Origin: an uncultured Candidatus Saccharibacteria bacterium | GTDB taxonomy: Bacteria > Patescibacteriota > Minisyncoccia > Minisyncoccales > CAZJYW01 | Reading direction: 5' to 3' | NCBI GenBank assembly: GCA_964550395.1 | Contig: CAZJYW010000001.1 | Location: 1 to 45,659, forward strand | Length of the DNA: 45,659 nucleotides | Shown: positions 1 to 45,659 of the stretch, piece after piece | How positions within the stretch are numbered: the stretch's first letter is position 1 | Layout: each line of letters opens with the position of its first letter | Translations under genes and position numbers: made by a program | Notes under the pieces: model-generated | What the model saw: the letters and a program-made list of their open reading frames with translations, nothing else | Told to the model about the DNA's origin: nothing | The model's database searches: none

Positions 1-33
1 AAAAAATGGAATTAAATTATAAATGTTGTCAAA

Positions 34-3000
34 ATGGCTAACATTCAAAAGATAATTCTTTTAACGCTGTTTTTAGCTTTTTTGCTTCTTGGTTTCCAAG
101 TCTTTGCCGCTGAGTGTAATTCAAGCGGTTGGAATAATAGTGACTGTACGGTTGATATTTATTATGGAGACCCTGGCGGAGGGTCAGATTTAGCTGAATG
201 TAAATTTGGGACACTAAATGGCACGCCACCACTTCCAAGTTGTTCTACAGTCGAAAACTGGGATACGGCTTGTGTCTGCGGTGGTGCAAGCACTACCTGT
301 AACGGTATAAATATAACAATTGGTTCCGGAGGAAAATGTAGTAGTCAAGGAGAAGGAGCTTGTAAAGTTTGTTCTAAAGCAGTCGATACCGCCGGGAATG
401 AAGGATATTGTGATGACATAGTAGATAATTGTTTATCTTTAAATATTGATTATACTCTTCCTGAAACCGCTATTGAATGTGATAGTACGACCTGCTCAGC
501 CAGTTGGTACAACGCCGACATAAGTATTACCCTACTTTGTTCAGATAGTCATTCTGGTTGCGATAAAACTTATTATTGCGTTGGCCAGATTGATTCCTGT
601 GACCCCGACCCAACCGTAGACGGAATAGAGTATACTGGCGCTTTTACTCTTACAACCGAGGGAACAAATTATGTTAAATATTATTCAATAGACATAGCTG
701 GCAATATTGAGCAGCCAACAAAATCACAAACAATAAAATTAGATAAAAATGACCTCTCTGGTACCTTAACTATTTCCCCGATGACAGTTCAGGTTGATGA
801 AACATTTACTGTTTCAGTTGATAGCCAAGACTCCTTAAGTGGGGTTAATTATATTCATCTTTATCGAGAAGGTTCCCAGATTGATTCTTGTAACTGTGGA
901 GGATTAAATTCCTGTTCTCATTCTTGGAATCTTACTGAATCAACCGAAGGAGTATATACCTATCAAGCTTTAATTTATGATATAGCTGGAAACTCTGTCT
1001 TTAGCAATGCTGAGGAGGTAACCGTAATTCCTCCCGATACCACCCCTCCAGCAACTACCTTAGATGAATATCTACCCGACCCAACCAACGACAATACCCC
1101 AACCTGTTCTGGAGCCTCCATTGATACCCAGAGCCAGGTAGTGGATATTGAATACCGAGTAGACGGAGGGAGCTGGCAAGATGTTGATTTATTTACTCCA
1201 GCTCTTTCTGTTATCTTTACCTTCACCCCCTCGTCTTTAACAGATGGAACTCATACCTTTGAAGTCAGGGCTCAAGATGAAGCAGGTAATTGGGAACAAT
1301 CTCCCTATTCCAGTGACACCTTAACCATTGATACTACTCCACCCACTACCACTATCTCTCCCGATGGAGAAGATTGGGGGAATTCTGACGTTGACTTCAC
1401 TCTAAGCTGTGATGATGGGACAGGTTCTGGCTGTCAAGCTACTGAGTACAAGATAATAGACCAGAGTCAAACCTGCGATACCTCTGATTTAATCACTGGG
1501 AATTCAGGAACAGTCACCTGCCCGGAGGGCCAAACCTGCCAAAAGAAGGTCTGTTTTAGAAGTATTGATAATCTAAACCAGGAAGAGCCGATTAATACCT
1601 CAAATCTTTTTAAGATTGATAAAATAGACCCATCAGGAACCCTTGAAGTTAGCCCAGATTCACCAATAGTGGGAGAAGATATCACCATCACCATTAGCGC
1701 TAACGATGGAGAAAGTGGAGTGGATTATCTTTTAGTTGAAGATGACGGAACTTATTTACCGTCTCAAGATTGTGGTGGAGCTGCTACCTGTGATAAGAGC
1801 TGGATAGTCCAAGAAACAGTATCTGGAGACTATACCTATTGTGGTTTAATCTATGATTTAGCTGCCAATATTAACAATACTACTCCTTATTGTATTACTA
1901 TTACAGTAAAAGAAGCTATTACTCCTCCTACTGTTGAAACTGATCCAGCGACTAATATTGAGGAAACCTCAGCCACTTTAAATGGAAGAGTAATTGCTAC
2001 TGGCGGAGAAGACCCCACTAGATATTTTAAGTGGGATACCACGAACAATTCTATTATTTGGGTGTCACCAACTGGCCACAATGATCCTGATAACGGATGG
2101 AATAATGAAGGAAATGCATATGATGGGGATACTGGTACCCGTGCTACTACTCCGAGTTTAACCGTCGGCACATGGAGTACTTTCCTAGAGCTTACTCATA
2201 CAGCCATAAATTGTAGTAAGATTAGATTCTTTTTAAGTTTTTTAACATATCTTTTATCTGAAGTTGATATAGATGTTTATTATGGGGGCGCATGGCACGA
2301 TGTATACCAAGGTGGTTACACAAAGGATGAATGGATTGAGAAAGATATACCAGCAGGCGAACAGCTTGTTACTAAGGCCCGCTTTAGAGTAAAGAGGGCT
2401 TATAGTGATGGAATAGGTGAACTTAATGAGTTTGATTTCGGAGAAGTTTCTTATGTCAATACTGAAAATTGTGGAATTGGAGGTCCGGGTACTTATTCTG
2501 CTCCTATCTCTGGTTTATCACCCGGAGAAGTATATTATTTTAGAGCAGCAGCTGAGAACATAGCTGGCATGTCTTATGCCGCTAATGAAGAGAAATTCCT
2601 AACTAAACCAGAACCACCTACTAATCTAATTGCTACAGCAGTTAGCCTAGATGAAATTGACTTGACTTGGACTCCAGGGCAAGGCGCTGATTATACTGAG
2701 GTTTGGAGAAAAGAGAGTAGCTGTCCAACTGCCAGAGGGGATGGAGATTTGTTAGCTGGGACAACCTTAGATTATTATAATGATACCGGATTGGATTCTG
2801 GGACTACTTATTGCTATGGTCTTTGGTCTGTAGTTTCAAAAGAAGGTTTGACCCAATATTCAGATGAGGAGCAGTGCGAATGTGCTACTACTATAGCGGA
2901 CACTACCCCTCCAGCAACTACCTTAGATGAATATCTACCAGACCCAACCAACGACAATACTCCAACCTATTCTGGAGCTTCTACTGATACCCAGAGCCAA

Positions 3001-6000
3001 GTAGCAGATATTGAATACCGGGTAGATGGAGGTTCCTGGCTAGATGTTGATTCCTTTACTCCAGCTCCCTCTGTTTCTTTTGCCTTTACCCCTTCTCCTT
3101 TAGTTGATGGAACTCATACCTTTGAAGTTAGGGCTCAAGATGAAGCAGGCAATTGGGAACAATCTCCTTATCCCAGTGACACCTTAACTATTGATACTAC
3201 TCCGCCTCTCACCACTATCTCTCCCGATGGAGAAGATTGGGGGAATTCTGATGTTGACTTCACTCTAAGCTGTGACGATGGAACAGGTTCTGGTTGCCAA
3301 ACTACTGAGTACAAGATAATAGACCAGAGTCAAACCTGTGATACTTCTGATTTAATCACTGGGAATTCAGGAACAGTCACCTGCCCAGAGGACCAAACCT
3401 GCCAAAAGAAGGCCTGTTTTAGAAGTATTGATAATCTAAACCAGGAAGAGACAATTAATACCTCAAATCTTTTTAAGGTTGATAAGATAAACCCTTCAGG
3501 AACCCTTGAAGTTAGTCCAGATTCACCAATAGTGGAAGAAGATATTACCATTACCATTAGTGCTAATGATGGAGAAAGTGGAGTTGATTATCTTTTAGCT
3601 GAAGATGACGGAACCTATTTACCGTCTCAAGATTGTGGTGGAGCTGCCATCTGTGATAAGAGCTGGATAGTCCAAGAAACAGTAGCTGGAGACCATACCT
3701 ATTGTGGTTTAATCTATGATTTAGCTGCCAACGTTAACAACACTACTCCTTATTGTATTACTATTACTGTTACTATTTCTGACGATACTCCGCCTTACGT
3801 AGAGGTAATTGCTGATCCTCCTGAAGTAAAAACTACCTGGCAGAATACTGATGCCACCGCTAATGTTTCTTGTTCTGATCCTGATACTTGGACTTGTGGC
3901 GATTCAGTCACCTTCACTTACAAAGGTAGCTCTGTTACTTATGGAACAGTAGAGAGTCAGGGTAAGTGTTGGATGGATAGAAATCTTGGCGCCTCGCGAA
4001 TGGCTTGGTCCTACAATGACTCTTTGGCTTACGGAGATTTGTTCCAGTGGGGCAGATTGGATGATGGTCATCAAACTCGCACCAGTGGTAAAACTACGAC
4101 CCTTTCCAGCACAGATATCCCCGGCCACAGTAATTTCATCTACGTTACGAGCCCCATTTATGACGACTGGAGATCTCCCCGAAATGATAACCTTTGGCAA
4201 GGAGTTTCAGGTACCAACAATCCTTGCCCTTCTGGTTGGCGGATACCTGCTGAGGCAGAGTGGGACACTGAACGAGCCAGCTGGAGCCAGCAGAACTATA
4301 TTGGCGCTTTTGACAGCCCCCTTAAACTTACCGTTGGTGGTTACCGGTATTACAGAGACGCTTCCCTCCACGGTATGGGTAGCTACGGCCAATATTGGGC
4401 TTCCACTGTGGATGGTTCGTACGCTAGCAGCCTGCACTTTCAAAACAACGCTGCCGATACGGATCCCGACCACCGGGCCGTCGGTTTTTCGGTTCGCTGT
4501 ATCAAAGATTCAGATTCAGATTTAGGCTGTGATTCAGCATCTTACAGGTTAAAAACCTATACTGTAAACCCTGGGACTTGTTCAACTAACTATGCCGATT
4601 ATACTTTAGCTTCTCCCCAGACTGTTTCTTCTTATCAATGGCTTTGCGGAACAGCCAAGGATTTAGTTGGCAATGCTGGCTTCTCCAGCCCAGTAGAATT
4701 TAAGGTTGACAAGATTAATCCTTCAGGAGCTTTAACTGTTAGCCCGGAGAATCCAATCATTGGCCAAGATATTACCATTACCATTGTTGGCCAGGATGGA
4801 GAAAGTGGAGTAGGTGATGTTTTAGCTAAAGATGATGATGATTGGTTAATAACAAAAAATTGTGGAGGAACTTCTCCTTGTAATAAAAATTGGGTAGTCC
4901 AGGAGACAGCAGCTGGAGACCATACCTATTGTGGTTTAGTTTATGATGTGGCTGATAGCTACTTTTATACCAATTGTAAGACAATAACGGTAACTACTAC
5001 TGGACTTGTTTGCGATGTAAATGTTCAGAATAATACGGCGGTTGTAAATCAATGGATTTCAATTAATGTTTCTGGCTCTCAGGGAGCGATAGCCGAAGTC
5101 CGTTTTACTAGTAATTTGATTGGTGAGCCTGCTGGCAGCTGGACTGATTGGTATGGCTGGGATGTTTCTTCTGGTGATTGGGATGCCAGTTTCAAGATAA
5201 TGAAATGGAGTTTTGCTGAAACAGGAAATTACGAAGTCTGGGTAGAATTAAAAGATGGAAGTGGCAACACCCAGGCTTGCTATGACACAATTTTAATTAT
5301 GGAGTGTTATCCCGGCCAGACAAAAACCTGTACTTCCTTCCAAGATTGTAGTCATACAATAACTTGCCAACCAAACGGGACCTGGCCTTCTTGTCCAGAA
5401 GACCAATGCGTATCTGGAACCACTCAATCTTGTGGAGTAAATGGACTTCAAACCTGCATTGATACCTGTACCTGGGGACCTTGTGTTACCCCGCCACCTG
5501 ACGGTGATGGCTGTCCTTGGCCACCAGATATTAGTTGTGATATTTGCTGGAAACCGGTATGTAATACCGAAACTGATGAGTGGGAATGTCAGCCTGATCT
5601 TGATGCGGCCGGGACCGACTGCGGTGATTGTTTAATGTGTGATAACAGCGGAAATTGCAGTATCCCTCTTTGTTCAGGGATTGCCGAAAGTTGTGAATGT
5701 ATTCCGGGTTCTCCAGATTCCTGCAAAGATTGTTCTGATTATGGAATTGAATGCGGTTATAAAGAAGGACCTTGTTATTGCGGTCAATACGAATATCCAA
5801 TTTGGAGTTGCGATGAGGGAGAATGCCAATGTTACTGTCAGGAGGATGAAACCGGTGAAATCTGTCCAAGCGAGCCGCCTGAAGAATGTGAGTATAGTCC
5901 ACCTATTGTCAGCATAGTTCCGGACTATCGAGAGGGAGCAGCGGGCGACCGTTTAACTTATACCGTTTCGGTTATCAATCAGGATGAGGGAGTGGAATGT

Positions 6001-6900
6001 GAATCCTCTAATTTCATTTTAAGCACAGGTGGAATTTGCGATAGTTGGAATTGTGATTTAGATTCGCTAACTTTAACCATCGCTCCACAATGTTCTCAAA
6101 CCACCCAATTACATGTCAGCTCACCCGCTGAGCCCCTTGCTCCCAAAGAATACTATGTTATTTCGGTTGCTGCTGTTAATCAGACAAGCGGACTTTTCGG
6201 AGCCGATGAAGCTATTTATAAAGTCCTTAATAATCCTCCCTCAGCGATAAGCCTTTCTGCAACACCCATTGGCGATTGCTTTCTTAACCACCCATATGTT
6301 AGATTGGAATGGTCTTTTTCCGACCCTGATTTAGCTTCGGGTGATAAGCAATCTGCTCGTGAAGTAGAAATATTTAGCGACCCGGGTTACATCAATCTGG
6401 TAAATAGGATTCCTGAGCCGGATTATTCCCCTGGTTCTACTGAATATGCTCCCAATACCGGCTTATCTTTCAATGCCACTTATTACTGGAGGGCAAGAGT
6501 TTGGGATAATGAAGGCGCTCTTTCAGACTGTGGCCAGCCCGAGGGCTGGTGTTATCCAGAACAACCCTCTTTCCATACTGAAAAAGAATGGCCCTGGCCT
6601 TATTTTTCAGTTGCCCCTCTTACTCAAAGAGTTCATTTGAAGGAGAGGGTTGAGTTTACTGACGAATCTACATGTTATGATGGTCCTTGTAATTTTAGTC
6701 CCACAACTTATTACTTATGGGAATTCGGCGATGGAGGAACCAGCCCGGAGAAGGTTAAAACTTCCCATATTTACTCGGCAACAGGAAACTACGACGTTAC
6801 TTTAACCATAACTGATGATATCGGGGAATGTACTTATGGCCCGATACAAATAGTCGTCACCCTTCCTCTGCCAGAATGGTGGGAGATAGCACCATTTTAA
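34..6900 (+). CDS. Giant secreted cysteine-rich multidomain surface protein (2288 aa): signal peptide, repeated Ig-like beta-sandwich modules, fibronectin type III, FISUMP-type domain, Cys-rich module, C-terminal PKD domain
   Basis: Uninterrupted 6.9-kb ORF. The N-terminus MANIQKIILLTLFLAFLLLGFQVFA/AE looks like a Sec signal peptide. An fn3-like stretch reads PEPPTNLIATAVSLDEIDLTWTP. FISUMP motifs are CWMDRNLGA, CPSGWRIP, GGYRYY, YWAST and GFSVRCIKD. The PKD-like motif is WEFGDGGTS...HIYSATGNYDVTLTITD. The module DKI(D/N)PSGTLxVSP...GESGV...YCGLIYD recurs four times. Confidence 0.85.
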   Translation: MANIQKIILLTLFLAFLLLGFQVFAAECNSSGWNNSDCTVDIYYGDPGGGSDLAECKFGTLNGTPPLPSCSTVENWDTACVCGGASTTCNGINITIGSGGKCSSQGEGACKVCSKAVDTAGNEGYCDDIVDNCLSLNIDYTLPETAIECDSTTCSASWYNADISITLLCSDSHSGCDKTYYCVGQIDSCDPDPTVDGIEYTGAFTLTTEGTNYVKYYSIDIAGNIEQPTKSQTIKLDKNDLSGTLTISPMTVQVDETFTVSVDSQDSLSGVNYIHLYREGSQIDSCNCGGLNSCSHSWNLTESTEGVYTYQALIYDIAGNSVFSNAEEVTVIPPDTTPPATTLDEYLPDPTNDNTPTCSGASIDTQSQVVDIEYRVDGGSWQDVDLFTPALSVIFTFTPSSLTDGTHTFEVRAQDEAGNWEQSPYSSDTLTIDTTPPTTTISPDGEDWGNSDVDFTLSCDDGTGSGCQATEYKIIDQSQTCDTSDLITGNSGTVTCPEGQTCQKKVCFRSIDNLNQEEPINTSNLFKIDKIDPSGTLEVSPDSPIVGEDITITISANDGESGVDYLLVEDDGTYLPSQDCGGAATCDKSWIVQETVSGDYTYCGLIYDLAANINNTTPYCITITVKEAITPPTVETDPATNIEETSATLNGRVIATGGEDPTRYFKWDTTNNSIIWVSPTGHNDPDNGWNNEGNAYDGDTGTRATTPSLTVGTWSTFLELTHTAINCSKIRFFLSFLTYLLSEVDIDVYYGGAWHDVYQGGYTKDEWIEKDIPAGEQLVTKARFRVKRAYSDGIGELNEFDFGEVSYVNTENCGIGGPGTYSAPISGLSPGEVYYFRAAAENIAGMSYAANEEKFLTKPEPPTNLIATAVSLDEIDLTWTPGQGADYTEVWRKESSCPTARGDGDLLAGTTLDYYNDTGLDSGTTYCYGLWSVVSKEGLTQYSDEEQCECATTIADTTPPATTLDEYLPDPTNDNTPTYSGASTDTQSQVADIEYRVDGGSWLDVDSFTPAPSVSFAFTPSPLVDGTHTFEVRAQDEAGNWEQSPYPSDTLTIDTTPPLTTISPDGEDWGNSDVDFTLSCDDGTGSGCQTTEYKIIDQSQTCDTSDLITGNSGTVTCPEDQTCQKKACFRSIDNLNQEETINTSNLFKVDKINPSGTLEVSPDSPIVEEDITITISANDGESGVDYLLAEDDGTYLPSQDCGGAAICDKSWIVQETVAGDHTYCGLIYDLAANVNNTTPYCITITVTISDDTPPYVEVIADPPEVKTTWQNTDATANVSCSDPDTWTCGDSVTFTYKGSSVTYGTVESQGKCWMDRNLGASRMAWSYNDSLAYGDLFQWGRLDDGHQTRTSGKTTTLSSTDIPGHSNFIYVTSPIYDDWRSPRNDNLWQGVSGTNNPCPSGWRIPAEAEWDTERASWSQQNYIGAFDSPLKLTVGGYRYYRDASLHGMGSYGQYWASTVDGSYASSLHFQNNAADTDPDHRAVGFSVRCIKDSDSDLGCDSASYRLKTYTVNPGTCSTNYADYTLASPQTVSSYQWLCGTAKDLVGNAGFSSPVEFKVDKINPSGALTVSPENPIIGQDITITIVGQDGESGVGDVLAKDDDDWLITKNCGGTSPCNKNWVVQETAAGDHTYCGLVYDVADSYFYTNCKTITVTTTGLVCDVNVQNNTAVVNQWISINVSGSQGAIAEVRFTSNLIGEPAGSWTDWYGWDVSSGDWDASFKIMKWSFAETGNYEVWVELKDGSGNTQACYDTILIMECYPGQTKTCTSFQDCSHTITCQPNGTWPSCPEDQCVSGTTQSCGVNGLQTCIDTCTWGPCVTPPPDGDGCPWPPDISCDICWKPVCNTETDEWECQPDLDAAGTDCGDCLMCDNSGNCSIPLCSGIAESCECIPGSPDSCKDCSDYGIECGYKEGPCYCGQYEYPIWSCDEGECQCYCQEDETGEICPSEPPEECEYSPPIVSIVPDYREGAAGDRLTYTVSVINQDEGVECESSNFILSTGGICDSWNCDLDSLTLTIAPQCSQTTQLHVSSPAEPLAPKEYYVISVAAVNQTSGLFGADEAIYKVLNNPPSAISLSATPIGDCFLNHPYVRLEWSFSDPDLASGDKQSAREVEIFSDPGYINLVNRIPEPDYSPGSTEYAPNTGLSFNATYYWRARVWDNEGALSDCGQPEGWCYPEQPSFHTEKEWPWPYFSVAPLTQRVHLKERVEFTDESTCYDGPCNFSPTTYYLWEFGDGGTSPEKVKTSHIYSATGNYDVTLTITDDIGECTYGPIQIVVTLPLPEWWEIAPF
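1036..1907 (+). repeat. Intragenic direct repeat, copy 1 (872 bp)
   Basis: Colinear with 2899-3770 at a constant offset of 1863 nt, with no indels seen. Confidence 0.9.
2899..3770 (+). repeat. Intragenic direct repeat, copy 2 (872 bp)
   Basis: The protein copies (DTTPPATTLDEYLPDPTNDNTPT...YCITITV) differ at about two dozen of roughly 290 residues by manual comparison. Confidence 0.9.
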
Positions 6901-6902
6901 GT

Positions 6903-6930
6903 TTGACATTCTAAAAATATTTGCTATGAT
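6903..6930 (+). promoter_or_regulatory. Sigma70-like promoter upstream of rny (TTGACA, 16-nt spacer, TATGAT)
   Basis: TTGACA at 6903-6908 and TATGAT at 6925-6930, about 38 nt upstream of the rny ATG. Confidence 0.5.
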
Positions 6931-6967
6931 TATATTATGTTAAATATTTTTAATTTCATTAAAGAAT

Positions 6968-8497
6968 ATGAATCTACTTATTCCTTTAATCGCGGGCATA
7001 GTGGCTATTTCTCTGGGCTCAATTTTGGGTTACTATACTCGTCAATCAATTGCCAAAAGAAATTATCGGACTATCGAAGCCCGTCTTCAAAAGAAAATTT
7101 CTCAAGCCAAAACTCAAACTGAAGAAATTTTGGCCGGAGCCCAAAAAGAAGCCAATCAAATTCTGGAGACAACAAAAAAAGAAACAGACGAGAGGAGAAC
7201 AGCCCTTTTCAATACCGAAAGGGTTTTACTGAAGAGAGAAAATATTTTAGAAAACAAACTTTCGGCTTTTGAATCAACTGAGCGAGCCTTCCAGGAAAAA
7301 GTCAGAAAACTGAGAGAGATAAAAGAAAGCTTGGAGAGCTTAAAAACCGAGGCTTTGGAAAAATTGGAGAGAATTTCTGGGCTTCCCAGAAAAGAAGCAA
7401 AAAAAGAATTGTTAGAAAATCTGGAAAAAGAATATCAGAAAGAAATTTTAGAAAAAATTAAAAAACTGGAAACCGAAAGCCAAGACCAATTTGAGAGAAA
7501 AGCAAAGGAAATTTTAGCTCAGGCCATCCAAAAATTCGCTCTTTCCCAAGCTCAAGAAATTACCACGACCACGGTCCCCCTTCCCTCAGAAGAAATCAAA
7601 GGAAGAATTATTGGTAAGGAAGGAAGAAACATCAGAACTTTAGAGAAATTAACCGGGGTGGAAATAATAGTGGATGAGACTCCCGAAGCAGTAGTGATTT
7701 CTGGCTTCGACCCAATTAGACGCCAAATTGCTAAAACTGCCTTGGAAAAGTTAATTCAAGATGGAAGAATTCAGCCAGCCAGGATTGAAGAAACAGTAGA
7801 AGCAACCCAAAAAGAAATAGCTTCTCAAATCAGAGAGGCTGGAGAGCAGGCCATTTACGATACCGGCTTAGTGGGTTTTGACCCAAAATTAGTTCAATTG
7901 TTAGGTAGATTAAAATTTAGAACTAGCTATGGCCAGAATGTTTTACTGCATTCAATCGAGGTTAGCCATCTTGCCGCGGCCTTAGCCGCTGAAATTGGAG
8001 CCGATTCTTTAATTTGCAAAAAAGCCGGCCTACTTCACGACATTGGTAAAGCAGTTGATCAGCAGGTTGAGGGTTCCCATGTTGATATCGGAATTAAAAT
8101 TTTGGAAAAATTTGGGGTGGAAAAAGAAGTAATTGATGCCATGAAATCACATCATGAAGAATATCCTTATCAAACCATTGAAGCAGTGATTGTCCAGGCG
8201 GCAGACCAAATTTCCGGCGCCCGACCCGGGGCCAGAAAAGATACTTTAGAAAATTATCTTAGGAGATTAGGGGATTTGGAAAATATTGCTTTGAGTTTTC
8301 CGGGAGTTGAGCGGGCCTGGGCTTTGCAGGCTGGCCGAGAAATAAGAGTTTTTGTTAAACCAGAAGAAGTTGATGACCTCTCGGCTAAAAAACTGGCTAA
8401 AGAAATTGCCAACAAAATTCAGGAAGAATTAAAGTATCCTGGCGAAATAAAAGTTAATTTAATTAGGGAAAACCGAGTAATTGAGTACGCAAAGTAA
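6968..8497 (+). CDS. rny: Ribonuclease Y
   Basis: N-terminal TM helix, long Lys/Glu coiled coil, KH domain (IKGRIIGKEGRNIRTLEKLTGVEIIVD) and HD domain (LLHDIGKA...HH). Confidence 0.93.
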   Translation: MNLLIPLIAGIVAISLGSILGYYTRQSIAKRNYRTIEARLQKKISQAKTQTEEILAGAQKEANQILETTKKETDERRTALFNTERVLLKRENILENKLSAFESTERAFQEKVRKLREIKESLESLKTEALEKLERISGLPRKEAKKELLENLEKEYQKEILEKIKKLETESQDQFERKAKEILAQAIQKFALSQAQEITTTTVPLPSEEIKGRIIGKEGRNIRTLEKLTGVEIIVDETPEAVVISGFDPIRRQIAKTALEKLIQDGRIQPARIEETVEATQKEIASQIREAGEQAIYDTGLVGFDPKLVQLLGRLKFRTSYGQNVLLHSIEVSHLAAALAAEIGADSLICKKAGLLHDIGKAVDQQVEGSHVDIGIKILEKFGVEKEVIDAMKSHHEEYPYQTIEAVIVQAADQISGARPGARKDTLENYLRRLGDLENIALSFPGVERAWALQAGREIRVFVKPEEVDDLSAKKLAKEIANKIQEELKYPGEIKVNLIRENRVIEYAK

Positions 8498-8518
8498 ACA
8501 ATAATAAAATTTAATTCA

Positions 8519-8546
8519 AAAACGGCGGAATCCCGCCGTTTTTGGT
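8519..8546 (+). terminator. Rho-independent terminator after rny
   Basis: AACGGCGG-AATC-CCGCCGTT hairpin followed by a T-run. Confidence 0.75.
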
Positions 8547-8548
8547 TT

Positions 8549-8622
8549 TGGAGCGGGATACGGGAGTCAAACCCGTCTTTACTCCTTGGAAAGGAGTCGT
8601 TGGATCGCTCAACTAATCCCGC
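8549..8622 (-). tRNA. tRNA-Gly (anticodon UCC), CCA encoded; non-canonical D-loop and T-loop
   Basis: Hand-folded cloverleaf: acceptor GCGGGAT/ATCCCGC, anticodon arm ACTCC-TTTCCAA-GGAGT. The D-loop AGCGATC lacks GG and the T-loop is TTTGACT. Confidence 0.8.
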
Positions 8623-8624
8623 AG

Positions 8625-8695
8625 TCGGGGCGCTGGGATTTGAACCCAGACTAAATCCTCCCAAAGGACTCGTGCTGCCGTTACACTACGCCCCG
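8625..8695 (-). tRNA. tRNA-Pro (anticodon UGG)
   Basis: Acceptor CGGGGCG/CGCCCCG, anticodon arm AGTCC-TTTGGGA-GGATT, T-arm CTGGG-TTCAAAT-CCCAG. Confidence 0.85.
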
Positions 8696-8772
8696 CATTC
8701 CATAATATACCAATAATGTTTCTCTCAGTCAATTTGTTTGTTTCTTCCTAAATCTGATATATAATAAAATCA

Positions 8773-9720
8773 GTGAATCTCAAGAAAATTTTTGACCAGT
8801 TCAATATTCCAGCTCAGTGTAAAAAATATGGCCTTCCACTTTGGCAATGTCCTCATTTCCTTTTTTTGATAATGGGGATAATTATTATTGTCTCAACCTT
8901 GGTTGCCTATGCCGTTGGTAACCGTTATGTTGAAGACCCTCAGGCAGTAGCCTTGATTGTTCTTTTAGTAACGGCAATTTTATTTACGATTGCCGTAATT
9001 ATTACCCGGAGTTTTGAAAGATTAGCTGAAGCTAATCGGATGAAGTCAGAGTTTATTAGTATTGTTTCTCATCAACTTCGTTCTCCTCTTTCTAATCTGA
9101 GATGGGCGATTGAATTATTAATTTCCGGAAGGGTCAATGGGGTTAGTGAAAAACAGCTAGAATATTTCAAAATTTTAAAAGAAAATAGTGCCAGGATGAG
9201 AGAGTTAGTCTCCGATTTATTAATCGTTTCCAGAATTGAAACGGCAAAACTCCCCTTAAAGAAAAAAGAAATTTCTTTAGAAGATTTGGTCAGGAAAATA
9301 ATTGAAGAACTTGAGGTCTTAGCTAAGGCTTCCAACGTTAAAGTAGAATTTGGGGTCAAAGAAAATTTATCAAAAGTTTTTGTTGACCCTTCGCGAATTC
9401 GATTAGTGATTGAGAATCTTTTGGATAATGCCATTCGTTACATTAAAGAAAAAGGCCAGGTTGAGATAAAATTGGAGAAAATTGACAAATATTGCCGTTT
9501 TGAAATTAAAGATACCGGGGTTGGAATTCCTAAAGAGGATCAAAAATATATTTTTCAAAAATTTTTTCGTTCAGAAAATGTGATGAGATATCAAACTCAA
9601 GGTTCGGGCCTGGGTTTATATATCGCTAAATCAGTCGTCGAAAAATCAGGGGGAAAGATTGGATTCAAAAGCCAAGAAGGTATTGGGTCGACTTTCTGGT
9701 TTACTTTACCAATAAAATAA
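8773..9720 (+). CDS. Sensor histidine kinase (two TM helices, HisKA plus HATPase_c)
   Basis: H-box SHQLRSPLSNL, N-box DNAIRY, G1 DTGVGI, G2 GSGLGL. The annotated start is GTG. Confidence 0.88.
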   Translation: MNLKKIFDQFNIPAQCKKYGLPLWQCPHFLFLIMGIIIIVSTLVAYAVGNRYVEDPQAVALIVLLVTAILFTIAVIITRSFERLAEANRMKSEFISIVSHQLRSPLSNLRWAIELLISGRVNGVSEKQLEYFKILKENSARMRELVSDLLIVSRIETAKLPLKKKEISLEDLVRKIIEELEVLAKASNVKVEFGVKENLSKVFVDPSRIRLVIENLLDNAIRYIKEKGQVEIKLEKIDKYCRFEIKDTGVGIPKEDQKYIFQKFFRSENVMRYQTQGSGLGLYIAKSVVEKSGGKIGFKSQEGIGSTFWFTLPIK

Positions 9721-9737
9721 TTCTATTAGATATATCT

Positions 9738-10106
9738 ATGAAACGTATTTTGTTTGTTGAAGATGAATTTACTCTTCAAAAAACTTTTGGAGAAATTTTA
9801 AAACAGGAAGGTTACGAGATGGTTTCGGCTTTAGATGGGGAAATAGGTTTAAGGTTAGCTAAAACCAAAAAGCCAGATTTAATTTTGCTCGATTTGATTT
9901 TGCCTAAAGTCCATGGCTTTGAAGTTTTAAAGAAATTAAAAGAAGATATAGAAACTAAAGATATCCCAGTGATTGTTTTGACCAATCTCGAGGGAATAGG
10001 AGACGTAGAAAAAGCGATTGAGCTAGGAGCAACTACTTATTTGGTTAAGGCCAGTTATTCTTTAGAAGAAATAATAGAAAAAATAAAAAAAGCCCTCGGT
10101 GAATAA
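9738..10106 (+). CDS. Receiver-only (CheY-like) response regulator
   Basis: 122 aa with receiver signatures (VEDE..., PDLILLDLILP, TNL, K near the C-terminus) and no output domain. Confidence 0.88.
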   Translation: MKRILFVEDEFTLQKTFGEILKQEGYEMVSALDGEIGLRLAKTKKPDLILLDLILPKVHGFEVLKKLKEDIETKDIPVIVLTNLEGIGDVEKAIELGATTYLVKASYSLEEIIEKIKKALGE

Positions 10107-10112
10107 ATTTAT

Positions 10113-11864
10113 ATGAAAGTAGACCCGGGACAACTAAGAGCCTTTCTTTTAGACGCTGGTTTAGTAACCGAGAAACAATTTGACGAGGCTCAAAAAAAAG
10201 CAGAGGAAACCAAACAAAAAGTTGGTGATGTTTTGATTTCTGAAGGCCTAATTTCCCAAGAAGAACTAATTAAACTCGAAGCCTATATTTTGGGAATTCC
10301 TTTTGTAGATTTAGAAAAAGAAATTGTTCCGCCGGAAGCTCTGAAAATTATTCCTGAACCCATTGCTCGTTCTCATAATATCGTTGCTTTCAGAAAAAAG
10401 GGAAACGATTTAGAGGTAGCCATGTTAGATCCTGAAGACTTAAGAACAATTGAGTTTATTAAAAAGAAGGAACCTGGATTAAAAATTTTACCAAGGCTAA
10501 CTACTCCGGAATCAATCAAAAATGTCTTAAGACAATATCAAAAAACTCTTGAGGCTGAGTTTGGAGAAATTATCAAAAAAGAAGCTAAGGGGATTAAAAT
10601 TATCAGTGAAAAGGGAGTAGTAGAAGAAAAAGAGGAACTTAAAAAAATAGCTGGGGAGATTCCAATAATCAGGATTGTTGATACTTTAATGAAGCACGCC
10701 ATTTTAGAGAGAGCTTCCGACATCCATATTGAACCCCTGGAAAAAGAAGTAATAGTTAGATATCGAATTGATGGAATTTTGCATGATACGATGACTTTGC
10801 CCAAAACAGCGGCTTCTGGAATTGTAGCCAGGATAAAGGTTTTATCAAATTTAAAATTAGACGAACATCGACTTCCCCAAGATGGAAGATTTAAAATTGA
10901 AACTGAGGAATATCGATATTCGATTCGAGTTTCAATTTTACCAGTTTTTGATGGAGAAAAAATTGTGATGCGGCTTTTATCTGAGACCTCTAAAGCCCAT
11001 ACCTTAGAAGGCTTAGGTTTTATGGGAGATGCTTTGGAAAGAGTTCAGGACAATTTAAGAAAGCCAGTAGGGATGATTTTAATAACTGGACCTACTGGCT
11101 GCGGGAAAACTACCACTCTTTATGCCATGATGGAAATTTTGAATATTCCTGGAGTAAATATTTCTACAGTAGAAGACCCAGTTGAATACCGAATGCCCAG
11201 AATTAATCAAACTCAGGTTAGACCAAAAATTGGATTAACTTTTGCCTCAGGGCTTAGAGCTTTGGTTAGACAAGACCCAGATATTATTATGGTGGGGGAA
11301 ATTAGAGATAATGAAACAGCTGGTTTAGCTATTAATGCTGCCTTAACCGGTCACTTAGTTTTGTCTACTTTACACACTACTGATGCGGCTGGGGCCATTC
11401 CTAGATTGATTGACATGAAAGCCGAGCCATTTTTAATTTCCTCCACTTTAAATTTAATTTTAGCCCAGCGATTAGTGAGACGGTTTTGCAACGAAAAAGA
11501 AAAATATACTTTAACTGATTCTGAAATAAAAAATTTAAAAAAATATTGCGACCCAGACAGAATTCTGAAGATTCTAAAGGAGGAAAAAATAATAAAACCA
11601 AAAGAAAGTTTCCGAGACATCGGATTCTATCGGCCCAAACCATCTAAAGAATGTCCTGAGGGATATAAGGGCAGAATTGGAATTTACGAATCCTTACCAG
11701 TTACTGAAACCATCAAGGAATTAATTGTTAAAAGAGCAACTTCTTACCAAATCACCGCTCAAGCCCAAAAAGAGGGAATGAGAGCTATGATTGAAGATGG
11801 TTTCGTTAAGGCAGCCCAAGGGATAACCAGTATTGAGGAGGTATTAAGAGTAATCATTGAATAG
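10113..11864 (+). CDS. pilB: Type IV pilus assembly ATPase PilB (GspE family)
   Basis: N-terminal T2SSE_N-like domain, Walker A GPTGCGKTTT, GspE-type Asp and His boxes (MVGEIRD, TGHLVLSTLHT). Confidence 0.92.
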   Translation: MKVDPGQLRAFLLDAGLVTEKQFDEAQKKAEETKQKVGDVLISEGLISQEELIKLEAYILGIPFVDLEKEIVPPEALKIIPEPIARSHNIVAFRKKGNDLEVAMLDPEDLRTIEFIKKKEPGLKILPRLTTPESIKNVLRQYQKTLEAEFGEIIKKEAKGIKIISEKGVVEEKEELKKIAGEIPIIRIVDTLMKHAILERASDIHIEPLEKEVIVRYRIDGILHDTMTLPKTAASGIVARIKVLSNLKLDEHRLPQDGRFKIETEEYRYSIRVSILPVFDGEKIVMRLLSETSKAHTLEGLGFMGDALERVQDNLRKPVGMILITGPTGCGKTTTLYAMMEILNIPGVNISTVEDPVEYRMPRINQTQVRPKIGLTFASGLRALVRQDPDIIMVGEIRDNETAGLAINAALTGHLVLSTLHTTDAAGAIPRLIDMKAEPFLISSTLNLILAQRLVRRFCNEKEKYTLTDSEIKNLKKYCDPDRILKILKEEKIIKPKESFRDIGFYRPKPSKECPEGYKGRIGIYESLPVTETIKELIVKRATSYQITAQAQKEGMRAMIEDGFVKAAQGITSIEEVLRVIIE

Positions 11865-11929
11865 CCGAGCCACCGAAGGTGGCGAAGGCTGGAGATGAAG
11901 GCAAACCCGAAGGGGCAAACTTCATCGAC
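11864..11929 (+). repeat. GC-rich two-hairpin repeat element, copy A (pilB-pilC intergenic)
   Basis: GCCGAGCCACCGAAGGTGGCGAAGGCTGGAGATGAAGG...CTTCATCGAC. Hairpin 1 is GCCACC-GAA-GGTGGC and hairpin 2 has the stem GATGAAG/CTTCATC. It matches 38578-38630 and the reverse complement of 24243-24301. Confidence 0.85.
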
Positions 11930-11933
11930 TAAA

Positions 11934-13151
11934 ATGCCACGCTATTTTTATACTGCCAAATCTCTTAAGGGGGAAAGTAAAACCGGTAGTTTAGTGGCCA
12001 AAAATGAGCCCCAATTAGCAAAAAAACTGCGAGAACAGGGTTTTCTTTTAATTAAAGCTAAAACTGAAAAAGAAACTAAGAAAAGAAAATTAGAAATCTC
12101 CCTTCCCTTTTTTGGAGGGGTTTCTTTAACTGAGAAAATATTTTTCATTAGAAATTTACGGGTAATGCTATCCTCAGGTCTTTCCTTGCCCCGAGCCCTC
12201 CATATTTTAGCTGACCAATCGAAAAGTAAGAAGTTTAAAAGCGCTTTATTAGATATCAGAGAAGAAATTACTAAAGGAAAAAGTTTTTCTGAATCATTAA
12301 GTAAATATCCTAATATTTTCTCTGAACTTTTTTTTAACATGGTAAAAGTAGGGGAGGAAGCCGGAACCTTAGAGGAAGTTTTAAAAATCCTCTCTGAACA
12401 GATGGAGAGAGAGCACGAACTATTATCAGAAATAAAAGGGGCATTGATTTACCCAGCAGTAATTATAGTGGCAATGATTGGGATTGGAATTTTAATGCTG
12501 GTGATGGTTGTTCCCCAATTAGCCGCAACTTTTGAAGAGCTAAATGTTGAACTTCCCGCTACTACCAAATTAGTAATTGGTTTAGGTGCTTTTTTAGTTG
12601 AGAAATTGTACTTAGTTATTTTAATCTTTATTTTTCTTATCTTTATTTTCTTGAGAGTGCAAAAGACAAAAAATGGGAAAGCAGCCATAGATGCTCTTTT
12701 ATTAAAAATCCCCATTATTTCTCCAATTATCAGAAAAACTAATTCGGCCTCTACGGTTAGAACTTTAAGTTCTCTCATTTCTTCGGGGGTGCCCATTGTT
12801 AGGTCTTTGGAAATTATTTCTGGAACTTTAAGTAATATTTATTTTAAGGAAGCGATGAAGGAAGCAGCTAAAAAGGTTAGAAAGGGAGAAAAATTGTCTG
12901 AGGCTCTTAAACCTTATCAAAATATTTATCCTTTGATTGTTATTCAAATGATTGCGGTAGGAGAGGAAACTGGTGAAACTTCCAACATTTTAGCCAAATT
13001 AGCTGCTTTTTTTGAAGAAGAAGTAAGGAGAATTACTAAAAATTTAACGGCAGTCATTGAACCAGTAATAATGTTAATCATTGGAGCAGCAGTTGGTTTT
13101 TTTGCCATCTCCATGGTTCAGCCAATGTATAGTATGCTGGGAGGACTATAA
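11934..13151 (+). CDS. pilC: Type IV pilus platform protein PilC (GspF family)
   Basis: Two GspF repeats and three TM segments. The ORF-track start at 11895 lies inside the repeat element, so the ATG at 11934 (MPRYFYTAKS) is more plausible. Confidence 0.88.
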   Translation: MPRYFYTAKSLKGESKTGSLVAKNEPQLAKKLREQGFLLIKAKTEKETKKRKLEISLPFFGGVSLTEKIFFIRNLRVMLSSGLSLPRALHILADQSKSKKFKSALLDIREEITKGKSFSESLSKYPNIFSELFFNMVKVGEEAGTLEEVLKILSEQMEREHELLSEIKGALIYPAVIIVAMIGIGILMLVMVVPQLAATFEELNVELPATTKLVIGLGAFLVEKLYLVILIFIFLIFIFLRVQKTKNGKAAIDALLLKIPIISPIIRKTNSASTVRTLSSLISSGVPIVRSLEIISGTLSNIYFKEAMKEAAKKVRKGEKLSEALKPYQNIYPLIVIQMIAVGEETGETSNILAKLAAFFEEEVRRITKNLTAVIEPVIMLIIGAAVGFFAISMVQPMYSMLGGL

Positions 13152-13154
13152 AAC

Positions 13155-14942
13155 ATGTTACAAATGAAGGGTTTTACATTTATTGATATTTTAGTAGGCA
13201 CAGCTCTAATGCTGATTGTTTTTTTAGGAATTTTTGGCGCTTATCAATTAGGATTAAAAGTAGTCAGTGAGTCTAGGGAAAAAATTACCACTACCGCCTT
13301 AGCCAATCAAAGATTAGAAGAAGCCAGAAATCTCCCCTATCAAAAGGTGGGGATAGAAGGGATAGACGAAAACGGAGCTCTGCCAGCAATCGAATATTAT
13401 CCACCAGATACTCAAAAATATACCATTACCACTGATGTTGATTGTAAAAATAATCCAGCAGATATCGATGACACTTGCCTTTGCGACTACAAAACTATAA
13501 CTGTTACCGTCTCTTGGGTTGGTAGATTTTTAGGGAGTGTCAGTTTAGCTACAGATATTGCTCCTAAAAATGACGTTCAGGAGTGCGAAAGACAGGGGGG
13601 AGTACTCGACGTATCAGTTTTCAATGCCCAAGGAATAGGAGTAGCTAATAGCCAGGTAGAGGTGGAAGATATTAATACTGGCGTTTTTGAATACTGCACT
13701 ACTGATTTAAATGGAGAATGCATCGGGGAAAGAGGTATTTTTTTAAACACTTCTTCCGAAGCAGAAAATTATAAGATTACCGTTAGCAAATCTGGATACA
13801 GCAGTGAGCAAACTTTTAAATCCGGCGACACTTACGATTCAAAAATTATCGCTGATCCCGAAAGACCCAACACCACCGTTTTAGAAGGTAAAATTACTGA
13901 AAAGAGTTTTTCTATAGATATTCTTGGCACTTTTTCGATAGAAACCAAATCTTCCCGGGGAAAAAAGAGCTTTGATGATGAATTTAACAATCTGAGCAAG
14001 ATTTCAGATTACTCCAATATTTCCCTAAGCGAAGGAGAGGTAACCTTAGCCAAAACCAACGGAGATTATCTAAATTCAGGTTATCTCGTTTCTACCGATA
14101 TCACTTCTCCTGATTTGCAAGGCTGGAATCAATTTAGCTGGATAGAGTCGAATCCTCCAAATACCCAAATCGTTTATCAAATTTTATATTTTGACAGCCA
14201 GGATGAAATTTGGGTTTTAATCCCCGATAGTGACTTAAATGGAAATTCAACTGGCCTTGGTCCTTCCCCGGTAGATTTGTCTAGTTTAGACCAAACTGTT
14301 TATAATCCCTTAAGAGTCAAAGCCATTCTCTCCACTGCTGATTCTTCTCTAACCCCCAGGCTTTTAGAGTGGCATATTTCTTACTTCACCCGGGTAGCCC
14401 AACCAATTACCTCCAGTTTTGTTCTTCGGGGAGGGAAAATAGTCGGTACTGATGCCGCTGAAGCTCCAATTTATAAATATCTTTCTACCAATCAGACCAT
14501 AGACAAATCCGGTAGCATTTCTGGTTTGGAGTGGGACACTTATAATTTTTCTAATTTTACTATTAGTGGGGAAGGAGTGGAGACAGAAGAAGCCATTCCT
14601 GGTCAGATTTTGCCAGATGGCAGTCTTTCGGTAAATCTTTTTCCCGATACCAACCAACCCCTCGCTTTATATTTAGCAACTGAAAACACCCTTTTGGTAA
14701 AGGCGAAAGACTCCGAGAGTTTGGGGCCTGTATTTAGTGCCCAAGTCCGTCTTTACAATACCAGCCTGGACTACGATAAAACCCAACCGACCGACCAGAA
14801 TGGAGAAACTTTCTTCGTTCCTTTGGAAGAGGTTACTTACAACTTAGAAGTCACCGCCGAAGGATATGAAAGTTATGAAGACCAGGTTTGGGTTTCTGGA
14901 GATACCACTTGCACTATTAATTTAATTCTTTCTCCCAGCTAA
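13155..14942 (+). CDS. Large pilin-like protein (595 aa) with prepilin-type N-terminal motif
   Basis: N-terminus MLQMKG/FTFIDILVGTALMLIVFLGIFGAY follows the class III signal pattern G/FTxI(E/D) plus a hydrophobic helix. The large C-terminal region includes CarboxypepD_reg-like beta-sandwich stretches. Confidence 0.7.
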   Translation: MLQMKGFTFIDILVGTALMLIVFLGIFGAYQLGLKVVSESREKITTTALANQRLEEARNLPYQKVGIEGIDENGALPAIEYYPPDTQKYTITTDVDCKNNPADIDDTCLCDYKTITVTVSWVGRFLGSVSLATDIAPKNDVQECERQGGVLDVSVFNAQGIGVANSQVEVEDINTGVFEYCTTDLNGECIGERGIFLNTSSEAENYKITVSKSGYSSEQTFKSGDTYDSKIIADPERPNTTVLEGKITEKSFSIDILGTFSIETKSSRGKKSFDDEFNNLSKISDYSNISLSEGEVTLAKTNGDYLNSGYLVSTDITSPDLQGWNQFSWIESNPPNTQIVYQILYFDSQDEIWVLIPDSDLNGNSTGLGPSPVDLSSLDQTVYNPLRVKAILSTADSSLTPRLLEWHISYFTRVAQPITSSFVLRGGKIVGTDAAEAPIYKYLSTNQTIDKSGSISGLEWDTYNFSNFTISGEGVETEEAIPGQILPDGSLSVNLFPDTNQPLALYLATENTLLVKAKDSESLGPVFSAQVRLYNTSLDYDKTQPTDQNGETFFVPLEEVTYNLEVTAEGYESYEDQVWVSGDTTCTINLILSPS

Positions 14943-14945
14943 AAA

Positions 14946-15941
14946 ATGAAAAACAGTTTCACCTTGATTGAAACCGTAGTCACTGTTTTTATTTTTGCTT
15001 TGGCAATGGGAGCAATATCTGGTTTAGTTATAATGGGTTACCGAATCCACAGTTTTACCTGGCAGGAAGCGACAGCTATTGGCGAAGCCAGAAAAGGGAT
15101 AGAGAGTATGATAAAAGAAATCAGGGAGGCCAGGGTGGGAGATGATGGAGCTTATATTATCGAAAAGGCTGAGGACTATGAGTTCATCTTTTATTCAGAT
15201 ATTGATAAAGATGAAGCAGTGGAAAGAGTAAGATATTTTATCAAGCCAGCCGGCGGGGGAAGTGATTCCCGAACTGAGCAGTGTGTAAGTTTTAGTAACG
15301 GTGGGAGTTGCAGTGTTTCTTTTTTTGATTTTCTTGGAGAAACTTTAGAGCTAGCCCAGCTAAAGGTCAGCGTTGAGGGAGATTTAAATTCTAGCAATGA
15401 AACAGTAAGTATTTACGCTGATGGAGTGAAACTCGGCACTCTTTGTACTGGCTCAGATTGTGGTCAGTGTGTTGGTTTCTGGCAGGATTTAACTATTTTT
15501 GATGTCACTGACTTGGCCAGCGATAATAATATCCAATTTACTGCTTCTGCTTCCGGTGGAGTTGGTGCTTTTTGCAATTGGCAAGAAATTAATCATTCAA
15601 TCAAAGCCAAATTTGAATTTAACTGGGTTGAAACCTCTGAGGTTGAGACTAAAGCGATTTTCAAAAAAGGGTTAATTAACCCCACCAGTTGGCCGATTGA
15701 ATATCTCTCAGCGAACGAAGAAATTTTTATTATCTCAGAAAATATTCAAAATGAAGATAGGGCAGAACCAGTGTTTACTTATTACGATGGTGATAATAAT
15801 CCTGTCCAACCTGAAGATAGGTTAGAAAAAACTAGCCGGATACATTTAAGCTTAATCGTCAATATCGATCCAAAGCGGCTCCCACAGGATTTTAAATTGG
15901 AGTCAGATGTCCAAATTAGAAACCTTAAAACTAATCTTTAA
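14946..15941 (+). CDS. Pilin-like protein (331 aa) with prepilin N-terminal methylation motif
   Basis: MKNS/FTLIETVVTVFIFALAMGAISG matches the canonical FTLIE motif plus hydrophobic helix. Confidence 0.75.
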   Translation: MKNSFTLIETVVTVFIFALAMGAISGLVIMGYRIHSFTWQEATAIGEARKGIESMIKEIREARVGDDGAYIIEKAEDYEFIFYSDIDKDEAVERVRYFIKPAGGGSDSRTEQCVSFSNGGSCSVSFFDFLGETLELAQLKVSVEGDLNSSNETVSIYADGVKLGTLCTGSDCGQCVGFWQDLTIFDVTDLASDNNIQFTASASGGVGAFCNWQEINHSIKAKFEFNWVETSEVETKAIFKKGLINPTSWPIEYLSANEEIFIISENIQNEDRAEPVFTYYDGDNNPVQPEDRLEKTSRIHLSLIVNIDPKRLPQDFKLESDVQIRNLKTNL

Positions 15942-17372
15942 ATGAAAATCCAGAATAACCAAGGAATAATTACCACATACGTTTTAGTTTTTGGAACAAC
16001 ATTTTTACTTCTGTTTTCTGCTCTTTTAGGTTTTATTTTACTCCAGTTAAGACAATCTTCTCAAAGAATAGCTTGGAATGAAGCCTTACATATTGCCGAG
16101 GCTGGAATTGATTATTATCGTTGGCATCTTCGCCATTTTCCCAATGACCTTCAAGATGGTAATTATTGGTGTTGCTCCAGCCCTCCTTGTTCGGTTTGCG
16201 GACCTTACGAGCATTCCTATTCTGACCCAGAGGGTAAAGTGGTAGGTACATTCAACTTAGAAATTAATGGAAATGTTCAATGTGGCGAGGTTACGGCAGT
16301 GAGTTTAATTTCTACTGGTTGGACCGAGCAATATCCTGATATGGAAAGAAAAGTTAAAGTTAAATATGTTCGTCCTTCAGTGGCAGATTATGCTTATCTT
16401 TTAAATGAAAATGTTTGGGCTGGCTCCGACCGAGAAATAAAAGGTCCTTATCATTCCAATGGTGGAATAAGAATGGATGGAGGAAATAATGCCTTGGTCA
16501 CTTCAGCCAAAGAAACCTGGATTTGTACTCCTTCTTTTGGTTGTTCCCCTTCTCAAGAAAAACCAGGGGTATTTACCACCGCTAATGGGAATGAAGAACT
16601 TTTTCGATATCCAGTTCCCCCCTTTGATTTTGAGGGGATTACCATGGATTTGGCAGAAATTAAAGATTTAACCAAAAATCAAAGTCAGGGGATCTATCTT
16701 CCTCCTTCAGGGGAACAGGGATATTATGTTATATTAAATAAGGGAAGCATCGAAGTTTACAAAATTACTGATTTAGACCCAATTTATGCTTATAATTTGG
16801 AAGATGACTGGCATTGGGAGTATTCAGTAATTAACGAAAAAACTCTTTTGGGAAATTATCCTATTCTTAGTGATTGCAGCTTGGTGTTTGTTGAAGATAA
16901 TCTTTGGATAGAAGGTGAAGTCCAGGGAAAACTTACCGTAGTTTCGGCTGATTTAGAAACTCCCAACAAAGAAACCAACGTTTGGTTGACTGGAGATATT
17001 ACTTACGACGCTAAAGATGGCTCAGATGGTTTAGTTTTACTGGCCCAGCATAATAATTTAATTGCTTTGGAGGTTCCCGAATTAACGGAACTCCAAGGTA
17101 TCTATATTGCTCAAACTGGTCGTTTCGGAAGAAACCATTATGACTGTGACGATTATCCGGCCGATTGCCTAAAAGAATATTTAGAAATGTTTGGCTCAGT
17201 GGTGAGCAATGGCCGGGTGGGAACTCAATGGGTTTATTCTTGGGGAGGAATAGCTTCTGGGTTTGAAAACAGAGAAAATATTTACGATCCCAAACAAAGT
17301 TATAATCCTCCACCCTTTCTCCCCTATACCTCAGAAATTTTTGAATTTAAGGAATGGGAGGAAATTTATTAA
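15942..17372 (+). CDS. PilX-N-like pilus-associated protein (476 aa)
   Basis: N-terminal TM helix followed by ...QRIAWNEALHIAEAGIDYY, resembling PilX_N. It is tightly packed with the preceding pilin-like genes: its ATG directly follows the upstream stop codon. Confidence 0.5.
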   Translation: MKIQNNQGIITTYVLVFGTTFLLLFSALLGFILLQLRQSSQRIAWNEALHIAEAGIDYYRWHLRHFPNDLQDGNYWCCSSPPCSVCGPYEHSYSDPEGKVVGTFNLEINGNVQCGEVTAVSLISTGWTEQYPDMERKVKVKYVRPSVADYAYLLNENVWAGSDREIKGPYHSNGGIRMDGGNNALVTSAKETWICTPSFGCSPSQEKPGVFTTANGNEELFRYPVPPFDFEGITMDLAEIKDLTKNQSQGIYLPPSGEQGYYVILNKGSIEVYKITDLDPIYAYNLEDDWHWEYSVINEKTLLGNYPILSDCSLVFVEDNLWIEGEVQGKLTVVSADLETPNKETNVWLTGDITYDAKDGSDGLVLLAQHNNLIALEVPELTELQGIYIAQTGRFGRNHYDCDDYPADCLKEYLEMFGSVVSNGRVGTQWVYSWGGIASGFENRENIYDPKQSYNPPPFLPYTSEIFEFKEWEEIY

Positions 17373-17373
17373 T

Positions 17374-17445
17374 ATGTTCAATGAATTTTTAATTCATTTC
17401 ATATCTCATAAATCTTTAGATTTATTTCGATGTTAAAATTTCTTA
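17374..17445 (+). promoter_or_regulatory. Promoter/operator/start cassette, copy 1 (upstream of pilM)
   Basis: ATGTTCAATGAATTtttAATTCATTTCA...TTCGATGTTAAAATTT. It has the 8-bp perfect inverted repeat AATGAATT/AATTCATT and is about 85 percent identical by eye to 22751-22820, including the first four codons (MLKF). Confidence 0.55.
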
Positions 17446-18533
17446 CTCTAAAACCTGAATCATTCGGTTTGGACATTTCTGACATTTCTTTAAAAATTAT
17501 TAAGCTCAAAAAAAGAGGAAAATTTTTTGATTTGGCTTCGTTTAGAGAAGAAAAAATTAAACCAGGGATAATTAAAAAAGGAGAGATTAAAAAAGAAGAA
17601 GCTTTAGCAAAAATCATTAAAACTGCTCTTGCCAGGGTAAATGGAGAAAAACTTAAAACAAAATATGTAGTAGCTTCTTTGCCGGAAGAAAAAGCTTTTT
17701 TAGAAGTAATCCAGATGCCCAGAATGTCAGAGGAGGATTTAAAATCAGCGGTAATTTATGAAGCTGAAAATTATATTCCTTTGCCAATTGACCAAGTTTA
17801 TTTAGATTCTCAAATTGTCTCCCCGGACTATAACCATTCAGACCAATTCGACGTTTTAATTGCTGCTTTACCTAAAAAAATAGTTAATCCATATTTATCT
17901 GCTTTAAAGAAAGCCGGACTGCAGCCTTTAACTTTTGAAATTGAATCCCAGGCTATCAGCCGAGCTTTAATTAAAGATGAGGGTGCTACTTCTCCTTTTC
18001 TTTTAATTGATTTAGGAGCAACCAGAACCAGTTTCATTATTTTTTCTGGTTATTCTTTAAGGTTTACCTCTTCCATCCCGGTTTCTTCTCAAGGTTTTAC
18101 TGAGATTATTTCCAAAGCCTTGAAAATAAATCTAGCTGAGGCTGAGAAATTAAAAATAGAATACGGCCTTCAACCCGGGGGAAAAAGGGGTAAAGAAATT
18201 TTTGAAGCCTTAATTCCTGCTCTAACTGATTTAATTGAACAAATTAAAAAACATCTTATTTACTATCAGTCCCATGCTTCTCATGAGCACTTGCCTTCGA
18301 ATGGAAAAGGAGTAAAAAAAATTCTTCTGAGCGGAGGAGGAGCAAATTTAAAAAGGCTCCCCGAATTTCTTAGTAGCGCTTTAAAAATTCCAGTTGAAGT
18401 CGGAAATCCCTGGATAAATATTTTAGCTGACCCGTCAAAAGGGGTTTCAGAATTGCCATTGGAAAGGGCATTTGGTTATACTGCTGCCTTAGGCTTAGCA
18501 CTCCGGGGAATCAAAGAAAATAATTATTTGTAG
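17430..18533 (+). CDS. pilM: Type IV pilus assembly protein PilM (actin-like ATPase fold)
   Basis: 367 aa. PilM-like layout: GLDISDISLKII at the N-terminus, LIDLGATRTSF, and LSGGGANLKRLPEFL at the C-terminus. Confidence 0.85.
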   Translation: MLKFLTLKPESFGLDISDISLKIIKLKKRGKFFDLASFREEKIKPGIIKKGEIKKEEALAKIIKTALARVNGEKLKTKYVVASLPEEKAFLEVIQMPRMSEEDLKSAVIYEAENYIPLPIDQVYLDSQIVSPDYNHSDQFDVLIAALPKKIVNPYLSALKKAGLQPLTFEIESQAISRALIKDEGATSPFLLIDLGATRTSFIIFSGYSLRFTSSIPVSSQGFTEIISKALKINLAEAEKLKIEYGLQPGGKRGKEIFEALIPALTDLIEQIKKHLIYYQSHASHEHLPSNGKGVKKILLSGGGANLKRLPEFLSSALKIPVEVGNPWINILADPSKGVSELPLERAFGYTAALGLALRGIKENNYL

Positions 18534-18594
18534 ATTCGTAAATATTCGTCCTAGACCCGTTCGTCCCGAAAGGGACGGACTAAGGCAATTCGTA
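18534..18594 (+). repeat. Small hairpin element flanked by 7-bp direct repeats (pilM-pilN intergenic)
   Basis: ATTCGTA occurs at 18534-18540 and again at 18588-18594. The two copies bracket a GC-rich hairpin, CGTCCC-GAAA-GGGACG (18562-18577), which extends to about 9 bp. Confidence 0.6.
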
Positions 18595-18599
18595 GGGTT

Positions 18600-19148
18600 A
18601 TGATAAATCTCTTACCTTTACCAGAAAAAAAGATTCTCCAGGAAGAAAAAAAATTGAAACTAATTTTAATTTTAGGAATCTTAGTTTTGATTTTCTTAAT
18701 TTGTTTGATTTTGATTTTATTTTCAATAAAGATTTTTATTTCTGGTCAAGCTGAATCCCAAAAAATTTTTCTAAGTCAAGAAGAAAAAAATTTTAAAGAG
18801 TCTCAAATTCAAAACTTGGAAGAAAAAATCCTTAGCTCTGAGAGAGCTCTTATTAACCTGGACTCTTTTTATCAAGGCCAGCCTAATCTAACTGAAATTT
18901 TAGGAAAAATTTCTGAAACTCTTCCTTCCGATGTTTATATCACTACTCTTAACTTCGCCCCGTTAGTCAGTGAACATTTAACAGGGCAGATTTCGTTTTC
19001 TGGTTTTTCTCCTACACGAGAAATTTTATTAGAGTTTAAACAAAATCTGGAGCAAGAAGAACTTTTCGTAGAAATCTATCTTCCACCATCCATCTGGGTT
19101 AAATCAACTGATATTGATTTTTCTGGAAATTTTAAAATTAGAAAATGA
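18600..19148 (+). CDS. pilN: PilN-like pilus assembly protein
   Basis: N-terminal MINLLPLPEKK (the INLLP motif typical of PilN), one TM helix and a coiled coil. Confidence 0.7.
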   Translation: MINLLPLPEKKILQEEKKLKLILILGILVLIFLICLILILFSIKIFISGQAESQKIFLSQEEKNFKESQIQNLEEKILSSERALINLDSFYQGQPNLTEILGKISETLPSDVYITTLNFAPLVSEHLTGQISFSGFSPTREILLEFKQNLEQEELFVEIYLPPSIWVKSTDIDFSGNFKIRK

Positions 19149-19669
19149 CCCTAAAAAATAAAATCAATTTATCTTTAATAATTTTCATTGTTTTAAGCGT
19201 TTGCTTAATTGTTTTGGTAATTTACCCTCTTTTTAAAGAAATAAAAAATAGTTCCGAAGAATTAGTTTCTGAAAAACAAAAACTGTTTTCTTTAGAGAGA
19301 AAAATTGAAAATCTAAAAGAATTTCAAACTCTTTGGCTAAAAATAGAACCAAATTTAAAGAAAATTGACCAATTATTCATTGATCCTCAGGTACCCGTAG
19401 AATTTGTTAATTTTTTAGAAAAGATTGCTAAAGATAGTGAGATTTTGATTGAGATTTCTTCAGCTCTATCTAGCAAAACAGAAAAAGACCCCTGGTCTTC
19501 TCTTCTTTTGCAAATCAACTCTACTGCTCCTTTTTCTAAATTTTTAAAGTTCCTGGAAAAAATAGAAGCCAGTCCTTATTTAATTGAAATTCAAAATTTA
19601 AACGCAAGAGGGCTGATTGAAGGTGATACTGGAATTACTCTTTCGATAAAGGTTTATACCAGCCAATGA
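19145..19669 (+). CDS. PilO-like pilus assembly protein
   Basis: Single N-terminal TM helix plus a coiled coil. The call rests on position after pilN and a 4-nt ATGA overlap. No strong motif was seen. Confidence 0.45.
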   Translation: MTLKNKINLSLIIFIVLSVCLIVLVIYPLFKEIKNSSEELVSEKQKLFSLERKIENLKEFQTLWLKIEPNLKKIDQLFIDPQVPVEFVNFLEKIAKDSEILIEISSALSSKTEKDPWSSLLLQINSTAPFSKFLKFLEKIEASPYLIEIQNLNARGLIEGDTGITLSIKVYTSQ

Positions 19670-20208
19670 AAATTCCAAAATTAAAATTGAAAAAAGTCAC
19701 AGACTTTCTTAAAAAACTGCCCAGGATTTCGGGAGAGCATAGTTCCTTAACTTTTTTTGGGTTTTTACTGATAGCTTTAATTCTGGGCGGCTTTGTTTTT
19801 TATCAATATAGTTTTTTGGCTGAAAAAGAAAAACCCGAAGCTTTTCAACCATTGAAATTTAAAGAAAAAACTTACGAAGCCGTTTTAAAAACTTGGCAAG
19901 AGAAAGAAAAAAGATTGAAAGAGACCGATTCAAAAGAACATCCTGACCCCTTCCTAATAATAAAAGAAGAAATAGGAGAGAAAGAGGAATTGCCACATCC
20001 TGAGTCAGGGGCAGAAGAAACTCAAGAAATTTCTGAAACAGAACTCTATATTATTTCGAAAGGAGAAACCTTATGGGAACTGGCCGAGAAGTATTTAGGT
20101 TCTGGAGAAAGATGGAGAGAAATAAAAAACGAAAGCGGTCAACCCTTTACTGAAAGTAGCGCAGAAGTCATACCAATCGGCCAAAAATTAATTATTCCCA
20201 AAAAATAA
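19666..20208 (+). CDS. Membrane-anchored LysM domain protein
   Basis: One TM helix and a C-terminal LysM-like segment (YIISKGETLWELAEKYLGSGERWREI...IPIGQKLIIP). It overlaps the upstream gene by 4 nt. Confidence 0.7.
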   Translation: MKIPKLKLKKVTDFLKKLPRISGEHSSLTFFGFLLIALILGGFVFYQYSFLAEKEKPEAFQPLKFKEKTYEAVLKTWQEKEKRLKETDSKEHPDPFLIIKEEIGEKEELPHPESGAEETQEISETELYIISKGETLWELAEKYLGSGERWREIKNESGQPFTESSAEVIPIGQKLIIPKK

Positions 20209-20213
20209 AAAGA

Positions 20214-20242
20214 TTGACTAAATAACTTATTTTAGGTATAAC
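20214..20242 (+). promoter_or_regulatory. Sigma70-like promoter for the tRNA-Arg/tRNA-His pair
   Basis: TTGACT (20214-20219), 17-nt spacer, TATAAC (20237-20242). The tRNA starts 13 nt downstream. Confidence 0.55.
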
Positions 20243-20255
20243 AAAAAGGTTAAAC

Positions 20256-20327
20256 GCCCCTGTAGTTCAATGGAAAGAACACGGGCCCTCTAAGCCTGTG
20301 ATATAGGTTCGACTCCTGTCAGGGGCA
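20256..20327 (+). tRNA. tRNA-Arg (anticodon UCU) with C at position 33
   Basis: Acceptor GCCCCTG/CAGGGGC. Anticodon arm CGGGC-CCTCTAA-GCCTG. T-arm ATAGG-TTCGACT-CCTGT. Confidence 0.75.
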
Positions 20328-20330
20328 CGT

Positions 20331-20402
20331 GGTGGCTATAGTGTAATGGCAGCACTAGAGTTTGTGGAGCTCTCAGAGGCGGTTCGAGTCCGCTTAGCCA
20401 CC
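20331..20402 (+). tRNA. tRNA-His (anticodon GUG) with encoded G-1
   Basis: G-1 pairs with C73. Acceptor GTGGCTA/TAGCCAC. Anticodon arm AGAGT-TTGTGGA-GCTCT. Confidence 0.85.
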
Positions 20403-20417
20403 TGTCAAAAACCAAGA

Positions 20418-20440
20418 AATCGCCTTAGGGGCGGTTTTTT
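20418..20440 (+). terminator. Rho-independent terminator after tRNA-His
   Basis: ATCGCC-TTAGG-GGCGGT hairpin plus TTTTTT. It is directly followed by TGGTAGGAT (an extended -10-like box) 7 nt before the ATG at 20456. Confidence 0.65.
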
Positions 20441-20455
20441 GGTAGGATAATTTTA

Positions 20456-20914
20456 ATGAAAAAGAAACTCCTATTAACCGTTTTTTTATCTGTAATTTTA
20501 TTCTTAATATTCATAATAATTTTATTTTCTTTTCATCAAAAAAATAAAAGCCAAGTTTGTTTTAAAGATAATTGTTTTACCGTTGAATTAGCGATGACCA
20601 CTCAAGAACGAACCCGAGGTTTGATGCTTAGAGAAAGGTTAGATTTAGATAAAGGCATGCTTTTTATTTTTGAAAATGAAGGAGAATATTCTTTTTGGAT
20701 GAAAAATACTTTAATACATTTGGATATAATCTGGATTAATAAAAATAAAGAAGTGGTTTTTATCAGTAAAAATACTCAATCATGCAAGGCTGATCCATGT
20801 CCCACTATTAATCCCGATAAAAAAGCACAGTATGTTTTAGAATTAAACGGAGGAGTAACAGATAAAATTGGTTTAGATATTGGAGATAAAATTGTTTTCG
20901 ACACAGAATTTTAA
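20456..20914 (+). CDS. DUF192 (COG1430) family protein with N-terminal TM or signal sequence
   Basis: Motifs typical of DUF192: ERTRGLMLRE, GMLFIF, FWMKNTLIHLDIIWI and YVLELNGG. Confidence 0.8.
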   Translation: MKKKLLLTVFLSVILFLIFIIILFSFHQKNKSQVCFKDNCFTVELAMTTQERTRGLMLRERLDLDKGMLFIFENEGEYSFWMKNTLIHLDIIWINKNKEVVFISKNTQSCKADPCPTINPDKKAQYVLELNGGVTDKIGLDIGDKIVFDTEF

Positions 20915-20933
20915 AATTATTTTTGGTTTTAAA

Positions 20934-20958
20934 AGAATCGCCATTCAGGCGGTTTTTG
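20934..20958 (+). terminator. Rho-independent terminator after the DUF192 gene
   Basis: ATCGCC-ATTCA-GGCGGT hairpin plus TTTTT. It is a paralog of 20418-20440 and is followed by TGGTAGAAT (extended -10), GAGGAG and the ATG at 20974. Confidence 0.65.
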
Positions 20959-20973
20959 GTAGAATGAGGAGAT

Positions 20974-21246
20974 ATGAAGAAATTTTTAAAAGAAACAAGT
21001 GGACTTGCGATTTTTGGTTTTTTTCTCGCAGTTTGTTGTTTTTCAATGCCCTTTATTGAAACCTTTATTATCAAGCACTCTTTTTTTCCTTGTGAGGTGG
21101 TGATGTATGGCGGTGGTGCCGCCGCATTAATGGGAATAATAGCTTTATTTTATATAAGAAAAACTGGTCTTAAGGGGAGATGGTTTGCAATTTTAGCAGT
21201 TGTTCTAGGAGTTTTTGAATTTTTTGTTCTTGGCGTATGTATATAA
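20974..21246 (+). CDS. Small integral membrane protein (90 aa, 3 predicted TM helices)
   Basis: The ORF has a Shine-Dalgarno-like GAGGAG upstream and a hydrophobic profile. No recognisable family. Confidence 0.55.
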   Translation: MKKFLKETSGLAIFGFFLAVCCFSMPFIETFIIKHSFFPCEVVMYGGGAAALMGIIALFYIRKTGLKGRWFAILAVVLGVFEFFVLGVCI

Positions 21247-21282
21247 ACAGGTTCGAACATCGTTTGCTAGACCACCCAAACA

Positions 21283-21308
21283 AAAAACAGCTTTTTGAAG
21301 CTGTTTTT
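21283..21308. terminator. Bidirectional terminator between convergent genes
   Basis: AAAAACAGC-TTTTTGAA-GCTGTTTTT, with A and T runs on both sides. Confidence 0.7.
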
Positions 21309-21326
21309 CAAAATACTCATTCTACT

Positions 21327-22385
21327 TTACTTCTTTTCTTCCAATTTCGCTTTTAAGATTATTTTTTTTCCTTCTCTTAAAACTTTTAATTTAATTTCTT
21401 CCCCAATTTTTAATTTTTGTAAAATATTATCCAGGGGATCTTTCACTGTAATTTTTTCGCTATTGCATTCCAAAATTATGTCATATTCTTTTAATCCGGC
21501 TTTGTCAGCGGTACTTCCTTTAATTACTGCTGATTCTCCTAAAGTTTCCCTGACAATTAAAGCTCCACAATCTACTGGTAATTTATTTTTCTCAGCAATC
21601 ATTTTATTTAAAAGGACATACCGTACCCCTAAAAATGGTCTTCTAATTTTTCCATATTTTTTAACTTCTTCTAAGTCCTTTTTAGCATAGTTAATAGGAA
21701 TAGCAAAGCCAATATTTTGAGCTCCCATAACCATAGCCGTATTAATGCCAATCACTTTTCCTTCCATATTTACCAAAGGTCCTCCGGAATTCCCCGGGTT
21801 AATGGCAGCATCGGTTTGAATTAACCCCCGCAATTGGGCAACTCTGTCAGCTAAACCAGAAAAGGCAGCAATTGCCCTGCTCATTCCTGAAATAATCCCG
21901 GAACTTACAGTGTCATGAAATTCTCCCAAAGCATTTCCGACGGCGACCACCTCTTCTCCCAATTCAATTTTATCTGAGTTGCCTAATTCCAGATAAGGTA
22001 AATCTTTTGCGTTTATTTTTAAAATGGCAATATCACTAATTGGATCCCTGGAAATCACTTTGGCTGGATATTTTTTAGTCGGTTCTAAAATAACGGTATA
22101 ATTTGCCTCGGGATCAGCTACTACGTGGCTGCTAGTAATAATATAACCATCGGGAGCAATAACAAAACCCGAACCTCCCCCAATTTTTGTCTTCTCTTTC
22201 CCTTTTTTAATTTTTGGGATAAAAAACTCTTGACCGCCAAAAGGAAAAAAATAAAAACCCCCTACCTTGGGTAGGTCTCTGGAAATAACGATAGTAATTA
22301 CGGCTGGACAAACTTTTTTTGCCACTTCAATAATCGGCGATTTCTCCATACAACCTAATTTTAGCATAAAAAATCTTGTCAACAA
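21327..22385 (-). CDS. htrA: HtrA/DegP-family serine protease (trypsin-like domain plus PDZ)
   Basis: Catalytic-triad contexts TSSHVV, DIAILKI and GNSGGPL, with a C-terminal PDZ-like domain. The true start is probably the internal ATG at 22349 (MEKSPII). Confidence 0.88.
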   Translation of the reverse strand: MLTRFFMLKLGCMEKSPIIEVAKKVCPAVITIVISRDLPKVGGFYFFPFGGQEFFIPKIKKGKEKTKIGGGSGFVIAPDGYIITSSHVVADPEANYTVILEPTKKYPAKVISRDPISDIAILKINAKDLPYLELGNSDKIELGEEVVAVGNALGEFHDTVSSGIISGMSRAIAAFSGLADRVAQLRGLIQTDAAINPGNSGGPLVNMEGKVIGINTAMVMGAQNIGFAIPINYAKKDLEEVKKYGKIRRPFLGVRYVLLNKMIAEKNKLPVDCGALIVRETLGESAVIKGSTADKAGLKEYDIILECNSEKITVKDPLDNILQKLKIGEEIKLKVLREGKKIILKAKLEEKK

Positions 22386-22433
22386 GTGAAAAATTTGCTA
22401 TCCTTACACTAGAAATTAAAAATTATTGTTATT

Positions 22434-22506
22434 GCCCCTGTAGCTCAATGGATTAGAGTAGGTTCCTCCTAAGGACAAGATATAGGTTCGACTCCTATCA
22501 GGGGCA
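22434..22506 (+). tRNA. tRNA-Arg (anticodon CCU)
   Basis: Acceptor GCCCCTG/CAGGGGC. Anticodon loop CTCCTAA. T-arm ATAGG-TTCGACT-CCTAT. Confidence 0.8.
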
Positions 22507-22510
22507 CAAG

Positions 22511-22581
22511 GGGCCCGTGGTATAGTGGTAACACACGTCCATGGCATGGATGAGTCCGGGGTTCGAGTCCCCGCGGGTCCA
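22511..22581 (+). tRNA. tRNA-Ala (anticodon GGC)
   Basis: Acceptor GGGCCCG/CGGGTCC carrying the G3:U70 identity pair. Anticodon arm CGTCC-ATGGCAT-GGATG. Confidence 0.8.
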
Positions 22582-22665
22582 CATGAAAATTGCCATTCTG
22601 GAGCTAGGCACTTTCCCCGAAAAGGCAGTTGAAAATTTAATAAAATTATTCTAAACTGGAGGGTT

Positions 22666-22751
22666 GGAGGAGTGACAGAATGGTTATTGTACCAGTCCCG
22701 AAAACTGGGGCCCGAAAGGGCTTGCAGGTTCGAGTCCTGCCTCCTCCGCCA
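22666..22751 (+). tRNA. tRNA-Ser (anticodon CGA), long variable arm, CCA encoded, C at position 33
   Basis: Acceptor GGAGGAG/CTCCTCC. Anticodon arm CCAGT-CCCGAAA-ACTGG. Variable arm GGCCCGAAAGGGC. Confidence 0.8.
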
Positions 22752-22820
22752 TGTTCAATGAATTAAAATTCATTTCACCTCTCGTAAATTTATAATTTAC
22801 TTCGATGTTAAAATTTTTCA
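22751..22820 (+). promoter_or_regulatory. Promoter/operator/start cassette, copy 2 (upstream of the DUF4446 gene)
   Basis: ATGTTCAATGAATTaaAATTCATTTCA...TATAAT...TTCGATGTTAAAATTT. The TATAAT ends 10 nt before the ATG at 22805. It is a paralog of 17374-17445. Confidence 0.55.
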
Positions 22821-23251
22821 AAAAAAGGAAAAAGGAACCGGAAAATTTTAAGGAGATTTTAGCTTATTTTAAGGATTTGGAAAAAAACTTTGAAAAGATT
22901 TCGGAAGAATTAGAAAATTTGAAAAAAGAAAGTCAGTTTTCTATTCAGAAAATCGGCCTAGTTAGATTTAACCCATTTAAAGAAATTGGTGGAGACCAAA
23001 GTTTTTCAGTTGCTTTGTTAGACGACAATGATTCGGGAATTGTTATTACCAGTTTATATACCAGGGAAGGTAACCGAGTTTATGGAAAGCCAATCGAGAG
23101 GGGTTTATCCAAATATTTATTATCAGAGGAAGAGAACCAAGCCCTGGAAATAGCCAAAAAAAATGCCGAAAACAACCAAAAAAAACTTAACCCGCCTGAC
23201 GGCGAGGCAGGTCACCCGACCACCGGTGGTGGTGGTGCTTGGGCACATTGA
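22805..23251 (+). CDS. DUF4446 family protein
   Basis: N-terminal coiled coil, then IGLVRFNPFKEIGGDQSFSVALLDDNDSGIVITSLYTREGNRVYGKPI, which is typical of DUF4446. The last 89 nt overlap infB, so the 3' end is uncertain. Confidence 0.7.
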   Translation: MLKFFKKRKKEPENFKEILAYFKDLEKNFEKISEELENLKKESQFSIQKIGLVRFNPFKEIGGDQSFSVALLDDNDSGIVITSLYTREGNRVYGKPIERGLSKYLLSEEENQALEIAKKNAENNQKKLNPPDGEAGHPTTGGGGAWAH

Positions 23252-24749
23252 CCATGGGAAAACGGCTCTCCTGGACCAGATTAGAAAAACCCACGTTGCA
23301 GAAAAAGAAACTGGCGGCATTACCCAGCATATCGGAGCTTATCAAATTGTTGAAGGTGATAAAAAAATAACTTTTATTGATACTCCTGGTCACGAAGCCT
23401 TTTCGGCAATGCGCTCCCGAGGTAGCAAAATAGCTGACTTGGCTATTTTAGTAGTGGATTCCTCGGAAGGAGTAAAAGCTCAAACTAAAGAGGCGATTTC
23501 TCATATTAAAAAATCAGGAATTCCAATAATTGTTGCCTTAAACAAAATTGATAAACCCGAAGCTAATCCAGAAAAAGCTAAAAGGGAACTGGCTCAGGAA
23601 GATGTTGTGGTTGAATCGCTGGACGGGAAAACTCCTTCAATTGAAATTTCGGCTCTCACTGGCCAGGGAATTCCTGAGCTCTTAGAATTGATATTATTAG
23701 TGGCCGAAATGGAAAATTTGAAAGTAGAGCTTATTAAGAAAGCGGAAGGAGTAGTAATCGAATCTTATTTAGACCGTTTAAGAGGGCCAACGGCTACTTT
23801 GCTCATTACCGAGGGAGTTTTAAAACAAGGTGATATTTTGGGTACTTTTTCTACCTTTGGGAAAATAAAAAAATTAGAAAACTTTCAAGGTTGCTCTATT
23901 GAAAAAGCCTTGCCTTCAGATCCGGCTGTTGTCATCGGGTTTGAAGATGTTCCTAAAGTTGGGGAAAATTTTAAAGTTTTTCCGGATTTGGAAACGGCTA
24001 AAAACTATCTTAAAATCCCAGCAAAAAAAGCTCCTGAAGTTTTATCCCCCACCGAGGTTCCTCTGGCAGAGGGCATAGACCAAAAGGTTTTAAATCTAAT
24101 TTTAAAAACCGACGTTTTTGGCTCAATTGAAGCCATTGAGGAAGTTTTAAATAATCTTCCCCAAGAGAGAGTGGTTTTAAGAATTTTAAAATCGGAAGCA
24201 GGGGAGATAAATGAGGGGGACATTAAGTTAATTAAAGGGGGTCGGGAGTCGATGAGGGCGAGGTCTTCATCTCCACCTTCGCTACCTTCGGTGGCTCGGT
24301 CATTAATTTTTGGCTTCCGGGTAAAAATCAATCCAACAGCCAAAATACTAGCCGAAAGAGAGAAAATTAAAATAATGACCTTTGACGTAATTTATGATTT
24401 AGTGGAGGGAGTTCGCAAATTTATGGAAAAAGAGCTTCGACCAGAGAAGGTTCGAACCGATTTGGGGAAAGTTAAAACTTCAGCAATTTTTCTTATAGAA
24501 AAAAATCGCCAGATTGTTGGAGGAAAAGTGATTGAAGGAGAAGTTAAAAAAGGAGCTTCGATTGAAATTTTTCGGGAAGAAAACCTTATTGGTAAAGGGA
24601 AGTTGGTCAATCTCCAGAAAAACAAAAAAGATGTCGATAGAGTTCCGAAAGGGGAGGAGTGCGGACTCCTTTACGAAGGTGATACCAGAATTGAAGAGGG
24701 GGATACATTAGCGATTTATCAAGAAGAAAGAAGGAAGAGTGAGCTGTAA
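23163..24749 (+). CDS. infB: Translation initiation factor IF-2 (short N-terminus) carrying an in-frame repeat insertion
   Basis: G-domain motifs GHIDHGKT, DTPGH and NKID. The C-terminal beta-barrel domains are present. An extra 20 aa (RESMRARSSSPPSLPSVARS) is encoded at 24243-24301. Confidence 0.92.
   Translation: MPKTTKKNLTRLTARQVTRPPVVVVLGHIDHGKTALLDQIRKTHVAEKETGGITQHIGAYQIVEGDKKITFIDTPGHEAFSAMRSRGSKIADLAILVVDSSEGVKAQTKEAISHIKKSGIPIIVALNKIDKPEANPEKAKRELAQEDVVVESLDGKTPSIEISALTGQGIPELLELILLVAEMENLKVELIKKAEGVVIESYLDRLRGPTATLLITEGVLKQGDILGTFSTFGKIKKLENFQGCSIEKALPSDPAVVIGFEDVPKVGENFKVFPDLETAKNYLKIPAKKAPEVLSPTEVPLAEGIDQKVLNLILKTDVFGSIEAIEEVLNNLPQERVVLRILKSEAGEINEGDIKLIKGGRESMRARSSSPPSLPSVARSLIFGFRVKINPTAKILAEREKIKIMTFDVIYDLVEGVRKFMEKELRPEKVRTDLGKVKTSAIFLIEKNRQIVGGKVIEGEVKKGASIEIFREENLIGKGKLVNLQKNKKDVDRVPKGEECGLLYEGDTRIEEGDTLAIYQEERRKSEL
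24243..24301 (-). repeat. GC-rich two-hairpin repeat element, copy C, in frame inside infB (inverted orientation)
   Basis: GTCGATGAGGGCGAGGTCTTCATCTCCACCTTCGCTACCTTCGGTGGCTCGGTC is the reverse complement of the element at 38578-38630, with a few substitutions. Confidence 0.85.
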
Positions 24750-24751
24750 AA

Positions 24752-25093
24752 ATGTCTAAGCGTATTCAACGGGTCAATCAATTAATAAAAAAGGAGATAT
24801 CCCAAATTCTTTTGCGAGAAGTAGAATTTAATTCGGGGGTTTTAATAACCGTGACTAGAGTAGAGAGTGCGGTTGACCTAAGTCAGGCTAAAATTTATAT
24901 AAGCTGTCTGCCCGAAGAGAAAACTTCAAAAGTTTTTCAAATCTTGAATCGACAGATTTATGAATTACAAAAAAAATTGAATCATCGTTTGCGAATGAGG
25001 CCAATCCCCCGAATTAAATTTATCGAAGAGAAAGAAACTAAAGAGGCGGGCCGGGTCGAAGAAATTTTAGAAAAGCTGAAATTAAAGAAATAA
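24752..25093 (+). CDS. rbfA: Ribosome-binding factor A
   Basis: 113 aa. N-terminal RIQRVNQLIKKEISQIL is typical of RbfA. The gene directly follows infB, which is the conserved order. Confidence 0.88.
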   Translation: MSKRIQRVNQLIKKEISQILLREVEFNSGVLITVTRVESAVDLSQAKIYISCLPEEKTSKVFQILNRQIYELQKKLNHRLRMRPIPRIKFIEEKETKEAGRVEEILEKLKLKK

Positions 25094-25095
25094 AT

Positions 25096-25136
25096 TTCTT
25101 CTCCACCTTCGCCCCACTGTGGCGGGGATCGGTAAT
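25096..25136 (-). repeat. Partial or variant copy (D) of the two-hairpin element, just after the rbfA stop
   Basis: TCTCCACCTTCGCC is shared with copy C, followed by a different GC-rich segment (CCACTGTGGCGGGGATCGG). Confidence 0.55.
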
Positions 25137-25206
25137 TGAAGAGATTTTAGAGAAAATTAAAAAAGATGGTTGGAAAACTGGTGAAAAATTGCTAAGATAA
25201 TTTGAC

Positions 25207-25278
25207 GGCGGCGTGGCGAAATAGAAACGCGGCAGTCTGCAAAACTGCTATACGTGGGTGCGATCCCCACCGCCGCCT
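25207..25278 (+). tRNA. tRNA-Cys (anticodon GCA) with non-canonical D-loop and T-loop
   Basis: Acceptor GGCGGCG/CGCCGCC with discriminator U73. Anticodon arm GCAGT-CTGCAAA-ACTGC. The D-loop AAATAGAAA lacks GG and the T-loop is TGCGATC. Confidence 0.75.
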
Positions 25279-25287
25279 CAAAATTTT

Positions 25288-25370
25288 GCCCGGGTGGCGG
25301 AATGGCTTACGCACAACACTTAAAATGTTGCGGTCTTACGACCATGTGGGTTCGAGTCCCACCCCGGGCA
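25288..25370 (+). tRNA. tRNA-Leu (anticodon UAA)
   Basis: Acceptor GCCCGGG/CCCGGGC. Anticodon arm CAACA-CTTAAAA-TGTTG. Long variable arm. Confidence 0.85.
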
Positions 25371-25378
25371 CTAAAAAA

Positions 25379-25408
25379 CAGCCCGCGCGTCGCGCGGGCT
25401 GTTTGATT
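25379..25408. terminator. Strong GC hairpin terminator (likely bidirectional)
   Basis: CAGCCCGCGC-GTC-GCGCGGGCTG flanked by an upstream A-run and downstream TTTGATTT. It lies between the tRNA pair and the convergent 3D-domain gene. Confidence 0.75.
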
Positions 25409-25430
25409 TCCCAATCTATAATTTTAAAAT

Positions 25431-25955
25431 TTAACTTTCTAAAACCTCAATAAAAGTTCTTTTTGCTCCAAAATTTTTGGCTTCTCCATAAGAAGCAAAC
25501 CAAATATCAACATGATAATATCCTTTTTTCCAGTGCATTCGGTCCTCGACTACAAAAATTTTATCTCCATAAAGCTCTGGAATCCTAATTTTTGTTCCGA
25601 AGGGAAGAAGATTATTTGCTATAATTCCCTCTTTGACCCAGGTCCCAGCAGCCGTGATATAAGGATTATCATCTGTCTGCGCGGGCGTACTGGAATAGGC
25701 TGTGACCACCACTCTTATTTTTCGAGCCACCTGGGGCTCCGGATTAATAGGGTTAGATATTGGTAAAAGGCTGTTTTCTCCAATCATAGCTAACCTTTCT
25801 GGAGGCTGCTCTTCTACCACCAAAATCCCAGCCCAACTCTCAGTTTCTGGGGATTTTGCTTCAAAAATTGGCAATAGCCCAATTAAAATTCCAACAATTA
25901 TTATGACGGTTAAGCAATTTTTGCCCCAAGCGGGGCCTTTTAAGTTTATATCCAT
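25431..25955 (-). CDS. 3D-domain protein (MltA/RlpA-like fold, putative cell-wall hydrolase), membrane anchored
   Basis: TAYSSTPAQTDDNPYITAAGT...GIIANN.LPFGTKIRIPELYGDKIFVVEDRM...HVDIWF matches the 3D domain. The start is set at the ATG at 25955 (MDINLK) because the longer ORF to 26000 runs through a hairpin repeat. Confidence 0.75.
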   Translation of the reverse strand: MDINLKGPAWGKNCLTVIIIVGILIGLLPIFEAKSPETESWAGILVVEEQPPERLAMIGENSLLPISNPINPEPQVARKIRVVVTAYSSTPAQTDDNPYITAAGTWVKEGIIANNLLPFGTKIRIPELYGDKIFVVEDRMHWKKGYYHVDIWFASYGEAKNFGAKRTFIEVLES

Positions 25956-25961
25956 TTTAAA

Positions 25962-25993
25962 ATCGAGCACATAACGCTTTATGTGCTCCGATT
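25962..25993. repeat. CGAGCACAT palindromic hairpin, copy 1
   Basis: TCGAGCACAT-AACGCTTT-ATGTGCTCCGA, related to 37004-37050 and 37162-37193. Confidence 0.7.
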
Positions 25994-26038
25994 TTACCAT
26001 ATTAGCTTATCCACGGGGAGATGTCAAGCCTAAAAATG

Positions 26039-26110
26039 AGCGGGAGACGGGATTTGAACCCGTGACTTTTTCGTTGGCAACGAAACGTTCTACCACTGAA
26101 CTACTCCCGC
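26039..26110 (-). tRNA. tRNA-Gly (anticodon GCC)
   Basis: Acceptor GCGGGAG/CTCCCGC. Anticodon arm TTTCG-TTGCCAA-CGAAA. Canonical D-loop and T-loop. Confidence 0.85.
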
Positions 26111-26121
26111 ATGTGCCATTT

Positions 26122-26197
26122 TGGTGCCGCGGGCCGGGATCGAACCGGCGCCCCTGCGATTTTCAGTCGCATGCTCTACCACTGAGCTACCGCGGCC
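26122..26197 (-). tRNA. tRNA-Phe (anticodon GAA), CCA encoded
   Basis: Acceptor GGCCGCG/CGCGGCA. Anticodon arm TGCGA-CTGAAAA-TCGCA. Confidence 0.88.
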
Positions 26198-26239
26198 TAA
26201 ATTCAAAGTATCAAAATTTTAAACTTCTTTCAATTAGAG

Positions 26240-26312
26240 TGGGCACTAGAGGATTTGAACCTCTGACCTTTCGGATGTAAACCGAACGCGCTAGCCACTG
26301 CGCCAAGTGCCC
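26240..26312 (-). tRNA. tRNA-Val (anticodon UAC)
   Basis: Acceptor GGGCACT/AGTGCCC. Anticodon arm TTCGG-TTTACAT-CCGAA. Confidence 0.85.
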
Positions 26313-26317
26313 AGTTG

Positions 26318-26401
26318 TGCGCGGGAGAGGACTCGAACCTCCACGTCCATAGGGACACTAGCACCTCAAGCTAGCCTGGCTACCGATTACAGCACCCGCG
26401 C
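26318..26401 (-). tRNA. tRNA-Leu (anticodon GAG)
   Basis: Acceptor GCGCGGG/CCCGCGC. Anticodon arm CTAGC-TTGAGGT-GCTAG. Long variable arm. Confidence 0.85.
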
Positions 26402-26815
26402 TCATTTTACCACTTCGGCAAATTCTTTTTTCTTTACCTTTGCTTTTTTACCAACCCTTTTTCTTAGATAGTAAAGTTTTGCCCTCCTGACCCTTCCCCT
26501 TTTTAAAATTTCTATTTTTTCGATAGTTGGTAAGTGAACAGGGAAAATTCTTTCCACTCCGATTCCCGAAACCACTTTCCTCACCGTAATAGTTGAAGTA
26601 ATTCCTTGGCCATGTTTTCTGCATAAAACCTGCCCTTCAAAAACTTGAACTCTCTCTTTATCCCCCGAGGAGCCCGCGCCTTTGGCGCGGGAGGATGTGG
26701 TGAGGGGGGAGTAGTCTTTAATTTTTTGATAAACTTTAATAACGTCCCCCGGGCGAATGTCTGGCAAATCTTTTTTTAATTGGGTTTGATTAAAGATGTT
26801 TAGTTTGGTAGACAT
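26402..26815 (-). CDS. rplS: 50S ribosomal protein L19 with an in-frame insertion of about 16 aa
   Basis: L19 signatures [21 protein letters not shown]-like TVRKV, GVERIFP and RRAKLYYLR. The extra [16 protein letters not shown] lies between the first beta strands. Confidence 0.9.
26663..26714. repeat. GC-rich palindromic insertion inside rplS
   Basis: Perfect 8-bp stem CCCGCGCC-TTT-GGCGCGGG (26673-26691) inside a 52-nt GC-rich block. It shares AGCCCGCGC...GCGCGGG with the terminator at 25379-25401. Confidence 0.75.
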
Positions 26816-27492
26816 AGTTTTAAATCACTGGGCAGTCCCGACTTAAATTCTTTTATTCTCCCATCGGGTAATTCTGTCCTAAGATAGTTGGCGTGTAAAA
26901 ATTGTCTCTTTAAACCTTCGGGCGATGGTTGATTTTTAAATCCATACATTTTATCTCCAACAATCGGGTGCGAAAGATAAGCAAAATGAGTTCTGATTTG
27001 ATGCTTTCGACCAGTTTTGGGTTCAACCTCAATTAAAGTATAATTTTCAAACCTTTGCAATGCTTTATACTTAGTAATCGCCTTTCTTTTTTCTTGAGAG
27101 TTAGGTTCTCCGGGGAGATAAATCTTTTGTTTTCTTCTATCCCCTGGTGAGCGGCCAATCAAGGTTTCAATTAATCCTTCTTTACTTTTAAGATGACCAA
27201 CTATCAAAGCAATATATTTTTTCTCTACTTTACCTTCTCTAAACTGCTTTTGTAAAAATTCCAAAGCTTTGTCGTTTCTGGCTATTAAAAGAATTCCGGA
27301 AGTGTCTTTATCTAAGCGGTGAACCATTCCATATCGGGGGGATTTTCCAACATTTTTTAAATAAGGAAATTTTTCTAACAAATAATCAATTAAAGTTTTT
27401 TCAGTTATTTTTCCTTCCGGGAAAACTACAATTCCAGCTGGCTTATCAATTACTAAAACATTCTCATCCTCGTAGATTATCTTTAGTTCCAT
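26800..27492 (-). CDS. RluA-family pseudouridine synthase
   Basis: Catalytic motif [23 protein letters not shown]-like KKYIALIVG and GRKHQIR. It overlaps rplS by 16 nt. Confidence 0.88.
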
Positions 27493-27493
27493 A

Positions 27494-27566
27494 TGGGCGG
27501 TAGAGGGCTCGAACCTCTGACCTCGTACACGTCAAGTACGCGCTCTTCCAGCTGAGCTAACCGCCC
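27494..27566 (-). tRNA. tRNA-Val (anticodon GAC)
   Basis: Acceptor GGGCGGT/ACCGCCC. Anticodon arm CGTAC-TTGACGT-GTACG. Confidence 0.85.
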
Positions 27567-27567
27567 T

Positions 27568-27643
27568 TGGTGGGCACGGTTGGATTCGAACCAACGAACC
27601 TTGGCCTTATAAGGACCCTGCTCTACCGCTGAGCTACGTGCCC
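27568..27643 (-). tRNA. tRNA with apparent anticodon UAU (Ile, AUA-reading), CCA encoded
   Basis: Acceptor GGGCACG/CGTGCCC. Anticodon arm GGGTC-CTTATAA-GGCCA, with one terminal mismatch. T-arm GTTGG-TTCGAAT-CCAAC. The variable region appears to be 6 nt. Confidence 0.65.
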
Positions 27644-27656
27644 CTCCACGGATGAA

Positions 27657-29588
27657 CTACACGCGCCTAATCTTTACCTTTATCGATTTCCCCTTTTTAA
27701 TCAAGAGTTTTTTGGGTTTAATTTCTGTTCCTCGCCCTGTCAATTTTTCAAATTCCCCTCTTTCAATCGTTTCTTTGGCGATTAAAATTTTAGCAACTTT
27801 TTCCAATAATTTTTTCTTTTTTAGTAAAATTTTTCTGGCTTGACCTTCAGCATTTTTAATGAATTTGGAAACTTCTTTATCAATTTGGGCGGCCACTTTT
27901 TCAGAGTAATTTCTTTGTTCAGAAATTTCCTTTCCCAGGAATACCAATTCCTCTTTTTCTCCAAAGGAAACTGGGCCCAAAGAGGACATTCCATATTCTT
28001 TAACTAATTTTCTAGCCAACTCAGATGCCCTTTCCAAATCATTAGCTGCACCAGTAGTAATCTCGCCGAATTTTAATTTTTCGGCACAATAGCCTCCTAA
28101 CAAAGTAGCCATTTCAGCCAAAAATTCTGACTTGGTTTTAATTTTTCTTTCTTCTTTCGGCATTTTTAAAGTATAACCAGCCGCTGGACCCCGAGCTATG
28201 ATTGAGATTTTTCTAACTGGCTCGGCTTCCGAGAGCGAAGAAGAAACCAAAGCATGACCAGCTTCGTGATAGGCAGCAATTTCTTTTTCTTTTTTTGATA
28301 AAATATGGCTTTTTCTTTCCGGACCCAACAAAACCTTTTCAATTGATTCTAAAAGTTCTTCTTGAAAAACTTGATGTTTATTTCTTCTGGCTGCAAAAAT
28401 TGCTGCTTCATTAACTAAATTAGCCAAATCGGCTCCCGAGAATCCCGGAGTTCTCTCGGCAATTTCTCTTAAATTAACATTTAAGGCCAGAGGCTTTCCT
28501 CGACAATGAATTCTCAAAATTTCTTCTCTATCATTAATATCTGGCAAATCTAAAACTACTTTTCGATCAAATCTGCCAGGCCTTAATAAAGCCGGATCCA
28601 ATATGTCTCCTCTGTTGGTGGCACTCATAACTATAACCTTAGTTTCTCTTTCAAAACCATCCATTTCTACTAAAATTTGATTTAAAGTTTGTTCTCTCTC
28701 GTCGTGTCCACCCCCTAATCCTGCTCCTCTGTGCCGACCGACAGCATCGAGTTCGTCAATAAATAAAATTGCCGGAGCTGCTTTTTTAGCAGTGGAGAAC
28801 AGGTCTCGAACTCTTCCTGCGCCAACTCCAACGAACATCTCTACGAATTCTGAACCAGAAATTGAGAAGAAGGGAACATTGGCTTCCCCCGCTACTGCTC
28901 TTGCTAATAAAGTTTTTCCTACCCCAGCTGGTCCTAAAAGTAATACTCCCCTGGGGATTCTGGCCCCAATTTGTAAATATTTTTTCGGATTTTTTAGAAA
29001 ATCTACAATTTCTTTTAATTCTTCTTTGGCCTCTTTTAGGCCAGCCACATCTTCAAAAGTAATTTTTTCTTTTGAATGACCCTCAGCTCCAAATAATCTG
29101 GCCCTGGCTTTAGAGAAATCAAAAGCCTGCATTGCCCCGGTTTTAGCCTGGCGGAAAATCATCCAGAAAAAGAGGCCGAAAACCAAAAGGGGAAGCGCCA
29201 GTATTAAAACCGGTCCTAACCAAGCCCAGGTTCCCCCTTCCTTTTTTGTTTCAATTTCAACCCCTTTTAATTTCTCAAGGTCTACTCCGTAATTTATTAA
29301 AGACTGAGAAAGAGCCACTTCGGTCTCTTTTCTGGAGCGGGCTTTGGAATCGTCCAGGTATAAAATTGAAAGTTCTGAACCAGAAACTGTTATTTTTTTA
29401 ATTTTCTCCTGATTAATTTCTTTGATTAATTGAGTAATTGATAACTCCTTTTCTTTTTCAAACGGTTGCTGGAATAAGGCAAAAACACCTGAAATTATCA
29501 GGAAAATCAGCAAAATAAAGATAAAATTTTTCGCCAAGCTTTTCATCAGATACTCTTTCAACATAACAGAAATTTTACTGGAAATCAA
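27657..29588 (-). CDS. ftsH: ATP-dependent zinc metalloprotease FtsH
   Basis: Two TM helices, AAA+ Walker A GPAGVGKT, Walker [12 protein letters not shown] region and zinc motif HEAGHA. The start is probably the internal ATG at 29546 (MKSLAKNF). Confidence 0.93.
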
Positions 29589-29625
29589 GAAAAAAGAGGC
29601 CCTACAACTTGTTTGTTGCAGGGCC
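29586..29625 (-). terminator. Rho-independent terminator downstream of the 29632-30633 gene
   Basis: GGCCCTGCAA-loop-TTGTAGGGCC on the minus strand, followed by TCTTTTTTC. Confidence 0.7.
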
Positions 29626-29631
29626 GACCGT

Positions 29632-30633
29632 TCACTTCTGTTTTTCCCATTGGGATACGATTCCTATAGGAATAGCAGAAAGAGTCCGGTGGACTAGTCC
29701 AACGATTTGACGAGGAACTAATCTTGTGTACTCCTCCTTCGTTGGTTTCCAAGAGCGGCTGCCATTTAGTATAAGTCGTTTACTGTCGTGTAAAAACCAT
29801 GGAGAACCAAGGCGACCTACGCTGCGGAGGTGGAGATTATTAGGAGTTGTTTCTTTCCTTGCTTTGCTTTCTTGGGAACGGAGAGCAGCCACTACTCCAT
29901 CTAGAAATAAGGGGTAGTTTCTACTAGTTTGAACTCCAGTATAGAAATGATTTGAACCTTTGGATTGGGTCCAAACCACCACATGGGCTCCAGCTTTAAA
30001 AGCTGCCTCCCGGCATTCGGGGTTCCAGAGTATGGAACATACGCGGATGCCATTGGGAAAAGTGGTCCACTCCGCACATTCCTGGAGTTTCTCCCTGGCT
30101 TTAACTCGAGCTGTTTCTTGTTCATAAACTATATCAAACAACTCGAACACTCTCTCTTGGACTAATTGCCAATTGATGCTTCCATTGTGATTTTGGAATT
30201 TTTTTTGCCGTGGATAACCTTCAATAGTATAGTGGATGCTATCGGCTTGCAACGGTTTTATATTATCCACTGCCTTCACCATTTCCAACAGAGGTTTAAG
30301 ACCAGGATTTTCTGTCAAGAGCCCAAGTTTTTCTACCAACAGCGTAGCAGAGGGAGTTTTCCATCGTCCTGTGTTATGCTGGTCGTATTCTCCTCCACCA
30401 GTATCAAAGTGGAGAATAGAAGGATTTCCTTCTGAACCAGGTAGAGATTCGCCAGCGTTGACGAAAACGATTTGAGCATTTACTGCTTTAAGAATAAACT
30501 TTTTTGCTGTCCAGCAGCAAAGCCAAACGTCATCGTCCGGAAATCTGTGCCCAACAAGAGTTTCAATTTCCGGAGCTGCCTTTTCTAAGGCAAGTCTTAC
30601 AATTAGGTCAACCAGTTTTTCTGTTTGTGACAT
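29632..30633 (-). CDS. Hypothetical protein, distant MYG1/UPF0160-like (DHH-superfamily) resemblance; compositionally atypical
   Basis: 333 aa. The segments [33 protein letters not shown] and [13 protein letters not shown] appear in the same order as the MYG1 motifs (H..FH.DE, VDVGGEYD..DHH, VDAVDNG, FVHASGFIGG). This is a weak, by-eye resemblance. Confidence 0.6.
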
Positions 30634-30719
30634 TCGTCACCTCCTATAAAATTTTCATTCAGAGACTTCAATGTCTCTGTGCTGCTTTATTTATAGCATT
30701 TTATTTTTGATTTGTCAAG

Positions 30720-30747
30720 AGAAGAAAAACGGCTTTATTTGCCGTTT
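30720..30747 (-). terminator. Terminator after the S1-like gene
   Basis: AAACGGC-AAATAAA-GCCGTTT on the minus strand, followed by a T-rich tract. Confidence 0.55.
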
Positions 30748-30794
30748 CGTTTTTAATATTAGAGTATCCGATCGGTCATTATTTTATTAAATTA

Positions 30795-31850
30795 TTATTG
30801 CTCTACTAATTTTAGAGTCATTCGATGTTCCTCCGGGTCAATTGATAGAATCTGAAAATCATATTTTTTATCAATTTTTAATCGCTCCATCATTCTGGTC
30901 TTTGTGCCAAATTCAGAAATATGACAAAGTCCCTGAATTTTTGGAGTGATTTGGACAAAGGCTCCAAAGGGATTAAATTTGGTTACTTTCCCCGAGATTA
31001 TATCTCCCTTTTTATATTTCTTTTCAATGCCTTGCCAGGGATCTTTTTTTAGGGCCTTTGAAGACAAAGAAACTTTATCGTCGGAAATGTCAATAATTTT
31101 TGCTCGAAGTTTTTCTCCTACTTTGACAATTTCGCCAGGGTCGGTAACGATGGCCCAATCAAGTTCAGAAATATGGATTAGTCCTTCCAGCCCCTCACCA
31201 AATTTTATAAATGCTCCAAAATCAGTGATACCACTAATCTCTCCTTCGACCACTTCTCCTACCTTATATTTTTTTAAAACCTCTTTTATTTTTTCGGCTT
31301 CCTTTACTTTTTCAGATAAAATCAATTTTTTCTCTCGAGGAGAAAGGTCAAAGATTTTTACTTCTAATGTTTTACCAACAAACTTTTGGAGCTCTATTAA
31401 GATTTTAGATGAGTCTCCTCCTTCTACTCTGGGATAATGGCAGCTTTCTAATTGAGAAACTGGCAAAAAAGCCGGGATGGTAGAGATTTCGGTTAATAAT
31501 CCTCCTCGATTAGCTCCGGAAATTTTAACCGCTATAATTTCTCCTTTTTCTTTTTTTTGTTTTAATCCTTCCCAAATTAACTCATTAGAAGCCTGGCTTA
31601 CCGATAATTCAATATAACCTGTCTCATTTTCCAAATCGACTATTTTAGCAAAAATACTATCTCCAATTTTTAGATTTTTTAACTCCCCTTTAGCTTCCTG
31701 GAATTCTCTTCCGTAGATTATCCCTGTTCCTACATTCCCCAGGTCTAAAAACATTGCCTGGCGTTCTTTCCCAATAACTTTTCCTTCAATAATTTCTCCA
31801 ACTTTTGGCGGTTTTACTAAATTATTTTTTTCAGACATTTTTTTCATCAT
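30795..31850 (-). CDS. rpsA: 30S ribosomal protein S1-like protein (four S1 domains)
   Basis: Four repeats of the S1 OB-fold pattern (G.(I/V).(E/S)G.V....(F/M)GAF(V/I)....EGL.HISE). Confidence 0.8.
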   Translation of the reverse strand: MMKKMSEKNNLVKPPKVGEIIEGKVIGKERQAMFLDLGNVGTGIIYGREFQEAKGELKNLKIGDSIFAKIVDLENETGYIELSVSQASNELIWEGLKQKKEKGEIIAVKISGANRGGLLTEISTIPAFLPVSQLESCHYPRVEGGDSSKILIELQKFVGKTLEVKIFDLSPREKKLILSEKVKEAEKIKEVLKKYKVGEVVEGEISGITDFGAFIKFGEGLEGLIHISELDWAIVTDPGEIVKVGEKLRAKIIDISDDKVSLSSKALKKDPWQGIEKKYKKGDIISGKVTKFNPFGAFVQITPKIQGLCHISEFGTKTRMMERLKIDKKYDFQILSIDPEEHRMTLKLVEQ

Positions 31851-31922
31851 CGGGTATTATATCACAAAATCCTTAGGAAAACAAGGTTGAACGGAAAAAA
31901 AGTTTGTGATAAAATTAATTAT

Positions 31923-32615
31923 ATGACTATCTTTTGGCATGGGCAATCCTGCTTTCAAATCTTTGCCCGTCGAGAAAAAAACAATCAAGTTTCAATCGTC
32001 ATTGACCCATTTGATGAAACTCTCGGATTGAGAGTTCCTTCACTGTCAGCTGATATTTTATTAGTTTCCCACGATCGCCACGATCATAACAATCTAAAGG
32101 CAGTTTCTGGATTAACAAGTGCTTCCTCGCCCTTTTTGATTTCCGGCCCCGGGGAATACGAAGTAAAAGAAGTTTATATTCGAGGAATTAGTTCCTGGCA
32201 CGACGAAAAAGAGGGGAGTCAAAAAGATGAGCCTCTCGGCGAAAACACTATTTATACTATTGAAGCTGAGGATTTGAAATTATGTCATTTAGGAGATTTA
32301 GGCCAGAAAGAATTAACCGCTGACCAACTGGAAAAAATTGGTGAGGTTGATATTCTAATGATTCCGGTGGGAGGAGTTTATACTATTTCTTCAAAAGAAG
32401 CTCCGAAGATAATGGCTCAAATTGAACCTAAAATTATCATTCCGATGCATTATCAAGTACCAAAATTGAATCCGCCAGCTGGCGGAAAACTAGATGGGTT
32501 GGATAAATTTTTAAAGACAATGGGGATAAAATCAATTGAATCTTTGAATAAACTGTCAATCAAGAAGAAAGACCTTTCAGAAGAAGAAATAAAAATAATT
32601 GTCTTAAAGCCTTGA
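31923..32615 (+). CDS. MBL-fold metal-dependent hydrolase (UPF0173-like)
   Basis: MTIFWHGQSCFQI..., histidine motif VSHDRHDHNN, and later HLGDLG and IPMHY. The track ORF starts at a TTG at 31887, but the ATG at 31923 is preferred. Confidence 0.8.
   Translation: MTIFWHGQSCFQIFARREKNNQVSIVIDPFDETLGLRVPSLSADILLVSHDRHDHNNLKAVSGLTSASSPFLISGPGEYEVKEVYIRGISSWHDEKEGSQKDEPLGENTIYTIEAEDLKLCHLGDLGQKELTADQLEKIGEVDILMIPVGGVYTISSKEAPKIMAQIEPKIIIPMHYQVPKLNPPAGGKLDGLDKFLKTMGIKSIESLNKLSIKKKDLSEEEIKIIVLKP
32471..32486. repeat. 16-bp perfect palindrome inside the MBL-fold gene
   Basis: TCCGCCAGCTGGCGGA, encoding NPPAGGK. It is GC-rich against AT-rich flanks. Confidence 0.7.
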
Positions 32616-32851
32616 ATTTTTTAAATAAAATTCAAAATTTACCAGAAGGAAAAAGAAAAACCATTTTTTGGTTAATAATAATCATGGTTGGGATTTTCTT
32701 ATTAATCTGGTGGGCTAAAAATTTAGAAATGAGAATAAAAAGTTTCAAATCAGAAAAAATTAAAGAAGAGCTCCAATTACCAAGACTGGAAGAAGAATTA
32801 AAAGGTCTGCCAAAGTTTGAAGTGCCGGAAGCTTCAGAGGAAGAGCTTTAA
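32612..32851 (+). CDS. Small membrane protein (79 aa, one TM helix)
   Basis: The ORF overlaps the upstream stop by 4 nt and has one hydrophobic helix ([17 protein letters not shown]). No family recognised. Confidence 0.5.
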
Positions 32852-32855
32852 AAAT

Positions 32856-35372
32856 ATGGCTAAAGACCCCAATCCAAAAAACAGGGAAATTGGTTACGTC
32901 AAACCGCGGGAAATCACCGAAGAGATGAGGGATTCTTACATTGATTATGCCATGTCGGTGATTATCTCCCGGGCTTTACCCGATGTCAGAGATGGATTGA
33001 AACCGGTTCACCGTCGGATTTTGTATGCGATGCATGAAATGGGATTAAAACACGATGCCAAGTTTAGAAAATCAGCAACGGTAGTAGGAGAGACATTGGG
33101 AAAATATCATCCTCACGGCGATCAATCTGTTTATGATGCCGCGATAAGAATGGCACAAGATTTTTCATTGAGATACCTTTTGATACAGGGTCAAGGAAAC
33201 GTAGGGTCAGTCGATGATCCAAGCGAGTTTGCGGCTATGCGATATACAGAAATGAGAATGTCGAAAATTGGTGAAGAAATGTTAAAAGACATTGAAAAAA
33301 ATACAGTTGATTTTGTTGACAATTATGATGGAACCAGGAAAGAACCCACTGTTTTGCCCTCTCCCTTTCCCCAACTTTTATTAAATGGCTCTCTGGGAAT
33401 TGCTGTTGGCATGGCCACCAATATTCCTCCTCATAATCTTTCGGAAACTTGCGATGCCGCCATTTATTTAATTGACCACCCCAGAGCCGCCACAGAAGAT
33501 TTACTAAAATTTATTAAAGGCCCTGACTTCCCAACTGGCGGAGAAATTTTTAATCAAAAAGAAATAATTCAAGCCTATTCTCAAGGAAAGGGGCCAATTA
33601 TCACCCGGGGTAAGGCCGAAATCACCGAGGACAAAAAAGGCAGACTCCAAATTATGATTACGGAAATTCCCTATCAAGTTCAAAAGTCTTCTTTAGTTGA
33701 GCAATTGGCTAACTTAGTTCAAGAAAAAAAGATTGAAGGAATAAAAGACATTAGAGATGAATCAGATAAAGAGGGGATGAGAATTGTTATTGATTTACAG
33801 CGGGAGGCCATAGCCCAGAAAATTTTAAACCGGCTTTACAAATTTACTGACCTCCAAAAAACTTTCCATTTGAACATGTTGGCCATAGTGGAAGGAATCC
33901 AGCCTCGGGTTTTAAACTTAACCGAACTCTTAAATTATTATCTTTTACATCGAAAAGAAGTAATATATCTGAGAACAAAGTATGACTTGGAGAAAGCCAA
34001 AGAAAGAGCTCATATTTTAGAAGGATTAGATAAATGCCTGGCGAATATCGATGCCGTAATTAGAACAATTAAACAATCGGATAACCGGGAGGAAGCTCAA
34101 AAAAACTTAATAAAAAGGTTTAAATTAACTCAAATTCAGGCTAATGCCGTTTTAGAAACAAAACTTTCAGCCTTAGCCAAATTAGAGAGGAAAAAGATTG
34201 AAGATGAATTAAAAGCGCTCCGTATTAAAATTAAAGAATTAACCGCGATTTTAAAGAGCCCTCAAAAAATAAAAGAAGTGGTTAAGAAAGAGTTGAAAGA
34301 AATAAAAGAAAATTTTGGCGATGAAAGAAGAACCAAAGTCCGTCTCCAAAAAGTGGGCGAAATTGCTGAAGAAGATTTGATTCCCCAAGAGGAAACTATT
34401 ATTACTTTAACTCAAGGAGGTTATATCAAAAGATTAAACCCGGCTACTTATAAAATTCAAAAAAGAGGAGGAAAAGGAATTTTAGGAATGAAAACGGTCG
34501 GAGAAGATATTGTCGAGCACTTTCTAACCGCTAACACTCACGACTCTCTGCTTCTTTTTAGTGATTCGGGAAAAGTTTTTAGAACTCCAGTTTACGAAAT
34601 TCCCGAAGGAACTAGAGTAGCCAAGGGAAGAGGTCTTTTAAATTTTCTAGAAATTTCTTCTCAAGAGAAAATCTTATCTCTGATGTCCTTAGGGAAAGCC
34701 GACCAGGGTTTTATCAAATATTTAGTAATTGCCACCAAAGATGGTATAATCAAAAAAACAGCCCTTGAAGAATTTGAAAATGTGAGAAGGTCAGGTTTAA
34801 TTGCCATCACTCTTAAAAAGGGGGATGCCTTAAGGAAAGTTTCAAGAACCACCGGTGAGGATGAAATTATTTTAGTGACTAAAAAAGGTCAGTCTGTCCG
34901 CTTCAAGGAAAAAGAAATAAGGCCGATGGGAAGAGCGGCAGCCGGAATTAGAGGAATCAAGCTTAAAAAAGCTGATGAAGTGGTCGGGATGGACGTTGTT
35001 GACGTTAAACGTCAACAGGGGAAAAAACAATATCTATTAGTTGTAACGGAAAATGGGTTTGGGAAGAGGACGGATTTAAAAGAATATAGACTTCAGGGTA
35101 GGGGAGGTTCGGGGATTAAAACTGTTCAAGTTGCCCCCAAAACCGGAGATTTAGTAGCTTCAAAAGTTTTAACTACCCGAGCATTAGCGAAGGGTGAAAA
35201 TGAAGCCAAGGCTTCATTGCCTACCGAAGAAGATTTAATTGTTATTTCTCAAAAAGGTCAGGTGATAAGGGCGGCAATTTCTAGTATCTCCAAACTTTCC
35301 CGGGTTACCCAAGGAGTAAGAATAATGAAATTAGGAGAGGGAGACCAGGTAGCTTCAGCCACCTGTATCTAA
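32856..35372 (+). CDS. gyrA: DNA gyrase subunit A
   Basis: [12 protein letters not shown]...[31 protein letters not shown], active-site context AAMRYTE, and a C-terminal beta-pinwheel with repeated G.GKR/RGG.G motifs. The start is set at the ATG at 32856, not the upstream in-frame extension. Confidence 0.93.
34998..35016. repeat. 19-bp palindrome inside the gyrA C-terminal domain
   Basis: GTTGACGTT-A-AACGTCAAC, encoding VDVKRQQ. Confidence 0.65.
35176..35222 (+). repeat. Degenerate partial copy (E) of the two-hairpin element, in frame in gyrA
   Basis: CCGAGCATTAGCGAAGGGTGAAAATGAAGCCAAGGCTTCATTGCC aligns with CCGAGC...GCGAAGGCTGGAGATGAAG...CTTCATCGAC of copy A. It lacks hairpin 1 and keeps the hairpin ATGAAGCC-AA-GGCTTCAT. 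Confidence 0.5.
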
Positions 35373-35394
35373 TAAAAATTTTCGATTTCCAATC

Positions 35395-35910
35395 ATGGAA
35401 AGTTTCCTTAACCCCCCAGAAGTTCTAAAACAATTAAAGCTAAAGAAAGAAATGGTGGCGGCGGATTTTGGTTGTGGCTCTGGTGGTTGGGCCTTACCTT
35501 TAGCCAAAAAATTAGAGGAAGGGAAAATTTATGCTCTAGATATATTAGAAGAACCCCTTTCCGCTTTAAAGGCCAGAACCAAATTAGAAAAAATTTTAAA
35601 TATCGAAACTATCCGGGCTGATATCGAGAAAAGAACGCCCCTATCGTCAAATTCAGTTGATTTAGTTTTAATGACCGATCTTTTATTTGAATGCGAAGAT
35701 AAAAAAATGGTTTTGGGAGAAGGAAAGAGAGTTTTAAAGCCGGGTGGGAAAATTTTAGTTGTGGACTGGAAAATAGATGCTACGATTGGTCCTGAAGAGG
35801 GTAGGGTTTCAACTGAAGAAGTGAAAAAAATAGCCAAAGACCTTGATTTAAAACCAGAAAAGGAATTCGAAGCTGGTATTTACCACTGGGGCTTAATTGT
35901 GGTAAAATAA
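35395..35910 (+). CDS. Class I SAM-dependent methyltransferase
   Basis: Motif I VADFGCGSGGW and post-I ALDI, with LKPGGKILVVDW downstream. Confidence 0.8.
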   Translation: MESFLNPPEVLKQLKLKKEMVAADFGCGSGGWALPLAKKLEEGKIYALDILEEPLSALKARTKLEKILNIETIRADIEKRTPLSSNSVDLVLMTDLLFECEDKKMVLGEGKRVLKPGGKILVVDWKIDATIGPEEGRVSTEEVKKIAKDLDLKPEKEFEAGIYHWGLIVVK

Positions 35911-35914
35911 AAAC

Positions 35915-36241
35915 ATGAAAAAAATTCTTCTAATTTCACTTCTACTTAGCTTGCCAATTGTTGTTTTAGCAGTAGAATTTCAAAATCCCCTCGAGTACGA
36001 AACCTTTGGAGAGTTAATTGACGCCATTATTAAGTTTATCTTTTATATCGCGGTTGTCATTGCTCCTCTAATGATAATCATTGGGGCATTTTATATCTTA
36101 ACTGCCGGGGGTGACCCCAAAAAAATTGGCACTGGTAAAAACATAATCATCTACACTTTAGTTGGATTAGTTATTATTTTACTTGCCAGAGGACTTATTG
36201 CGATGATAGAATCGTTAATAGGAGTAAAAATTGGCGGATAA
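35915..36241 (+). CDS. TrbC/VirB2-like small pilin-type membrane protein (paralog 1)
   Basis: Signal peptide plus two TM helices joined by the loop TAGGDPKKIGTGKN. This layout is common in CPR pilin-like proteins. Confidence 0.6.
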   Translation: MKKILLISLLLSLPIVVLAVEFQNPLEYETFGELIDAIIKFIFYIAVVIAPLMIIIGAFYILTAGGDPKKIGTGKNIIIYTLVGLVIILLARGLIAMIESLIGVKIGG

Positions 36242-36249
36242 AAAAATTC

Positions 36250-36261
36250 ACCCCGCCCTCT
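36250..36261. repeat. Left arm of the 12-bp inverted repeat flanking the GIY-YIG gene
   Basis: ACCCCGCCCTCT is the exact reverse complement of 36489-36500. Confidence 0.8.
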
Positions 36262-36268
36262 ATGCTGT

Positions 36269-36490
36269 ATGTATTATGTTTATGTTTTGCGACGGAAAAG
36301 AGGTGATAAATTCTATATAGGGTCTACTAACAATTTAGGAAGAAGGATGATGGAGCATCGGACAGAAAATGATTTTAGGCTAATTTACTACGAGGCCTAT
36401 CAATCAGAAAAAATAGCAAGAAATAGAGAAAAAAGATTAAAATATTATGGTAGTGCCTGGCGAGCCCTCAAAAAAAGGATTGCTGCTTAG
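36269..36490 (+). CDS. Small GIY-YIG nuclease-domain protein (73 aa)
   Basis: YYVYVLRRKRGDKFYIGSTNNLGRRMMEH matches the GIY-YIG core (GIY...YIG...R..H). Confidence 0.8.
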   Translation: MYYVYVLRRKRGDKFYIGSTNNLGRRMMEHRTENDFRLIYYEAYQSEKIARNREKRLKYYGSAWRALKKRIAA

Positions 36491-36500
36491 AGGGCGGGGT
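36489..36500. repeat. Right arm of the 12-bp inverted repeat flanking the GIY-YIG gene
   Basis: AGAGGGCGGGGT. It overlaps the TAG stop of the GIY-YIG ORF. Confidence 0.8.
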
Positions 36501-36553
36501 AAAAAGGTCGAGCCCAGGGAAATAAAACATAAAACATAAAAAATAAAATATTA

Positions 36554-36976
36554 ATGAAAAAAATTTTATCAGCTTTGGTCTTAATTAGTCTGGCGGCTGT
36601 TTTGGCAGTACCGATGATGATTTCGGCTCAGGAAGGAGCTCCGACGGAGTGTAATATTACTAAAGATTTGAGTGGTTTAACTGGAATAAGCTGTCCGTCT
36701 TCGGGCACCTGTCCTTTTGATAGTCCTAGTTATGATTGTGGAATGTGTTGTTTAATGAATGCCATCTATACTGTTACAGATTGGATATTTGTTCTCTTAA
36801 TAGCAATTGTAGCCGTTATGGTAATTGCTGGAGCCTTCACTTTAGTAACTGCAGCTGGTGCTCCAGAGAAAGTGACCTCGGGAAGGAATTACATAATCTA
36901 TGCCATGATTGGAATGGTAGTTGCTCTTTTGGCTAAAGCTATTCCAGCTATTGTTAAGGGGTTAATGGGATTGTAA
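36554..36976 (+). CDS. TrbC/VirB2-like small pilin-type membrane protein (paralog 2) with Cys-rich N-terminal extension
   Basis: Signal peptide, an 8-Cys segment (ECNIT...CPSSGTCPFDSPSYDCGMCC), then the same two-TM core with the loop TAAGAPEKVTSGRN as in 35915-36241. Confidence 0.6.
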   Translation: MKKILSALVLISLAAVLAVPMMISAQEGAPTECNITKDLSGLTGISCPSSGTCPFDSPSYDCGMCCLMNAIYTVTDWIFVLLIAIVAVMVIAGAFTLVTAAGAPEKVTSGRNYIIYAMIGMVVALLAKAIPAIVKGLMGL

Positions 36977-37003
36977 AAATTTGGGGCCAATTCTATTTTT
37001 GTA

Positions 37004-37050
37004 AAATCAACCCGAGCACATAAATTGGGTTATGTGCTCGGTTGATTTTT
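37004..37050. terminator. CGAGCACAT palindromic hairpin, copy 2 (terminator-like, followed by a T-run)
   Basis: AATCAACCCGAGCACATAA-ATTGGG-TTATGTGCTCGGTTGATT followed by TTTT. Confidence 0.7.
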
Positions 37051-37069
37051 TAGTAAAATGAGATAAAAT
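37042..37069 (+). promoter_or_regulatory. Sigma70-like promoter for tRNA-Leu(UAG)
   Basis: TTGATT (37042-37047), 16-nt spacer, TAAAAT (37064-37069). The tRNA starts 7 nt downstream. Confidence 0.45.
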
Positions 37070-37075
37070 ATTGAT

Positions 37076-37157
37076 GCGGACGTGGTGAAATTGGGAAACA
37101 CGCAAGATTTAGGATCTTGTGTCGAAAGACTTGTGGGTTCGAGTCCCACCGTCCGCA
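37076..37157 (+). tRNA. tRNA-Leu (anticodon UAG)
   Basis: Acceptor GCGGACG/CGTCCGC. Anticodon arm CAAGA-TTTAGGA-TCTTG. Long variable arm. Confidence 0.85.
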
Positions 37158-37161
37158 CTAA

Positions 37162-37193
37162 AACCGAGCACATAAAACGTTATGTGCTCGGTT
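37162..37193. terminator. CGAGCACAT palindromic hairpin, copy 3 (between tRNA-Leu and the convergent hsp20)
   Basis: AACCGAGCACATAA-AACG-TTATGTGCTCGGTT. Confidence 0.7.
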
Positions 37194-37222
37194 AATCATT
37201 GGAAAATTGAAAATTTCTTATT

Positions 37223-37828
37223 TTATCCTCTTACATTTATTTTTCTCTTTCTTTCTCTTAAAATTTTCGGTATCCTGATAGTTAAAATTCCTTCTTTCAT
37301 TGTGGCTTCCACCCGCCCAGGGTCAACTTCCACTGGCAAAATTACCTCTCGGGAAAATGGCCCCCAATAACATTCTTGAGTAAAATAATTCTCTTCCTGC
37401 TCCGATAATCTTTCCCTATTTCCTCGAATAGTTAGTACATCACTTTCCATTGAAATATCTAAATTTTCTGGCTTTACTCCAGCAATTGCCGATTGAATAA
37501 TCAGCTCATTTTCGGTTTGATAAACATCAATTGCCAGTTGTCCCTCTGGTTCGAACCACTTTTCTTTATCCTTCACAGCTTTAGTCAAGGAAGGTTCTTC
37601 TTTCTTTACTTCGGGTTCTTCAATTTTTTCAAGTTCGGGTTCAATTGGTTCTGCTTTAATTTCCAATTTTCTTACTCTCGGCACTCTCGCTTTTTTCGCC
37701 TGTCCCGTAGGAAGCCGAAGGCTTTCCTTCGGGGGGTTTTTTTCTACCTTTTCTATCCCTTCTTCAACTGGTCCTTCAATTCCCATTCCCTTTTTTAATT
37801 TTTCGAAAAAAGAAGATTCCTTTTCCAT
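37223..37828 (-). CDS. Hsp20/alpha-crystallin family small heat-shock protein with Lys/Glu-rich N-terminal extension
   Basis: The C-terminal alpha-crystallin domain reads LAIDVYQTENELIIQSAIAGVKPENLDISMESDVLTIRG...FSREVILPVEVDPGRVEATMKEGILTIRIPK. Confidence 0.85.
   Translation of the reverse strand: MEKESSFFEKLKKGMGIEGPVEEGIEKVEKNPPKESLRLPTGQAKKARVPRVRKLEIKAEPIEPELEKIEEPEVKKEEPSLTKAVKDKEKWFEPEGQLAIDVYQTENELIIQSAIAGVKPENLDISMESDVLTIRGNRERLSEQEENYFTQECYWGPFSREVILPVEVDPGRVEATMKEGILTIRIPKILRERKRKINVRG
37715..37732. repeat. GC-rich hairpin inside the hsp20 N-terminal extension
   Basis: CCGAAGG-CTTT-CCTTCGG, a perfect 7-bp stem inside the GC-rich block 37697-37736. Confidence 0.6.
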
Positions 37829-37829
37829 A

Positions 37830-38561
37830 TTAATTAATTTTACAAATACTTTTCATTTTTTTCAACCTTTTGAATCCCAAGGAAACAAAGAGGGCCAAAC
37901 TAATCAAGATAATAATAGGAATTAAGAATCTCAGGCTTCCCTCAATTTCCATAATAGAAAAATTATAAAGTCCATGCAAGAGGCAGGCTATTCCCAAGCC
38001 GACAGCTAAGAGCGATATCCGGTTTTTTGTTTCGGAAAAAGATAGAGCCAGAAAGAGACCTACGGTTCCTGAACATAAGGCATGTAAAAAGGTTGCTCCT
38101 AAAAACCTGGCAACCGTAATCGAAAAAGCTTCTCCGAGTAAAAAGGTTGGACCGAGAGTGATTAAAATCAAAATGTTTTCTAAAGCGGCAAAACCCAGAG
38201 CGGCAATTATCATATAAAGCAAGGCATCGGTTGGTTCATCAAATTCGGCACTCTTCAGTACTTTTTCTTTCACCACTAGATATTTTAGAACCTCTTCAAC
38301 CAGAGCTACTCCGATCAAAGCATTAAAAATAATAATTAAAAAGGGAGAGAGGAGATTAGATAATGGTGGGTGCAAGGTGCTCTCAAAAATTCCCTTTTCT
38401 AAGAAAACCGCTGGGATGGCAGCCAACATTCCATAAAAGAAAATTTTTATTACCTGGGAATTAGGTTCAGGATGAACATCTTTTCTCAAATAAAACAAAA
38501 GCCAGATTAGGCTGGGCAGAACTCCAAAAAAAATATAAAGAGGATAACTCATTTGGGCCAT
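37830..38561 (-). CDS. prsW: PrsW-family intramembrane metalloprotease
   Basis: Multi-TM protein with the PrsW motifs VEEVLKY, GFAALEN and HALCSG. Its stop is 1 nt from the hsp20 start. Confidence 0.8.
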   Translation of the reverse strand: MAQMSYPLYIFFGVLPSLIWLLFYLRKDVHPEPNSQVIKIFFYGMLAAIPAVFLEKGIFESTLHPPLSNLLSPFLIIIFNALIGVALVEEVLKYLVVKEKVLKSAEFDEPTDALLYMIIAALGFAALENILILITLGPTFLLGEAFSITVARFLGATFLHALCSGTVGLFLALSFSETKNRISLLAVGLGIACLLHGLYNFSIMEIEGSLRFLIPIIILISLALFVSLGFKRLKKMKSICKIN

Positions 38562-38577
38562 TTTTCAATCATTAAAC

Positions 38578-38630
38578 GCCGAGCCACCGAAGGTGGCGAA
38601 GGTGGAGATGAGGGACTCGCCCTCATCGAC
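38578..38630 (+). repeat. GC-rich two-hairpin repeat element, copy B (valS-prsW intergenic)
   Basis: GCCGAGCCACCGAAGGTGGCGAAGGTGGAGATGAGGGACTCGCCCTCATCGAC. Its last base is part of the valS stop codon. Confidence 0.85.
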
Positions 38631-40747
38631 TATTTGGGCCATTCCTCGATCATCAGGCATTTCTTTTTATTCTCTATTGGTAATTTTTGATAGATTTCTT
38701 CAGTGATGAAAGGCATGAATGGATGCAAAAGTTTTTGAGAAGTTAGTAATACATATAATAGAACTTTCTCTGTATTTTCTTTTTCAGTTTTGGATTTTGG
38801 ATTTTGGATTTTGGATTTCGATGATTCAATATAAACATCGCAGAAGTCATGCCAGAAAAAATTATAGAGGATATGGGCGGCCTGGCCGAACTGAAAACCT
38901 CCCAAATTTTTATTAACTGATTTTATTGTTTTATCTAAGGCTCGAAGAATTCTTTTATCAGCCAATGTTAACTTTGAGCCAGAGCACAAAATCTTTGTGC
39001 TCGGCCGAGCACTCAACCCTATTTGAGTACTCTGGTTTTGCATCATTACAAATCGGCTAGCATTCCAAATCTTGTTACAGAACTTCTTTCCCATAACTAT
39101 ATTGTCTTCAGTAAATCTAATATCCTGTCCTCCCATAATTTGCCAGGCTATCCCAAATCGGGTAGCATCGGCTCCATATTTTTCAATGAGATTTATCGGG
39201 TCTACTCCGGTACCAAGAGATTTTGACATTCTTTCCCCCTCTTTGGTTAAAACAGTAGCATGGACATAGACCTCTCGAAATGGCTCTTTTTTCATAAATT
39301 CCATCCCGGAAAATATCATCCTGGCTACCCAGAGATTTATAATTCCTCGGTCAGTACTCAGAACATTGGTTGGATAAAACCTTTTTAAGTCTTTGGTTTT
39401 TTGGGGCCAACCAAGGGTGGCAAATGGCCAGAGAGCAGAGGAAAACCAGGTATCCAGAACATCGTTCACGCCTTTTAAGGGTATTTTATGACCCCACCAG
39501 ATTTGTCTGGAAATGCACCAATCTCTGATGTTCTTTAACCAGTCAAAGTAGATTTTTTCCCACCTTTTGGGAATAAATTTTATCCGGCCTAATTTAACAG
39601 CCTTGATAGATTTTTTAGCCAGTTTATCCATTTTTAAAAACCACTGCTTAGAGGGAATCAATTCAACCGTTGTGTTGCAGCGGTAACATTTAGGAACTTG
39701 ATGATTGTACTCCTCAACTTTTTCTAAAAGTCCTAATTTTTCCAAATCTTCAACCACTTTTTGTCTAACCTCCAAAACCTTTAAGCCCCGGTATGGCAGA
39801 GGAGAATTTTTAGTCATTCTGCCGTTTTCATCAATTACTTTAACTGAACCTAATTTATGCCGGAGACCAATTTCGTAGTCGGTCAAATCGTGGGCTGGAG
39901 TAATTTTAACAGCGCCAGTGCCAAATTTTGGGTCAACTAATCCATCAGCCACGATAGGAATTTTTTTATTGACTAAAGGCAAAGTAACTTTTTTACCGAT
40001 TAATTTTTTATATCTTTTGTCGCCGGGATTAACGGCAACCGCCGTGTCTCCCAGCATGGTTTCGGGTCTGGTGGTGGCAACAGTTATAAAAGGAGGATAT
40101 TTTATATACCAAAGATGACCCTTTTCTTCTTTATATTCTAATTCTAGGTCTGATAAAGAGGTGGCGCACCTTGAACACCAATTGATTACTCTTTCTCCTT
40201 GATAAATCCAGCCTTTTTTGTAGTAATGTAAAAAGGCAGCTTCCACTGCTCGGATATAATCTTTGTCCATGGTAAAACGGGCTCTCGACCAATCAAACGA
40301 AGCGCCTAATTTTTTAAATTGATTTAAAATTATATTTTCGTATTGATCCATCCAGTCCCACATTGTTTTAATAAACTTTTCTTTACCTAAATCAAACCTT
40401 GTTTTACCTTCTTTTTTTAATTTTTTCTCTACTTTGTTTTGGGCAGAGATGCCGGCATGGTCGGTGCCGGGCAGCCATAAAGTTTTAAATCCCTGAAGTT
40501 TTTTCCAGCGGATTAAAATATCCTGAACAGTGACATTTAAAGCATGGCCCATATGAAGCTCACCAGTAATATTTGGGGGAGGGATAACAATACAATAAGG
40601 CTTTTTATGACGTTTAGGAAGCTTATCAGGATTAAAAAAACCAGACTTTCGCCAGAGATTGTAAGTTTTATTTTCCACCTTTTTCGGATTATAAGCCTTC
40701 GGAAGTTTCATATATCTTATTCTATCAACTGACTTGCCTTTTTTCAA
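38630..40747 (-). CDS. valS: Valine--tRNA ligase (short form lacking the long C-terminal coiled coil)
   Basis: HIGH-type motif PPNITGELHMGHAL, KMSKS-type RMSKSLG, CP1 editing domain and anticodon-binding helices. The likely start is the internal ATG at 40711 (MKLPKAYNP). Confidence 0.92.
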   Translation of the reverse strand: MKKGKSVDRIRYMKLPKAYNPKKVENKTYNLWRKSGFFNPDKLPKRHKKPYCIVIPPPNITGELHMGHALNVTVQDILIRWKKLQGFKTLWLPGTDHAGISAQNKVEKKLKKEGKTRFDLGKEKFIKTMWDWMDQYENIILNQFKKLGASFDWSRARFTMDKDYIRAVEAAFLHYYKKGWIYQGERVINWCSRCATSLSDLELEYKEEKGHLWYIKYPPFITVATTRPETMLGDTAVAVNPGDKRYKKLIGKKVTLPLVNKKIPIVADGLVDPKFGTGAVKITPAHDLTDYEIGLRHKLGSVKVIDENGRMTKNSPLPYRGLKVLEVRQKVVEDLEKLGLLEKVEEYNHQVPKCYRCNTTVELIPSKQWFLKMDKLAKKSIKAVKLGRIKFIPKRWEKIYFDWLKNIRDWCISRQIWWGHKIPLKGVNDVLDTWFSSALWPFATLGWPQKTKDLKRFYPTNVLSTDRGIINLWVARMIFSGMEFMKKEPFREVYVHATVLTKEGERMSKSLGTGVDPINLIEKYGADATRFGIAWQIMGGQDIRFTEDNIVMGKKFCNKIWNASRFVMMQNQSTQIGLSARPSTKILCSGSKLTLADKRILRALDKTIKSVNKNLGGFQFGQAAHILYNFFWHDFCDVYIESSKSKIQNPKSKTEKENTEKVLLYVLLTSQKLLHPFMPFITEEIYQKLPIENKKKCLMIEEWPK
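38787..38817. repeat. Heptanucleotide tandem repeat (GGATTTT, about 4 units) inside valS
   Basis: GTTTTGGATTTTGGATTTTGGATTTTGGATTT, encoding SKSKIQNPKSK on the minus strand. Confidence 0.8.
38978..39035. repeat. Double GAGCAC-type hairpin block, in frame inside valS
   Basis: GAGCACAAA-ATC-TTTGTGCTC (38982-39002), then CGAGCACTCAA-CCCTAT-TTGAGTACTCTG. The block encodes the QSTQIGLSARPSTKILCSGSK loop. Confidence 0.65.
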
Positions 40748-40773
40748 ATTTTAAGTTAAAATTAAAATAATTT

Positions 40774-40844
40774 GGCGCATTCGTCTATCGGAAGGACGCC
40801 TGGCCTTCAATCAGGCAAGATGGGTTCGACTCCCATATGCGCCA
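40774..40844 (+). tRNA. tRNA-Glu (anticodon UUC) with C at position 33
   Basis: Acceptor GGCGCAT/ATGCGCC. D-arm GTCT-ATCGGAA-GGAC. Anticodon arm CCTGG-CCTTCAA-TCAGG. Confidence 0.75.
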
Positions 40845-40845
40845 T

Positions 40846-42429
40846 ATGCAAGCTGACTATTTAAATCTCTCTTGGGCCCAGGACCTTAAAAATCCTAAAG
40901 AAAAATTTTTATACCGATTTTTTGAAATTTTTCCGGGGTTTTTGTCTTGGGGGACTTTAGGCGGTGCTTTTATTTTATCTTGGTTGGCTCCTGTCGCGGT
41001 GGCTATTTTTATTATTGCTTTCGACCTCTATTGGCTATTAAGAATTTCCTATTTATCTTTCCATCAGTTGGCTAGCTATAAACAAATGAAAAAAAATCTT
41101 AAAATCGATTGGATGGAAAAACTCAAAAAATTGAAAAACCTGCCTGTCGGCAGGCAGGGATGGTCAGAAATCTACCACTTGATAATTCTGCCGACGTATA
41201 AAGAAGGAATTGATACAGTAAGGCCTACCCTCCAAGCTTTAGAAGGTTCAAATTATCCTCATGATAAAATGCTCGTAGTTTTAGCTGTTGAGGAAAGAGC
41301 CGGGGAAGCCGCTCAAAAATTAGCTAAAAAGATTAAGGAAGAATTTGGTAAAAATTTTTTTCAATTCTTAATTACGACTCATCCTCAAAACATAATAGGG
41401 GAGGTAGTTGGAAAAGGTTCTAACCAGGCCTGGGCAGCCAAAATTGCTAAAGAGAAAATAATTGACCCCTTAAAAATTCCCTATCAAAATATTATCGTTT
41501 CGGGATTTGATATTGACACCAGAGTTTATCCTCAATATTTTGCCTGTTTAACTTGGCATTACTTAACCGCTAAATCGCCTTTAAGGTCAAGCTATCAACC
41601 CATTCCAGTTTATAATAATAATATCTGGCAAGCTCCGGCTTTTTCCCGGGTAATTTCTACTTCCGGCACCTTTTGGCAAATGATGCAGCAGGAAAGACCA
41701 GAACAGCTAGTAACCTATTCCGCTCATTCCATGCCTTTTAAAATTTTCGAAGAAGTAGGTTATCCCACCAATTTAATATCGGTTAATGACGATTCCCATA
41801 TTTTTTGGAAATCTTATCTTTACTATAACGGGGATTACCGGGTGATTCCCCTGCATTATCCCGTCTCAATGGACGCTGTAATGGCAAAAAATTTGTTAGG
41901 AACGGTCATTAATCAATACAAGCAACAGCGGCGTTGGGCCTGGGGCTGTACGGAAGTCCCCTATATTTTTTATGGTTTTTTAAAAAACAAAAAAATTCCT
42001 CTCAGGGAGAAATTTCGCCATTGTTTAAGTCTCTTAGATGGGTTTTGGTCTTGGGCAACCTGTGCTCTGCTCATTTTTTTCTTAGGATGGTTACCTCTTA
42101 TTCTGGGAGGCGAGGAGTTCAACATTAGCCTACTCTCTTATAATTTGCCAAAGCTGACTGGTCAAATCATGACCATAGCCATGATTGGGATGGTGACTGG
42201 AGCCATTGTCAGTATGTCGCTTTTACCTCCTCGGCCGGCAGGTTGCAGCCGCTGGAAAAGTCTTTCTATGATTTTTCAATGGTTGCTATTGCCTCTAACT
42301 TTAATTGGTTTTGGCACTTTCCCTGCCCTAGACGCTCAAACTAGATTAATCTTAGGAAAACCTCTTGGTTTTTGGGTCACTGAAAAAATTAGCCCTCCCA
42401 TCGCTTGGCAGCAATCAGAAACCCAATAA
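40846..42429 (+). CDS. Membrane-embedded family 2 glycosyltransferase (processive, cellulose/chitin-synthase-like)
   Basis: N-terminal and C-terminal TM bundles, a GT-A core (ILPTYKEG, DKMLVVLAVEE, GFDIDT) and the Q(Q/R)xRW motif QQRRWAWG. The track start at 40837 lies within the tRNA-Glu, so the ATG at 40846 is preferred. Confidence 0.8.
   Translation: MQADYLNLSWAQDLKNPKEKFLYRFFEIFPGFLSWGTLGGAFILSWLAPVAVAIFIIAFDLYWLLRISYLSFHQLASYKQMKKNLKIDWMEKLKKLKNLPVGRQGWSEIYHLIILPTYKEGIDTVRPTLQALEGSNYPHDKMLVVLAVEERAGEAAQKLAKKIKEEFGKNFFQFLITTHPQNIIGEVVGKGSNQAWAAKIAKEKIIDPLKIPYQNIIVSGFDIDTRVYPQYFACLTWHYLTAKSPLRSSYQPIPVYNNNIWQAPAFSRVISTSGTFWQMMQQERPEQLVTYSAHSMPFKIFEEVGYPTNLISVNDDSHIFWKSYLYYNGDYRVIPLHYPVSMDAVMAKNLLGTVINQYKQQRRWAWGCTEVPYIFYGFLKNKKIPLREKFRHCLSLLDGFWSWATCALLIFFLGWLPLILGGEEFNISLLSYNLPKLTGQIMTIAMIGMVTGAIVSMSLLPPRPAGCSRWKSLSMIFQWLLLPLTLIGFGTFPALDAQTRLILGKPLGFWVTEKISPPIAWQQSETQ
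41139..41158. repeat. GC-rich hairpin in frame in the GT2 gene
   Basis: CCTGCC-TGTC-GGCAGG plus CAGG. It encodes LPVGRQG and resembles 23192-23211 in infB. Confidence 0.65.
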
Positions 42430-42477
42430 TCAATGATTGGTTTGATTGGTAATATAATGGTAGCCAAGTGGCGGGGA

Positions 42478-44625
42478 TTATTCTAAATGAATTCTCTCTC
42501 TAAATTCTTTTAATCTTTCTCTTAATAAGGGGTATTTTTTTAGTTCCGGGTCTTTTTCTAATATTTCTTTTGCCGCTTCTCGCGTTTTTTCAACCAGCTC
42601 AAGGTTTCCCATCGAGGCCATTACAAAATTAGGAATGCCCCACTGTCTTTGGCCGATTAAGTCTCCCGGGCCCCTTAGTTTTAAATCTTTTTCCGCCAGC
42701 TCAAAGCCGTCTTGGAGCTGAGTCATCGCCTTTAAGCGGGGATTATTGGAAAAATCAGAAAAAAGAAAGCAATACGACTGATTTTTATCTCTTCCTACCC
42801 TGCCTCGGAACTGATGAAGCTGGGCTAATCCGAACTTGTCCGCTCCTTCAATCATCATTATAGTGGCATTTGGAAAATCAATTCCTACTTCTATTACCGA
42901 GGTTGAAACCAGGATATCGGTCTTTCTTCCTTTAAAACTTAAAAGCGCTTTTTCTTTTTCTTCGGTTTTCATTTTGCCGTGAAGCATTCCGACATTTAAA
43001 TCGGGGAAAATTTCTTTTTTTAATTTTTCATATTCTTCTTTGACTGCTTTGGTTTCCGCCCAAAGAAAATTTCTTTTATCTAAAGTTTCTTGAGTATTGA
43101 GGGCTTGCCCGCTGAAGCTCTCAGCGGAGGCGGGTTCAATTCTGGGGCAGATTACAAAAACCTGTCTGCAGTTTTTAACTTCCCCTCTAATGAAATCATA
43201 GGCTTCCTGTCTTTTTTGAGGCGGAATGATTCTGGTGATTATCTTTTTTCTTCCCTTGGGCATTTCTTTAATCAAAGATAAATCTAAATCGCCGTAAATT
43301 GTCAAAGCCAGCGTTCTTGGGATTGGAGTAGCACTCATTGAAAGCAGGTGAGGCAAAAATTCCTGTTTGCGGCAAAGTTTTGCCCTCTGCTCTATCCCAA
43401 AGCGGTGCTGTTCGTCAATAATCACCAGCCCCAGTTTTTTAAATTCCACTTTTTCCTGCACCAAAGCGTGAGTTCCGATTAAAATGTCGATTTCCCCATT
43501 TTTCGTTTTGTCTACCATTTCTTTTCTTTTGATTTTTTTGTTGTCAAAGAAATTCTCTTTCCCTGTTATTAATCCGATTTTTACTTTAAATCCTTTCAAT
43601 AAACCGTTGAGCGTTTTAAAATGCTGCTTTGCCAGAATTTCGGTCGGTGCCATAAAGGTTGTCTGAAAGCCGGCCTTGACCGCGTTTAAAACCGCAATTG
43701 TGGCCACTACTGTTTTTCCGGAACCAACGTCGCCGTCCAGAATCCGGTTCATCGGCCTTGCTTTTTCCAGGTCTTTTAGAATCTGCCAGGCGGATTTTTT
43801 CTGGTCAAGAGTCAATTTAAAAGGAAGTTTTTGTATGAATTTTTTGGTCACTTCAAGATTAATAGGAATAACAATTGCTTTTTCTTTCGCTAATTTTATT
43901 TTTTCACGGAGAATCGCCAAGGCGAGGTCAAAAAGCTCTTCAAAGACAAATCTTTTTTTTGATAGCTTGGCTTTTTCTAAAGTGTCGGGGAAATGAATTT
44001 GCCAAATCGCTTCTTTAATCGGAAGAAGGTCGCTCTCTTTTCTTATTTCTTCGGGCAGAGTTTCGGGAATTTTGTCTTCTATTTTTGTTAAAAGGGGTTT
44101 GATAATAAATCTTAGCCAGCGGGAAGACATTCCTTCTGTTTCAGGGTAAATGGGAACGATTCTTCCGGTATGGACCGAATCGTATCTTTCTCCATTTCCC
44201 AGAGCTCCTGCAAATTGGGGCGGAATTTTTTCATAAGCCGGGCTGGATAAATATCTTCTTCCTTTTTTTGAAACCATTTTCCCGACCAGAAAAACAAAAT
44301 CGCCTTTTTTAAAGGTGTTTAATAAATAGGGCTGGTTGAACCAAGTAACCCGGATTCCTCCCGAATTGTCGTTTACCAGCGTTTCGGTTATGGTCATTCT
44401 TCTTTTGAAAATCCGGATATTTTTAATGTCTGCGATTTTTCCTTGAATGCAGACGGTTTTTCCTTCTTCAACTTCTGAAATCGGAATTATATCAGAAAAA
44501 TCCTCATAGCGATGAGGAAAATGAAATAAAAGCTCCCCGACAGTCTTAATCCCCAATTTTTTTAATCTTTTTTGATATTGGGGGCCGACCCGAGGAATTT
44601 TCTCAATAAGAGTAGAGAGATTCAT
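42478..44625 (-). CDS. recG: ATP-dependent DNA helicase RecG
   Basis: N-terminal wedge/OB domain and helicase motifs GDVGSGKT, DEQHRFG, SATPIPRT and QLHQFRGRVGR. The start is set at the ATG at 44625 (MNLSTLIEK), because the upstream ORF extension covers a tRNA gene. Confidence 0.92.
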   Translation of the reverse strand: MNLSTLIEKIPRVGPQYQKRLKKLGIKTVGELLFHFPHRYEDFSDIIPISEVEEGKTVCIQGKIADIKNIRIFKRRMTITETLVNDNSGGIRVTWFNQPYLLNTFKKGDFVFLVGKMVSKKGRRYLSSPAYEKIPPQFAGALGNGERYDSVHTGRIVPIYPETEGMSSRWLRFIIKPLLTKIEDKIPETLPEEIRKESDLLPIKEAIWQIHFPDTLEKAKLSKKRFVFEELFDLALAILREKIKLAKEKAIVIPINLEVTKKFIQKLPFKLTLDQKKSAWQILKDLEKARPMNRILDGDVGSGKTVVATIAVLNAVKAGFQTTFMAPTEILAKQHFKTLNGLLKGFKVKIGLITGKENFFDNKKIKRKEMVDKTKNGEIDILIGTHALVQEKVEFKKLGLVIIDEQHRFGIEQRAKLCRKQEFLPHLLSMSATPIPRTLALTIYGDLDLSLIKEMPKGRKKIITRIIPPQKRQEAYDFIRGEVKNCRQVFVICPRIEPASAESFSGQALNTQETLDKRNFLWAETKAVKEEYEKLKKEIFPDLNVGMLHGKMKTEEKEKALLSFKGRKTDILVSTSVIEVGIDFPNATIMMIEGADKFGLAQLHQFRGRVGRDKNQSYCFLFSDFSNNPRLKAMTQLQDGFELAEKDLKLRGPGDLIGQRQWGIPNFVMASMGNLELVEKTREAAKEILEKDPELKKYPLLRERLKEFRERIHLE
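43105..43137. repeat. GC-rich hairpin in frame in recG
   Basis: CCGCTGA-AGCTC-TCAGCGG, a perfect 7-bp stem inside CTTGCCCGCTGAAGCTCTCAGCGGAGGCGGGTT. It encodes part of EPASAESFSGQA. Confidence 0.6.
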
Positions 44626-44626
44626 G

Positions 44627-44699
44627 TGCGCCCGGTAGGAGTCGAACCTACAAGCTTCAGGTCCGCAACCTGACATTCTGTCCATTGAACTACGGGCGC
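44627..44699 (-). tRNA. tRNA-Arg (anticodon GCG)
   Basis: Acceptor GCGCCCG/CGGGCGC. Anticodon arm TCAGG-TTGCGGA-CCTGA. T-arm GTAGG-TTCGACT-CCTAC. Confidence 0.75.
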
Positions 44700-44741
44700 G
44701 AATACTATTTAAAATTATCATAAAATTCCTTTAAATTCAAG

Positions 44742-44770
44742 TTGACTGAAATAATTTTAAGAAGTAAAAT
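44742..44770 (+). promoter_or_regulatory. Sigma70-like promoter for the tRNA-Ser pair
   Basis: TTGACT (44742-44747), 17-nt spacer, TAAAAT (44765-44770). The tRNA starts 9 nt downstream. Confidence 0.55.
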
Positions 44771-44779
44771 GGAGTAGCC

Positions 44780-44873
44780 GGAGAGGTGCTTGAGGGGTTG
44801 AAAAGGAGAGTTTGCTAAACTCTTATAGGGTGTAATAGCCTTATCGTGGGTTCGAATCCCACCCTCTCCGCCA
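44780..44873 (+). tRNA. tRNA-Ser (anticodon GCU), CCA encoded
   Basis: Acceptor GGAGAGG/CCTCTCC. Anticodon arm AGAGT-TTGCTAA-ACTCT. Long variable arm. Confidence 0.85.
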
Positions 44874-44896
44874 ATTGGCGGATTCTATAACCGAAA

Positions 44897-44983
44897 GGTG
44901 GGCTGTGTCGAATTGGTAAGACACCAGTCTTGAAAACTGGGGCCCTGAATAAGGGCGTGTAGGTTCGAGTCCTGCGCCCACCG
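44897..44983 (+). tRNA. tRNA-Ser (anticodon UGA)
   Basis: Acceptor GGTGGGC/GCCCACC. Anticodon arm CCAGT-CTTGAAA-ACTGG. Long variable arm. Confidence 0.85.
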
Positions 44984-44990
44984 CAAACTT

Positions 44991-45014
44991 AAAACCGGCA
45001 ACGCCGGTTTTTTT
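44991..45014. terminator. Bidirectional terminator between tRNA-Ser and comF
   Basis: AAACCGGC-AAC-GCCGGTTT followed by TTTT. Confidence 0.75.
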
Positions 45015-45024
45015 GAAATTATGT

Positions 45025-45659
45025 TTAAGGTGAGTTGTCGTCTTCTGGTTTGGCTCGAGCTACGACAATGCCAATGATTTCTTTGGCGCCAGCTTTCTTT
45101 AAAACCTTGGCACACTCTCTCATAGTTGCGCCAGTGGTATAAATGTCATCAACTAAAAGAATTTTTCTACCTTTAATTTTCTCGGGGCTTTGACAAAAGA
45201 AGGCCTCTTTTATATTTTCTTTTCTTTCTTCGTCGGATAACTCAATCTGGGGCGGGGTTTCCTTTATTTTTGCCAAGACGTTATTTGATAATGAAATTTT
45301 TAAAAATTTAGATAGTTCTTTTCCAATTTCCTCGGCTTGATTAAATCCCCGCCGCTTCAGTTTCCTTTTTTCGAGAGGTACTGGAATCAAAATATAATCA
45401 GAAAAATTAGGTTGGTTGTCGAGTAATTGAAAATGGGTTATTATTAAGGAAGTTAAGGGAATGGCCAGTTCTTTGACAAAGGGTTGATATTTAAATTTTC
45501 GGATTAAATTTTTAATCAATAAATTCTGATAGGGCAGAGCAAAATATAAATCTTTAAGGTTTTGAGTTTGACTTTTTTGATGAGTATTTAGAACCCCAAG
45601 AATGCTCTGGCAGTCTTCGCAAAGATAACTTCCTTCCCGACCACAGTTAAAACAAAATT
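45025..45659 (-). CDS. comF: ComF-family phosphoribosyltransferase-domain protein (5' end beyond the window)
   Basis: PRTase motif ILLVDDIYTTGAT. The frame stays open upstream of the track start, reading ...FCFNCGREGSYLCEDCQSILG (an N-terminal zinc ribbon) to the window edge. Confidence 0.8.
   Translation of the reverse strand, partial: FCFNCGREGSYLCEDCQSILGVLNTHQKSQTQNLKDLYFALPYQNLLIKNLIRKFKYQPFVKELAIPLTSLIITHFQLLDNQPNFSDYILIPVPLEKRKLKRRGFNQAEEIGKELSKFLKISLSNNVLAKIKETPPQIELSDEERKENIKEAFFCQSPEKIKGRKILLVDDIYTTGATMRECAKVLKKAGAKEIIGIVVARAKPEDDNSP

What the first reader, a model, noticed from the sequence alone, without database searches (positions are those of the whole stretch)
34..6900. Giant secreted, cysteine-rich mosaic protein, a candidate host-attachment adhesin
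A single 2288-aa ORF combines the following parts:
- a Sec signal peptide;
- at least four copies of an Ig-like module (DKI.PSGTL.VSP...GESGV...YCGLIYD);
- modules with the pattern D(V/I).FTLSC.D..SGC..T.Y;
- an fn3 domain and a FISUMP-type domain;
- a segment of about 200 aa with roughly 50 cysteines (5280-5900);
- a PKD domain.

It ends in ...TLPLPEWWEIAPF, with no recognisable LPXTG, PEP-CTERM or TM anchor, so how it is retained on the cell is unclear. In a small, probably host-dependent genome, a gene using about 15 percent of this window is a strong candidate for a cell-cell attachment factor. The cysteine density implies extracellular disulfide chemistry.
Basis: partly seen in the sequence, partly recalled or inferred. 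Interest (0 to 1): 0.6.

Follow-up and report, generated by a model that had tools for sequence, protein, structure and literature searches.

The report
Giant pilus-linked adhesin with docking tail
The largest gene of this ultra-small (about 0.46 Mb) candidate-phyla-radiation bacterium encodes a real, secreted, 2288-residue mosaic surface protein, and its odd ending (…LPLPEWWEIAPF) is the conserved signature of an apparently undescribed protein family, often encoded beside type IV pilus genes, that probably mounts interchangeable sticky heads on the cell surface or on the pilus.

Summary
There is one 2288-aa ORF (34-6900, +) with an in-frame stop upstream and a Sec-type signal peptide. It has four Big_7 Ig modules, three clear OmpL47-type modules plus one probably split, two Big_13, fn3, a FISUMP lectin-like domain, a Cys-rich block and a terminal PKD. 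One number is wrong: the Cys-rich block has 34 cysteines, not about 50.

Unitigs from four independent salt-marsh metagenomes reproduce every piece at even depth, so nothing points to a chimera.

The new result is the tail. [LF]P[LF]PxWxE[IV]xPF-COOH, directly after a PKD domain, ends proteins of 330 to 2800 aa in about 60 Patescibacteria (mostly Parcubacteria) genomes, against about 3 matches expected by chance. The N-terminal heads are shuffled: the closest relative has BACON/PKD where this protein has OmpL47/FISUMP.

Fifteen family members sit directly in front of minor-pilin genes. About twenty, this one included, sit in front of rny, a two-component pair and pilB-pilC. The genome has no sortase.

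Best reading (about 0.45): a non-pilin adhesin that works like PilY1 and docks through its conserved C-terminal module. No pilus contact is shown. Pfam and NCBIfam have no model for the family; other windows of this scan have noted it.

The parts
34..108 (+). Sec-type signal peptide (aa 1-25, cleavage probably after VFA)
   Evidence: Read from the sequence. In-frame stop upstream. No predictor was run.
109..450 (+). N-terminal Cys-rich region (aa 26-139, about 15 Cys). It resembles the N-terminus of a 1830-aa family member (L060).
   Evidence: No Pfam or NCBIfam family.
451..1032 (+). OmpL47-type module 1 (aa about 140-236), then Big_7 Ig-like module 1 (aa 237-333)
   Evidence: NF047446 best stretch 162-231. 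Big_7 251-312. Motif positions.
1036..1911 (+). Supermodule copy A: Big_13 (aa 335-434), OmpL47-type 2 (435-528), Big_7 module 2 (529-626)
   Evidence: DNA repeats D1 and D2.
1924..2619 (+). fn3-like domain (aa 631-862) that seems to carry a 132-aa insert of unknown fold (aa 673-804, nt 2050-2445)
   Evidence: Only weak fn3-type hits after the insert is spliced out (Pur_ac_phosph_N E=0.0018, fn3 E=0.045). The insert matches no family. Inferred.
2614..2868 (+). fn3 domain (aa 861-945)
   Evidence: PF00041, 25.1 bits against a cut-off of 25.0.
2899..3774 (+). Supermodule copy B: Big_13 (aa 956-1057), OmpL47-type 3 (1058-1149), Big_7 module 3 (1150-1247). It is 87.9% aa identical to copy A.
   Evidence: 44 synonymous and 37 non-synonymous codon differences. 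Copy-specific unitigs in 4 metagenomes.
3784..4707 (+). Probable fourth OmpL47-type module, split by an inserted FISUMP (Fib_succ_major) lectin-like domain (FISUMP at aa about 1302-1492, nt 3937-4509)
   Evidence: PF09603 scores 38.7 bits on the segment. The spliced flanks align end to end with module 2: score 73 against 36±6.7 for shuffles. NF047446 does not detect the spliced sequence, so the nesting is inferred.
4708..4998 (+). Big_7 Ig-like module 4 (aa 1559-1655)
5065..5283 (+). Weak PKD-like domain (aa about 1678-1750)
   Evidence: PF00801, E=0.001, 19.5 bits, below cut-off. AF2 gives beta strands with pLDDT 60-75.
5278..5901 (+). Cys-rich block (aa 1749-1956, 34 Cys). Its first about 70 aa form a conserved 10-Cys frame shared with 8 other family members.
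   Evidence: No Pfam family. AF2 pLDDT is 71-81 for aa 1749-1820 and below 50 for the rest.
5902..6192 (+). Beta-sandwich domain (aa about 1957-2053)
   Evidence: AF2 pLDDT 75-91. Weak A2M_BRD hit, E=0.012.
6241..6861 (+). Conserved C-terminal module: fn3/Ig domain of the Rha78A_N type (aa about 2070-2181), then a PKD domain (aa about 2190-2276)
   Evidence: Pfam. Alignments A1 and A2. AF2 pLDDT 90.7, pTM 0.78. Foldseek matches the ColG PKD domain, TM 0.82-0.85.
6862..6900 (+). Family-defining tail LPLPEWWEIAPF-COOH (aa 2277-2288) and the TAA stop
   Evidence: Conserved in same-order relatives that were found by protein similarity. 63 pattern matches in genome contigs against about 3 expected. 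One copy in the own genome.
6903..6930 (+). Promoter-like site (TTGACA-16-TGnTATGAT) between the giant gene and rny
   Evidence: A consensus match only.
6968..8497 (+). rny (RNase Y), the conserved downstream neighbour
   Evidence: Pfam. rny lies directly downstream in 20 of the 63 tail loci.
8773..20208 (+). Two-component pair, pilB, pilC, three large pilin-like genes, pilM/N/O-like and a LysM protein. This is the type IV pilus block that travels with the rny-type loci.

Best explanation
The gene encodes a Sec-exported, non-pilin, modular surface adhesin of a Nealsonbacteria-like (Parcubacteria/CPR) cell. It has two functional halves.

(1) A long, fast-evolving head and stalk. It is made of Ig-like spacers (Big_7, Big_13, OmpL47-type, fn3, PKD) that present candidate ligand-binding inserts: a FISUMP lectin-like domain, a 132-aa insert in an fn3-like domain, and two Cys-rich blocks.

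(2) A conserved C-terminal module: an fn3/Ig domain, a PKD domain and the free tail [LF]P[LF]PxWxE[IV]xPF-COOH. This module defines an undescribed protein family.

The head binds the partner (host cell or polymer). The conserved module and tail hold the protein, non-covalently, on a conserved component of the bacterium's own surface. That component is most likely the minor-pilin (tip or priming) complex of the type IV pilus, so the protein would play the role that PilY1/PilC play in type IVa pili.

Shown here: the ORF, the domains, the family, the tail conservation, the head swapping, the linkage to pilus genes and the absence of sortase. Inferred: export, adhesion, and docking through the tail onto the pilus.
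For: - ORF and domains.
- Assembly: every copy-specific piece is present at 99-100% identity and at flank-like depth in unitigs of four separate metagenomes. The two repeat copies differ by 44 synonymous and 37 non-synonymous codons.
- Tail, without circularity: relatives found with the whole protein end in VTLPLPEWMEIPPF, VTQPLPQWQEIAPF, SQLPLPIWKEIAPF, VRLPLPDWKEILPP, VTLPLPRWWEIPPF and ITIPLPEWYEVTPF. The module in front of them is only 26-48% identical.
- A degenerate DNA pattern for the tail plus a stop finds 63 loci in 185,579 species genomes. My own estimate from the information content (38 bits) is about 3 by chance. About 58 follow a PKD-like 'V.L.VTD..G' strand and lie in Patescibacteria records.
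- Zero matches in about 375 genomes of other classes of the phylum.
- Head swapping: the ortholog at the same place in the nearest genome (rny 91.6% identical) has PKD and three BACON domains in place of OmpL47/Big_13/FISUMP. The last about 670 aa are 73% identical.
- Pilus linkage: in 15 loci a pilin gene (Pfam N_methyl above cut-off) starts about 13 nt after the stop, followed by 2-3 more pilin/PilX_N-like genes. A prepilin peptidase lies upstream in 8 loci.
- In 20 loci rny follows. Where at least 3.3 kb of flank is held, 10 of 12 (the window counted) continue with HK, RR and pilB, and pilC further on where the stretch held reaches it (6 of them), as here.
- All these genes lie on the same strand.
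- No sortase in the genome, with positive controls.
- The C-terminal module folds confidently (pLDDT 90.7).
Against: - Nothing places the protein on a pilus. No complex prediction, proteomics or expression data exist (one search found no RNA run).
- In this genome the gene is separated from the pilus block by rny, which has its own promoter-like site, and by two tRNA genes on the opposite strand. It is therefore not co-transcribed with the pilus genes.
- About 25 of the 63 family loci show no pilus gene in the stretch held. Their neighbours are LemA, SecA, L32 and others.
- The tail has fairly high AF2 confidence (pLDDT about 89 falling to 74) in the monomer model. It could pack on its own domain as a structural cap and not be a free docking peptide. 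I had no coordinates to check this.
- The invariance of the tail in alignment A2 is imposed by the search pattern and counts for nothing. Only A1 is independent.
Confidence: 0.45

Rival explanations
1. Envelope-retained adhesin or surface-layer component that is independent of the pilus. The fn3-PKD-tail module binds a wall polymer, an S-layer or a membrane protein. The neighbourhood with pilus genes reflects only a shared 'cell-surface' region of very small genomes.
For: - About 25 of 63 loci show no pilus gene nearby.
- In this genome rny and two tRNA genes separate the gene from the pilus block.
- Other surface-protein genes (AWT-motif proteins, a 659-aa PKD protein in G039) also cluster with family members.
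Against: - Fifteen loci have a minor-pilin gene within about 13 nt of the stop, on the same strand. This is the arrangement of pilY1 inside the fimU-pilVWX operon (my own knowledge of Pseudomonas).
- No known wall-binding domain (SLH, LysM, CWB, LPXTG) appears in the protein.
- No sortase.
Confidence: 0.27
2. Released (soluble) secreted protein, for example a polymer-binding or scavenging factor. The tail would be only a structural cap of a specialised PKD domain, or a signal for pilus-machinery-dependent release in the manner of TcpF and CofJ of type IVb pili.
For: - No membrane anchor of any known kind.
- The tail is predicted with fair confidence in the monomer.
- FISUMP and, in the relative, BACON are carbohydrate-associated modules.
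Against: - A 12-residue stretch that stays nearly invariant while its domain drifts to 26-48% identity suggests an interaction surface more than a cap.
- No enzymatic domain anywhere in 2288 aa.
- A 240-kDa protein is a costly diffusible product for a 0.46-Mb genome (inference).
Confidence: 0.2
3. Assembly artefact: a chimeric or mis-joined ORF created by the internal 0.9-kb repeats.
For: - The gene starts 33 nt from a contig end.
- It holds repeats of 88-93% identity spaced 1863 nt apart.
- Logan unitigs break at the shared repeat cores, so they cannot prove the order of the segments.
Against: - All pieces, including both copy-specific versions, recur with 0-2 mismatches and even depth in four independent samples. 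Left flanks overlap their own copy uniquely. No joints or loose ends appear inside the gene.
- Any swap between the copies keeps the frame and the domain content.
- The relative G039 has the same kind of repeated modules in an open 2787-aa frame.
Confidence: 0.03

Closest known systems
PilY1 / PilC non-pilin tip adhesins of type IVa pili (Pseudomonas, Neisseria, Myxococcus)
   Same: - Large Sec-exported non-pilin protein.
- In many family members it is encoded in or directly beside a minor-pilin operon.
- A conserved C-terminal part is joined to a variable N-terminal, presumably ligand-binding, part.
   Different: - No PilY1 beta-propeller domain. PF05567 is not among the Pfam hits.
- The conserved end here is fn3 + PKD + a free 12-residue tail.
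- In this genome the gene is not inside the pilin operon.
- Contact with the pilus is not shown.
TcpF / CofJ, secreted proteins that dock on the minor pilin of type IVb pili through a short terminal peptide (my own knowledge of the literature)
   Same: A short conserved terminal peptide on a non-pilin, Sec-exported protein would serve as the handle for the pilus tip.
   Different: - There the peptide is N-terminal and the proteins are small and soluble.
- Here it is C-terminal, on proteins of 330-2800 aa.
- No sequence similarity was tested or expected.
Leptospira OmpL47 and other proteins with the OmpL47-type barrel domain (NCBIfam NF047446 / NF047441)
   Same: Three clear copies of the domain (106.5 bits, cut-off 40), with the D.xFTLSC.D..SGC signature.
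   Different: The protein is not an OmpL47 equivalog: NF047441 scores 65 bits against a cut-off of 250. The domain is only a stalk element here.
FISUMP (Fibrobacter succinogenes major paralogous) domain proteins, PF09603 / TIGR02145
   Same: One domain at aa about 1302-1492 with the GWR[IL]P..(A)EW motif. It passes the Pfam cut-off when the segment is scanned alone.
   Different: - A single copy, seemingly nested in another module.
- Below the TIGR02145 cut-off.
- A different organism group and a different overall architecture.
Giant repetitive adhesins of Gram-negative bacteria (SiiE, LapA, RTX adhesins; PMC6272769)
   Same: A very long chain of Ig-like domains that carries ligand-binding modules away from the cell.
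   Different: - Those are type I secretion substrates with a C-terminal T1SS signal, no Sec signal peptide and Ca-binding tandem repeats.
- This protein has a Sec signal. Ca_tandemer scores only 17 bits against a cut-off of 50.
Pam pili of CPR bacteria (bioRxiv 10.64898/2026.03.03.709456)
   Same: A CPR-specific surface structure built from Ig-like folds and proposed to mediate host contact.
   Different: - Pam pilins occur mainly in Saccharimonadia and Microgenomatia and assemble by donor-strand exchange (abstract).
- PamR scores 13-15 bits here against a cut-off of 300.
- The two are unrelated.

Membership tests
PxWxE-tail family of Parcubacteria surface proteins (undescribed; defined here and in earlier notes of this scan) | Extreme C-terminus [LF]P[LF]PxWxE[IV]xPF followed directly by a stop | tested here: met
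   LPLPEWWEIAPF-TAA at 6862-6900. The same tail ends relatives that were found by protein similarity.
PxWxE-tail family of Parcubacteria surface proteins (undescribed; defined here and in earlier notes of this scan) | The tail is preceded by a PKD domain and an fn3/Ig domain of the Rha78A_N type | tested here: met
   PF18911 47.6 bits; PF25788 26.1 bits, just under its cut-off of 27.4. AF2 gives two beta-sandwiches, pLDDT 90.7. Alignment A2 has 51 sequences.
PxWxE-tail family of Parcubacteria surface proteins (undescribed; defined here and in earlier notes of this scan) | N-terminal signal peptide and a variable head | tested here: met
   Signal-like N-termini in this protein and in the complete members. 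Heads differ: WSD-repeat, Cys repeats, BACON, OmpL47.
PilY1/PilC pilus tip adhesins (PF05567) | C-terminal PilY1 beta-propeller domain | tested here: not met
   No PF05567 hit in the Pfam scan of the protein at E<=0.1. The genome-wide search was uninformative because the control genomes did not ring.
PilY1/PilC pilus tip adhesins (PF05567) | Encoded within or next to the minor-pilin operon | tested here: inconclusive
   Met for 15 family members. In this window the pilin-like genes lie 6-8 kb downstream, beyond rny, two tRNA genes, HK, RR, pilB and pilC.
PilY1/PilC pilus tip adhesins (PF05567) | Physical association with the pilus tip or minor pilins | not testable with these tools
   No multimer prediction and no experimental data.
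Sortase-anchored LPXTG surface proteins | LPXTG-like motif followed by a hydrophobic segment and a basic tail, and a sortase in the genome | tested here: not met
   The protein ends 8 residues after 'LPLP' with no TM segment. PF04203 is absent from the genome, and the controls ring in 3 genomes.
PEP-CTERM / other exosortase- or rhombosortase-type C-terminal sorting signals | Motif followed by a TM helix and an Arg-rich end | tested here: not met
   No residues follow the motif. No such NCBIfam or Pfam hit.
OmpL47 (NF047441 equivalog) | Whole-protein score at or above 250 bits | tested here: not met
   65.1 bits. Only the domain model NF047446 passes (106.5 against 40).
FISUMP domain-containing proteins | PF09603 / TIGR02145 above their cut-offs | tested here: inconclusive
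   PF09603 scores 32.9 (whole protein, below 33.9) and 38.7 (segment, above). TIGR02145 scores 33.6, below 41.65.
Type I-secreted RTX/BIg giant adhesins | No Sec signal, Ca-binding tandem repeats, C-terminal T1SS signal | tested here: not met
   A Sec-type signal is present. Ca_tandemer scores 17 bits against a cut-off of 50.
Pam pilus system of CPR | PamR/PamA-type models above cut-off | tested here: not met
   NF058578 scores 13.2-15.4 bits against a cut-off of 300.

The most novel reading that the evidence does not exclude
The free C-terminal peptide [LF]P[LF]PxWxE[IV]xPF-COOH, with its fn3-PKD module, is a portable docking signal specific to Paceibacteria-type CPR bacteria. Sec-secreted, non-pilin proteins with freely exchangeable heads (lectin-like, BACON, Cys-knot-like, Trp-repeat barrels) would be loaded through it onto the minor-pilin tip complex of the type IV pilus. 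An organism with a 0.5-Mb genome would then have a cassette system for changing what, or whom, its pilus grabs.
Probability: 0.3. Interest if true: 0.8.

Novelty: new variant of a known kind. Interest (0 to 1): 0.6.

Why it matters
How ultra-small CPR bacteria recognise and hold their hosts is largely unknown outside a few cultured Saccharibacteria, where type IV pili are required (PMC12206443). This gene is the largest investment of a 0.46-Mb genome.

It also belongs to a family with a conserved 'handle' and rapidly swapped 'heads'. That gives a concrete, testable candidate for the host-specificity determinant of Parcubacteria. The handle is a 12-residue motif that can be searched for, tagged or used as bait.

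If the tail proves to be a docking signal for the pilus tip, it would be a new way of mounting non-pilin adhesins on type IV filaments. If it is not, the family still marks an undescribed mode of surface retention in bacteria that lack sortase.

Tried and rejected
1. Profile search of 1.84 billion representatives with the 51-sequence C-terminal alignment. The top 150 hits are multi-PKD giants whose summed PKD scores swamp the list, so nothing was learnt about the tail. The only job of this kind is spent.

2. AF2 of aa 1650-2288 with a 10-sequence alignment. Mean pLDDT is 50. The second half of the Cys-rich block is unresolved, and the C-terminal module came out worse than in the dedicated job. 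I ran no fold search on this model because low-confidence models give meaningless matches.

3. Foldseek of the good C-terminal model against the PDB. Only generic PKD and tandem fn3 matches appeared (ColG/ColH PKD, archaeal surface-layer PKD 1l0q, Aureispira GhpA fragments). No known docking module.

4. NCBIfam on the spliced 'fourth OmpL47' sequence: no hit. The nesting of FISUMP rests on a pairwise alignment only.

5. Pfam on the Cys-rich block, the N-terminal Cys region and the 132-aa insert: no family.

6. PilY1 family search in the genome: uninformative, because the controls were silent.

7. RNA runs: none.

8. Pam pilus: a different system in other classes; rejected.

9. Sortase, PEP-CTERM and T1SS anchoring: rejected (see the membership tests).

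10. Alternative genetic code: not needed. All stops after the tails are TAA, TAG or TGA, and table 11 gives intact neighbouring genes.

11. Literature search for Nealsonbacteria surface proteins: nothing relevant.
Full report
**1. The observation**

The window is the first 45,659 bases of contig C1 of a 461-kb, 49-contig genome estimated 93.6% complete. Frame +1 is open from ATG34 to TAA6898-6900, giving 2288 aa. An in-frame TAA at 13-15 rules out a longer N-terminus.

The N-terminus, MANIQK / IILLTLFLAFLLLGFQV / FA|AE, has the layout of a Sec signal peptide. It has no lipobox and no pilin motif. I read this from the sequence; no predictor was available.

This is by far the largest ORF of the genome: the next one has 1101 aa.

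**2. Domains**

Pfam and NCBIfam give the following.
- Four Big_7-type Ig modules, starting at aa 237, 529, 1150 and 1559.
- Three OmpL47-type barrel domains (NF047446, 106.5 bits against a cut-off of 40).
- Two Big_13 domains.
- One fn3 that just reaches its cut-off.
- One FISUMP/Fib_succ_major domain at aa about 1302-1492. It scores 38.7 bits when the segment is scanned alone (cut-off 33.9), but it stays below the TIGR02145 cut-off.
- A weak PKD-like domain at about 1678-1750.
- An Rha78A_N-type Ig domain at 2085-2170.
- A clear PKD domain at 2222-2267.

The two flanks of the FISUMP domain, joined together, align end to end with OmpL47 module 2: score 73, against 36 ± 6.7 for shuffles. FISUMP therefore looks nested in a fourth, degenerate module. 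NF047446 does not detect the joined sequence, so this remains an inference.

In the same way, aa 631-862 look like an fn3-type domain that carries a 132-aa insert of unknown fold (weak).

The Cys-rich block (aa 1749-1956) holds 34 cysteines, not about 50. The whole protein holds 105. The block has no Pfam family.

**3. Is the ORF an assembly artefact?**

Residues 335-640 and 956-1261 are a diverged duplication: 87.9% aa and 88.5% nt identity, with 44 synonymous and 37 non-synonymous codon differences.

The stretch occurs in at least 24 salt-marsh metagenome runs. I laid the Logan unitigs of four of them on bases 1-7200. They tile it at 99-100% identity and break only at the shared repeat cores. 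Both copy-specific versions are present (1047-1377 and 2910-3240; 1558-1782 and 3421-3645), each overlapping its own left flank. Depth equals that of the flanks, and there are no joints or loose ends inside the gene.

Unitigs cannot prove the order of the segments. Any exchange between the copies would, however, keep the frame and the domain content. I see no sign of a chimera.

**4. The tail is not idiosyncratic**

I searched 40 related genomes with the whole protein. The last about 230 aa matched the C-terminal end of proteins of very different length, from 233 to 2792 aa.

Translating those loci shows the same ending directly before the stop: VTLPLPEWMEIPPF, VTQPLPQWQEIAPF, SQLPLPIWKEIAPF, VRLPLPDWKEILPP, VTLPLPRWWEIPPF and ITIPLPEWYEVTPF. 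The preceding module is only 26-48% identical, apart from one relative at 81% (alignment A1).

A degenerate DNA pattern for P-[LF]-P-x-W-x-E-[IV]-x-P-F-stop carries about 38 bits. By my own estimate it should match about 3 times by chance in the 596-Gb collection. It matched 63 loci.
- About 58 of them follow a PKD-type 'V.L.VTD..G' strand.
- These end in a true stop.
- They lie in Patescibacteria records: Nealson-, Portnoy-, Wildermuth- and Yanofskybacteria, Paceibacter, and generic 'Parcubacteria' or 'Saccharibacteria' labels.
- Two hits are plainly chance: one in an Alphaproteobacteria record where TGG stands at the stop position, and one in a Binatia record with an internal stop.

The strict pattern has the following distribution.
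- It occurs once in the own genome.
- It is absent from about 375 genomes of other classes of the phylum.
- It occurs in 2 of 200 genomes sampled from the class.
- By protein similarity, about 8 of the 40 nearest genomes of the same order have the tail.

One caution applies. The invariance of the tail in the 51-sequence alignment A2 is imposed by the pattern and is not evidence. Only A1 is independent.

**5. The family has a conserved handle and shuffled heads**

Complete members range from about 330 to more than 1830 aa. The common form of about 400 aa has a signal peptide, then repeats of 'SDNVSGWAWSENIGWISFN', then the fn3-PKD-tail module. Pfam does not recognise it.

Other members carry heads that recur in different combinations.
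- L060 shares our N-terminal Cys-rich region.
- L048, L059, L032, L025, L009, L064, L026 and L034 share our Cys-rich block, in the same place just upstream of the C-terminal module. Its 10-Cys frame is conserved: EC.PGQ..CTS.QGC.HTITCQ..TWP.CP.DEC....

The nearest relative is G039, whose rny is 91.6% identical. It has its 2787-aa ortholog in the same place. That protein is 73% identical over the last about 670 aa, but its head is built from PKD and three BACON domains in place of OmpL47/Big_13/FISUMP.

**6. Structure**

AF2 on the last 235 aa with alignment A2 gives pLDDT 90.7 and pTM 0.78. The model has two beta-sandwich domains. The final 12 residues are coil, with pLDDT falling from about 89 to 74.

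Foldseek against the PDB finds only generic PKD matches (ColG/ColH, TM 0.82-0.85 on the target) and tandem fn3 matches.

The longer job, aa 1650-2288 with 10 sequences, was poor (mean pLDDT 50). Only aa 1660-1820 (pLDDT roughly 60-80, with a weak loop in between) and aa 1950-2070 (a beta-sandwich, 75-91) are usable. The second half of the Cys-rich block stays unresolved.

**7. Surroundings**

Downstream in the window lie, in order:
- a promoter-like site at 6903-6930;
- rny;
- tRNA-Gly and tRNA-Pro on the minus strand;
- a histidine kinase and a receiver-only response regulator;
- pilB and pilC;
- three large pilin-like proteins (595, 331 and 476 aa; the 331-aa one has an N_methyl motif);
- pilM, pilN, a GspM-like protein and a LysM protein.

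Upstream, the contig ends 33 nt before the start codon. In G039 the upstream genes are housekeeping genes plus a 659-aa PKD protein.

Across the 63 tail loci:
- 20 have rny directly downstream. Of the 12 with at least 3.3 kb of flank (the window counted), 10 continue with HK, RR and pilB, and pilC further on where the stretch held reaches it (6 of them).
- 15 others have a pilin gene starting about 13 nt after the stop, followed by 2-3 more pilin or PilX_N-like genes. The N_methyl motif passes the Pfam cut-off in four of the six pilins tested.
- 8 have a prepilin peptidase upstream.
- All these genes lie on the same strand.

About 25 loci show other neighbours (LemA, SecA, L32) or have too little flank to tell. 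Pilus loci take only a few percent of such genomes, so this is a strong enrichment. It is not a universal rule.

**8. Anchoring alternatives**

The genome has no sortase, and the controls were positive. The tail is not followed by a TM segment. No LPXTG, PEP-CTERM, SLH, LysM or T9SS-type domain was found in the protein.

VKOR is absent. The only DsbA-like signal is a sub-threshold thioredoxin-fold match. It turns out to be a 392-aa frame with a signal anchor, a CPHC motif and a CcdA/DsbD-like multi-pass domain. This is a candidate for extracytoplasmic thiol chemistry and no more than that.

**9. Interpretation**

The evidence shows three things:
- a real, Sec-type, giant mosaic protein built from extracellular modules;
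- membership of an undescribed family defined by an fn3-PKD module and a near-invariant free C-terminal peptide;
- rapid exchange of heads between close relatives, and frequent linkage to type IV pilus genes, often immediate.

From this I infer the following. The head binds a partner surface or polymer; the FISUMP lectin-like domain and the inserts are the candidate binding sites. The conserved end holds the protein on a conserved component of the bacterium's own surface.

The arrangement in front of minor-pilin genes, and a conserved handle joined to a variable head, are the logic of PilY1/PilC. The most likely partner is therefore the minor-pilin complex of the type IV pilus (about 0.45).

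The protein is not a PilY1 homologue, because it has no PF05567 domain. In this genome the gene is not co-transcribed with the pilus genes.

The rivals are pilus-independent retention on the envelope (0.27), a released protein whose tail is a structural cap or an export handle (0.2), and an assembly artefact (0.03).

**10. Relation to earlier notes of this scan**

I filed my own reading. Only afterwards did a word search show that follow-up agents on other genomes had described the same P-x-W-x-E-type tail and its pilus linkage (e1-1071539, e1-2056609, e1-1076250). These are AI notes, not independent evidence. They agree with what I derived here from the sequence.

Notes on this genome gave the Nealsonbacteria label and the description of the pilus block.

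**11. Novelty**

Giant adhesins, CPR type IV pili and non-pilin tip adhesins are all known kinds. New with respect to Pfam and NCBIfam are:
- the tail motif;
- the fn3-PKD-tail handle;
- the head-swapping family it defines.

This gene is one of the family's largest members. My literature searches were few and keyword-based and turned up nothing on it.

Noticed in passing
L066 1492-3210, L073, L036, L039 (loci); seen in 14 tail loci: A second recurrent neighbour family. These proteins have a signal-anchor followed by '...FAWTEP(x)PPxxNVxxPxNxGxxxQxK...'. They often lie 1-2 kb upstream or just downstream of tail-family genes, sometimes in several copies. The motif looks like a processed N-terminus of an unknown surface-fibre class. 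Earlier notes of this scan call them AWT-motif proteins.
   Followed up: no
G000 contig C16, minus strand, around 4507-4608 (locus L075): A 392-aa frame: signal anchor, then a thioredoxin-fold domain with a DsbA-like CPHC motif, fused to a multi-pass CcdA/DsbD-like membrane domain. It is the only candidate found for extracytoplasmic thiol-disulfide chemistry in a genome without VKOR.
   Followed up: partly
G000 contig C17, 727-6230 (minus strand): A second pilin locus. It has two short major-pilin-like genes (147 and 155 aa, 'GFTLIELLVV'), two minor-pilin-like genes (98+ and 189 aa) and an 814-aa PilX_N-like protein. The pilus block in the window lacks a short major pilin.
   Followed up: no
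G000 contig C20, 3077-5710 (+): Another secreted Cys-rich protein (878 aa, 37 Cys) with a signal peptide. It does not carry the tail.
   Followed up: no
window 6903-6930: A near-consensus extended -10 promoter-like site (TTGACA, 16 nt, TG-TATGAT) lies directly after the stop of the giant gene and 38 nt before rny. No terminator-like hairpin lies between the two genes.
   Followed up: partly
window 7204-7223 and the loose ends at 7199: A small GC-rich hairpin (CCTTTTCAATACCGAAAGGG) lies inside rny. Three metagenome contigs carry it ('TAGCCCTTTTCAATACCGAAAGGGTTTTAC'). It may be one of the in-frame hairpin repeats that earlier notes report for this genome.
   Followed up: no
L029 (CAZKCU010000001.1) and L071 (CP179888.1), tail-family proteins of 1088-1106 aa: The heads are made of many copies of a Cys/Tyr-rich repeat of about 45 aa ('YYCSGNYVKKKVVYSGGCSGSSCQGTSTYYYTVTNCGSRTSTTT'), plus two TSP1-like 'CTSWVNRSCGGGSCSATQRQQTRTCTPSGC' units. 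This is a different head on the same handle.
   Followed up: no
L073 (JAGMDC010000003.1) 1438-1473 and 5907-5942; also G450:C7 43499-45574: Some genomes carry two tail-family genes a few kb apart with identical tail codons. This suggests tandem paralogs or gene conversion.
   Followed up: no
window 1, run X3 record 17: A Logan contig from one metagenome extends 745 nt beyond the start of the window. The missing upstream neighbour of the gene could be recovered from public data.
   Followed up: no

What the first reader, a model, noticed from the sequence alone, without database searches (positions are those of the whole stretch)
11864..11929. Two-hairpin GC-rich element between pilB and pilC, with a compensatory change relative to its paralog
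The 66 nt directly after the pilB stop are GCCGAGCCACCGAAGGTGGCGAAGGCTGGAGATGAAGGCAAACCCGAAGGGGCAAACTTCATCGAC. Hairpin 1 (GCCACC-GAA-GGTGGC) is identical to that of copy B. Hairpin 2 keeps its stem but changes sequence: GATGAAG/CTTCATC here against GATGAGG/CCTCATC in copy B, an A-T to G-C compensatory swap. Its loop also differs in size. That points to selection on structure, whether RNA or cruciform DNA. The element contains GGAGATG, which produces the misleading pilC start at 11895. Both intergenic copies share an AATCATT.AA-like left flank.
Basis: seen in the sequence. Interest (0 to 1): 0.7.

Follow-up and report, generated by a model that had tools for sequence, protein, structure and literature searches.

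The report
Miniature two-hairpin mobile DNA element
The GC-rich 67-base spacer between pilB and pilC is one copy of an apparently undescribed family of tiny hairpin-forming insertion elements in Nealsonbacteria (candidate phyla radiation) that insert without target duplication at gene junctions and, in frame, into essential genes such as IF-2, gyrase A and valyl-tRNA synthetase.

Summary
In 26 distinct copies, 96.5% of stem cells pair and 13 of 17 pairs change on both sides.

It is not a pilB-pilC-specific leader. The window holds five copies: pilB|pilC, inside infB, inside gyrA, at the rbfA 3' end and at valS|prsW. About 22 loci were found in roughly 200 kb of related Nealsonbacteria DNA.

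Architecture: ACCGAGC-[hairpin 1]-GCGAAGGTGGAGA-[hairpin 2]-TCATCGACT, 45-69 nt, with conserved unpaired joints and freely covarying stems.

It is, or was, mobile:
- Close relatives have empty sites at infB, gyrA, valS|prsW and pilB|pilC.
- Removing exactly 54 nt from infB restores the relatives' protein sequence, so there is no target duplication.
- One copy sits inside the hairpin-1 loop of another.
- The left flank has a TTCAATT consensus.

Copies occur in both orientations relative to transcription. Those inside genes are stop-free and in frame.

The closest analogues are Rickettsia palindromic elements and the REP and IS200/IS605-type hairpin elements. No transposase was found.

Two things remain unexplained. 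The pilB|pilC copy is 67/67 identical between lineages with very different flanks, yet its distribution among relatives is patchy. Two copies are flanked by 27-nt duplications.

The parts
11864..11930 (+). Copy A, long subfamily (67 nt), between the pilB stop and the pilC start. Outer stem 11864-11866/11887-11889. Hairpin 1 11869-11874/11878-11883. Hairpin 2 11894-11900/11920-11926. Nested hairpin 11906-11908/11912-11914. The first base completes the pilB stop codon TAG.
   Evidence: empty sites in relatives
10113..11864 (+). pilB (T2SSE/MshEN ATPase, 583 aa). Its stop codon TA|G is completed by the element.
11934..13151 (+). pilC (T2SSF). The true start is ATG 11934; the ATG at 11895 inside the element is spurious.
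24247..24300 (-). Copy B (54 nt), antisense and in frame inside infB (23163-24749). It adds 18 aa (ESMRARSSSPPSLPSVAR) and its stems are decaying.
25054..25133 (-). Copy at the rbfA 3' end, antisense. The R1 hit is 25080-25133 and the R2 hit is 25054-25133. The rbfA stop (25091-25093) lies inside it. It is flanked by 27-nt direct repeats at 25055-25081 and 25135-25161.
35176..35222 (+). Short-subfamily copy, sense and in frame inside the gyrA C-terminal domain (ORF 32817-35372). Net +15 aa compared with the L081 GyrA.
38578..38631 (+).
38551..38577 (.). Left 27-nt direct repeat flanking copy C. It is the native prsW start region and the former valS C-terminal codons; 22/22 nt match the empty site in L080.
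38632..38658 (.). Right 27-nt direct repeat flanking copy C. It now encodes the ValRS C-terminus (C)LMIEEWPK.

Best explanation
The pilB-pilC spacer is one copy of a dispersed family of miniature, non-autonomous insertion elements (45-69 nt) of Candidatus Nealsonbacteria.

Each copy has conserved unpaired joints (ACCGAG, GCGAAGGTGGAGA, CGACT) around two hairpins. The stem sequences are free to vary but always pair.

Shown:
- The element enters DNA as a discrete unit with exact ends and no target duplication, preferentially just 3' of a TTCAAT(T)-like sequence.
- The copies that persist are those the compact genome tolerates: gene junctions, or protein loops where the insert is a stop-free multiple of three and is translated.
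- At pilB|pilC it landed in the stop codon of an originally abutting gene pair (GAATA^AAAATG). Its first G re-creates the stop (TAG), and the pilC ATG is left 3 nt downstream.

Inferred, and held with lower confidence (about 0.3):
- The moving form is a folded single DNA strand recognised by an enzyme supplied in trans, in the style of an IS200/IS605 or REP-RAYT HUH enzyme. Such an enzyme cuts and joins at the hairpin feet, which would also allow precise excision.
- The junction copies (pilB|pilC, valS|prsW) are now under constraint, or are repeatedly re-acquired at the same site.
For: Family and structure:
- Covariance models R1 and R2 find 5 copies in the window and 33 hits in 233 kb of related loci: 26 distinct sequences at about 22 loci.
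- 96.5% of stem cells pair, and 13 of 17 pairs change on both sides. The covariation score is 0.547 against 0.177 for shuffles and at most 0.091 for slid partners (earlier set).

Insertion:
- IF-2 orthologues at 87-89% identity lack the 18 aa that the window, P0001 and P0002 carry.
- Deleting exactly ACCGAG...CGACT from L071 gives GGA GGT CGG GCA TTG ATT, which reads GGRALI. That is the protein of the empty sites in L072 and L073, so the insert is 54 nt with no duplication.
- Empty sites also exist for gyrA (L081), valS|prsW (L080, L081) and pilB|pilC (L075, L076, L077, L079).
- A nested copy in L059 splits the hairpin-1 loop of another copy. That outer copy is intact in L035.

Target: the left-flank consensus is TTCAATT. 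TCAAT occurs in 7 of 22 left flanks against 0.26 expected.

Both orientations and in-frame survival: at least 10 copies lie inside long ORFs, 6 sense and 4-5 antisense.

Decay inside genes: the infB copy is 48/54 identical between the window and L071, while the flanking codons are 94.5% identical.

Other: both strands fold, as DNA and as RNA. No Rfam family matches.
Against: - No transposase or other mobilising gene was found in the window. tblastn with IS608, IS200 and RAYT sequences found nothing in about 300 kb of related DNA.
- The pilB|pilC copy is 67/67 identical between the window and L042, although pilB third codon positions are about 60% identical and PilC is 72.6% identical. The valS|prsW copy is 85-91% identical against 70-78% for its flanks. 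That is not how inert junk evolves.
- Two copies carry 27-nt flanking duplications, which a seamless single-strand mechanism does not predict.
- The pilB|pilC and valS|prsW target sites do not match TTCAATT at the junction.
- The alignments used for pair counts were fitted to the model structure.
Confidence: 0.72

Rival explanations
1. The element is a cis-acting RNA structure that serves the pil operon. It would act as an attenuator, a processing or stabilising site, or a device that uncouples or re-tunes pilC translation. The other copies would do similar jobs in other transcripts. As a secondary exaptation of an inserted copy this is plausible; as the primary explanation it is weak.
For: - The copy is strongly conserved: 67/67 identical against 81% for the pilB 3' end and 73% for the pilC 5' end.
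- Stems are kept by compensatory change in orthologous copies, for example L050 hairpin 1 (C-G to T-A) and valS|prsW hairpin 2 (G-C to A-T).
- The pilB|pilC junction carries three different structured inserts in different lineages.
- Mismatches are G-U rather than A-C on the mRNA strand 7 times against 2 (not significant).
- The RNA fold is stable.
Against: - The element occurs in both orientations relative to transcription and inside coding sequences.
- There is no T-run or terminator-like site and no Rfam match.
- Close relatives manage with abutting genes and no element.
- Genes here largely lack Shine-Dalgarno sequences, so the GGAG in the element is unlikely to act as a ribosome-binding site.
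Confidence: 0.12
2. The copies are binding sites for a host DNA-binding or DNA-processing factor. That would be REP/BIME-like (gyrase, nucleoid protein), or an uptake or recombination signal. Conservation of the unpaired joints would then reflect host function, and spread would occur by molecular drive.
For: - The joints (ACCGAG, GCGAAGGTGGAGA, CGACT) are nearly invariant while the stems vary.
- Copies occur in both orientations.
- Density is roughly one copy per 10 kb.
- Junction copies are conserved across lineages.
Against: - Copies arise as discrete 45-69-nt insertions with exact ends, not by point mutation.
- The infB copy decays at least as fast as synonymous sites.
- The distribution among close relatives is patchy.
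- A nested insertion exists.
Confidence: 0.08
3. The element is a SINE-like structured RNA that is reverse-transcribed into nicked targets. This would give variable target duplications: none at some sites and 27 nt at others.
For: - 27-nt direct repeats flank two independent copies, while other copies have none.
- The element has a compact, conserved RNA-like architecture with covarying stems.
- Candidate phyla radiation genomes carry reverse-transcriptase systems; a bAvd gene lies next to pilB in L079.
Against: - There is no poly-A or other 3' tail and no 5' truncations. Ends are exact on both sides.
- No reverse transcriptase was seen in the held loci.
- A defined 5'-flank motif fits DNA-level site recognition.
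Confidence: 0.05

Closest known systems
Rickettsia palindromic elements (RPE)
   Same: Short palindromic repeats with no coding capacity for their own mobility. They are dispersed in a small AT-rich genome and are repeatedly found in frame inside unrelated housekeeping genes, where they add a peptide. They also occur between genes. Insertions are shared or polymorphic among relatives. The mobilising enzyme is unknown (review PMC10969869).
   Different: RPEs are about 100-150 bp and occur in Alphaproteobacteria, with no sequence similarity to this family. This family is 45-69 nt, with two independent hairpins plus a 3-bp outer stem, conserved joints and a TTCAAT-type left flank. No RPE-like conserved peptide frame is evident: several frames are used in both orientations.
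REP / REPIN elements with RAYT, and IS200/IS605-type ends (including miniature derivatives such as PATEs)
   Same: Hairpins with a short conserved tag at the foot. The stem sequence is free but pairing is kept. Insertion is just 3' of a short specific sequence, without target duplication, and precise loss is possible. These are general properties of the families, stated from my own knowledge.
   Different: REPs are extragenic, carry GTAG or CGTC tags and often occur in clusters (PMC3733652, listed). No Y1 HUH gene was found here. The 27-nt duplications at two loci are not expected for this chemistry. Left and right ends lie only about 50 nt apart.
Mitochondrial GC clusters of yeasts and the 'byp' elements of Magnusiomyces
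   Same: Small GC-rich hairpin-forming mobile inserts in a very AT-rich genome, including inside protein-coding genes (stated from my own knowledge).
   Different: The systems are unrelated. Byps are skipped by the ribosome, whereas here every intragenic copy is stop-free and a multiple of three, which indicates ordinary translation.
Classical bacterial MITEs (Correia/NEMIS, ERIC, RUP, BOX)
   Same: Non-autonomous, repeated, structured elements, often at gene junctions, sometimes intragenic with in-frame fusions (PMC10969869).
   Different: Those elements have terminal inverted repeats and short target-site duplications and are 100-250 bp. This family has no TIRs (ends ACCGAG and CGACT) and no TSD at the best-resolved sites.

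Membership tests
Rickettsia palindromic elements (as a kind: in-frame palindromic repeats) | Repeated palindromic unit found inside unrelated protein-coding genes, in frame and without stops | tested here: met
   infB, gyrA, valS and at least 7 other ORFs remain open across the element
Rickettsia palindromic elements (as a family) | Sequence homology to RPE-1..8, about 100-150 bp, Rickettsia host | tested here: not met
   45-69 nt; the host is Candidatus Nealsonbacteria. No direct RPE comparison was run; the length and host alone exclude membership
REP / RAYT system | Conserved GTAG (or CGTC) tetranucleotide at the hairpin foot; extragenic location | tested here: not met
   The foot motifs are CCGAG and CGAAG, and many copies are intragenic
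REP / RAYT system and IS200/IS605 | A Y1 HUH transposase (RAYT or TnpA) encoded in the genome | tested here: inconclusive
   No hit in about 300 kb of held Nealsonbacteria DNA or in window ORFs scanned against Pfam.
IS200/IS605-type ends | Insertion 3' of a specific short sequence, without target duplication | tested here: met
   Seamless 54-nt insert in infB and a seamless nested insert. TTCAATT left-flank consensus, with TCAAT in 7 of 22 flanks against 0.26 expected. Exceptions: 27-nt repeats at two loci
IS200/IS605-type ends | Strand-specific insertion into the lagging-strand template | not testable with these tools
   Needs a complete chromosome with a mapped origin and terminus
Classical MITE | Terminal inverted repeats and a short target-site duplication | tested here: not met
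   The ends ACCGAG and CGACT are not inverted repeats, and there is no TSD
Intrinsic terminator | GC-rich hairpin followed by a T-run | tested here: not met
   No terminator-like site at the element. After it come CGACTAAAATG (copy A) or, on the transcribed strand of copy C, GTTTAATGATT
Any Rfam RNA family | Covariance-model match at or near the gathering score | tested here: not met
   Only tRNAs reach gathering score. The best weak hits score 13.7 and 11.7 bits against thresholds of 36-70

The most novel reading that the evidence does not exclude
A 45-69-nt structured element moves by site-specific, scar-free insertion and excision in transposase-poor candidate phyla radiation genomes, using an enzyme or route not yet known. 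The same long variant has entered, or been precisely lost from, the identical nucleotide position at pilB|pilC in non-sister lineages. Some junction copies have been taken over by the host and are held under strong purifying selection. A second integration mode duplicates exactly 27 nt of target.
Probability: 0.25. Interest if true: 0.8.

Novelty: new member of a known kind. Interest (0 to 1): 0.6.

Why it matters
Candidate phyla radiation bacteria have tiny, tightly packed genomes and are thought to carry little selfish DNA. Here, a family of roughly 50-nt elements adds peptides to IF-2, GyrA and ValRS and splits once-coupled gene pairs. That makes such elements a real source of protein and operon variation in these organisms.

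The family is also a practical annotation hazard. It creates false start codons (pilC 11895), odd 'insertions' in conserved proteins and duplicated gene ends.

The exact ends, the defined target motif and the natural filled and empty alleles make the mobilisation mechanism directly testable. The contrast between decaying intragenic copies and strongly conserved junction copies offers a clean case for studying the exaptation of mobile hairpins.

Tried and rejected
- **Rfam.** A gathering-threshold scan of the whole window and permissive scans of two copies returned only tRNAs and noise.
- **Terminator or promoter role.** No terminator-like site lies at the element, and the single promoter-like match is at chance level.
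- **Small ORF in copy A.** The frame is open in both the window and L050. However, 5 of 7 substitutions are non-synonymous and the candidate GTG start is lost in L050. This rests on inspection of the sequences.
- **Shine-Dalgarno presented by hairpin 2 (GGAG ... AUG).** Rejected as unlikely, because genes in this window generally lack SD motifs.
- **K-turn or hammerhead resemblance of the GA/GAA internal loop.** The registers do not fit. This was judged by inspection and from memory of the consensus motifs, not tested with a tool.
- **Pseudoknot between the 5' CGAG and CTCG in the hairpin-2 loop.** It is present only in window copies B and C and is not conserved in orthologues.
- **Correlation between the hairpin-2 arm and the target sequence (a guide-like mechanism).** None was seen.
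- **Horizontal spread of copy A by homologous recombination with its flanks.** The immediate flanks differ by 5/40 and 9/40 nt between the window and L042, although the element is identical.
- **Transposase search.** tblastn with IS608, IS200 and RAYT sequences found nothing.
- **The first wide-pattern window search.** It failed because I miscounted the spacer.
- **Literature searches.** Searches for such elements in Nealsonbacteria, Patescibacteria or the candidate phyla radiation found nothing relevant.
Full report
**1. The observation**

Position 11864 is the G of the pilB stop codon TAG. Comparison with the other copies extends the unit to T 11930, giving 67 nt.

A 3-bp outer stem (GCC/GGC) encloses hairpin 1 through a GA/GAA internal loop. 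A small CCC-GAA-GGG hairpin sits in the loop of hairpin 2.

The RNA fold is -31.7 kcal/mol (z = -4.8; 0 of 200 shuffles fold as well). Both strands also fold well as DNA.

It has an identical hairpin 1 and GATGAGGG/CCCTCATC in hairpin 2. The 24-nt core occurs three times in the window against 0.00 expected by chance.

**2. Copies in the window**

A third strong copy lies on the minus strand at 24247-24300, inside the IF-2 gene (23163-24749). It is in frame and stop-free and adds 18 residues.

I built a covariance model from the 54-nt copies (R1) and a broader one (R2). With filters off, R2 finds two further window copies:
- 35176-35222 (+), inside the GyrA C-terminal domain.
- 25054/25080-25133 (-), at the 3' end of rbfA.

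The window therefore holds five copies. Two are in frame inside essential genes and three are at gene ends or junctions. Their orientation relative to transcription is sense for pilB|pilC and gyrA, and antisense for infB, rbfA and valS|prsW.

**3. The organism and related copies**

Scans of public genome and metagenome contigs with short core patterns returned mostly chance hits in GC-rich genomes. All true hits were in Candidatus Nealsonbacteria, which belongs to Parcubacteria in the candidate phyla radiation.

These hits are orthologous copies at three sites:
- pilB|pilC: L032, L041, L042, L044, L046, L050, L063.
- valS|prsW: L005, L035, L047, L048, L055, L059, L062, L069.
- infB: L057.

Searching those loci, plus loci fetched through IF-2, PilB and ValRS homologues, gave 33 model hits in 233 kb. 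These are 26 distinct sequences at about 22 non-orthologous loci. That is roughly one copy per 10 kb.

**4. Architecture**

The consensus is ACCGAGC-[hairpin 1]-GCGAAGGTGGAGA-[hairpin 2, 5' arm GArGArr]-TCATCGACT.
- The unpaired joints are nearly invariant.
- Hairpin 1 ranges from GC-NTTA-GC in the short, roughly 45-nt subfamily to 8-bp stems of unrelated sequence, such as GCTTTCAT/ATGAAAGC and GGCTTAAT/ATTAAGCC.
- The 3-bp outer stem covaries: ACC/GGT, AGC/GCT, ATC/GAT, CCC/GGG.
- A long subfamily (66-69 nt) carries the nested hairpin seen in the pilB|pilC copy. It is found at two other loci.

On the 26 distinct sequences, 96.5% of stem cells pair and 13 of 17 pairs change on both sides. The covariation score is 0.547, against 0.177 for shuffles and at most 0.091 for slid partners (earlier set).

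Caveat: these alignments were fitted to the model. However, the stems can be read directly from the raw sequences.

No Rfam family matches.

**5. Evidence that it is an insertion with exact ends**

(a) IF-2. Orthologues at 87-89% identity lack the 18 residues that the window, P0001 and P0002 carry. At the DNA level, removing exactly ACCGAG...CGACT (54 nt) from L071 gives GGA GGT CGG GCA TTG ATT, which reads GGRALI. That is the protein of the empty sites in L072 and L073, so the insertion is seamless with no target duplication.

(b) A nested copy. In L059 one copy interrupts the hairpin-1 loop of another (..GCTTTCATT[57 nt]TATGAAAGC..). The outer copy is intact at the orthologous place in L035.

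(c) GyrA. GyrA of L081 lacks the 15 extra residues.

(d) valS|prsW. This junction is empty in L080 and L081.

(e) pilB|pilC. The genes abut or overlap in four relatives: L075 (GAATAAATG), L076 (TAATG), and L077 and L079 with 6-9-nt spacers. Removing the 67 nt from the window gives GAATAAAAATGCC.

(f) Target preference. The 7 nt to the left of the element have the consensus TTCAATT. TCAAT occurs in 7 of 22 left flanks against 0.26 expected, and TCA in 14 of 22 against 2.5 expected. At infB the TCAA is present in the empty site, so it is target sequence and not part of the element.

**6. How the copies evolve**

The infB copy is decaying. It is 48/54 identical between the window and L071, while the flanking codons are 94.5% identical (92% at third positions). 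Several of its stem pairs are broken.

The junction copies behave differently:
- pilB|pilC is 67/67 identical between the window and L042. The last 100 pilB codons are 81% identical there (62% at third positions) and the first 600 nt of pilC are 73% identical.
- pilB|pilC is 60/67 identical to L050. Hairpin 1 shows a C-G to T-A compensatory change in that lineage.
- valS|prsW copies are 85-91% identical against 70-78% for their flanks. The differences are confined to the hairpin-2 loop, one covarying pair, and position 1, the 5' base of the outer stem (G in the window, A in the other four lineages).

**7. Patchy distribution of the pilB|pilC copy**

On both PilB and PilC, the nearest relatives of the window do not carry this copy:
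- L076: PilC 81.6% identical, empty site.
- L078: 80.6%, a different 86-nt GC-rich element at the same junction.
- L075: 77.9%, empty site.

The lineages that do carry it are more distant: L042/L044 at 72.6% and L050 at 66%. L074 has an unrelated 150-nt palindrome at the same place.

Two scenarios fit. One is repeated gain of the same variant at the same nucleotide. The other is an old insertion with several precise losses plus strong constraint. Zero differences to L042 against seven to L050 fits more recent common ancestry of the element than of its flanks. The immediate flanks differ (5/40 and 9/40 nt), which argues against transfer by homologous recombination. I cannot decide between the two scenarios with the data available.

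**8. What it does at pilB|pilC**

Shown:
- The insert separated a gene pair that abuts in relatives.
- It supplies the G of the pilB stop codon.
- It ends 3 nt before the pilC ATG.
- It creates the spurious in-frame ATG at 11895. All PilC homologues start MP(R/K)YFY at the ATG corresponding to 11934, and the upstream frame is closed in L050.

Not supported:
- An intrinsic terminator.
- A ribosome-binding role for GGAG. Genes here largely lack such motifs.

A secondary RNA-level effect on coupling or transcript stability remains possible. It would fit the conservation and the recurrence of structured inserts at this junction. It cannot explain the family as a whole, because copies occur in both orientations and inside genes. 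The excess of G-U over A-C mismatches on the mRNA strand (7 to 2) is not significant and is dominated by the infB copies.

**9. Mechanism**

Exact ends, no target duplication, a short specific sequence immediately 5' of the insert, and hairpins near each end with free stems but conserved feet are the hallmarks of single-strand 'peel and paste' elements: IS200/IS605 and the related REP-RAYT system. That comparison rests on my own knowledge of those families.

I therefore favour movement as a folded single DNA strand handled by an enzyme supplied in trans. This is inference only. No such enzyme was found in the window or in about 300 kb of related DNA.

**10. An observation the model does not explain**

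The valS|prsW copy (in all five lineages) and the rbfA-end copy (window and L071) are each flanked by 27-nt direct repeats.

Empty junctions and 120 ValRS homologues show that ValRS normally ends ..CLMIE.WP.*. They also show that the prsW start codon can lie inside those last codons, as in L080.

The downstream repeat copy matches the native sequence of L080 at 22 of 22 nt and keeps the prsW start region. The upstream copy re-creates the ValRS C-terminus. The duplication therefore rescues both genes.

How an identical 27-nt length arose at two independent loci, and at none of the others, is unexplained.

**11. Comparison with known elements and verdict**

In behaviour, the closest known kind is the Rickettsia palindromic elements, which are in-frame palindromic inserts in housekeeping genes (PMC10969869). 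In anatomy, the closest are REP and IS200/IS605-type hairpin ends.

The family fails the defining features of classical MITEs (no TIRs, no TSD), of REPs (no GTAG tag, not extragenic) and of RPEs as a family (size, host).

Full-text searches found no description of such elements in Nealsonbacteria, Patescibacteria or the candidate phyla radiation.

I rate it a new member of a known kind, namely small palindromic non-autonomous insertion elements. It has unusual features that deserve follow-up: very small size, a two-hairpin architecture with conserved joints, seamless site-preferring insertion, conserved but patchy junction copies, and the 27-nt duplications.

Noticed in passing
window 38551-38577 and 38632-38658; window 25055-25081 and 25135-25161; also L005, L035, L047, L059, L071: 27-nt direct repeats flank the valS|prsW copy and the rbfA-end copy but no other copy. 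At valS|prsW the duplication keeps both the ValRS C-terminus (CLMIEEWPK) and the prsW start region intact. The same length occurs at two independent loci.
   Followed up: partly
L074 11750-11899; L078 1790-1879; L059 523-567: The pilB|pilC junction carries other structured inserts in other lineages. L074 has an unrelated ~150-nt long palindrome. L078 has an ~86-nt GC-rich element with a CCAGCC-GAA-GGCTGG hairpin that ends in CGACT. A similar piece lies in L059. This may be a second element family.
   Followed up: partly
window 25961-25994 and 37160-37193: A second repeated hairpin (CCGAGCACATAA..TTATGTGCTCGG) is present as an inverted pair. Each copy lies just downstream of a tRNA gene or cluster, so it looks like a shared terminator. 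It begins with the same CCGAGC as the element family.
   Followed up: no
window 34-6900: A 2288-aa ORF with Ig-like and PKD domains contains ~1.86-kb internal direct repeats (1036-1335/2899-3198 and 1609-1864/3472-3727/4699-4954).
   Followed up: no
window, whole: There are 20 tRNA genes in 45.7 kb. Nearly all genes lack a Shine-Dalgarno motif and have A-rich leaders instead. Many genes abut or overlap.
   Followed up: no
L079 5133-5498: A gene with bAvd / 23S_rRNA_IVP domains, possibly an accessory gene of a diversity-generating retroelement, sits directly upstream of pilB in one relative.
   Followed up: no
proteins P0296, P0331, P0302 (ValRS homologues); P0021, P0023, P0071, P0087 (IF-2 homologues): Other lineages carry different in-frame inserts or C-terminal extensions at the same or nearby places in ValRS. 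A different short insert sits in the same IF-2 loop. These loops may be recurrent landing or tolerance sites.
   Followed up: no
window 38630-40747: The class I aminoacyl-tRNA synthetase here, whose homologues are annotated as valyl-tRNA synthetase, is only 705 aa. It ends at position 106 of the 148-position Pfam anticodon-binding domain, with no C-terminal extension. This ending is conserved across the clade.
   Followed up: partly

What the first reader, a model, noticed from the sequence alone, without database searches (positions are those of the whole stretch)
24243..24301. A repeat element that also occurs between genes sits in frame inside essential infB
The IF-2 ORF reads ...GDIKLIKGG-[RESMRARSSSPPSLPSVARS]-LIFGFRVKI.... 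The bracketed 20 aa are encoded by about 60 nt, GTCGATGAGGGCGAGGTCTTCATCTCCACCTTCGCTACCTTCGGTGGCTCGGTC. That sequence is the reverse complement of the intergenic elements at 38578-38630 and 11864-11929, apart from a few substitutions. The block is GC-rich in an AT-rich gene, its length is a multiple of 3, and it carries no stop. It interrupts the segment where IF-2 proteins normally run from the ESD(V/I).LA strand straight into the IIGFNV strand. So a mobile palindromic element has apparently been tolerated as a surface loop in a core translation factor. This is the behaviour known for Rickettsia palindromic elements, and I am not aware of it being described for this kind of genome.
Basis: partly seen in the sequence, partly recalled or inferred. 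Interest (0 to 1): 0.82.

Follow-up and report, generated by a model that had tools for sequence, protein, structure and literature searches.

The report
Mobile hairpin element inside infB
A 54-base copy of a small, GC-rich, two-hairpin mobile repeat sits in frame inside the essential translation factor gene infB (and another inside gyrA) of an ultra-small CPR bacterium, showing that Rickettsia-style "selfish DNA inside proteins" also occurs in this lineage.

Summary
The infB insert is 54 nt (18 aa, window 24246-24299), not about 60 nt. It is 86-90% identical to two intergenic copies. Only the three closest infB lineages (at least 91% identity) carry it; orthologues at 65-89% identity have a clean empty site. 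A covariance model shows that the insert belongs to a family of 45-70 nt elements. Each has conserved ends and a conserved linker (ACCGAGC ... GCGAAGGTGGAGATGA ... TCATCGACT) and two hairpins supported by compensatory changes. The window holds five copies: in infB, in gyrA, at the rbfA 3' end, and after valS and pilB. Relatives ("Candidatus Nealsonbacteria") carry about one copy per 7-9 kb. Seven clean filled/empty polymorphisms inside genes (infB, gyrA, pilM, gpsA, hsp20, an MBL-fold hydrolase, and a nested copy in valS) all add a multiple of 3 nt. Copies insert just 3' of an AT-rich motif (WTYAAW) and have no terminal inverted repeats and no fixed target duplication. In IF-2 the peptide is predicted to be a disordered loop in domain III, and it evolves almost neutrally. 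Stem substitutions keep G.U pairing on the transcribed strand. The mobilising enzyme is unknown. I file it as a new member of a known kind (RPE-like).

The parts
23163..24749 (+). infB (translation initiation factor IF-2), longest ORF 528 aa; the true start is probably a few dozen codons downstream, as in the 482-489 aa orthologues
   Evidence: ORF list. 8000 IF-2 homologues, best E=7e-295, with Pfam GTP_EFTU and IF-2 domains. PDB IF2 3j4j matches at E=1e-101. pN/pS is about 0.2 outside the insert, so the gene is under purifying selection.
24246..24299 (-). Element copy C: a 54-nt in-frame insertion in infB (18 aa, ESMRARSSSPPSLPSVAR). The element's reference strand is the minus strand, so the copy is antisense to infB.
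   Evidence: Covariance-model hit 24246-24301 (-), 72 bits, E=3e-16. Clean 54-nt gap in L040, L041 and L042. Absent from all IF-2 homologues below 91% identity. GC 0.61 against 0.40 for the rest of the gene.
38577..38632 (+). Element copy A: intergenic, directly abutting the valS stop codon (valS is on the minus strand) and upstream of the prsW-like gene. It has the best-preserved hairpins.
   Evidence: 82 bits, E=9e-19. RNA fold -31 kcal/mol, z=-5.0. Syntenic copies in five species carry a compensatory change in hairpin 2.
38552..38572 (.). Left member of a 21-nt imperfect direct repeat flanking copy A (TTTGGGCCATTTTTCAATCAT). It covers the prsW-like start region.
   Evidence: 18 of 21 nt identical to 38633-38653. 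The repeat is conserved in all five species that have copy A.
38633..38653 (.). Right member of the direct repeat flanking copy A (TTTGGGCCATTCCTCGATCAT). On the minus strand it encodes the valS C-terminus, IEEWPK*.
11863..11931 (+). Element copy B: intergenic, between the stop codon of the pilB/GspE-like ATPase gene and the pilC-like gene. It is an extended variant with an extra mini-hairpin in the loop of hairpin 2.
   Evidence: 68 bits, E=2e-15. Fold -32.9 kcal/mol, z=-6.1. Syntenic copies in L018, L023-L026, L029 and L036; in L029 hairpin 1 has changed by compensatory substitutions. Flanking genes identified by Pfam.
35175..35223 (+). Element copy D: short variant, a net +45 nt in-frame insertion in the GyrA C-terminal beta-pinwheel domain (residues about 787-802, [16 protein letters not shown]).
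   Evidence: 43 bits, E=5e-10 with model R2. Empty site in L003, L020 and L032. Pure gap against M. tuberculosis GyrA CTD 4g3n, between two beta-strands.
32817..35372 (+). gyrA (DNA gyrase subunit A, 851 aa), host of copy D
   Evidence: Pfam DNA_topoisoIV E=2e-161 and DNA_gyraseA_C E=5e-65.
25053..25134 (-). Element copy E at the rbfA 3' end: a 78-nt insertion relative to L040. It carries a diverged duplicate of the rbfA C-terminal coding segment, which now supplies the last 13 codons and the stop codon.
   Evidence: 42.5 bits, E=8e-10. Empty site in L040. The duplicated segment 25056-25081 matches 25136-25161 at 20 of 26 nt (counted; also flagged as D3/D6). The same arrangement is repeated 2x and 3x in tandem in L045 and L046.
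24752..25093 (+). rbfA (ribosome-binding factor A), whose 3' end overlaps copy E
   Evidence: Pfam RBFA E=3e-22.
17828..17854 (.). Empty site in pilM. The close relative L030 (91% identical here) and the more distant L024 and L026 carry a 45-nt in-frame copy at exactly this position.
   Evidence: pilM identified by Pfam.
37613..37639 (.). Empty site in the N-terminal region of the Hsp20-family gene. L032 carries a 63-nt in-frame copy here.
   Evidence: Pfam HSP20.

Best explanation
The block in infB is one copy of a small (45-70 nt), GC-rich, non-autonomous mobile element family found in 'Candidatus Nealsonbacteria'-like CPR bacteria. The unit has a conserved 5' end (N-ACCGAGC), a variable hairpin 1, a conserved purine-rich linker (GCGAAGG-TGGAGATGA), hairpin 2, and a conserved 3' end (TCATCGAC-T).

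One copy inserted, antisense, into the infB of the common ancestor of the window organism and its closest sister lineages. It landed in a helix-to-strand loop of IF-2 domain III that already varies in length among CPR bacteria. The insertion added 54 nt in an open frame, so it is read through as an 18-residue, probably disordered, surface loop. It is tolerated rather than useful: the peptide evolves almost neutrally while the rest of IF-2 stays under purifying selection.

The same process has repeatedly placed copies in frame in other genes. Selection removes insertions that shift the frame or bring in a stop codon. Four of the element's six frames are open, which makes survival inside genes fairly likely.

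Shown: family membership, lineage-specific insertion, the in-frame rule, the hairpins, and the 5' target preference. Inferred: translation of the insert, its surface location, and selfishness.

How it moves is not established. The asymmetric target motif, the lack of terminal inverted repeats, the lack of a fixed target duplication, the hairpins near both ends and a nested insertion into a hairpin loop fit best with mobilisation in trans by a single-strand (HUH/Y1, IS200/IS605- or RAYT-like) enzyme encoded elsewhere. I give that about 0.35. A copy-choice (template-switch) or RNA-templated mechanism would better explain the long, variable target duplications at gene 3' ends. I give that about 0.3.
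For: Repeat significance.

Lineage-specific insertion with clean empty sites at protein and DNA level.

Hairpins and covariation: 97% of cells are paired, 4 pairs show double compensatory changes, and 0 of 500 shuffles reach the observed score. Folds have z of -5 to -6.

Spread across sites: 29 independent sites in related genomes. Contigs chosen only through infB hold 12 copies in 88 kb.

Filled/empty polymorphisms: infB +54, gyrA +45, pilM +45, gpsA +51, hsp20 +63, MBL-fold hydrolase +69 and a nested copy +57. All seven are multiples of 3, which has probability (1/3)^7 = 5e-4 if length did not matter. One clean intergenic insertion adds 67 nt.

Nested copy inside the hairpin-1 loop of another copy in L034 valS.

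Target motif: WTYAAW lies directly 5' of the element at 12 of 29 sites against a 4% background (p=4e-10), and T is at position -5 in 24 of 29. There is no signal on the 3' side. The motif is already present at most empty sites.

Insert location: a pure gap against solved IF2, in a low-confidence loop of the model. The same loop holds unrelated 7- and 15-aa inserts in other CPR lineages.

Evolution of the insert: pN/pS is 0.64-0.85 in the insert and 0.19-0.24 in the rest of infB.

GyrA copy: also a pure gap in a beta-turn against 4g3n.
Against: No transposase, RAYT or reverse transcriptase is encoded in the window, so mobility rests on comparative evidence only.

The intergenic copies after valS and pilB are kept at the same sites in at least five species with compensatory changes. 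In addition, 12 of 13 independent stem substitutions keep G.U pairing on the transcribed strand whichever way the element is inserted. Both suggest that some copies are constrained for an RNA-level role, so they may not be purely selfish.

The 5' junction codons in infB also differ from the empty sites (GGG AGA against GGT CGG). Gene-end copies carry target duplications of about 21 and about 26-35 nt. Neither fits a simple cut-and-paste model.

Translation of the insert has not been observed. The pN/pS figures for the insert rest on only 5-6 substitutions.
Confidence: 0.85

Rival explanations
1. The copies are host-functional structured motifs, for example REP-like mRNA-stabilising or processing hairpins, or a binding site for a protein. 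They are maintained because they work at the RNA level. The copies inside genes are collateral or are exapted in the same way. This rival partly overlaps the best explanation, since a selfish origin could be followed by exaptation.
For: Copies A and B sit directly after stop codons within operons. They are conserved at those sites in at least five species whose flanks are only about 70-78% identical, and their stems show compensatory changes. Non-Watson-Crick stem pairs are G.U on the transcribed strand in 12 of 13 independent events, whichever way the element is oriented. Fisher p=0.007. The baseline on the infB sense strand is 45 C>T to 52 G>A; a binomial test gives p=7e-4 with the raw baseline and about 0.01, by my hand calculation, after per-base normalisation. 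RNase Y is encoded in the window.
Against: The elements occur in both orientations relative to transcription, so a sequence-specific RNA function would have to be symmetric. There is no match to any Rfam family and no terminator-like T-run. Presence or absence at identical sites is patchy among close relatives, with no sign of compensation. Nested and tandem insertions look parasitic. The hairpins in the infB copy are decaying.
Confidence: 0.2
2. The insert in infB is not translated. It is either removed from the mRNA by a structure-dependent cleavage and ligation, or skipped by ribosome hopping between the two CGG codons that flank it, as in phage T4 gene 60 or the mitochondrial 'byp' elements.
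For: The 54 nt are flanked by identical CGG codons (GGT CGG [..54..CGG] TCA), so take-off and landing codons would match. The insert forms two stable hairpins on the mRNA strand, at -22 kcal/mol. Stems appear to be kept paired at the RNA level. CGG is a GC-rich codon that replaces the AGA found at empty sites.
Against: All seven clean intragenic insertions add a multiple of 3 nt and are open in the host frame. That constraint would be unnecessary if the segment were removed or bypassed. No stop codon follows the putative take-off codon. The pilM copy has no matching flanking codons (TCA|CCC...CCA|GAC). No indel or stop codon has accumulated in the infB insert across three lineages that differ by 5-6%. 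The two ends of the insert do not pair with each other in the predicted fold. There is no Rfam intron or ribozyme match.
Confidence: 0.05
3. The family does not spread by a dedicated transposase. It spreads by templated repair or replication template-switching (copy-choice) primed by microhomology, or by recombination between co-occurring lineages. This is a rival for the mechanism only.
For: 4-5 nt of microhomology links an element terminus and the flank at four intragenic sites: TCGG (infB), CTACC (gyrA), GACCA (pilM) and CTTCG (gpsA). Long, variable duplications of the target occur at gene 3' ends, and [coding copy + element] units repeat in tandem at rbfA. The junction in infB was remodelled. 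The distribution at identical sites across lineages is patchy. No transposase is seen in the window.
Against: There is a strong one-sided sequence preference at the 5' junction (p=4e-10). Both element termini are sharply conserved across subfamilies whose hairpins are otherwise divergent. Both features are more typical of enzyme-mediated, site-specific insertion.
Confidence: 0.3
4. The resemblance is due to chance, to a chimeric metagenome assembly, or to an ancestral IF-2 segment from which the intergenic copies derive.
For: None was found. Metagenome-assembled sequence does carry a general risk of chimeras.
Against: No matches are expected in shuffles, and model E-values are around 1e-15. 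The same insertion occurs in four independent assemblies with their own substitutions. It is absent from all IF-2 homologues below 91% identity. The family also occurs at many unrelated sites.
Confidence: 0.01

Closest known systems
Rickettsia palindromic elements (RPE; Ogata et al. 2000, as summarised in the MITE review PMC10969869)
   Same: Both are short repeated elements with hairpin potential, found in a small, AT-rich genome. Both lie between genes and in frame inside unrelated housekeeping genes, where they add a peptide that is thought to sit on the protein surface. No transposase is associated with either.
   Different: RPEs are about 100-150 bp, form ten families confined to Rickettsia, and each encodes a conserved peptide in one frame (PMC10969869). 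The elements here are 45-70 nt and belong to a different phylum. They are built from two different hairpins plus conserved linkers, and they are found translated in all four of their open frames and in both orientations. I could not compare them with RPE sequences. They share a behaviour, not demonstrated ancestry.
REP / REPIN elements mobilised by RAYT (Y1) transposases (PMC3116915), and the IS200/IS605 family
   Same: Both are small, GC-rich hairpin repeats with no terminal inverted repeats and no fixed target duplication. Both insert into or next to one another. In IS200/IS605, hairpins near both ends are recognised on single-stranded DNA, and insertion occurs 3' of a short specific sequence that abuts only the left end. 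That matches the one-sided WTYAAW preference seen here.
   Different: REPs are by definition extragenic, and REPINs are inverted doublets of one REP that form a single long hairpin. Here the two hairpins differ from each other, lie side by side, and are often inside genes. No RAYT or TnpA gene was found in the window. Long target duplications at gene ends are not expected for this mechanism.
MITEs (for example Correia, RUP, ERIC; review PMC10969869)
   Same: Both are non-autonomous, short and multi-copy, and both occasionally form in-frame fusions with host ORFs.
   Different: MITEs are defined by terminal inverted repeats and a fixed target-site duplication made by a DDE transposase. Neither feature is present here.
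Small dispersed repeats of heterocyst-forming cyanobacteria (Elhai et al. 2008, Genome Research; recalled from memory, phrase found in PMC3116915's text)
   Same: Both are very small hairpin-forming mobile repeats that insert into genes while preserving the reading frame. Both also insert into each other.
   Different: The cyanobacterial repeats are only about 21-27 nt, belong to a different phylum, and are unrelated in sequence as far as I can tell. This comparison rests on memory and was not tested here.
GC clusters and 'byp' elements of yeast mitochondria, and the T4 gene 60 bypass (from memory)
   Same: All are GC-rich, hairpin-forming mobile inserts of a few tens of nucleotides inside genes of an AT-rich genome. 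The infB copy is flanked by identical codons, as bypass elements are.
   Different: Bypass elements interrupt the frame and are skipped by the ribosome. Here every intragenic copy preserves the frame, no stop codon follows the take-off codon, and other copies lack matching flanking codons.

Membership tests
Rickettsia palindromic elements (RPE) | Repeated hairpin-forming element found both between genes and in frame within unrelated protein-coding genes | tested here: met
   There are five copies in the window, two fully within genes. Seven clean in-frame intragenic insertions were found across relatives.
Rickettsia palindromic elements (RPE) | Length of about 100-150 bp, and sequence membership in one of the ten RPE families of Rickettsia | tested here: not met
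   Units here are 45-70 nt and the host is a CPR bacterium. The RPE lengths come from PMC10969869. I made no direct sequence comparison with RPE consensus sequences.
MITE | Terminal inverted repeats | tested here: not met
   The ends are ACCGAGC... and ...TCATCGACT, which are not reverse complements of each other. All internal pairing lies within two separate hairpins.
MITE | Target-site duplication of fixed length | tested here: not met
   Flank and terminus share only 0-5 nt at intragenic sites, but the duplication is about 21 nt at the valS 3' end and about 26-35 nt at the rbfA 3' end.
REP / REPIN | Extragenic location | tested here: not met
   Roughly half of the copies lie inside ORFs that were confirmed by homology: infB, gyrA, valS, pilM, gpsA and hsp20.
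REP / REPIN | Inverted doublet of one REP sequence forming a single long hairpin | tested here: not met
   The element has two different hairpins in tandem, and each has its own covariation.
REP / REPIN | A cognate single-copy RAYT gene flanked by the repeats | not testable with these tools
   There is none among the 37 ORFs of the window. The rest of the genome, including the complete relative CP179888.1, could not be read.
IS200/IS605-derived non-autonomous element (PATE-like) | Hairpins near both ends and no terminal inverted repeats | tested here: met
   Hairpin 1 lies 5-7 nt from the 5' end and hairpin 2 lies 4-5 nt from the 3' end.
IS200/IS605-derived non-autonomous element (PATE-like) | Insertion 3' of a short specific target that abuts only the left end, without target duplication | tested here: inconclusive
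   A one-sided WTYAAW motif lies at the 5' junction (p=4e-10), and the 3' side shows no signal. Several empty sites are seamless. However, long duplications occur at two gene-end sites, and the junction in infB was remodelled.
IS200/IS605-derived non-autonomous element (PATE-like) | A Y1 (HUH) TnpA encoded in the same genome, whose full-length element shares these ends | not testable with these tools
   None is in the window. No whole-genome access was available.
Programmed translational bypass element (T4 gene 60 / mitochondrial byp) | Matching take-off and landing codons, with a stop or otherwise unreadable codon after take-off, and an insert that is not constrained to preserve the frame | tested here: not met
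   infB does have CGG...CGG. However, the next codon is GAG, the pilM copy has no matching codons, and 7 of 7 intragenic inserts are multiples of 3 and open.
Self-splicing intron / intein / known structured RNA | Match to a curated RNA family, or an intein-sized protein-splicing domain | tested here: not met
   Rfam matches only tRNAs at gathering threshold, and only noise at E up to 10 around copies A and B. The insert encodes only 18 aa.

The most novel reading that the evidence does not exclude
The family may be an RNA-constrained mobile element. Its hairpins are maintained on whichever strand is transcribed. It inserts next to an AT-rich motif and produces target duplications of variable length (0-35 nt) and tandem [gene end + element] arrays. 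These properties resemble target-primed, RNA-templated (SINE-like) or copy-choice insertion more than any known bacterial DNA transposon. If so, it would be a new class of bacterial mobile element, one that colonises essential genes of ultra-small genomes and is perhaps recognised or processed as RNA.
Probability: 0.1. Interest if true: 0.85.

Novelty: new member of a known kind. Interest (0 to 1): 0.62.

Why it matters
CPR/Patescibacteria have some of the smallest and most streamlined genomes known, and they are usually described as poor in repeats. This family makes up an estimated 0.5-1% of the sampled sequence, and it repeatedly survives inside essential, highly conserved genes (infB, gyrA, valS). 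That has four consequences.

1. 'Selfish DNA inside proteins', known mainly from Rickettsia, has arisen independently in a very different reduced-genome lineage.
2. The elements are a ready source of lineage-specific loops in core proteins. These loops can mislead alignments, phylogenies and gene calling in metagenome bins. One example is the spurious start codon inside copy B, which extends pilC by 13 codons.
3. The clean presence/absence polymorphisms could serve as markers for strain and lineage history.
4. The one-sided target motif, the variable target duplications and the strand-specific wobble pattern give concrete leads for finding the mobilising activity in organisms that cannot be cultured.

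Tried and rejected
1. Exact 20-mer scan of 185,579 species genomes. Of the 21 hits, 18 were chance matches in high-GC genomes. Only the three Nealsonbacteria hits were real, so exact matching greatly under-counts the family.

2. Scan of viral contigs for linker plus hairpin 2. There were no hits, so there is no evidence for a phage vector.

3. Searching the 5.8-billion-protein database with the element's four open-frame peptides joined together. No candidates were returned, because the query was too short and low in complexity for the word index. A protein-level census was therefore not possible.

4. Rfam at permissive thresholds around copies A and B. Only noise was returned.

5. Terminator scan. 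Copy A is not a canonical intrinsic terminator. The terminator-like hits belong to a different palindrome family.

6. Pfam scan of all 37 window ORFs for a transposase, RAYT or reverse transcriptase. None was found.

7. Hypothesis that the 3' flank starts a second unit (rolling-circle read-through: CCGA after the infB copy, ACC after the gyrA copy). This does not hold across the other copies, so I dropped it.

8. Strand-biased mutation (C>T on the coding strand) as the explanation for the wobble asymmetry. Polarised substitutions in infB give 45 C>T against 52 G>A, so it does not account for 12 of 13 events.

9. DNA-uptake-sequence-like accumulation by point mutation. I rejected this because copies appear and disappear as whole 45-70 nt blocks.
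Full report
**Observation.** The window encodes an IF-2 ORF at 23163..24749 (+). A 24-mer from the block (up to 3 mismatches) matches three places in the window: 11865-11888 (+), 24276-24299 (-) and 38579-38602 (+). None are expected in 100 dinucleotide-preserving shuffles. The repeat finder reports a 66-nt inverted match between 24247-24312 and 38566-38631 at 86%, and a 29-nt match to 11860-11888 at 90%. The insert has 61% GC, against 40% for the rest of infB.

**Lineage-specific insertion.** A search with the IF-2 protein returned CPR ('Candidatus Nealsonbacteria') IF-2 sequences.
- In an alignment of the 120 best hits, only the query and the two closest homologues (P0001 at 93%, P0002 at 91%) carry the block. 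Homologues at 65-89% identity read ...KL(V/A)KGG-R(A/S)LILGFRV... without interruption.
- At the DNA level, the empty sites in L040, L041 and L042 read AAAGGGG(G/A)GAGA(G/T)CTTT(G/A)ATT. The filled sites in the window (identical to L033), L030 and L037/L039 read AAAGG(G/A)GGTCGG[54 nt]TCATT(A/G)ATT.
- The insertion is therefore 54 nt, or 18 aa (24246-24299), not about 60 nt. The two codons at the 5' junction were also altered (GGG AGA to GGT CGG).
- Four independent assemblies carry the insertion with their own substitutions, so it is not an assembly artefact.

**The element.** Aligned in one orientation, the three copies share CCGAGCCACCGAAGGTGGCGAAGG(N)TGGAGATGA-[stem-loop]-TCATCGACT.
- The intergenic copies fold into two adjacent hairpins with z-scores of -5.0 and -6.1. 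The infB copy is partly decayed.
- Scans of public genomes and metagenomes found copies at the same positions after valS and after pilB in several Nealsonbacteria species. They also found two new sites, in L022 and L031, where hairpin 1 had changed by compensatory substitutions.
- On eleven distinct copies, 97% of cells are paired, four pairs show double compensatory changes, and 0 of 500 shuffles reach the observed covariation score.
- Covariance models R1 and R2 find exactly five strong copies in the window:

| Copy | Window position | Location |
|---|---|---|
| A | 38577-38632 (+) | after the valS stop codon |
| B | 11863-11931 (+) | after the pilB stop codon |
| C | 24246-24301 (-) | in infB |
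| D | 35175-35223 (+) | in gyrA |
| E | 25053-25134 (-) | at the rbfA 3' end |

- Related loci hold many more, for example about eight in the 14.4 kb of L032.
- Contigs chosen only because they carry infB, at 67-83% IF-2 identity, hold 12 copies with E below 1e-4 in 88 kb. The density is therefore about one copy per 7-9 kb and is not an artefact of how the loci were chosen.
- Subfamilies differ in hairpin 1 (from absent to 8 bp), in an extra mini-hairpin inside hairpin 2, and in GC content. All keep the ACCGAGC / GCGAAGG-TGGAGA / TC(A/T)TCGAC skeleton.

**Evidence for mobility.** Alignments of orthologous sites give clean presence/absence polymorphisms:

| Host gene | Filled in | Empty in | Net insertion |
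|---|---|---|---|
| infB | window, L030, L037/L039 | L040, L041, L042 | +54 nt |
| gyrA | window | L003, L020, L032 | +45 nt |
| pilM | L030, L024, L026 | window (17828-17854) | +45 nt |
| gpsA | L030 | L037, L040 | +51 nt |
| hsp20 | L032 | window (37613-37639) | +63 nt |
| MBL-fold hydrolase | L032 | L003 | +69 nt |
| valS (nested copy) | L034 | — | +57 nt |

- The nested copy lies inside the hairpin-1 loop of another copy within valS.
- All seven intragenic insertions add a multiple of three nucleotides, which has probability (1/3)^7 = 5e-4 if length were irrelevant. A clean intergenic insertion adds 67 nt.
- The canonical element is open in four of its six frames. The other two are closed by the TGA in the conserved GATGA. 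Copies are found translated in all four open frames and in both orientations.
- Host genes were identified by Pfam.

**Target and junctions.** Over 29 independent sites, the six bases just 5' of the element follow W-T-Y-A-A-W.
- T is at position -5 in 24 of 29 sites. The motif is present at 12 of 29 sites against a 4% background (p=4e-10). The 3' flank shows no signal.
- The motif is already present at most empty sites, so it is a target preference and not part of the element.
- There are no terminal inverted repeats.
- Target duplications are not of fixed length. At intragenic sites only 0-5 nt are shared between a terminus and the flank (TCGG, CTACC, GACCA, CTTCG). Copy A, in contrast, is flanked by a 21-nt imperfect direct repeat (18 of 21) that duplicates the old valS-end/prsW-start overlap. 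Copy E carries a duplicate of about 26-35 nt of the rbfA C-terminal coding segment, and this duplicate now supplies the stop codon.
- In L045 and L046 the unit [rbfA C-terminal copy + element] is repeated two and three times in tandem.
- The distribution at identical sites is patchy. The pilM copy is in L030 and the distant L024 but not in the window. The gpsA copy is in L030 and the distant L045 but not in L037, L040, L043 or L044. This implies precise loss, repeated insertion at the same site, or recombination between lineages.

**Effect on IF-2.**
- Against T. thermophilus IF2 (3j4j), the 18 residues are a pure gap between the helix ending ...LLAQTANAA and the strand ILAFGV. By my recollection of the domain boundaries, and consistent with the Pfam IF-2 domain, this lies in domain III (C1).
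- An AlphaFold2 model built from 60 homologues (mean pLDDT 74.7) gives pLDDT below 50 for residues 363-378, between helix 351-367 and strand 380-385. The neighbouring core is modelled at 70-80.
- The same loop carries unrelated 7-aa and 15-aa inserts in other CPR lineages, so it tolerates length changes.
- Among the three filled lineages, pN/pS is 0.64-0.85 in the insert and 0.19-0.24 in the rest of the gene (only 5-6 substitutions in the insert). The gene is functional and the peptide is close to neutral.
- The GyrA insert is likewise a pure gap in a turn between two beta-strands of the C-terminal pinwheel, against 4g3n.

**An unexpected pattern.** In copies oriented sense to the host gene, the non-Watson-Crick stem pairs are G.T on the element strand (9 against 0 A.C). 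In antisense copies they are A.C on the element strand, which is G.U on the mRNA (5 against 1).
- Counting independent events, 12 of 13 keep pairing on the transcribed strand (Fisher p=0.007).
- Polarised substitutions in infB show 45 C>T and 52 G>A on the sense strand, so mutation bias does not explain the pattern. A binomial test gives p=7e-4 with the raw baseline, and about 0.01, by my own calculation, after per-base normalisation.
- This suggests a constraint on RNA structure, or on the strand that is single-stranded during replication. I cannot separate the two here.

**Mechanism.**
- Shown: repeat family, hairpins, insertion polymorphisms, the in-frame rule and the one-sided target motif.
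- Inferred: read-through translation, from the in-frame rule and the absence of indels or stop codons over 5-6% divergence. Also surface location, and selfish spread with purifying selection removing disruptive insertions.
- The mobilising activity is unknown. No transposase, RAYT or reverse transcriptase is encoded in the window, and the viral contigs hold no copies.
- The end hairpins, the one-sided target and the seamless empty sites resemble IS200/IS605 and RAYT-type single-strand transposition (for the REPIN/RAYT model). The variable long duplications and the tandem arrays do not.

**Comparison with known systems and novelty.** The behaviour matches Rickettsia palindromic elements, as summarised in PMC10969869. 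The elements here are two to three times shorter, have a different architecture, and occur in a different phylum. They fail the defining tests for MITEs (no terminal inverted repeats, no fixed target duplication), for REP/REPIN (intragenic, not an inverted doublet) and for bypass elements (the frame is always preserved). Literature searches found no report of such elements in CPR/Patescibacteria, but this search is limited to open-access text. I classify the finding as a new member of a known kind, with interest 0.62. The open mechanistic features (variable duplications, strand-specific wobble) are the most novel part.

Noticed in passing
window 37012-37041, 37164-37191, 25963-25990: A second palindromic repeat family (CCGAGCACATAA-N4-6-TTATGTGCTCGG) flanks tRNA-Leu(tag) on both sides, with a degenerate copy near the tRNA cluster at 26 kb. 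It is terminator-like, with a T-run following, and it shares the CCGAGC motif with the two-hairpin element. Six half-site matches were found against 0.15 expected.
   Followed up: partly
window 27568-27643 (-): ARAGORN calls a tRNA-Ile gene with anticodon TAT (UAU). This is an uncommon way of reading AUA in bacteria, where lysidine-modified CAU is usual. The window also holds 20 tRNA genes in 45.7 kb.
   Followed up: no
window 34-6900 (+): A giant 2288-aa ORF with Ig-like, PKD and fn3 domains and internal direct repeats of about 1.86 kb at 88-93% identity. It is probably a surface protein.
   Followed up: no
window 41139-41158; L032 12100-12167; L034 (same site): One site in the 530-aa glycosyltransferase-like gene is an insertion hot spot. 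L032 has an element copy there, the window has an unrelated GC-rich palindrome (CCTGCCTGTCGGCAGGCAGG), and L034 has a (TAACAAT)n tandem repeat.
   Followed up: partly
window 32458-32485 and 38792-38816: At two sites where relatives carry element copies (the MBL-fold hydrolase and the interior of valS), the window has other short inserts. One is TACCAAAATTGAATCCGCCAGCTGGCGG, a possible decayed copy that starts with TACC and contains a hairpin. The other is an (AAATCC)n-like short tandem repeat.
   Followed up: no
window 11895-11933: An ATG inside copy B is in frame with pilC, so the longest ORF (11895..13151) begins inside the element and adds 13 spurious codons (MKANPKGQTSSTK). In L029 the same frame is closed by a stop codon, so this is an annotation trap and not coding sequence.
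   Followed up: partly
L043 11990-12739, L044 11898-12551, L045 12169-12858 and 14859-18152: Relatives carry a LAGLIDADG-type ORF just downstream of rbfA, where the window has tRNA-Cys and tRNA-Leu. In L045 an intein-containing FtsH of 1097 aa is present. Other selfish elements are therefore active in the same lineage.
   Followed up: no
window 22805-23251 / 23163: The longest infB ORF overlaps the upstream DUF4446 gene by 89 nt. Orthologues are 482-489 aa and overlap it by about 26 nt, so the real infB start is probably downstream of 23163.
   Followed up: no
IF-2 alignment, loop at query residues 360-381: Other CPR IF-2 lineages carry unrelated inserts at exactly this loop, such as HPALGYP-type 7-mers and QVSNKSPRHPTGQ-type 15-mers. 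I did not examine whether these are remnants of older element insertions.
   Followed up: no

Follow-up and report, generated by a model that had tools for sequence, protein, structure and literature searches.

The RPEs of Rickettsia are palindromic repeats of about 100-150 bp, present in dozens per genome (Ogata et al. 2000, as summarised in PMC10969869). The GC clusters of the yeast mitochondrial var1 gene are polymorphic between strains and are also found at intergenic positions (PMC8811140). MITEs, REP-type repeats, SPRITE and the QMITEs of Coxiella are small non-autonomous structured repeats, which are mostly intergenic and often placed at terminator positions (PMC10969869, PMC5896051). 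In CPR bacteria, Tsurumaki et al. describe bL19 as enlarged and note nothing more on this protein (PMC9297842). Full-text literature searches yielded no description of such elements in Patescibacteria. We describe here an element in rplS, the gene of ribosomal protein bL19, on a contig of 45,659 nucleotides from an uncultured Candidatus Saccharibacteria bacterium (the whole stretch is referred to as the window). The element is most probably a 48-nt GC-rich palindromic repeat of the RPE/GC-cluster kind that was inserted into rplS and would be translated as a 16-residue loop extension.

Like the RPEs (PMC10969869), the L19 element is a repeated palindrome that stands in frame in housekeeping genes of unrelated kinds, in a genome that is small and AT-rich, and it would be translated as a conserved extra peptide at fold-compatible sites. 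Unlike the RPEs, it is only 48 nt long, has a single 8-bp G/C hairpin, is Patescibacterial and recurs at the same loop across lineages; the two are likened by behaviour and not by sequence. With the var1 GC clusters it shares the short GC-rich palindrome placed in frame in a ribosomal protein gene of an AT-rich genome, and its presence in some strains but not in others. Those clusters, however, are mitochondrial, carry terminal AG/TAG repeats taken as target-site duplications, and are non-homologous to it (PMC8811140). The L19 element also resembles the occasional in-frame QMITEs of Coxiella (PMC5896051). In contrast to MITEs, it is a clean 48-nt addition with one internal hairpin instead of terminal inverted repeats, it has neither a target-site duplication nor a cognate IS, and full copies are seen only inside genes. 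GC-rich hairpin inserts of about 30-55 nt in coding sequence are likewise known as the byp elements of Magnusiomyces capitatus mitochondria and from T4 gene 60. Byps are untranslated and unconstrained in length and stop codons, whereas the L19-type inserts are in frame and free of stops in every copy. REP/RAYT systems combine a short imperfect extragenic palindrome, bearing a GTAG-type tetranucleotide, with a RAYT gene. The L19 element has a palindrome and a CTAC (GTAG) start, but its copies are genic and a Y1 transposase is absent from the window.

The G+C content of the window is 38.6%. Twenty tRNA genes lie in it, along with type IV pilus genes and genes for FtsH, GyrA, LeuRS and RecG. The nearest named relatives of its bL19 belong to Minisyncoccales, Paceibacterota and 'Patescibacteria group' bacteria, which places the window in a candidate-phyla-radiation (CPR) genome. 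A scan of genome contigs with the bL19 alignment selected peptides of universal conservation and returned mostly unrelated phyla, the close ones being only L001 (Minisyncoccales) and L002 (Paceibacterota); loci on other contigs are designated by such L numbers throughout. A tRNA-Ile with anticodon UAU (tat) was predicted by ARAGORN at 27568-27643. This tRNA is uncommon in bacteria, where AUA is usually read by a lysidine-modified CAU anticodon. A 2288-aa Ig-like/PKD surface protein is encoded at 34-6900 and contains internal direct repeats of about 0.3 kb, 1863 nt apart (1036-1335 with 2899-3198, and 1609-1864 with 3472-3727); repeats spaced in this way indicate a recent internal duplication. 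The gene rplS and the features of its insert are as follows.

26402..26815, minus strand: rplS, ribosomal protein bL19, 137 aa, host of the insert (PF01245, E 8.8e-38; PDB bL19 matches, best E 3.7e-33).
26667..26714, minus strand: family-1 element CTACTCCCCCCTCACCACATCCTCCCGCGCCAAAGGCGCGGGCTCCTC, 48 nt, corresponding to the 16 extra bL19 residues (empty alleles; copies in pheT, gatB and ftsH; GC3).
26673..26691, either strand: perfect 8-bp all-G/C hairpin CCCGCGCC-TTT-GGCGCGGG, with AAA as the loop on the coding strand (pattern search and fold).
26661..26710, minus strand: predicted outer mRNA stem UCCCCC/GGGGGA around the hairpin, 26705-26710 pairing with 26661-26666 (minimum-free-energy fold only).

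The bL19 of the window matches the PF01245 profile over positions 4-111 of 111 with 129 bits, the insert appearing as a gap. When the protein is aligned to solved bL19 chains, a single gap opens after ...YQKIK(D), and it spans exactly 16 residues. The boundaries of the 48-nt block were set from empty alleles and are ambiguous by 1-2 nt. The block is 71% GC, and its GC3 is 0.875 versus 0.32 for the genome. The extra codons read GAC TAC TCC CCC CTC ACC ACA TCC TCC CGC GCC AAA GGC GCG GGC TCC TCG. The hairpin pattern has one match in the whole window even when three mismatches are allowed (0.01 expected from shuffles), and for the insert RNA the predicted fold has a minimum free energy of -25.8 kcal/mol (z = -3.4). 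Neither strand has a T run beside the hairpin, and the terminator scan makes no call at this site; as the hairpin has no U tract, the mRNA is not expected to be terminated there. An Rfam search of the window and of the hairpin-carrying loci returned tRNAs only.

The nearest relatives, L175 and L176, have an empty rplS site, with the protein sequence KIKEGDKER and the DNA AAAGAAGGGGATAAAGAG at the insertion point. The empty alleles read CAAAAAATTAAAGAAGGGGATAAAGAG, and the window reads CAAAAAATTAAAGA, followed by the 48 nt and then GGGGGATAAAGAG. The 48 nt are thus cleanly added, and the target is not duplicated. Since the site is known in both an empty and a filled state, the block is a true insertion and not an ancestral feature. 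Outside the insert, the third-position identity of rplS between the window and the empty L175/L176 is 0.75, versus 0.49-0.53 between the window and the filled L086/L089/L090. The flanking genes back this rplS-based grouping only in part. RluD of L083 (0.82), L175 (0.77) and L179 (0.75) is close to that of the window, while that of the filled L089 is equally close (0.76) and that of the empty L176 is more distant (0.72). For FtsH, L083 and L176 both have a value of 0.92 against the window.

Among the 121 closest bL19 sequences the loop is hypervariable. No insert is present in 40 of them (KEGDK), 14 carry family A, which is the window-type insert, and eight carry an unrelated family B (PARIATQGVAGGKE); in the remaining sequences the inserts are of other kinds, and many of these are Lys-rich. 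When the 121 sequences are placed on a neighbour-joining tree, about seven gains or losses are required to account for family A, but the tree is weak, with about 110 residues behind it. The palindrome is retained by the family A genes in most lineages. Family B, as represented by the bL19 of L177, is inserted one codon upstream of family A and in another phase, and contains a different strong hairpin, TGCTACGC-AAG-GCGTTGCA (-20.9 kcal/mol, z -3.6). The rplS of L179 encodes KEGSPAGEK with the palindrome CCAGCTGG, which is only suggestive of a remnant footprint of the element.

An exact scan of metagenome contigs with the hairpin TCCCGCGCCAARGGCGCGGG gave 83 loci. The low-GC loci of this set include six rplS loci, and also two other genes in which the 48-nt sequence is present in full and is read in the rplS frame. 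The two other hosts are pheT in L102 (713 aa, with B3_4, B5 and FDX-ACB domains), where 17 residues stand between ...IFIKKQ and RNKKQ, and gatB in L134, where 16 residues stand between HLEEDVGRLVHER and YSLVDFNR. Pfam matches and alignments with solved structures confirm the identity of both genes. Their copies agree at 46 of 48 nt, are read in the same frame, and lie in a poorly conserved, gapped stretch of the alignments to solved homologues. A fuzzy search of the fetched loci added a decayed copy, GYNPPTTSSPLQRAP, in the L178 ftsH, where it falls in the C-terminal tail (1972-2016), and a comparison of FtsH tails added a decayed 39-nt copy, GACTCCAACCCACCCGCCACCCTCCCACTAAAAGAGGGCCCCT, in L083 (~4300-4345), which is read in frame 3 and gives LQPTRHPPTKRGP. 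In this comparison the ftsH genes of the window and of L176 were without the element. The intact copies are 81-98% identical at the nucleotide level, and the hosts are rplS, pheT, gatB and ftsH (twice). As the L083 ftsH copy is in another frame, what is repeated is DNA, and a peptide module is not indicated. Judged by these copies, family 1 is a repeated DNA element with at least four host genes and at least two reading frames. A functional module at the peptide level was considered in view of the frame shared by rplS, pheT, gatB and the L178 ftsH, and is weakened by the frame-3 copy.

The FtsH C-terminal tail is itself a recurrent landing site, with decayed family-1 copies in two lineages and in different frames. 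The 3' end of ftsH in L177 carries another, unrelated hairpin insert. The FtsH of L179 (2957-6187) is 1076 aa long and contains an intein (Intein_splicing and LAGLIDADG matches).

No full 48-nt copy at an intergenic position was found among the 83 metagenome hairpin matches, which is unusual for a selfish repeat. The 45.7-kb window holds one family-1 copy, versus three to four of family 2 (described below). A word search of 5.8 billion proteins with a 51-aa concatenate of three variants gave 39 candidates that share words with the peptide, none of them at E <= 10; with so few candidates, the family is small. A profile of the element flanked by X reached E ~1e-8 in a local test and gave 0 candidates in the protein index. 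Scans of viral contigs gave one match to the hairpin and 0 to the left arm. The exact 20-mer hairpin is also present at many intergenic low-GC sites, which were excluded from the family; their flanks differ and often lengthen the palindrome themselves. Recurrence of an 8-bp all-G/C stem by convergence is likely among 241 million records.

An earlier note on this DNA had reported a bL19 of 137 aa with 16 extra residues and a GC-rich block with a perfect hairpin at 26663-26714, and had proposed that a palindromic repeat entered the gene in frame. The extra residues are borne out by the PF01245 match and by the 16-residue gap against solved chains, and the block with its hairpin is present, with one pattern match in the window. 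The GC-rich insert stands, but the interval given for it was four flanking bases too long, the true insert being the 48 nt at 26667-26714. In-frame entry is confirmed, more strongly than the note could show, by the clean empty sites and by the 48-nt sequence in frame in pheT, gatB and ftsH. The alignment of L19 orthologs that it proposed shows that the extension is not clade-wide, and the search for further hairpins of the same type found the element in genes of other contigs and no second match in the window.

The composition and the synonymous sites of the insert are those of foreign or constrained DNA, unlike those of the host gene. Mean third-position identity inside the 48 nt is ~0.85 across lineages and genes, versus ~0.5 elsewhere in rplS. 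The L083 and L090 rplS copies, from one sample, are identical at 47 of 48 nt though their host genes are saturated at synonymous sites. The probability of the codon choices, given the peptide and the genome codon usage, is 1.4e-12. Not all rplS copies are intact. The hairpin has decayed in L088, which gives no fold (-6.7 kcal/mol, z 0.05), and in L089 it has one mismatch together with 12 extra nt. In L090, 36 more nt are nested in the element (L090 493-528), including an inverted copy of the adjacent CCCACCAC; within them GGGTGGTGGG is an inverted copy of the neighbouring CCCACCACAT. By its sequence, this nested segment looks like a template-switch inverted duplication.

Among the L19 inserts, lengths of 48, 60 and 84 nt are found, and no stop codon interrupts any of them. 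The nine independent variants, including the IF2 insert of 54 nt (see below) and the L083 ftsH copy of 39 nt, are all open and multiples of 3, and this argues for inserts that are translated and not bypassed. Five of the six frames of the 48-nt element are open. The intact 5' ends begin with CTAC (GTAG on the opposite strand), those of L086 and L089 with TTAC, that of the L083 ftsH copy with CTCC and that of the decayed L088 copy with CCTG. The junction follows an A/G-rich run in every host (..AAAGA/CTAC, ..ACAAGA/CTAC, ..AGAGA/CTAC and ..AAGAGG/CTAC).

In the AlphaFold2 model of the window bL19 (48 homologues), residues 25-33 and 54-66 form strands, residues 34-53 are coil, and pLDDT is < 50 at 37-49. 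The insert is predicted to be the tip of the first beta-hairpin of bL19, in the form of a disordered loop. The frame is kept, with lengths in multiples of 3 and no stops, at a site that appears permissive from its pLDDT of < 50. RsfS binds in a cavity between uL14, bL19 and H95, to whose lining S. aureus bL19 contributes Arg39, Arg41 and Gln43 (PMC7125091); by a numbering based on the alignment to solved bL19 chains, these residues lie 2-6 positions after the insertion point. Bridges B6 and B8 include bL19 (PMC3082907, PMC5388290), and the h14 contact is made through bL19 N-terminal residues (PMC10156603). Since the insertion site is beside interface residues, the extension would project from the rim of the subunit interface. 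The new loop would lie next to the bL19 residues that face uL14, H95 and 16S h14 (bridge B8) and may make a subunit-interface contact.

Other hairpin families are present in the window and in related loci. Their features in the window, together with the tRNA-Leu hairpin, are listed below.

24243..24296, plus strand: family-2 element, 54 nt (18 codons, two hairpins), in infB (IF2, 23163-24749), adding RESMRARSSSPPSLPSVA (empty IF2 genes).
38566..38631, minus strand: family-2 intergenic copy, beginning exactly at the leuS stop (TAG followed by TCGATGAGGG; complementarity to the IF2 copy).
11860..11898, minus strand: family-2 partial intergenic copy, between the pilus ATPase (T2SSE) and platform (T2SSF) genes (complementarity).
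25097-25133: family-2 partial copy.
25961-25994, 37012-37041 and 37160-37193: third hairpin family, CGAGCACAT...ATGTGCTCG, near tRNA genes.
25376..25404, plus strand: tRNA-Leu(taa) 3' hairpin AAACAGCCCGCGC-GTC-GCGCGGGCTGTTT, directly after the tRNA (position kept in L083, L085, L107 and L113).

The family-2 block is in the C-terminal part of IF2; in L176, L088 and L089 the IF2 gene does not contain it, and the site is cleanly empty. The 24243-24296 region is 86% complementary over 66 nt to 38566-38631 and about 90% complementary to 11860-11898. L086 and L090 carry family 2 as well, and there the first of its two hairpins is conserved; in L090 it lies inside an ORF, and in L086 it overlaps the rplS stop codon and supplies that stop. 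Being mostly intergenic with an occasional in-frame fusion, family 2 behaves in the window like MITE/terminator-like repeats (PMC10969869, PMC5896051). For the third family, L082 and L083, two near-identical strains, have another small hairpin, CCCCTTTTTAGGGG, in place of the 25961 copy. Most simply, small hairpin repeats would insert frequently and persist only at permissive sites of essential genes. In this group, core translation proteins appear to be lengthened by small repeats of this type.

Some further GC-rich stretches were observed in the window. The leuS gene (38630-40747, minus strand) encodes a LeuRS of only 705 aa, and its Anticodon_1 match ends at profile position 106 of 148, where the family-2 copy begins; the LeuRS C-terminus may have been cut short or exchanged by the repeat. 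A possible third in-frame insert is a GC-rich, hairpin-containing stretch near the start of infB (23185-23250, 5' end of the gene), which corresponds to about six extra N-terminal residues (TRLTARQV) relative to the IF2 of L176. Two GC-rich islands are also present at 8191-8341, in the C-terminal part of RNase Y (gene at 6968-8497).

The earlier note had also taken the L19 element for kin of a terminator at 25379-25401, and had suggested that terminator-like repeats enter genes. The second suggestion is shown directly in the window by a different family, family 2, which is both intergenic and in IF2, but the tie to this terminator was not demonstrated. The 9-mer AGCCCGCGC, common to the L19 insert and 25376-25404, has three exact matches versus 0.09 expected, and two of the three are the two arms of one palindrome. 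The 25376-25404 hairpin shares with the element the CCCGCGC core only. It is a tRNA-Leu terminator conserved in synteny, and it has no counterpart of the left arm, GACTACAACCCACCCACCGCATCC, the 24 non-palindromic nt by which the L19 element is defined. Stems of the CCGCGC type are the usual terminator style in the contigs of these genomes. From the shared core, kinship is possible.

A hairpin of the same kind is found in a larger element. L108 contains, at the 3' end of a tRNA, a 1.65-kb element with 84-nt terminal inverted repeats (3956-4039 and 5521-5604), which encodes a 504-aa large serine recombinase; each repeat holds a CCCGCGCC-NNN-GGCGCGGG hairpin in its middle. Inverted repeats of the same type are also present in L094, L104, L105, L111, L112, L154 and L162. 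A 47%-identical recombinase follows the tRNA-Leu just downstream of rplS in L086, and none is present there in L087. No similarity of the L19 element to the 84-nt repeat was found beyond the 21-nt hairpin core, the flanks being unrelated; the recombinase element is therefore a lead and not a link.

From these observations the following course of events is proposed. A 48-nt palindromic repeat would have landed in rplS at the codons for the tip of the first beta-hairpin, without target-site duplication and after an A/G-rich run (..AAAGA/CTAC..). The insert would supply 16 stop-free codons for a loop peptide rich in Pro, Ser, Thr, Gly and Ala, so that the gene would keep its function, and the element would be transcribed and translated as a disordered loop extension. 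The element would be mobile now or would have been so recently, landing widely and surviving only in permissive loops and tails of essential proteins. Such survival would explain the different hairpin inserts at the same bL19 loop and in the FtsH tail. The window encodes no transposase, and terminal inverted repeats and a target-site duplication are likewise absent; the HTH_23 proteins encoded close to rplS in L083-L085 give no clue. A much broader proposal is that undescribed hairpin elements of about 50 nt move between co-resident Patescibacteria lineages, repeatedly colonise permissive loops and tails of bL19, IF2, PheT, GatB and FtsH, and would be a main source of 'CPR-specific' ribosomal-protein extensions. 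In that proposal, mobilisation by serine recombinases via the hairpin may apply and the bL19 loop would be a new B8 contact. We regard it as rather unlikely.

The extension could instead be old, lineage-specific and vertically inherited, and bL19 could have retained it because it serves the ribosome, for instance in a B8/B6 contact; the palindrome would then be incidental or secondarily selected and the empty alleles would be precise losses. Extensions of more than about five residues, many of them Lys-rich, are indeed present at this loop in 76 of the 121 bL19 sequences. CPR bL19 is known to exceed the usual length (PMC9297842), and the loop adjoins interface residues (PMC7125091, PMC10156603). 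Family C (...KKGKSS..) could be decayed family A, and the exact same rplS position in distant lineages could mean ancient inheritance with precise losses. However, the inserts at this loop belong to unrelated families, at slightly different codons and in frames that differ relative to the hairpins, and the closest relatives are empty. The same 48-nt DNA is present in pheT, gatB and ftsH, the synonymous sites of the insert are far more conserved than those of the gene, and the insert decays freely in L088. Vertical inheritance is, on this evidence, improbable.

A functional nucleic-acid signal of rplS, acting in mRNA stability, processing, pausing or protein binding with the coding of a peptide as a by-product, is hard to reconcile with an element that is found at unrelated positions in four genes of different function and that the closest relatives lack entirely. 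Only identity or decay was seen among the copies and no covariation, and no Rfam family matches. We consider such a signal very doubtful, even though the structure is very stable and, between distant lineages, the hairpin shows no change at third codon positions. The identical 21-nt hairpin in the 84-nt serine-recombinase repeats also speaks for it, as a protein may recognise the hairpin.

Loss of the insert from the mature protein, by translational bypassing as for Magnusiomyces byp elements and T4 gene 60 or by mRNA removal, is highly improbable: an insert of about 50 nt with a GC-rich hairpin in an AT-rich genome does resemble byp elements (PMC8811140), but frame and stop codons would be unconstrained in a bypassed insert, whereas all variants (48, 60 and 84 nt; IF2 54 nt; L083 ftsH 39 nt) are stop-free multiples of 3 and no obvious take-off/landing codon pair surrounds the insert.

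Insertion of a palindromic repeat into rplS and its translation as a loop extension bear on several aspects of these bacteria. CPR ribosomal proteins carry unexplained lineage-specific extra regions, and in-frame capture of a palindromic repeat would be a concrete DNA-level origin for one of them. A third lineage, very large and with reduced genomes, would thereby join Rickettsia and fungal mitochondria as a setting for selfish DNA inside protein-coding genes. With the insert beside bridge B8 residues and the RsfS pocket, nature would have provided a test of the tolerance for an extra peptide at the subunit interface. Empty and filled alleles in co-occurring populations would offer a route to measuring the mobility of tiny elements in uncultured bacteria.

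What the first reader, a model, noticed from the sequence alone, without database searches (positions are those of the whole stretch)
38578..38630. Second intergenic copy of the two-hairpin element, antisense to the local transcription and overlapping the valS stop
GCCGAGCCACCGAAGGTGGCGAAGGTGGAGATGAGGGACTCGCCCTCATCGAC fills almost the entire valS-prsW spacer. Its final base forms part of the valS TAG stop. Both flanking genes are on the minus strand, so here the element is antisense to the transcript, whereas copy A is sense. This independence from orientation argues for a DNA-level mobile repeat or an orientation-neutral hairpin, not a gene-specific leader.
Basis: seen in the sequence. Interest (0 to 1): 0.6.

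Follow-up and report, generated by a model that had tools for sequence, protein, structure and literature searches.

The report
Conserved mobile hairpin element after valS
The GC-rich two-hairpin sequence between valS and prsW is one copy of a small mobile DNA repeat family found in some Nealsonbacteria (tiny candidate-phyla-radiation bacteria), and unlike most copies it has been kept almost unchanged in at least four lineages, so the host probably now uses it.

Summary
38578-38630 is exactly as quoted, folds into two hairpins closed by a short third helix, and supplies the G (probably the AG) of valS's TAG stop.

It belongs to a family of about 56-58 copies in this 461-kb genome. Five related Ca. 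Nealsonbacteria genomes carry 50-90 copies each, and about 27 of 41 same-order genomes carry none.

The family shows no strict orientation bias to transcription or replication. It is enriched between genes but also sits in frame inside genes. It inserts just 3' of a T-rich, G-poor motif without target duplication. Most sites differ between genomes.

New for this copy:
- It is old, sitting at the same site in four lineages.
- It came with a 30-nt duplication of valS's last ten codons, which resolved an ancestral valS/prsW overlap.
- It is 85-100% identical between lineages whose valS four-fold sites are saturated (33-51%), and one stem pair changed compensatorily.

I infer domestication as an intercistronic hairpin that uncouples valS and prsW. 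That function is untested. No transposase partner (TnpA, TnpB, IS110) tracks the family.

The parts
38579..38629 (+). Insert proper, 51 nt (CCGAGCC...CATCGA; in valS sense TCGATGA...GGCTCGG). The covariance-model match is 38577-38631.
   Evidence: Boundaries come from comparison with empty sites in relatives and with contigs in runs X1/X20/X22. CM R1 scores it 73.7 bits, E=6e-16.
38583..38597 (+). Hairpin 1: GCCACC-GAA-GGTGGC. It is 100% conserved in all four orthologous copies.
38607..38627 (+). Hairpin 2: GATGAGGG-ACTCG-CCCTCATC. It shows a compensatory G-C (G000) versus A-T (G026, G030, L222) pair, and the loop varies freely.
38577..38604 (+). Helix P1 (C-GCC with GGT-G) closing the GA/GAA internal loop and hairpin 1. 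It covaries across the family (ACC/GGT, ATC/GAT, AGCC/GGCT, ACCC/GGGT, ACGC/GTGT).
38630..38632 (-). valS stop codon TAG. Its G (and probably AG) is contributed by the element's conserved ...CGAC-T-A end.
38630..38659 (-). Upstream repeat copy: the working last ten codons of valS (CLMIEEWPK*).
38549..38578 (-). Downstream repeat copy (CGTTTAATGATTGAAAAATGGCCCAAATGA = RLMIEKWPK* in the valS frame). It is identical to the genuine valS 3' end of relatives. It contains an ATG mini-ORF (38572-38549, MIEKWPK*) and overlaps the prsW start codons (ATG at 38561-38559 and at 38552-38550).
37830..38561 (-). PrsW-family intramembrane protease gene, downstream of the element.
   Evidence: PF13367, E=2e-31
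38630..40747 (-). valS (valyl-tRNA synthetase), upstream of the element.
   Evidence: PF00133, E=4e-128
11863..11930 (+). Copy A of the same subfamily (pilB/pilC spacer, sense orientation), with a longer hairpin 2.
24247..24301 (-). Copy C, in frame inside infB (adds 18 codons relative to G030). Its hairpin 2 looks like the uncompensated intermediate of copy B.
35174..35222 (+). Further family copy, in frame in gyrA (45 nt absent in G030).
25054..25134 (-). Further, weaker family copy in the spacer after 24752-25093.

Best explanation
Copy B belongs to an apparently undescribed family of 45-66-nt GC-rich DNA repeats in AT-rich Ca. Nealsonbacteria and allied Parcubacteria genomes.

Structure. 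Each copy forms three helices. P1 closes a GA/GAA internal loop and hairpin 1, and hairpin 2 follows. The unpaired motifs CCGAG, CGAAGG and CGAC are conserved.

Behaviour. The family spreads as DNA. It inserts immediately 3' of a T-rich, G-poor motif (TCATY-n-A-n-TA) without target duplication and in either orientation. It survives mainly in spacers, and in frame in genes where it adds Ser/Glu/Lys-rich loops.

History of copy B. It inserted long ago into the valS/prsW overlap, together with a 30-nt duplication of valS's last ten codons. valS therefore kept its C-terminus and gained an element-supplied TAG, and prsW kept its start region.

Fate of copy B. It has since been held nearly invariant in at least four lineages, so I infer that it was domesticated. 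The most likely role is a stable intercistronic stem-loop on the valS-prsW transcript. Such a stem-loop would protect the valS 3' end and/or attenuate and uncouple prsW expression, as intercistronic REP elements do in E. coli.

Shown: family membership, structure, mobility and site turnover, target preference, the duplication, and purifying selection on this copy. Inferred: the RNA-level function and the enzyme that moves the family.
For: Family and structure:
- 56 nhmmer copies in this genome against 0 in the reversed-genome control, and 58 copies by CM.
- In the seed alignment, 94% of cells pair, 10 of 17 pairs change on both sides, and 0 of 500 shuffles reach the observed values.
- Across 88 copies, 97% of cells pair against 43-57% in slid controls.

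Distribution: 50-90 copies in each of G000, G018, G026, G030 and G039, a few in four other genomes, and none in about 27 same-order genomes. Named hits are Ca. Nealsonbacteria and Parcubacteria.

Mobility:
- 33 of 39 mappable G000 sites are empty in G030, often with clean 45-55-nt differences.
- G026 has four identical dispersed copies with unrelated flanks.
- The median nearest dispersed sibling in G030 is 91% identical.

Target motif: it appears in the left-flank logo and already exists in the empty alleles. Target duplication is absent in general.

Orientation neutrality.

Copy B specifically:
- The same site, orientation, subfamily sequence and flank duplication occur in G000, G026, G030 and metagenome contig L222.
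- Element identity between lineages is 85-98%, against 33-51% at valS four-fold sites (p<=1e-11).
- One stem pair changed compensatorily.
- In G030 the best sibling of this copy is only 76% identical, and G026's own burst subfamily is different, so local homogenisation does not explain the conservation.
- Flanks show normal synonymous divergence right up to the junction.
- The other five shared sites are far less conserved.
- Empty junctions in relatives show the ancestral valS/prsW overlap.
Against: - No RNA data exist for this organism, so the stabiliser/attenuator role is untested.
- The element is dispensable. G039, G007, G018 and a closer relative (about 86% nt identity) in runs X20/X22 lack it.
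- The single-gene ValRS tree is unresolved, so one gain with several losses cannot be distinguished from other histories.
- No mobilising enzyme was identified. Y1 TnpA, TnpB and IS110 do not co-occur with the family.
- Stems are strand-symmetric (G-T 26 vs A-C 19), which gives no positive sign that the RNA rather than the DNA is the selected form.
- Gene maps were made with a simple greedy ORF caller.
Confidence: 0.62

Rival explanations
1. The family is a non-autonomous derivative of an IS200/IS605-type or REP/RAYT-type system. Single-stranded hairpin ends would be recognised by a HUH Y1 transposase, cut next to a short guide-matched target, and pasted 3' of that target without duplication. 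This concerns only how the family moves, and it is compatible with the main explanation.
For: - Hairpins lie near both ends.
- Insertion is 3' of a conserved short motif that belongs to the target, with no target duplication.
- The right end reads ...CGAC-TA(C), whose reverse complement (G)TAG-TCG resembles the GTAG tag of REPs (REP tag definition from the abstract of PMC3733652).
- Y1_Tnp genes do exist in this bacterial order.
Against: - Y1_Tnp is absent from G000 (58 copies), G018 (88 copies, 100% complete) and G039 (53 copies). It is present in 16 of 32 genomes that carry fewer than four copies, most of them none.
- TnpB is also absent.
- There is no lagging/leading-strand bias in the closed genome G030 (40:50, p=0.34), whereas ssDNA transposition is expected to be strand-biased.
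- 42% of copies are intragenic.
Confidence: 0.2
2. The family is a structured functional RNA (cis-regulatory motif or small RNA), and copy B is simply one conserved RNA gene or motif, not mobile DNA.
For: - Three helices with abundant covariation and conserved unpaired nucleotides.
- Strong conservation of copy B across lineages.
- On the mRNA-sense strand a closing helix between the valS end and the duplicate is predicted.
Against: - Copies occur in both orientations relative to transcription and inside coding sequences in all six frames.
- G-U pairs are not favoured over A-C mismatches.
- Sites turn over between genomes, with clean presence/absence.
- There is no Rfam match at the gathering threshold or at E<=1.
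Confidence: 0.1
3. Copy B is an ordinary Rho-independent terminator of valS, and the family is a terminator family.
For: - It is a GC-rich hairpin directly after a stop codon.
- There is a mild excess of one orientation (antisense to the arbitrarily chosen forward strand) downstream of genes (41:21).
Against: - There is no T-run after either hairpin on either strand, and the terminator scan does not call it.
- 42% of copies are inside genes.
- Divergent spacers are populated about as densely as convergent ones (0.62 vs 0.80 per kb).
- prsW lies directly downstream and, in relatives, is translationally coupled to valS.
Confidence: 0.05
4. Copy B is a neutral relic. Its similarity between genomes would reflect recent exchange of the segment or concerted evolution with sibling copies, not selection.
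For: - These bacteria carry type IV pilus/competence-like genes, so DNA exchange is conceivable.
- The ValRS tree is unresolved.
Against: - Flanking codons differ at synonymous sites right up to the junction.
- G030 has no other copy of this subfamily (best sibling 76%), and G026's own burst subfamily differs.
- The one stem difference is compensated.
Confidence: 0.06

Closest known systems
REP / REPIN elements (repetitive extragenic palindromes, GTAG- or CGTC-tagged; mobilised by RAYT Y1 transposases)
   Same: Both are short GC-rich palindromic repeats at tens to hundreds of copies, mostly between genes. Both have conserved nucleotides beside a variable stem. Individual copies are known to act as intercistronic mRNA stabilisers (own knowledge: the malE-malF REP of E. 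coli). The right end of this element partly resembles the tag (TAG-TCG).
   Different: This element has two different hairpins plus a closing helix (45-66 nt). 42% of copies are inside genes. No RAYT gene is present in three of the five copy-rich genomes. The full GTAG tag is present only in a minority of copies.
Rickettsia palindromic elements (RPE)
   Same: Both are selfish palindromic repeats in a reduced genome that are tolerated in frame inside essential genes (here infB, gyrA, and valS in G026) as well as between genes.
   Different: RPEs are about 150 bp and encode one conserved peptide (PMC10969869). Here the elements are 45-66 nt, are translated in all six frame/orientation combinations, are GC-rich in an AT-rich genome, and occur in an unrelated phylum.
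IS200/IS605-derived miniature elements (PATEs, e.g. cyanobacterial Nezha; own knowledge)
   Same: Both have subterminal hairpins, insert 3' of a short specific target sequence, and have no target-site duplication and no terminal inverted repeats.
   Different: No cognate TnpA or TnpB co-occurs with the family, and there is no replication-strand bias.
Classical prokaryotic MITEs (Correia/NEMIS, ERIC, RUP)
   Same: Both are small, non-coding, multi-copy, fold into stem-loops, and can supply stop codons or regulatory hairpins to neighbouring genes.
   Different: This family has no terminal inverted repeats and no target-site duplications, and it is GC-rich rather than AT-rich (definition from PMC10969869; tests).
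G+C-rich clusters of yeast mitochondrial DNA and the 'byp' elements of Magnusiomyces mitochondria (own knowledge, not checked here)
   Same: Both are short GC-rich hairpin-forming mobile islands in a very AT-rich genome. Both are found as single elements and tandem arrays, with preferred AT-rich targets, and sometimes inside coding sequence.
   Different: These are organellar and of unrelated sequence. Byps are skipped by the ribosome, whereas here the intragenic copies keep the frame open and are presumably translated.

Membership tests
Classical MITE | Terminal inverted repeats of about 4-30 bp | tested here: not met
   The consensus ends are (A)CCGAGC... and ...TCGAC(T), which are not reverse complements of each other (logos; copies listed).
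Classical MITE | Flanking direct repeats from target-site duplication | tested here: not met
   Only 2 of 32 testable full-length copies have flanking repeats above chance (copy B and a tandem array). Empty alleles show clean insertion without duplication.
Classical MITE | Length under 500 bp, multi-copy, no coding capacity of its own | tested here: met
   45-66 nt long, 56-58 copies.
REP / REPIN-RAYT | A RAYT (Y1_Tnp, PF01797) gene in the genomes that carry the repeats | tested here: not met
   No match in G000, G018 or G039, and no correlation across the 41 genomes.
REP / REPIN-RAYT | A GTAG or CGTC tetranucleotide at one end of a 20-40 bp palindrome | tested here: inconclusive
   The reverse complement of the right end is TAG-(T/G)C. 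The leading G is present in only 24 of 92 copies.
REP / REPIN-RAYT | Extragenic location | tested here: not met
   24 of 56 copies (G000) and 39 of 90 copies (G030) lie inside ORFs.
Rickettsia palindromic elements | About 100-150 bp, encoding one conserved peptide in a fixed frame | tested here: not met
   The elements are 45-66 nt, and all six frame/orientation combinations are used with different peptides.
Rickettsia palindromic elements | In-frame insertion into unrelated protein-coding genes | tested here: met
   infB +54 nt, gyrA +45 nt, and others at 44-48 nt relative to G030. G026 valS carries an in-frame copy.
IS200/IS605-derived miniature element | Insertion 3' of a short specific target without duplication | tested here: met
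   The left-flank motif belongs to the target and is present in the empty alleles.
IS200/IS605-derived miniature element | Cognate TnpA (Y1) and/or TnpB in the genome | tested here: not met
IS200/IS605-derived miniature element | Orientation bias with respect to replication (lagging-strand template) | tested here: not met
   40 leading: 50 lagging in the closed genome G030, p=0.34.
Intrinsic (Rho-independent) terminator | GC-rich hairpin followed by a T/U run, oriented with transcription | tested here: not met
   There is no T-run and the scan does not call it. Orientations are mixed and many copies are intragenic.
Any Rfam RNA family | Covariance-model match at the gathering score | tested here: not met
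   Only tRNAs are found in the window at gathering. The permissive scan of 38520-38680 gives only E>1 noise.

The most novel reading that the evidence does not exclude
The conserved valS-TAG / element / duplicated-C-terminus unit may be a recoding or coupling device rather than a mere hairpin. In all four lineages the frame after TAG stays open through the 51-nt element (SM[R/K]xSPSSPPSPPSVAR) and through a duplicate that still encodes LM(I/V)ExWPK. The duplicate's substitutions look codon-like. The mRNA-sense fold places the UAG and the mini-ORF AUG in a closing helix of a three-way junction. The stable hairpin directly 3' of UAG could therefore promote partial read-through to a ValRS isoform with a 27-residue tail. 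Alternatively, the mini-ORF could mediate termination-reinitiation onto prsW.
Probability: 0.07. Interest if true: 0.8.

Novelty: new variant of a known kind. Interest (0 to 1): 0.55.

Why it matters
Candidate-phyla-radiation bacteria have some of the smallest and most streamlined genomes known. Even so, some Nealsonbacteria carry 50-90 copies of a tiny GC-rich hairpin element, which is about 0.6% of the genome.

The element moves without any recognisable transposase. It chooses a short target, leaves no duplication, and is tolerated inside essential genes. That extends the REP / RPE / IS200-like world of miniature selfish DNA to a new phylum and suggests a mobilisation route that is not yet understood.

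Copy B adds a clean natural example of the next step. An insertion resolved a gene overlap, donated a stop codon, and was then frozen by selection, including a compensatory stem change, while sibling copies came and went. Such copies are good entry points for studying post-transcriptional control in organisms that cannot yet be manipulated genetically.

Practically, the family can mislead gene callers (false starts, split or extended ORFs). It can also serve as a strain or lineage marker in metagenomes.

Tried and rejected
1. A hand-written motif-plus-hairpin regex gave 866 hits and was useless. I replaced it with nhmmer and a covariance model.
2. Flanking target-site duplications as a general property: rejected.
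3. Y1 TnpA, TnpB and IS110 as partners: no co-occurrence.
4. Replication-strand bias: none.
5. Intrinsic terminator: no T-run.
6. Rfam at gathering and permissive thresholds: nothing.
7. G-U versus A-C asymmetry to pick the functional strand: symmetric, so uninformative.
8. A ValRS tree to decide single gain versus multiple gains: unresolved polytomy.
9. RNA runs: none available. The DNA runs are assembler contigs only. They did reveal an empty site in a related strain, but they cannot show rare variants.
10. The metagenome junction scan was mostly chance hits. Only 3 of the 80 loci examined were true junctions.
11. Covariation of the upstream TCATY motif with hairpin 2 (alternative pairing): the association is largely explained by tandem or composite copies, and the motif proved to be target DNA.
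12. TAG reassignment or a suppressor tRNA: none found.
13. The "stops inside valS" flagged for G026, G039 and G013 lie upstream of the true starts and are not caused by elements.

Full report
OBSERVATION

The quoted 53-nt string occurs once, at 38578-38630 on the + strand, and never in shuffled sequence. It is a roughly 65% GC island in a 37% GC genome. It folds into two hairpins:
- Hairpin 1: 38583-38597, GCCACC-GAA-GGTGGC.
- Hairpin 2: 38607-38627, GATGAGGG-ACTCG-CCCTCATC.

A short third helix (38577/8-38580 with 38601-38604) closes hairpin 1 through a GA/GAA internal loop. The fold is -31 kcal/mol with z = -3.9 on the + strand and z = -2.6 on the - strand.

The neighbours are valS (38630-40747, -) and a PrsW-family protease gene (37830-38561, -). 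The valS TAG occupies 38632-38630, so the last quoted base is the G of the stop. Copy A (11863-11930, +) lies between the + strand pilB- and pilC-like genes, so the two copies do differ in orientation relative to transcription. A third close copy (24247-24301, - strand) lies in frame inside infB.

THE FAMILY

A profile built from curated copies finds 56 copies at E<0.01 in the 461-kb genome and none in the reversed genome. A covariance model finds 58.

The consensus is (A)CC-GAGC-[hairpin 1, variable, often a C(GAA)G triloop]-GCGAAGG(T)G-RAGA(T/A)GA[hairpin 2]-CGAC(T).

All three helices covary:
- In a 10-sequence seed, 94% of cells pair, 10 of 17 pairs change on both sides, and 0 of 500 shuffles reach the observed values.
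- In 88 model-aligned copies, 97% pair against 43-57% when partners are slid. That alignment is fitted to the model, so it leans towards the structure.

Stems are 95% strict Watson-Crick, and G-T (26) is no commoner than A-C (19). The constraint is therefore strand-symmetric, as expected for a DNA palindrome or a hairpin that works in either orientation.

No Rfam family matches.

DISTRIBUTION

Among 41 genomes of the same order:
- Five carry 50-90 copies: G000 58, G026 78, G030 90, G039 53, G018 88.
- Four carry 4-17 copies.
- The rest carry none or 1-2 weak hits.

Named genomes with multiple exact core matches are Ca. Nealsonbacteria and other Parcubacteria MAGs. G030 is CP179888.1. Single hits in high-GC genomes look like chance. 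I found no description of such repeats in Patescibacteria in the paper library.

I used a greedy ORF map, which is crude but adequate in an AT-rich genome. The closed genome G030 was fetched whole, with its origin near 294 kb and terminus near 30 kb by GC skew.

Orientation relative to transcription:
- Between co-directional genes: 16 antisense : 7 sense (G000) and 25:14 (G030). Pooled this is 41:21, p=0.015.
- Inside genes: 34 antisense : 29 sense.

Orientation relative to replication in G030: 40 leading: 50 lagging, p=0.34.

Location:
- Copies are strongly enriched in spacers: 51 of 90 lie in 9.2% of the genome.
- Density is similar in co-directional (0.93/kb), convergent (0.80/kb) and divergent (0.62/kb) spacers.

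When a copy touches a gene's 3' end, it is always the ...TCATCGACTA end read antisense. The reason is that TAGTCGATGA offers TAG and TGA in two frames. That explains the "overlap with the stop". Copy B has no T-run and is not called terminator-like.

MOBILITY AND TARGET

I anchored each G000 copy on G030 with flanking protein segments.
- 39 sites are mappable. Only 6 also carry an element in G030, and 33 are empty.
- Many differ by clean gaps of 45-55 nt. Examples are infB 54, gyrA 45, and others at 44-48.
- G026 has four identical copies at unrelated loci.
- In G030 the median nearest dispersed sibling is 91% identical.

Flanks show no general target duplication. Ten bases upstream of the element carry a weak motif (T-C-A-T-Y-n-A-n-T-A, with G nearly excluded), whereas the right flank is random. 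In empty alleles this motif is already present, so it is the target and not part of the element.

Intragenic copies use all six frame/orientation combinations and add Ser/Glu/Lys-rich peptides.

No Y1 TnpA, TnpB or IS110 transposase co-occurs with the family.

WHAT IS SPECIAL ABOUT COPY B

1. It is flanked by a direct repeat. Comparison with relatives shows that the downstream copy (38549-38578, CGTTTAATGATTGAAAAATGGCCCAAATGA) is the original valS 3' end. Contigs of related strains carry GGGCCATTTTTCAATCATTAAAC continuous with the valS body. The upstream copy (38630-38659) is the end valS now uses. The insert proper is 51 nt (38579-38629).

2. In 13 of the 16 valS-prsW junctions recovered from 20 relatives (plus G000's own), there is no element, and valS's ...E-x-WP(K/R)* end abuts or overlaps the prsW ATG. 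In G018, for example, the prsW ATG lies inside valS's last codons. A strain about 86% identical in the flanks, seen in runs X20/X22, also has an empty, overlapping junction. The insertion plus duplication therefore resolved a gene overlap while preserving both genes.

3. The same insertion occurs in G026, G030 and metagenome contig L222. It has the same point, orientation, duplication and atypical subfamily sequence.

4. It is under strong constraint.
   - The 52 nt compared are 85-98% identical among G000, G026 and G030, and 52/52 between G026 and L222.
   - valS four-fold degenerate sites between the same genomes are saturated at 33-51% (p<=1e-11).
   - The differences are loop substitutions plus one compensated stem pair (GAGGG/CCCTC versus GAAGG/CCTTC).
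   - Synonymous differences occur in the flanks right up to the junction, so this is not recent exchange of the segment.
   - In G030 this is the only copy of its subfamily (best sibling 76%), and G026's own burst subfamily is different. Homogenisation by siblings is therefore excluded.
   - The other five sites shared by G000 and G030 are much less conserved.

5. Copy C in infB has the G000-type 3' arm (CCCTCATC) but the ancestral-type 5' arm (GATGAAG-). It folds poorly (z = -0.45). It looks like a copy taken from the B lineage between the two halves of the compensatory change. If so, B has served as a source copy, and structure is maintained in B but not in C. This is an inference.

HOW IT MOST LIKELY WORKS

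Shown: copy B is an old member of a mobile hairpin family, and host-level selection maintains its sequence and pairing.

Inferred: it acts on the valS-prsW transcript as a stable intercistronic stem-loop. Such a structure would end translational coupling, protect the valS 3' end and/or damp prsW expression, as intercistronic REPs do in E. coli operons (own knowledge).

The ValRS tree is an unresolved polytomy. I therefore cannot count gains and losses. Loss by recombination between the flanking 30-nt repeats would regenerate exactly the empty junction seen in relatives.

SPECULATIVE LEAD

In all four carriers the frame after TAG stays open through the element and the duplicate. The duplicate still encodes LM(I/V)ExWPK with codon-like substitutions, and it also forms an ATG mini-ORF ending at or near the prsW start. 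RNAalifold on the mRNA strand adds a closing helix between the valS end and the duplicate. That helix rests on four sequences and one single-sided change, so it is weak.

There is no suppressor tRNA, and TAG is an ordinary stop here. Read-through or reinitiation is therefore only a low-probability possibility.

COMPARISON WITH KNOWN KINDS

The family works like REP/REPIN, RPE and IS200/IS605-derived miniature elements, but it fails defining tests of each:
- It has no TIRs and no TSDs (against classical MITEs).
- It has no RAYT, and it is not extragenic (against REP).
- It is too short and has no single conserved peptide (against RPE; definitions from PMC10969869).
- It has no TnpA or TnpB and no strand bias (against IS200/IS605).

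I file it as a new variant of the known kind "miniature hairpin mobile repeats". Copy B is a domesticated instance.

Earlier notes of this scan on the sister copies reached the same family-level reading. I checked the points I rely on independently, and I add the duplication, the orthologous conservation and the target-motif evidence.

Noticed in passing
G000 contig C2:100-400 (outside the window): A tandem array of at least two element copies, each followed by the same 24-nt flank (CCTACCATGCTTTAATCATTATAC). The flank contains a TATAAT box and the ATG region of a signal-peptidase-like gene, and an N gap interrupts the array. This is a second case of element plus flank duplication.
   Followed up: partly
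window 24247-24301: The infB copy has the 3' arm of copy B's hairpin 2 but the ancestral 5' arm, and it folds poorly. It looks like a frozen intermediate of B's compensatory change, which suggests that B was its source.
   Followed up: partly
L060 (G026:C71) 3157-3212: G026's valS carries a second, sense-oriented, in-frame copy about 170 nt before its stop (ORF 728 aa versus 694-706 aa in relatives), in addition to the junction copy.
   Followed up: partly
L058 (G039:C7), spacer after valS: G039 has a 57-nt AT-rich spacer with ATTCGTA repeats in place of the element. The same ATTCGTAATTCGTAG motif flanks element copies on G000 contigs C32 and C35. Other relatives have AAAACT or GAAATTA tandem repeats in this spacer.
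   Followed up: no
window 38781-38815: A tandem heptamer (TTTTGGA, about 4.5 copies) lies inside valS coding sequence (the ...SKSKIQNPKSK... segment). The region is variable among relatives. It also tripped the read laying filter.
   Followed up: no
L306-L309 (G026 contigs C24, C55, C26, C36): Four dispersed copies are identical over about 52 nt (ACCGAGCTTCCGAAGGAAGCGAAGGTGAAGATGAGAACGAAGTTCTCATCGCC) with unrelated flanks. This points to a recent burst in G026.
   Followed up: partly
window 38549-38659, minus strand (alignment A5): A predicted closing helix pairs GGCC...UAGUC at the valS end with GAUUG...GGCC in the duplicate. It would enclose both hairpins in a three-way junction that contains the UAG and the mini-ORF AUG. 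Only four sequences support it.
   Followed up: partly
G030 (CP179888.1) 114900-115097, 410084-410181, 443582-443674: Head-to-tail tandem arrays of 2-4 element copies show local amplification in addition to dispersal.
   Followed up: no
window 11895-11933: The ORF caller starts pilC at an ATG inside copy A (GGAGATGAAGG mimics a Shine-Dalgarno sequence plus ATG). The real start is more likely the ATG at 11934, so the element can mislead gene calling.
   Followed up: no
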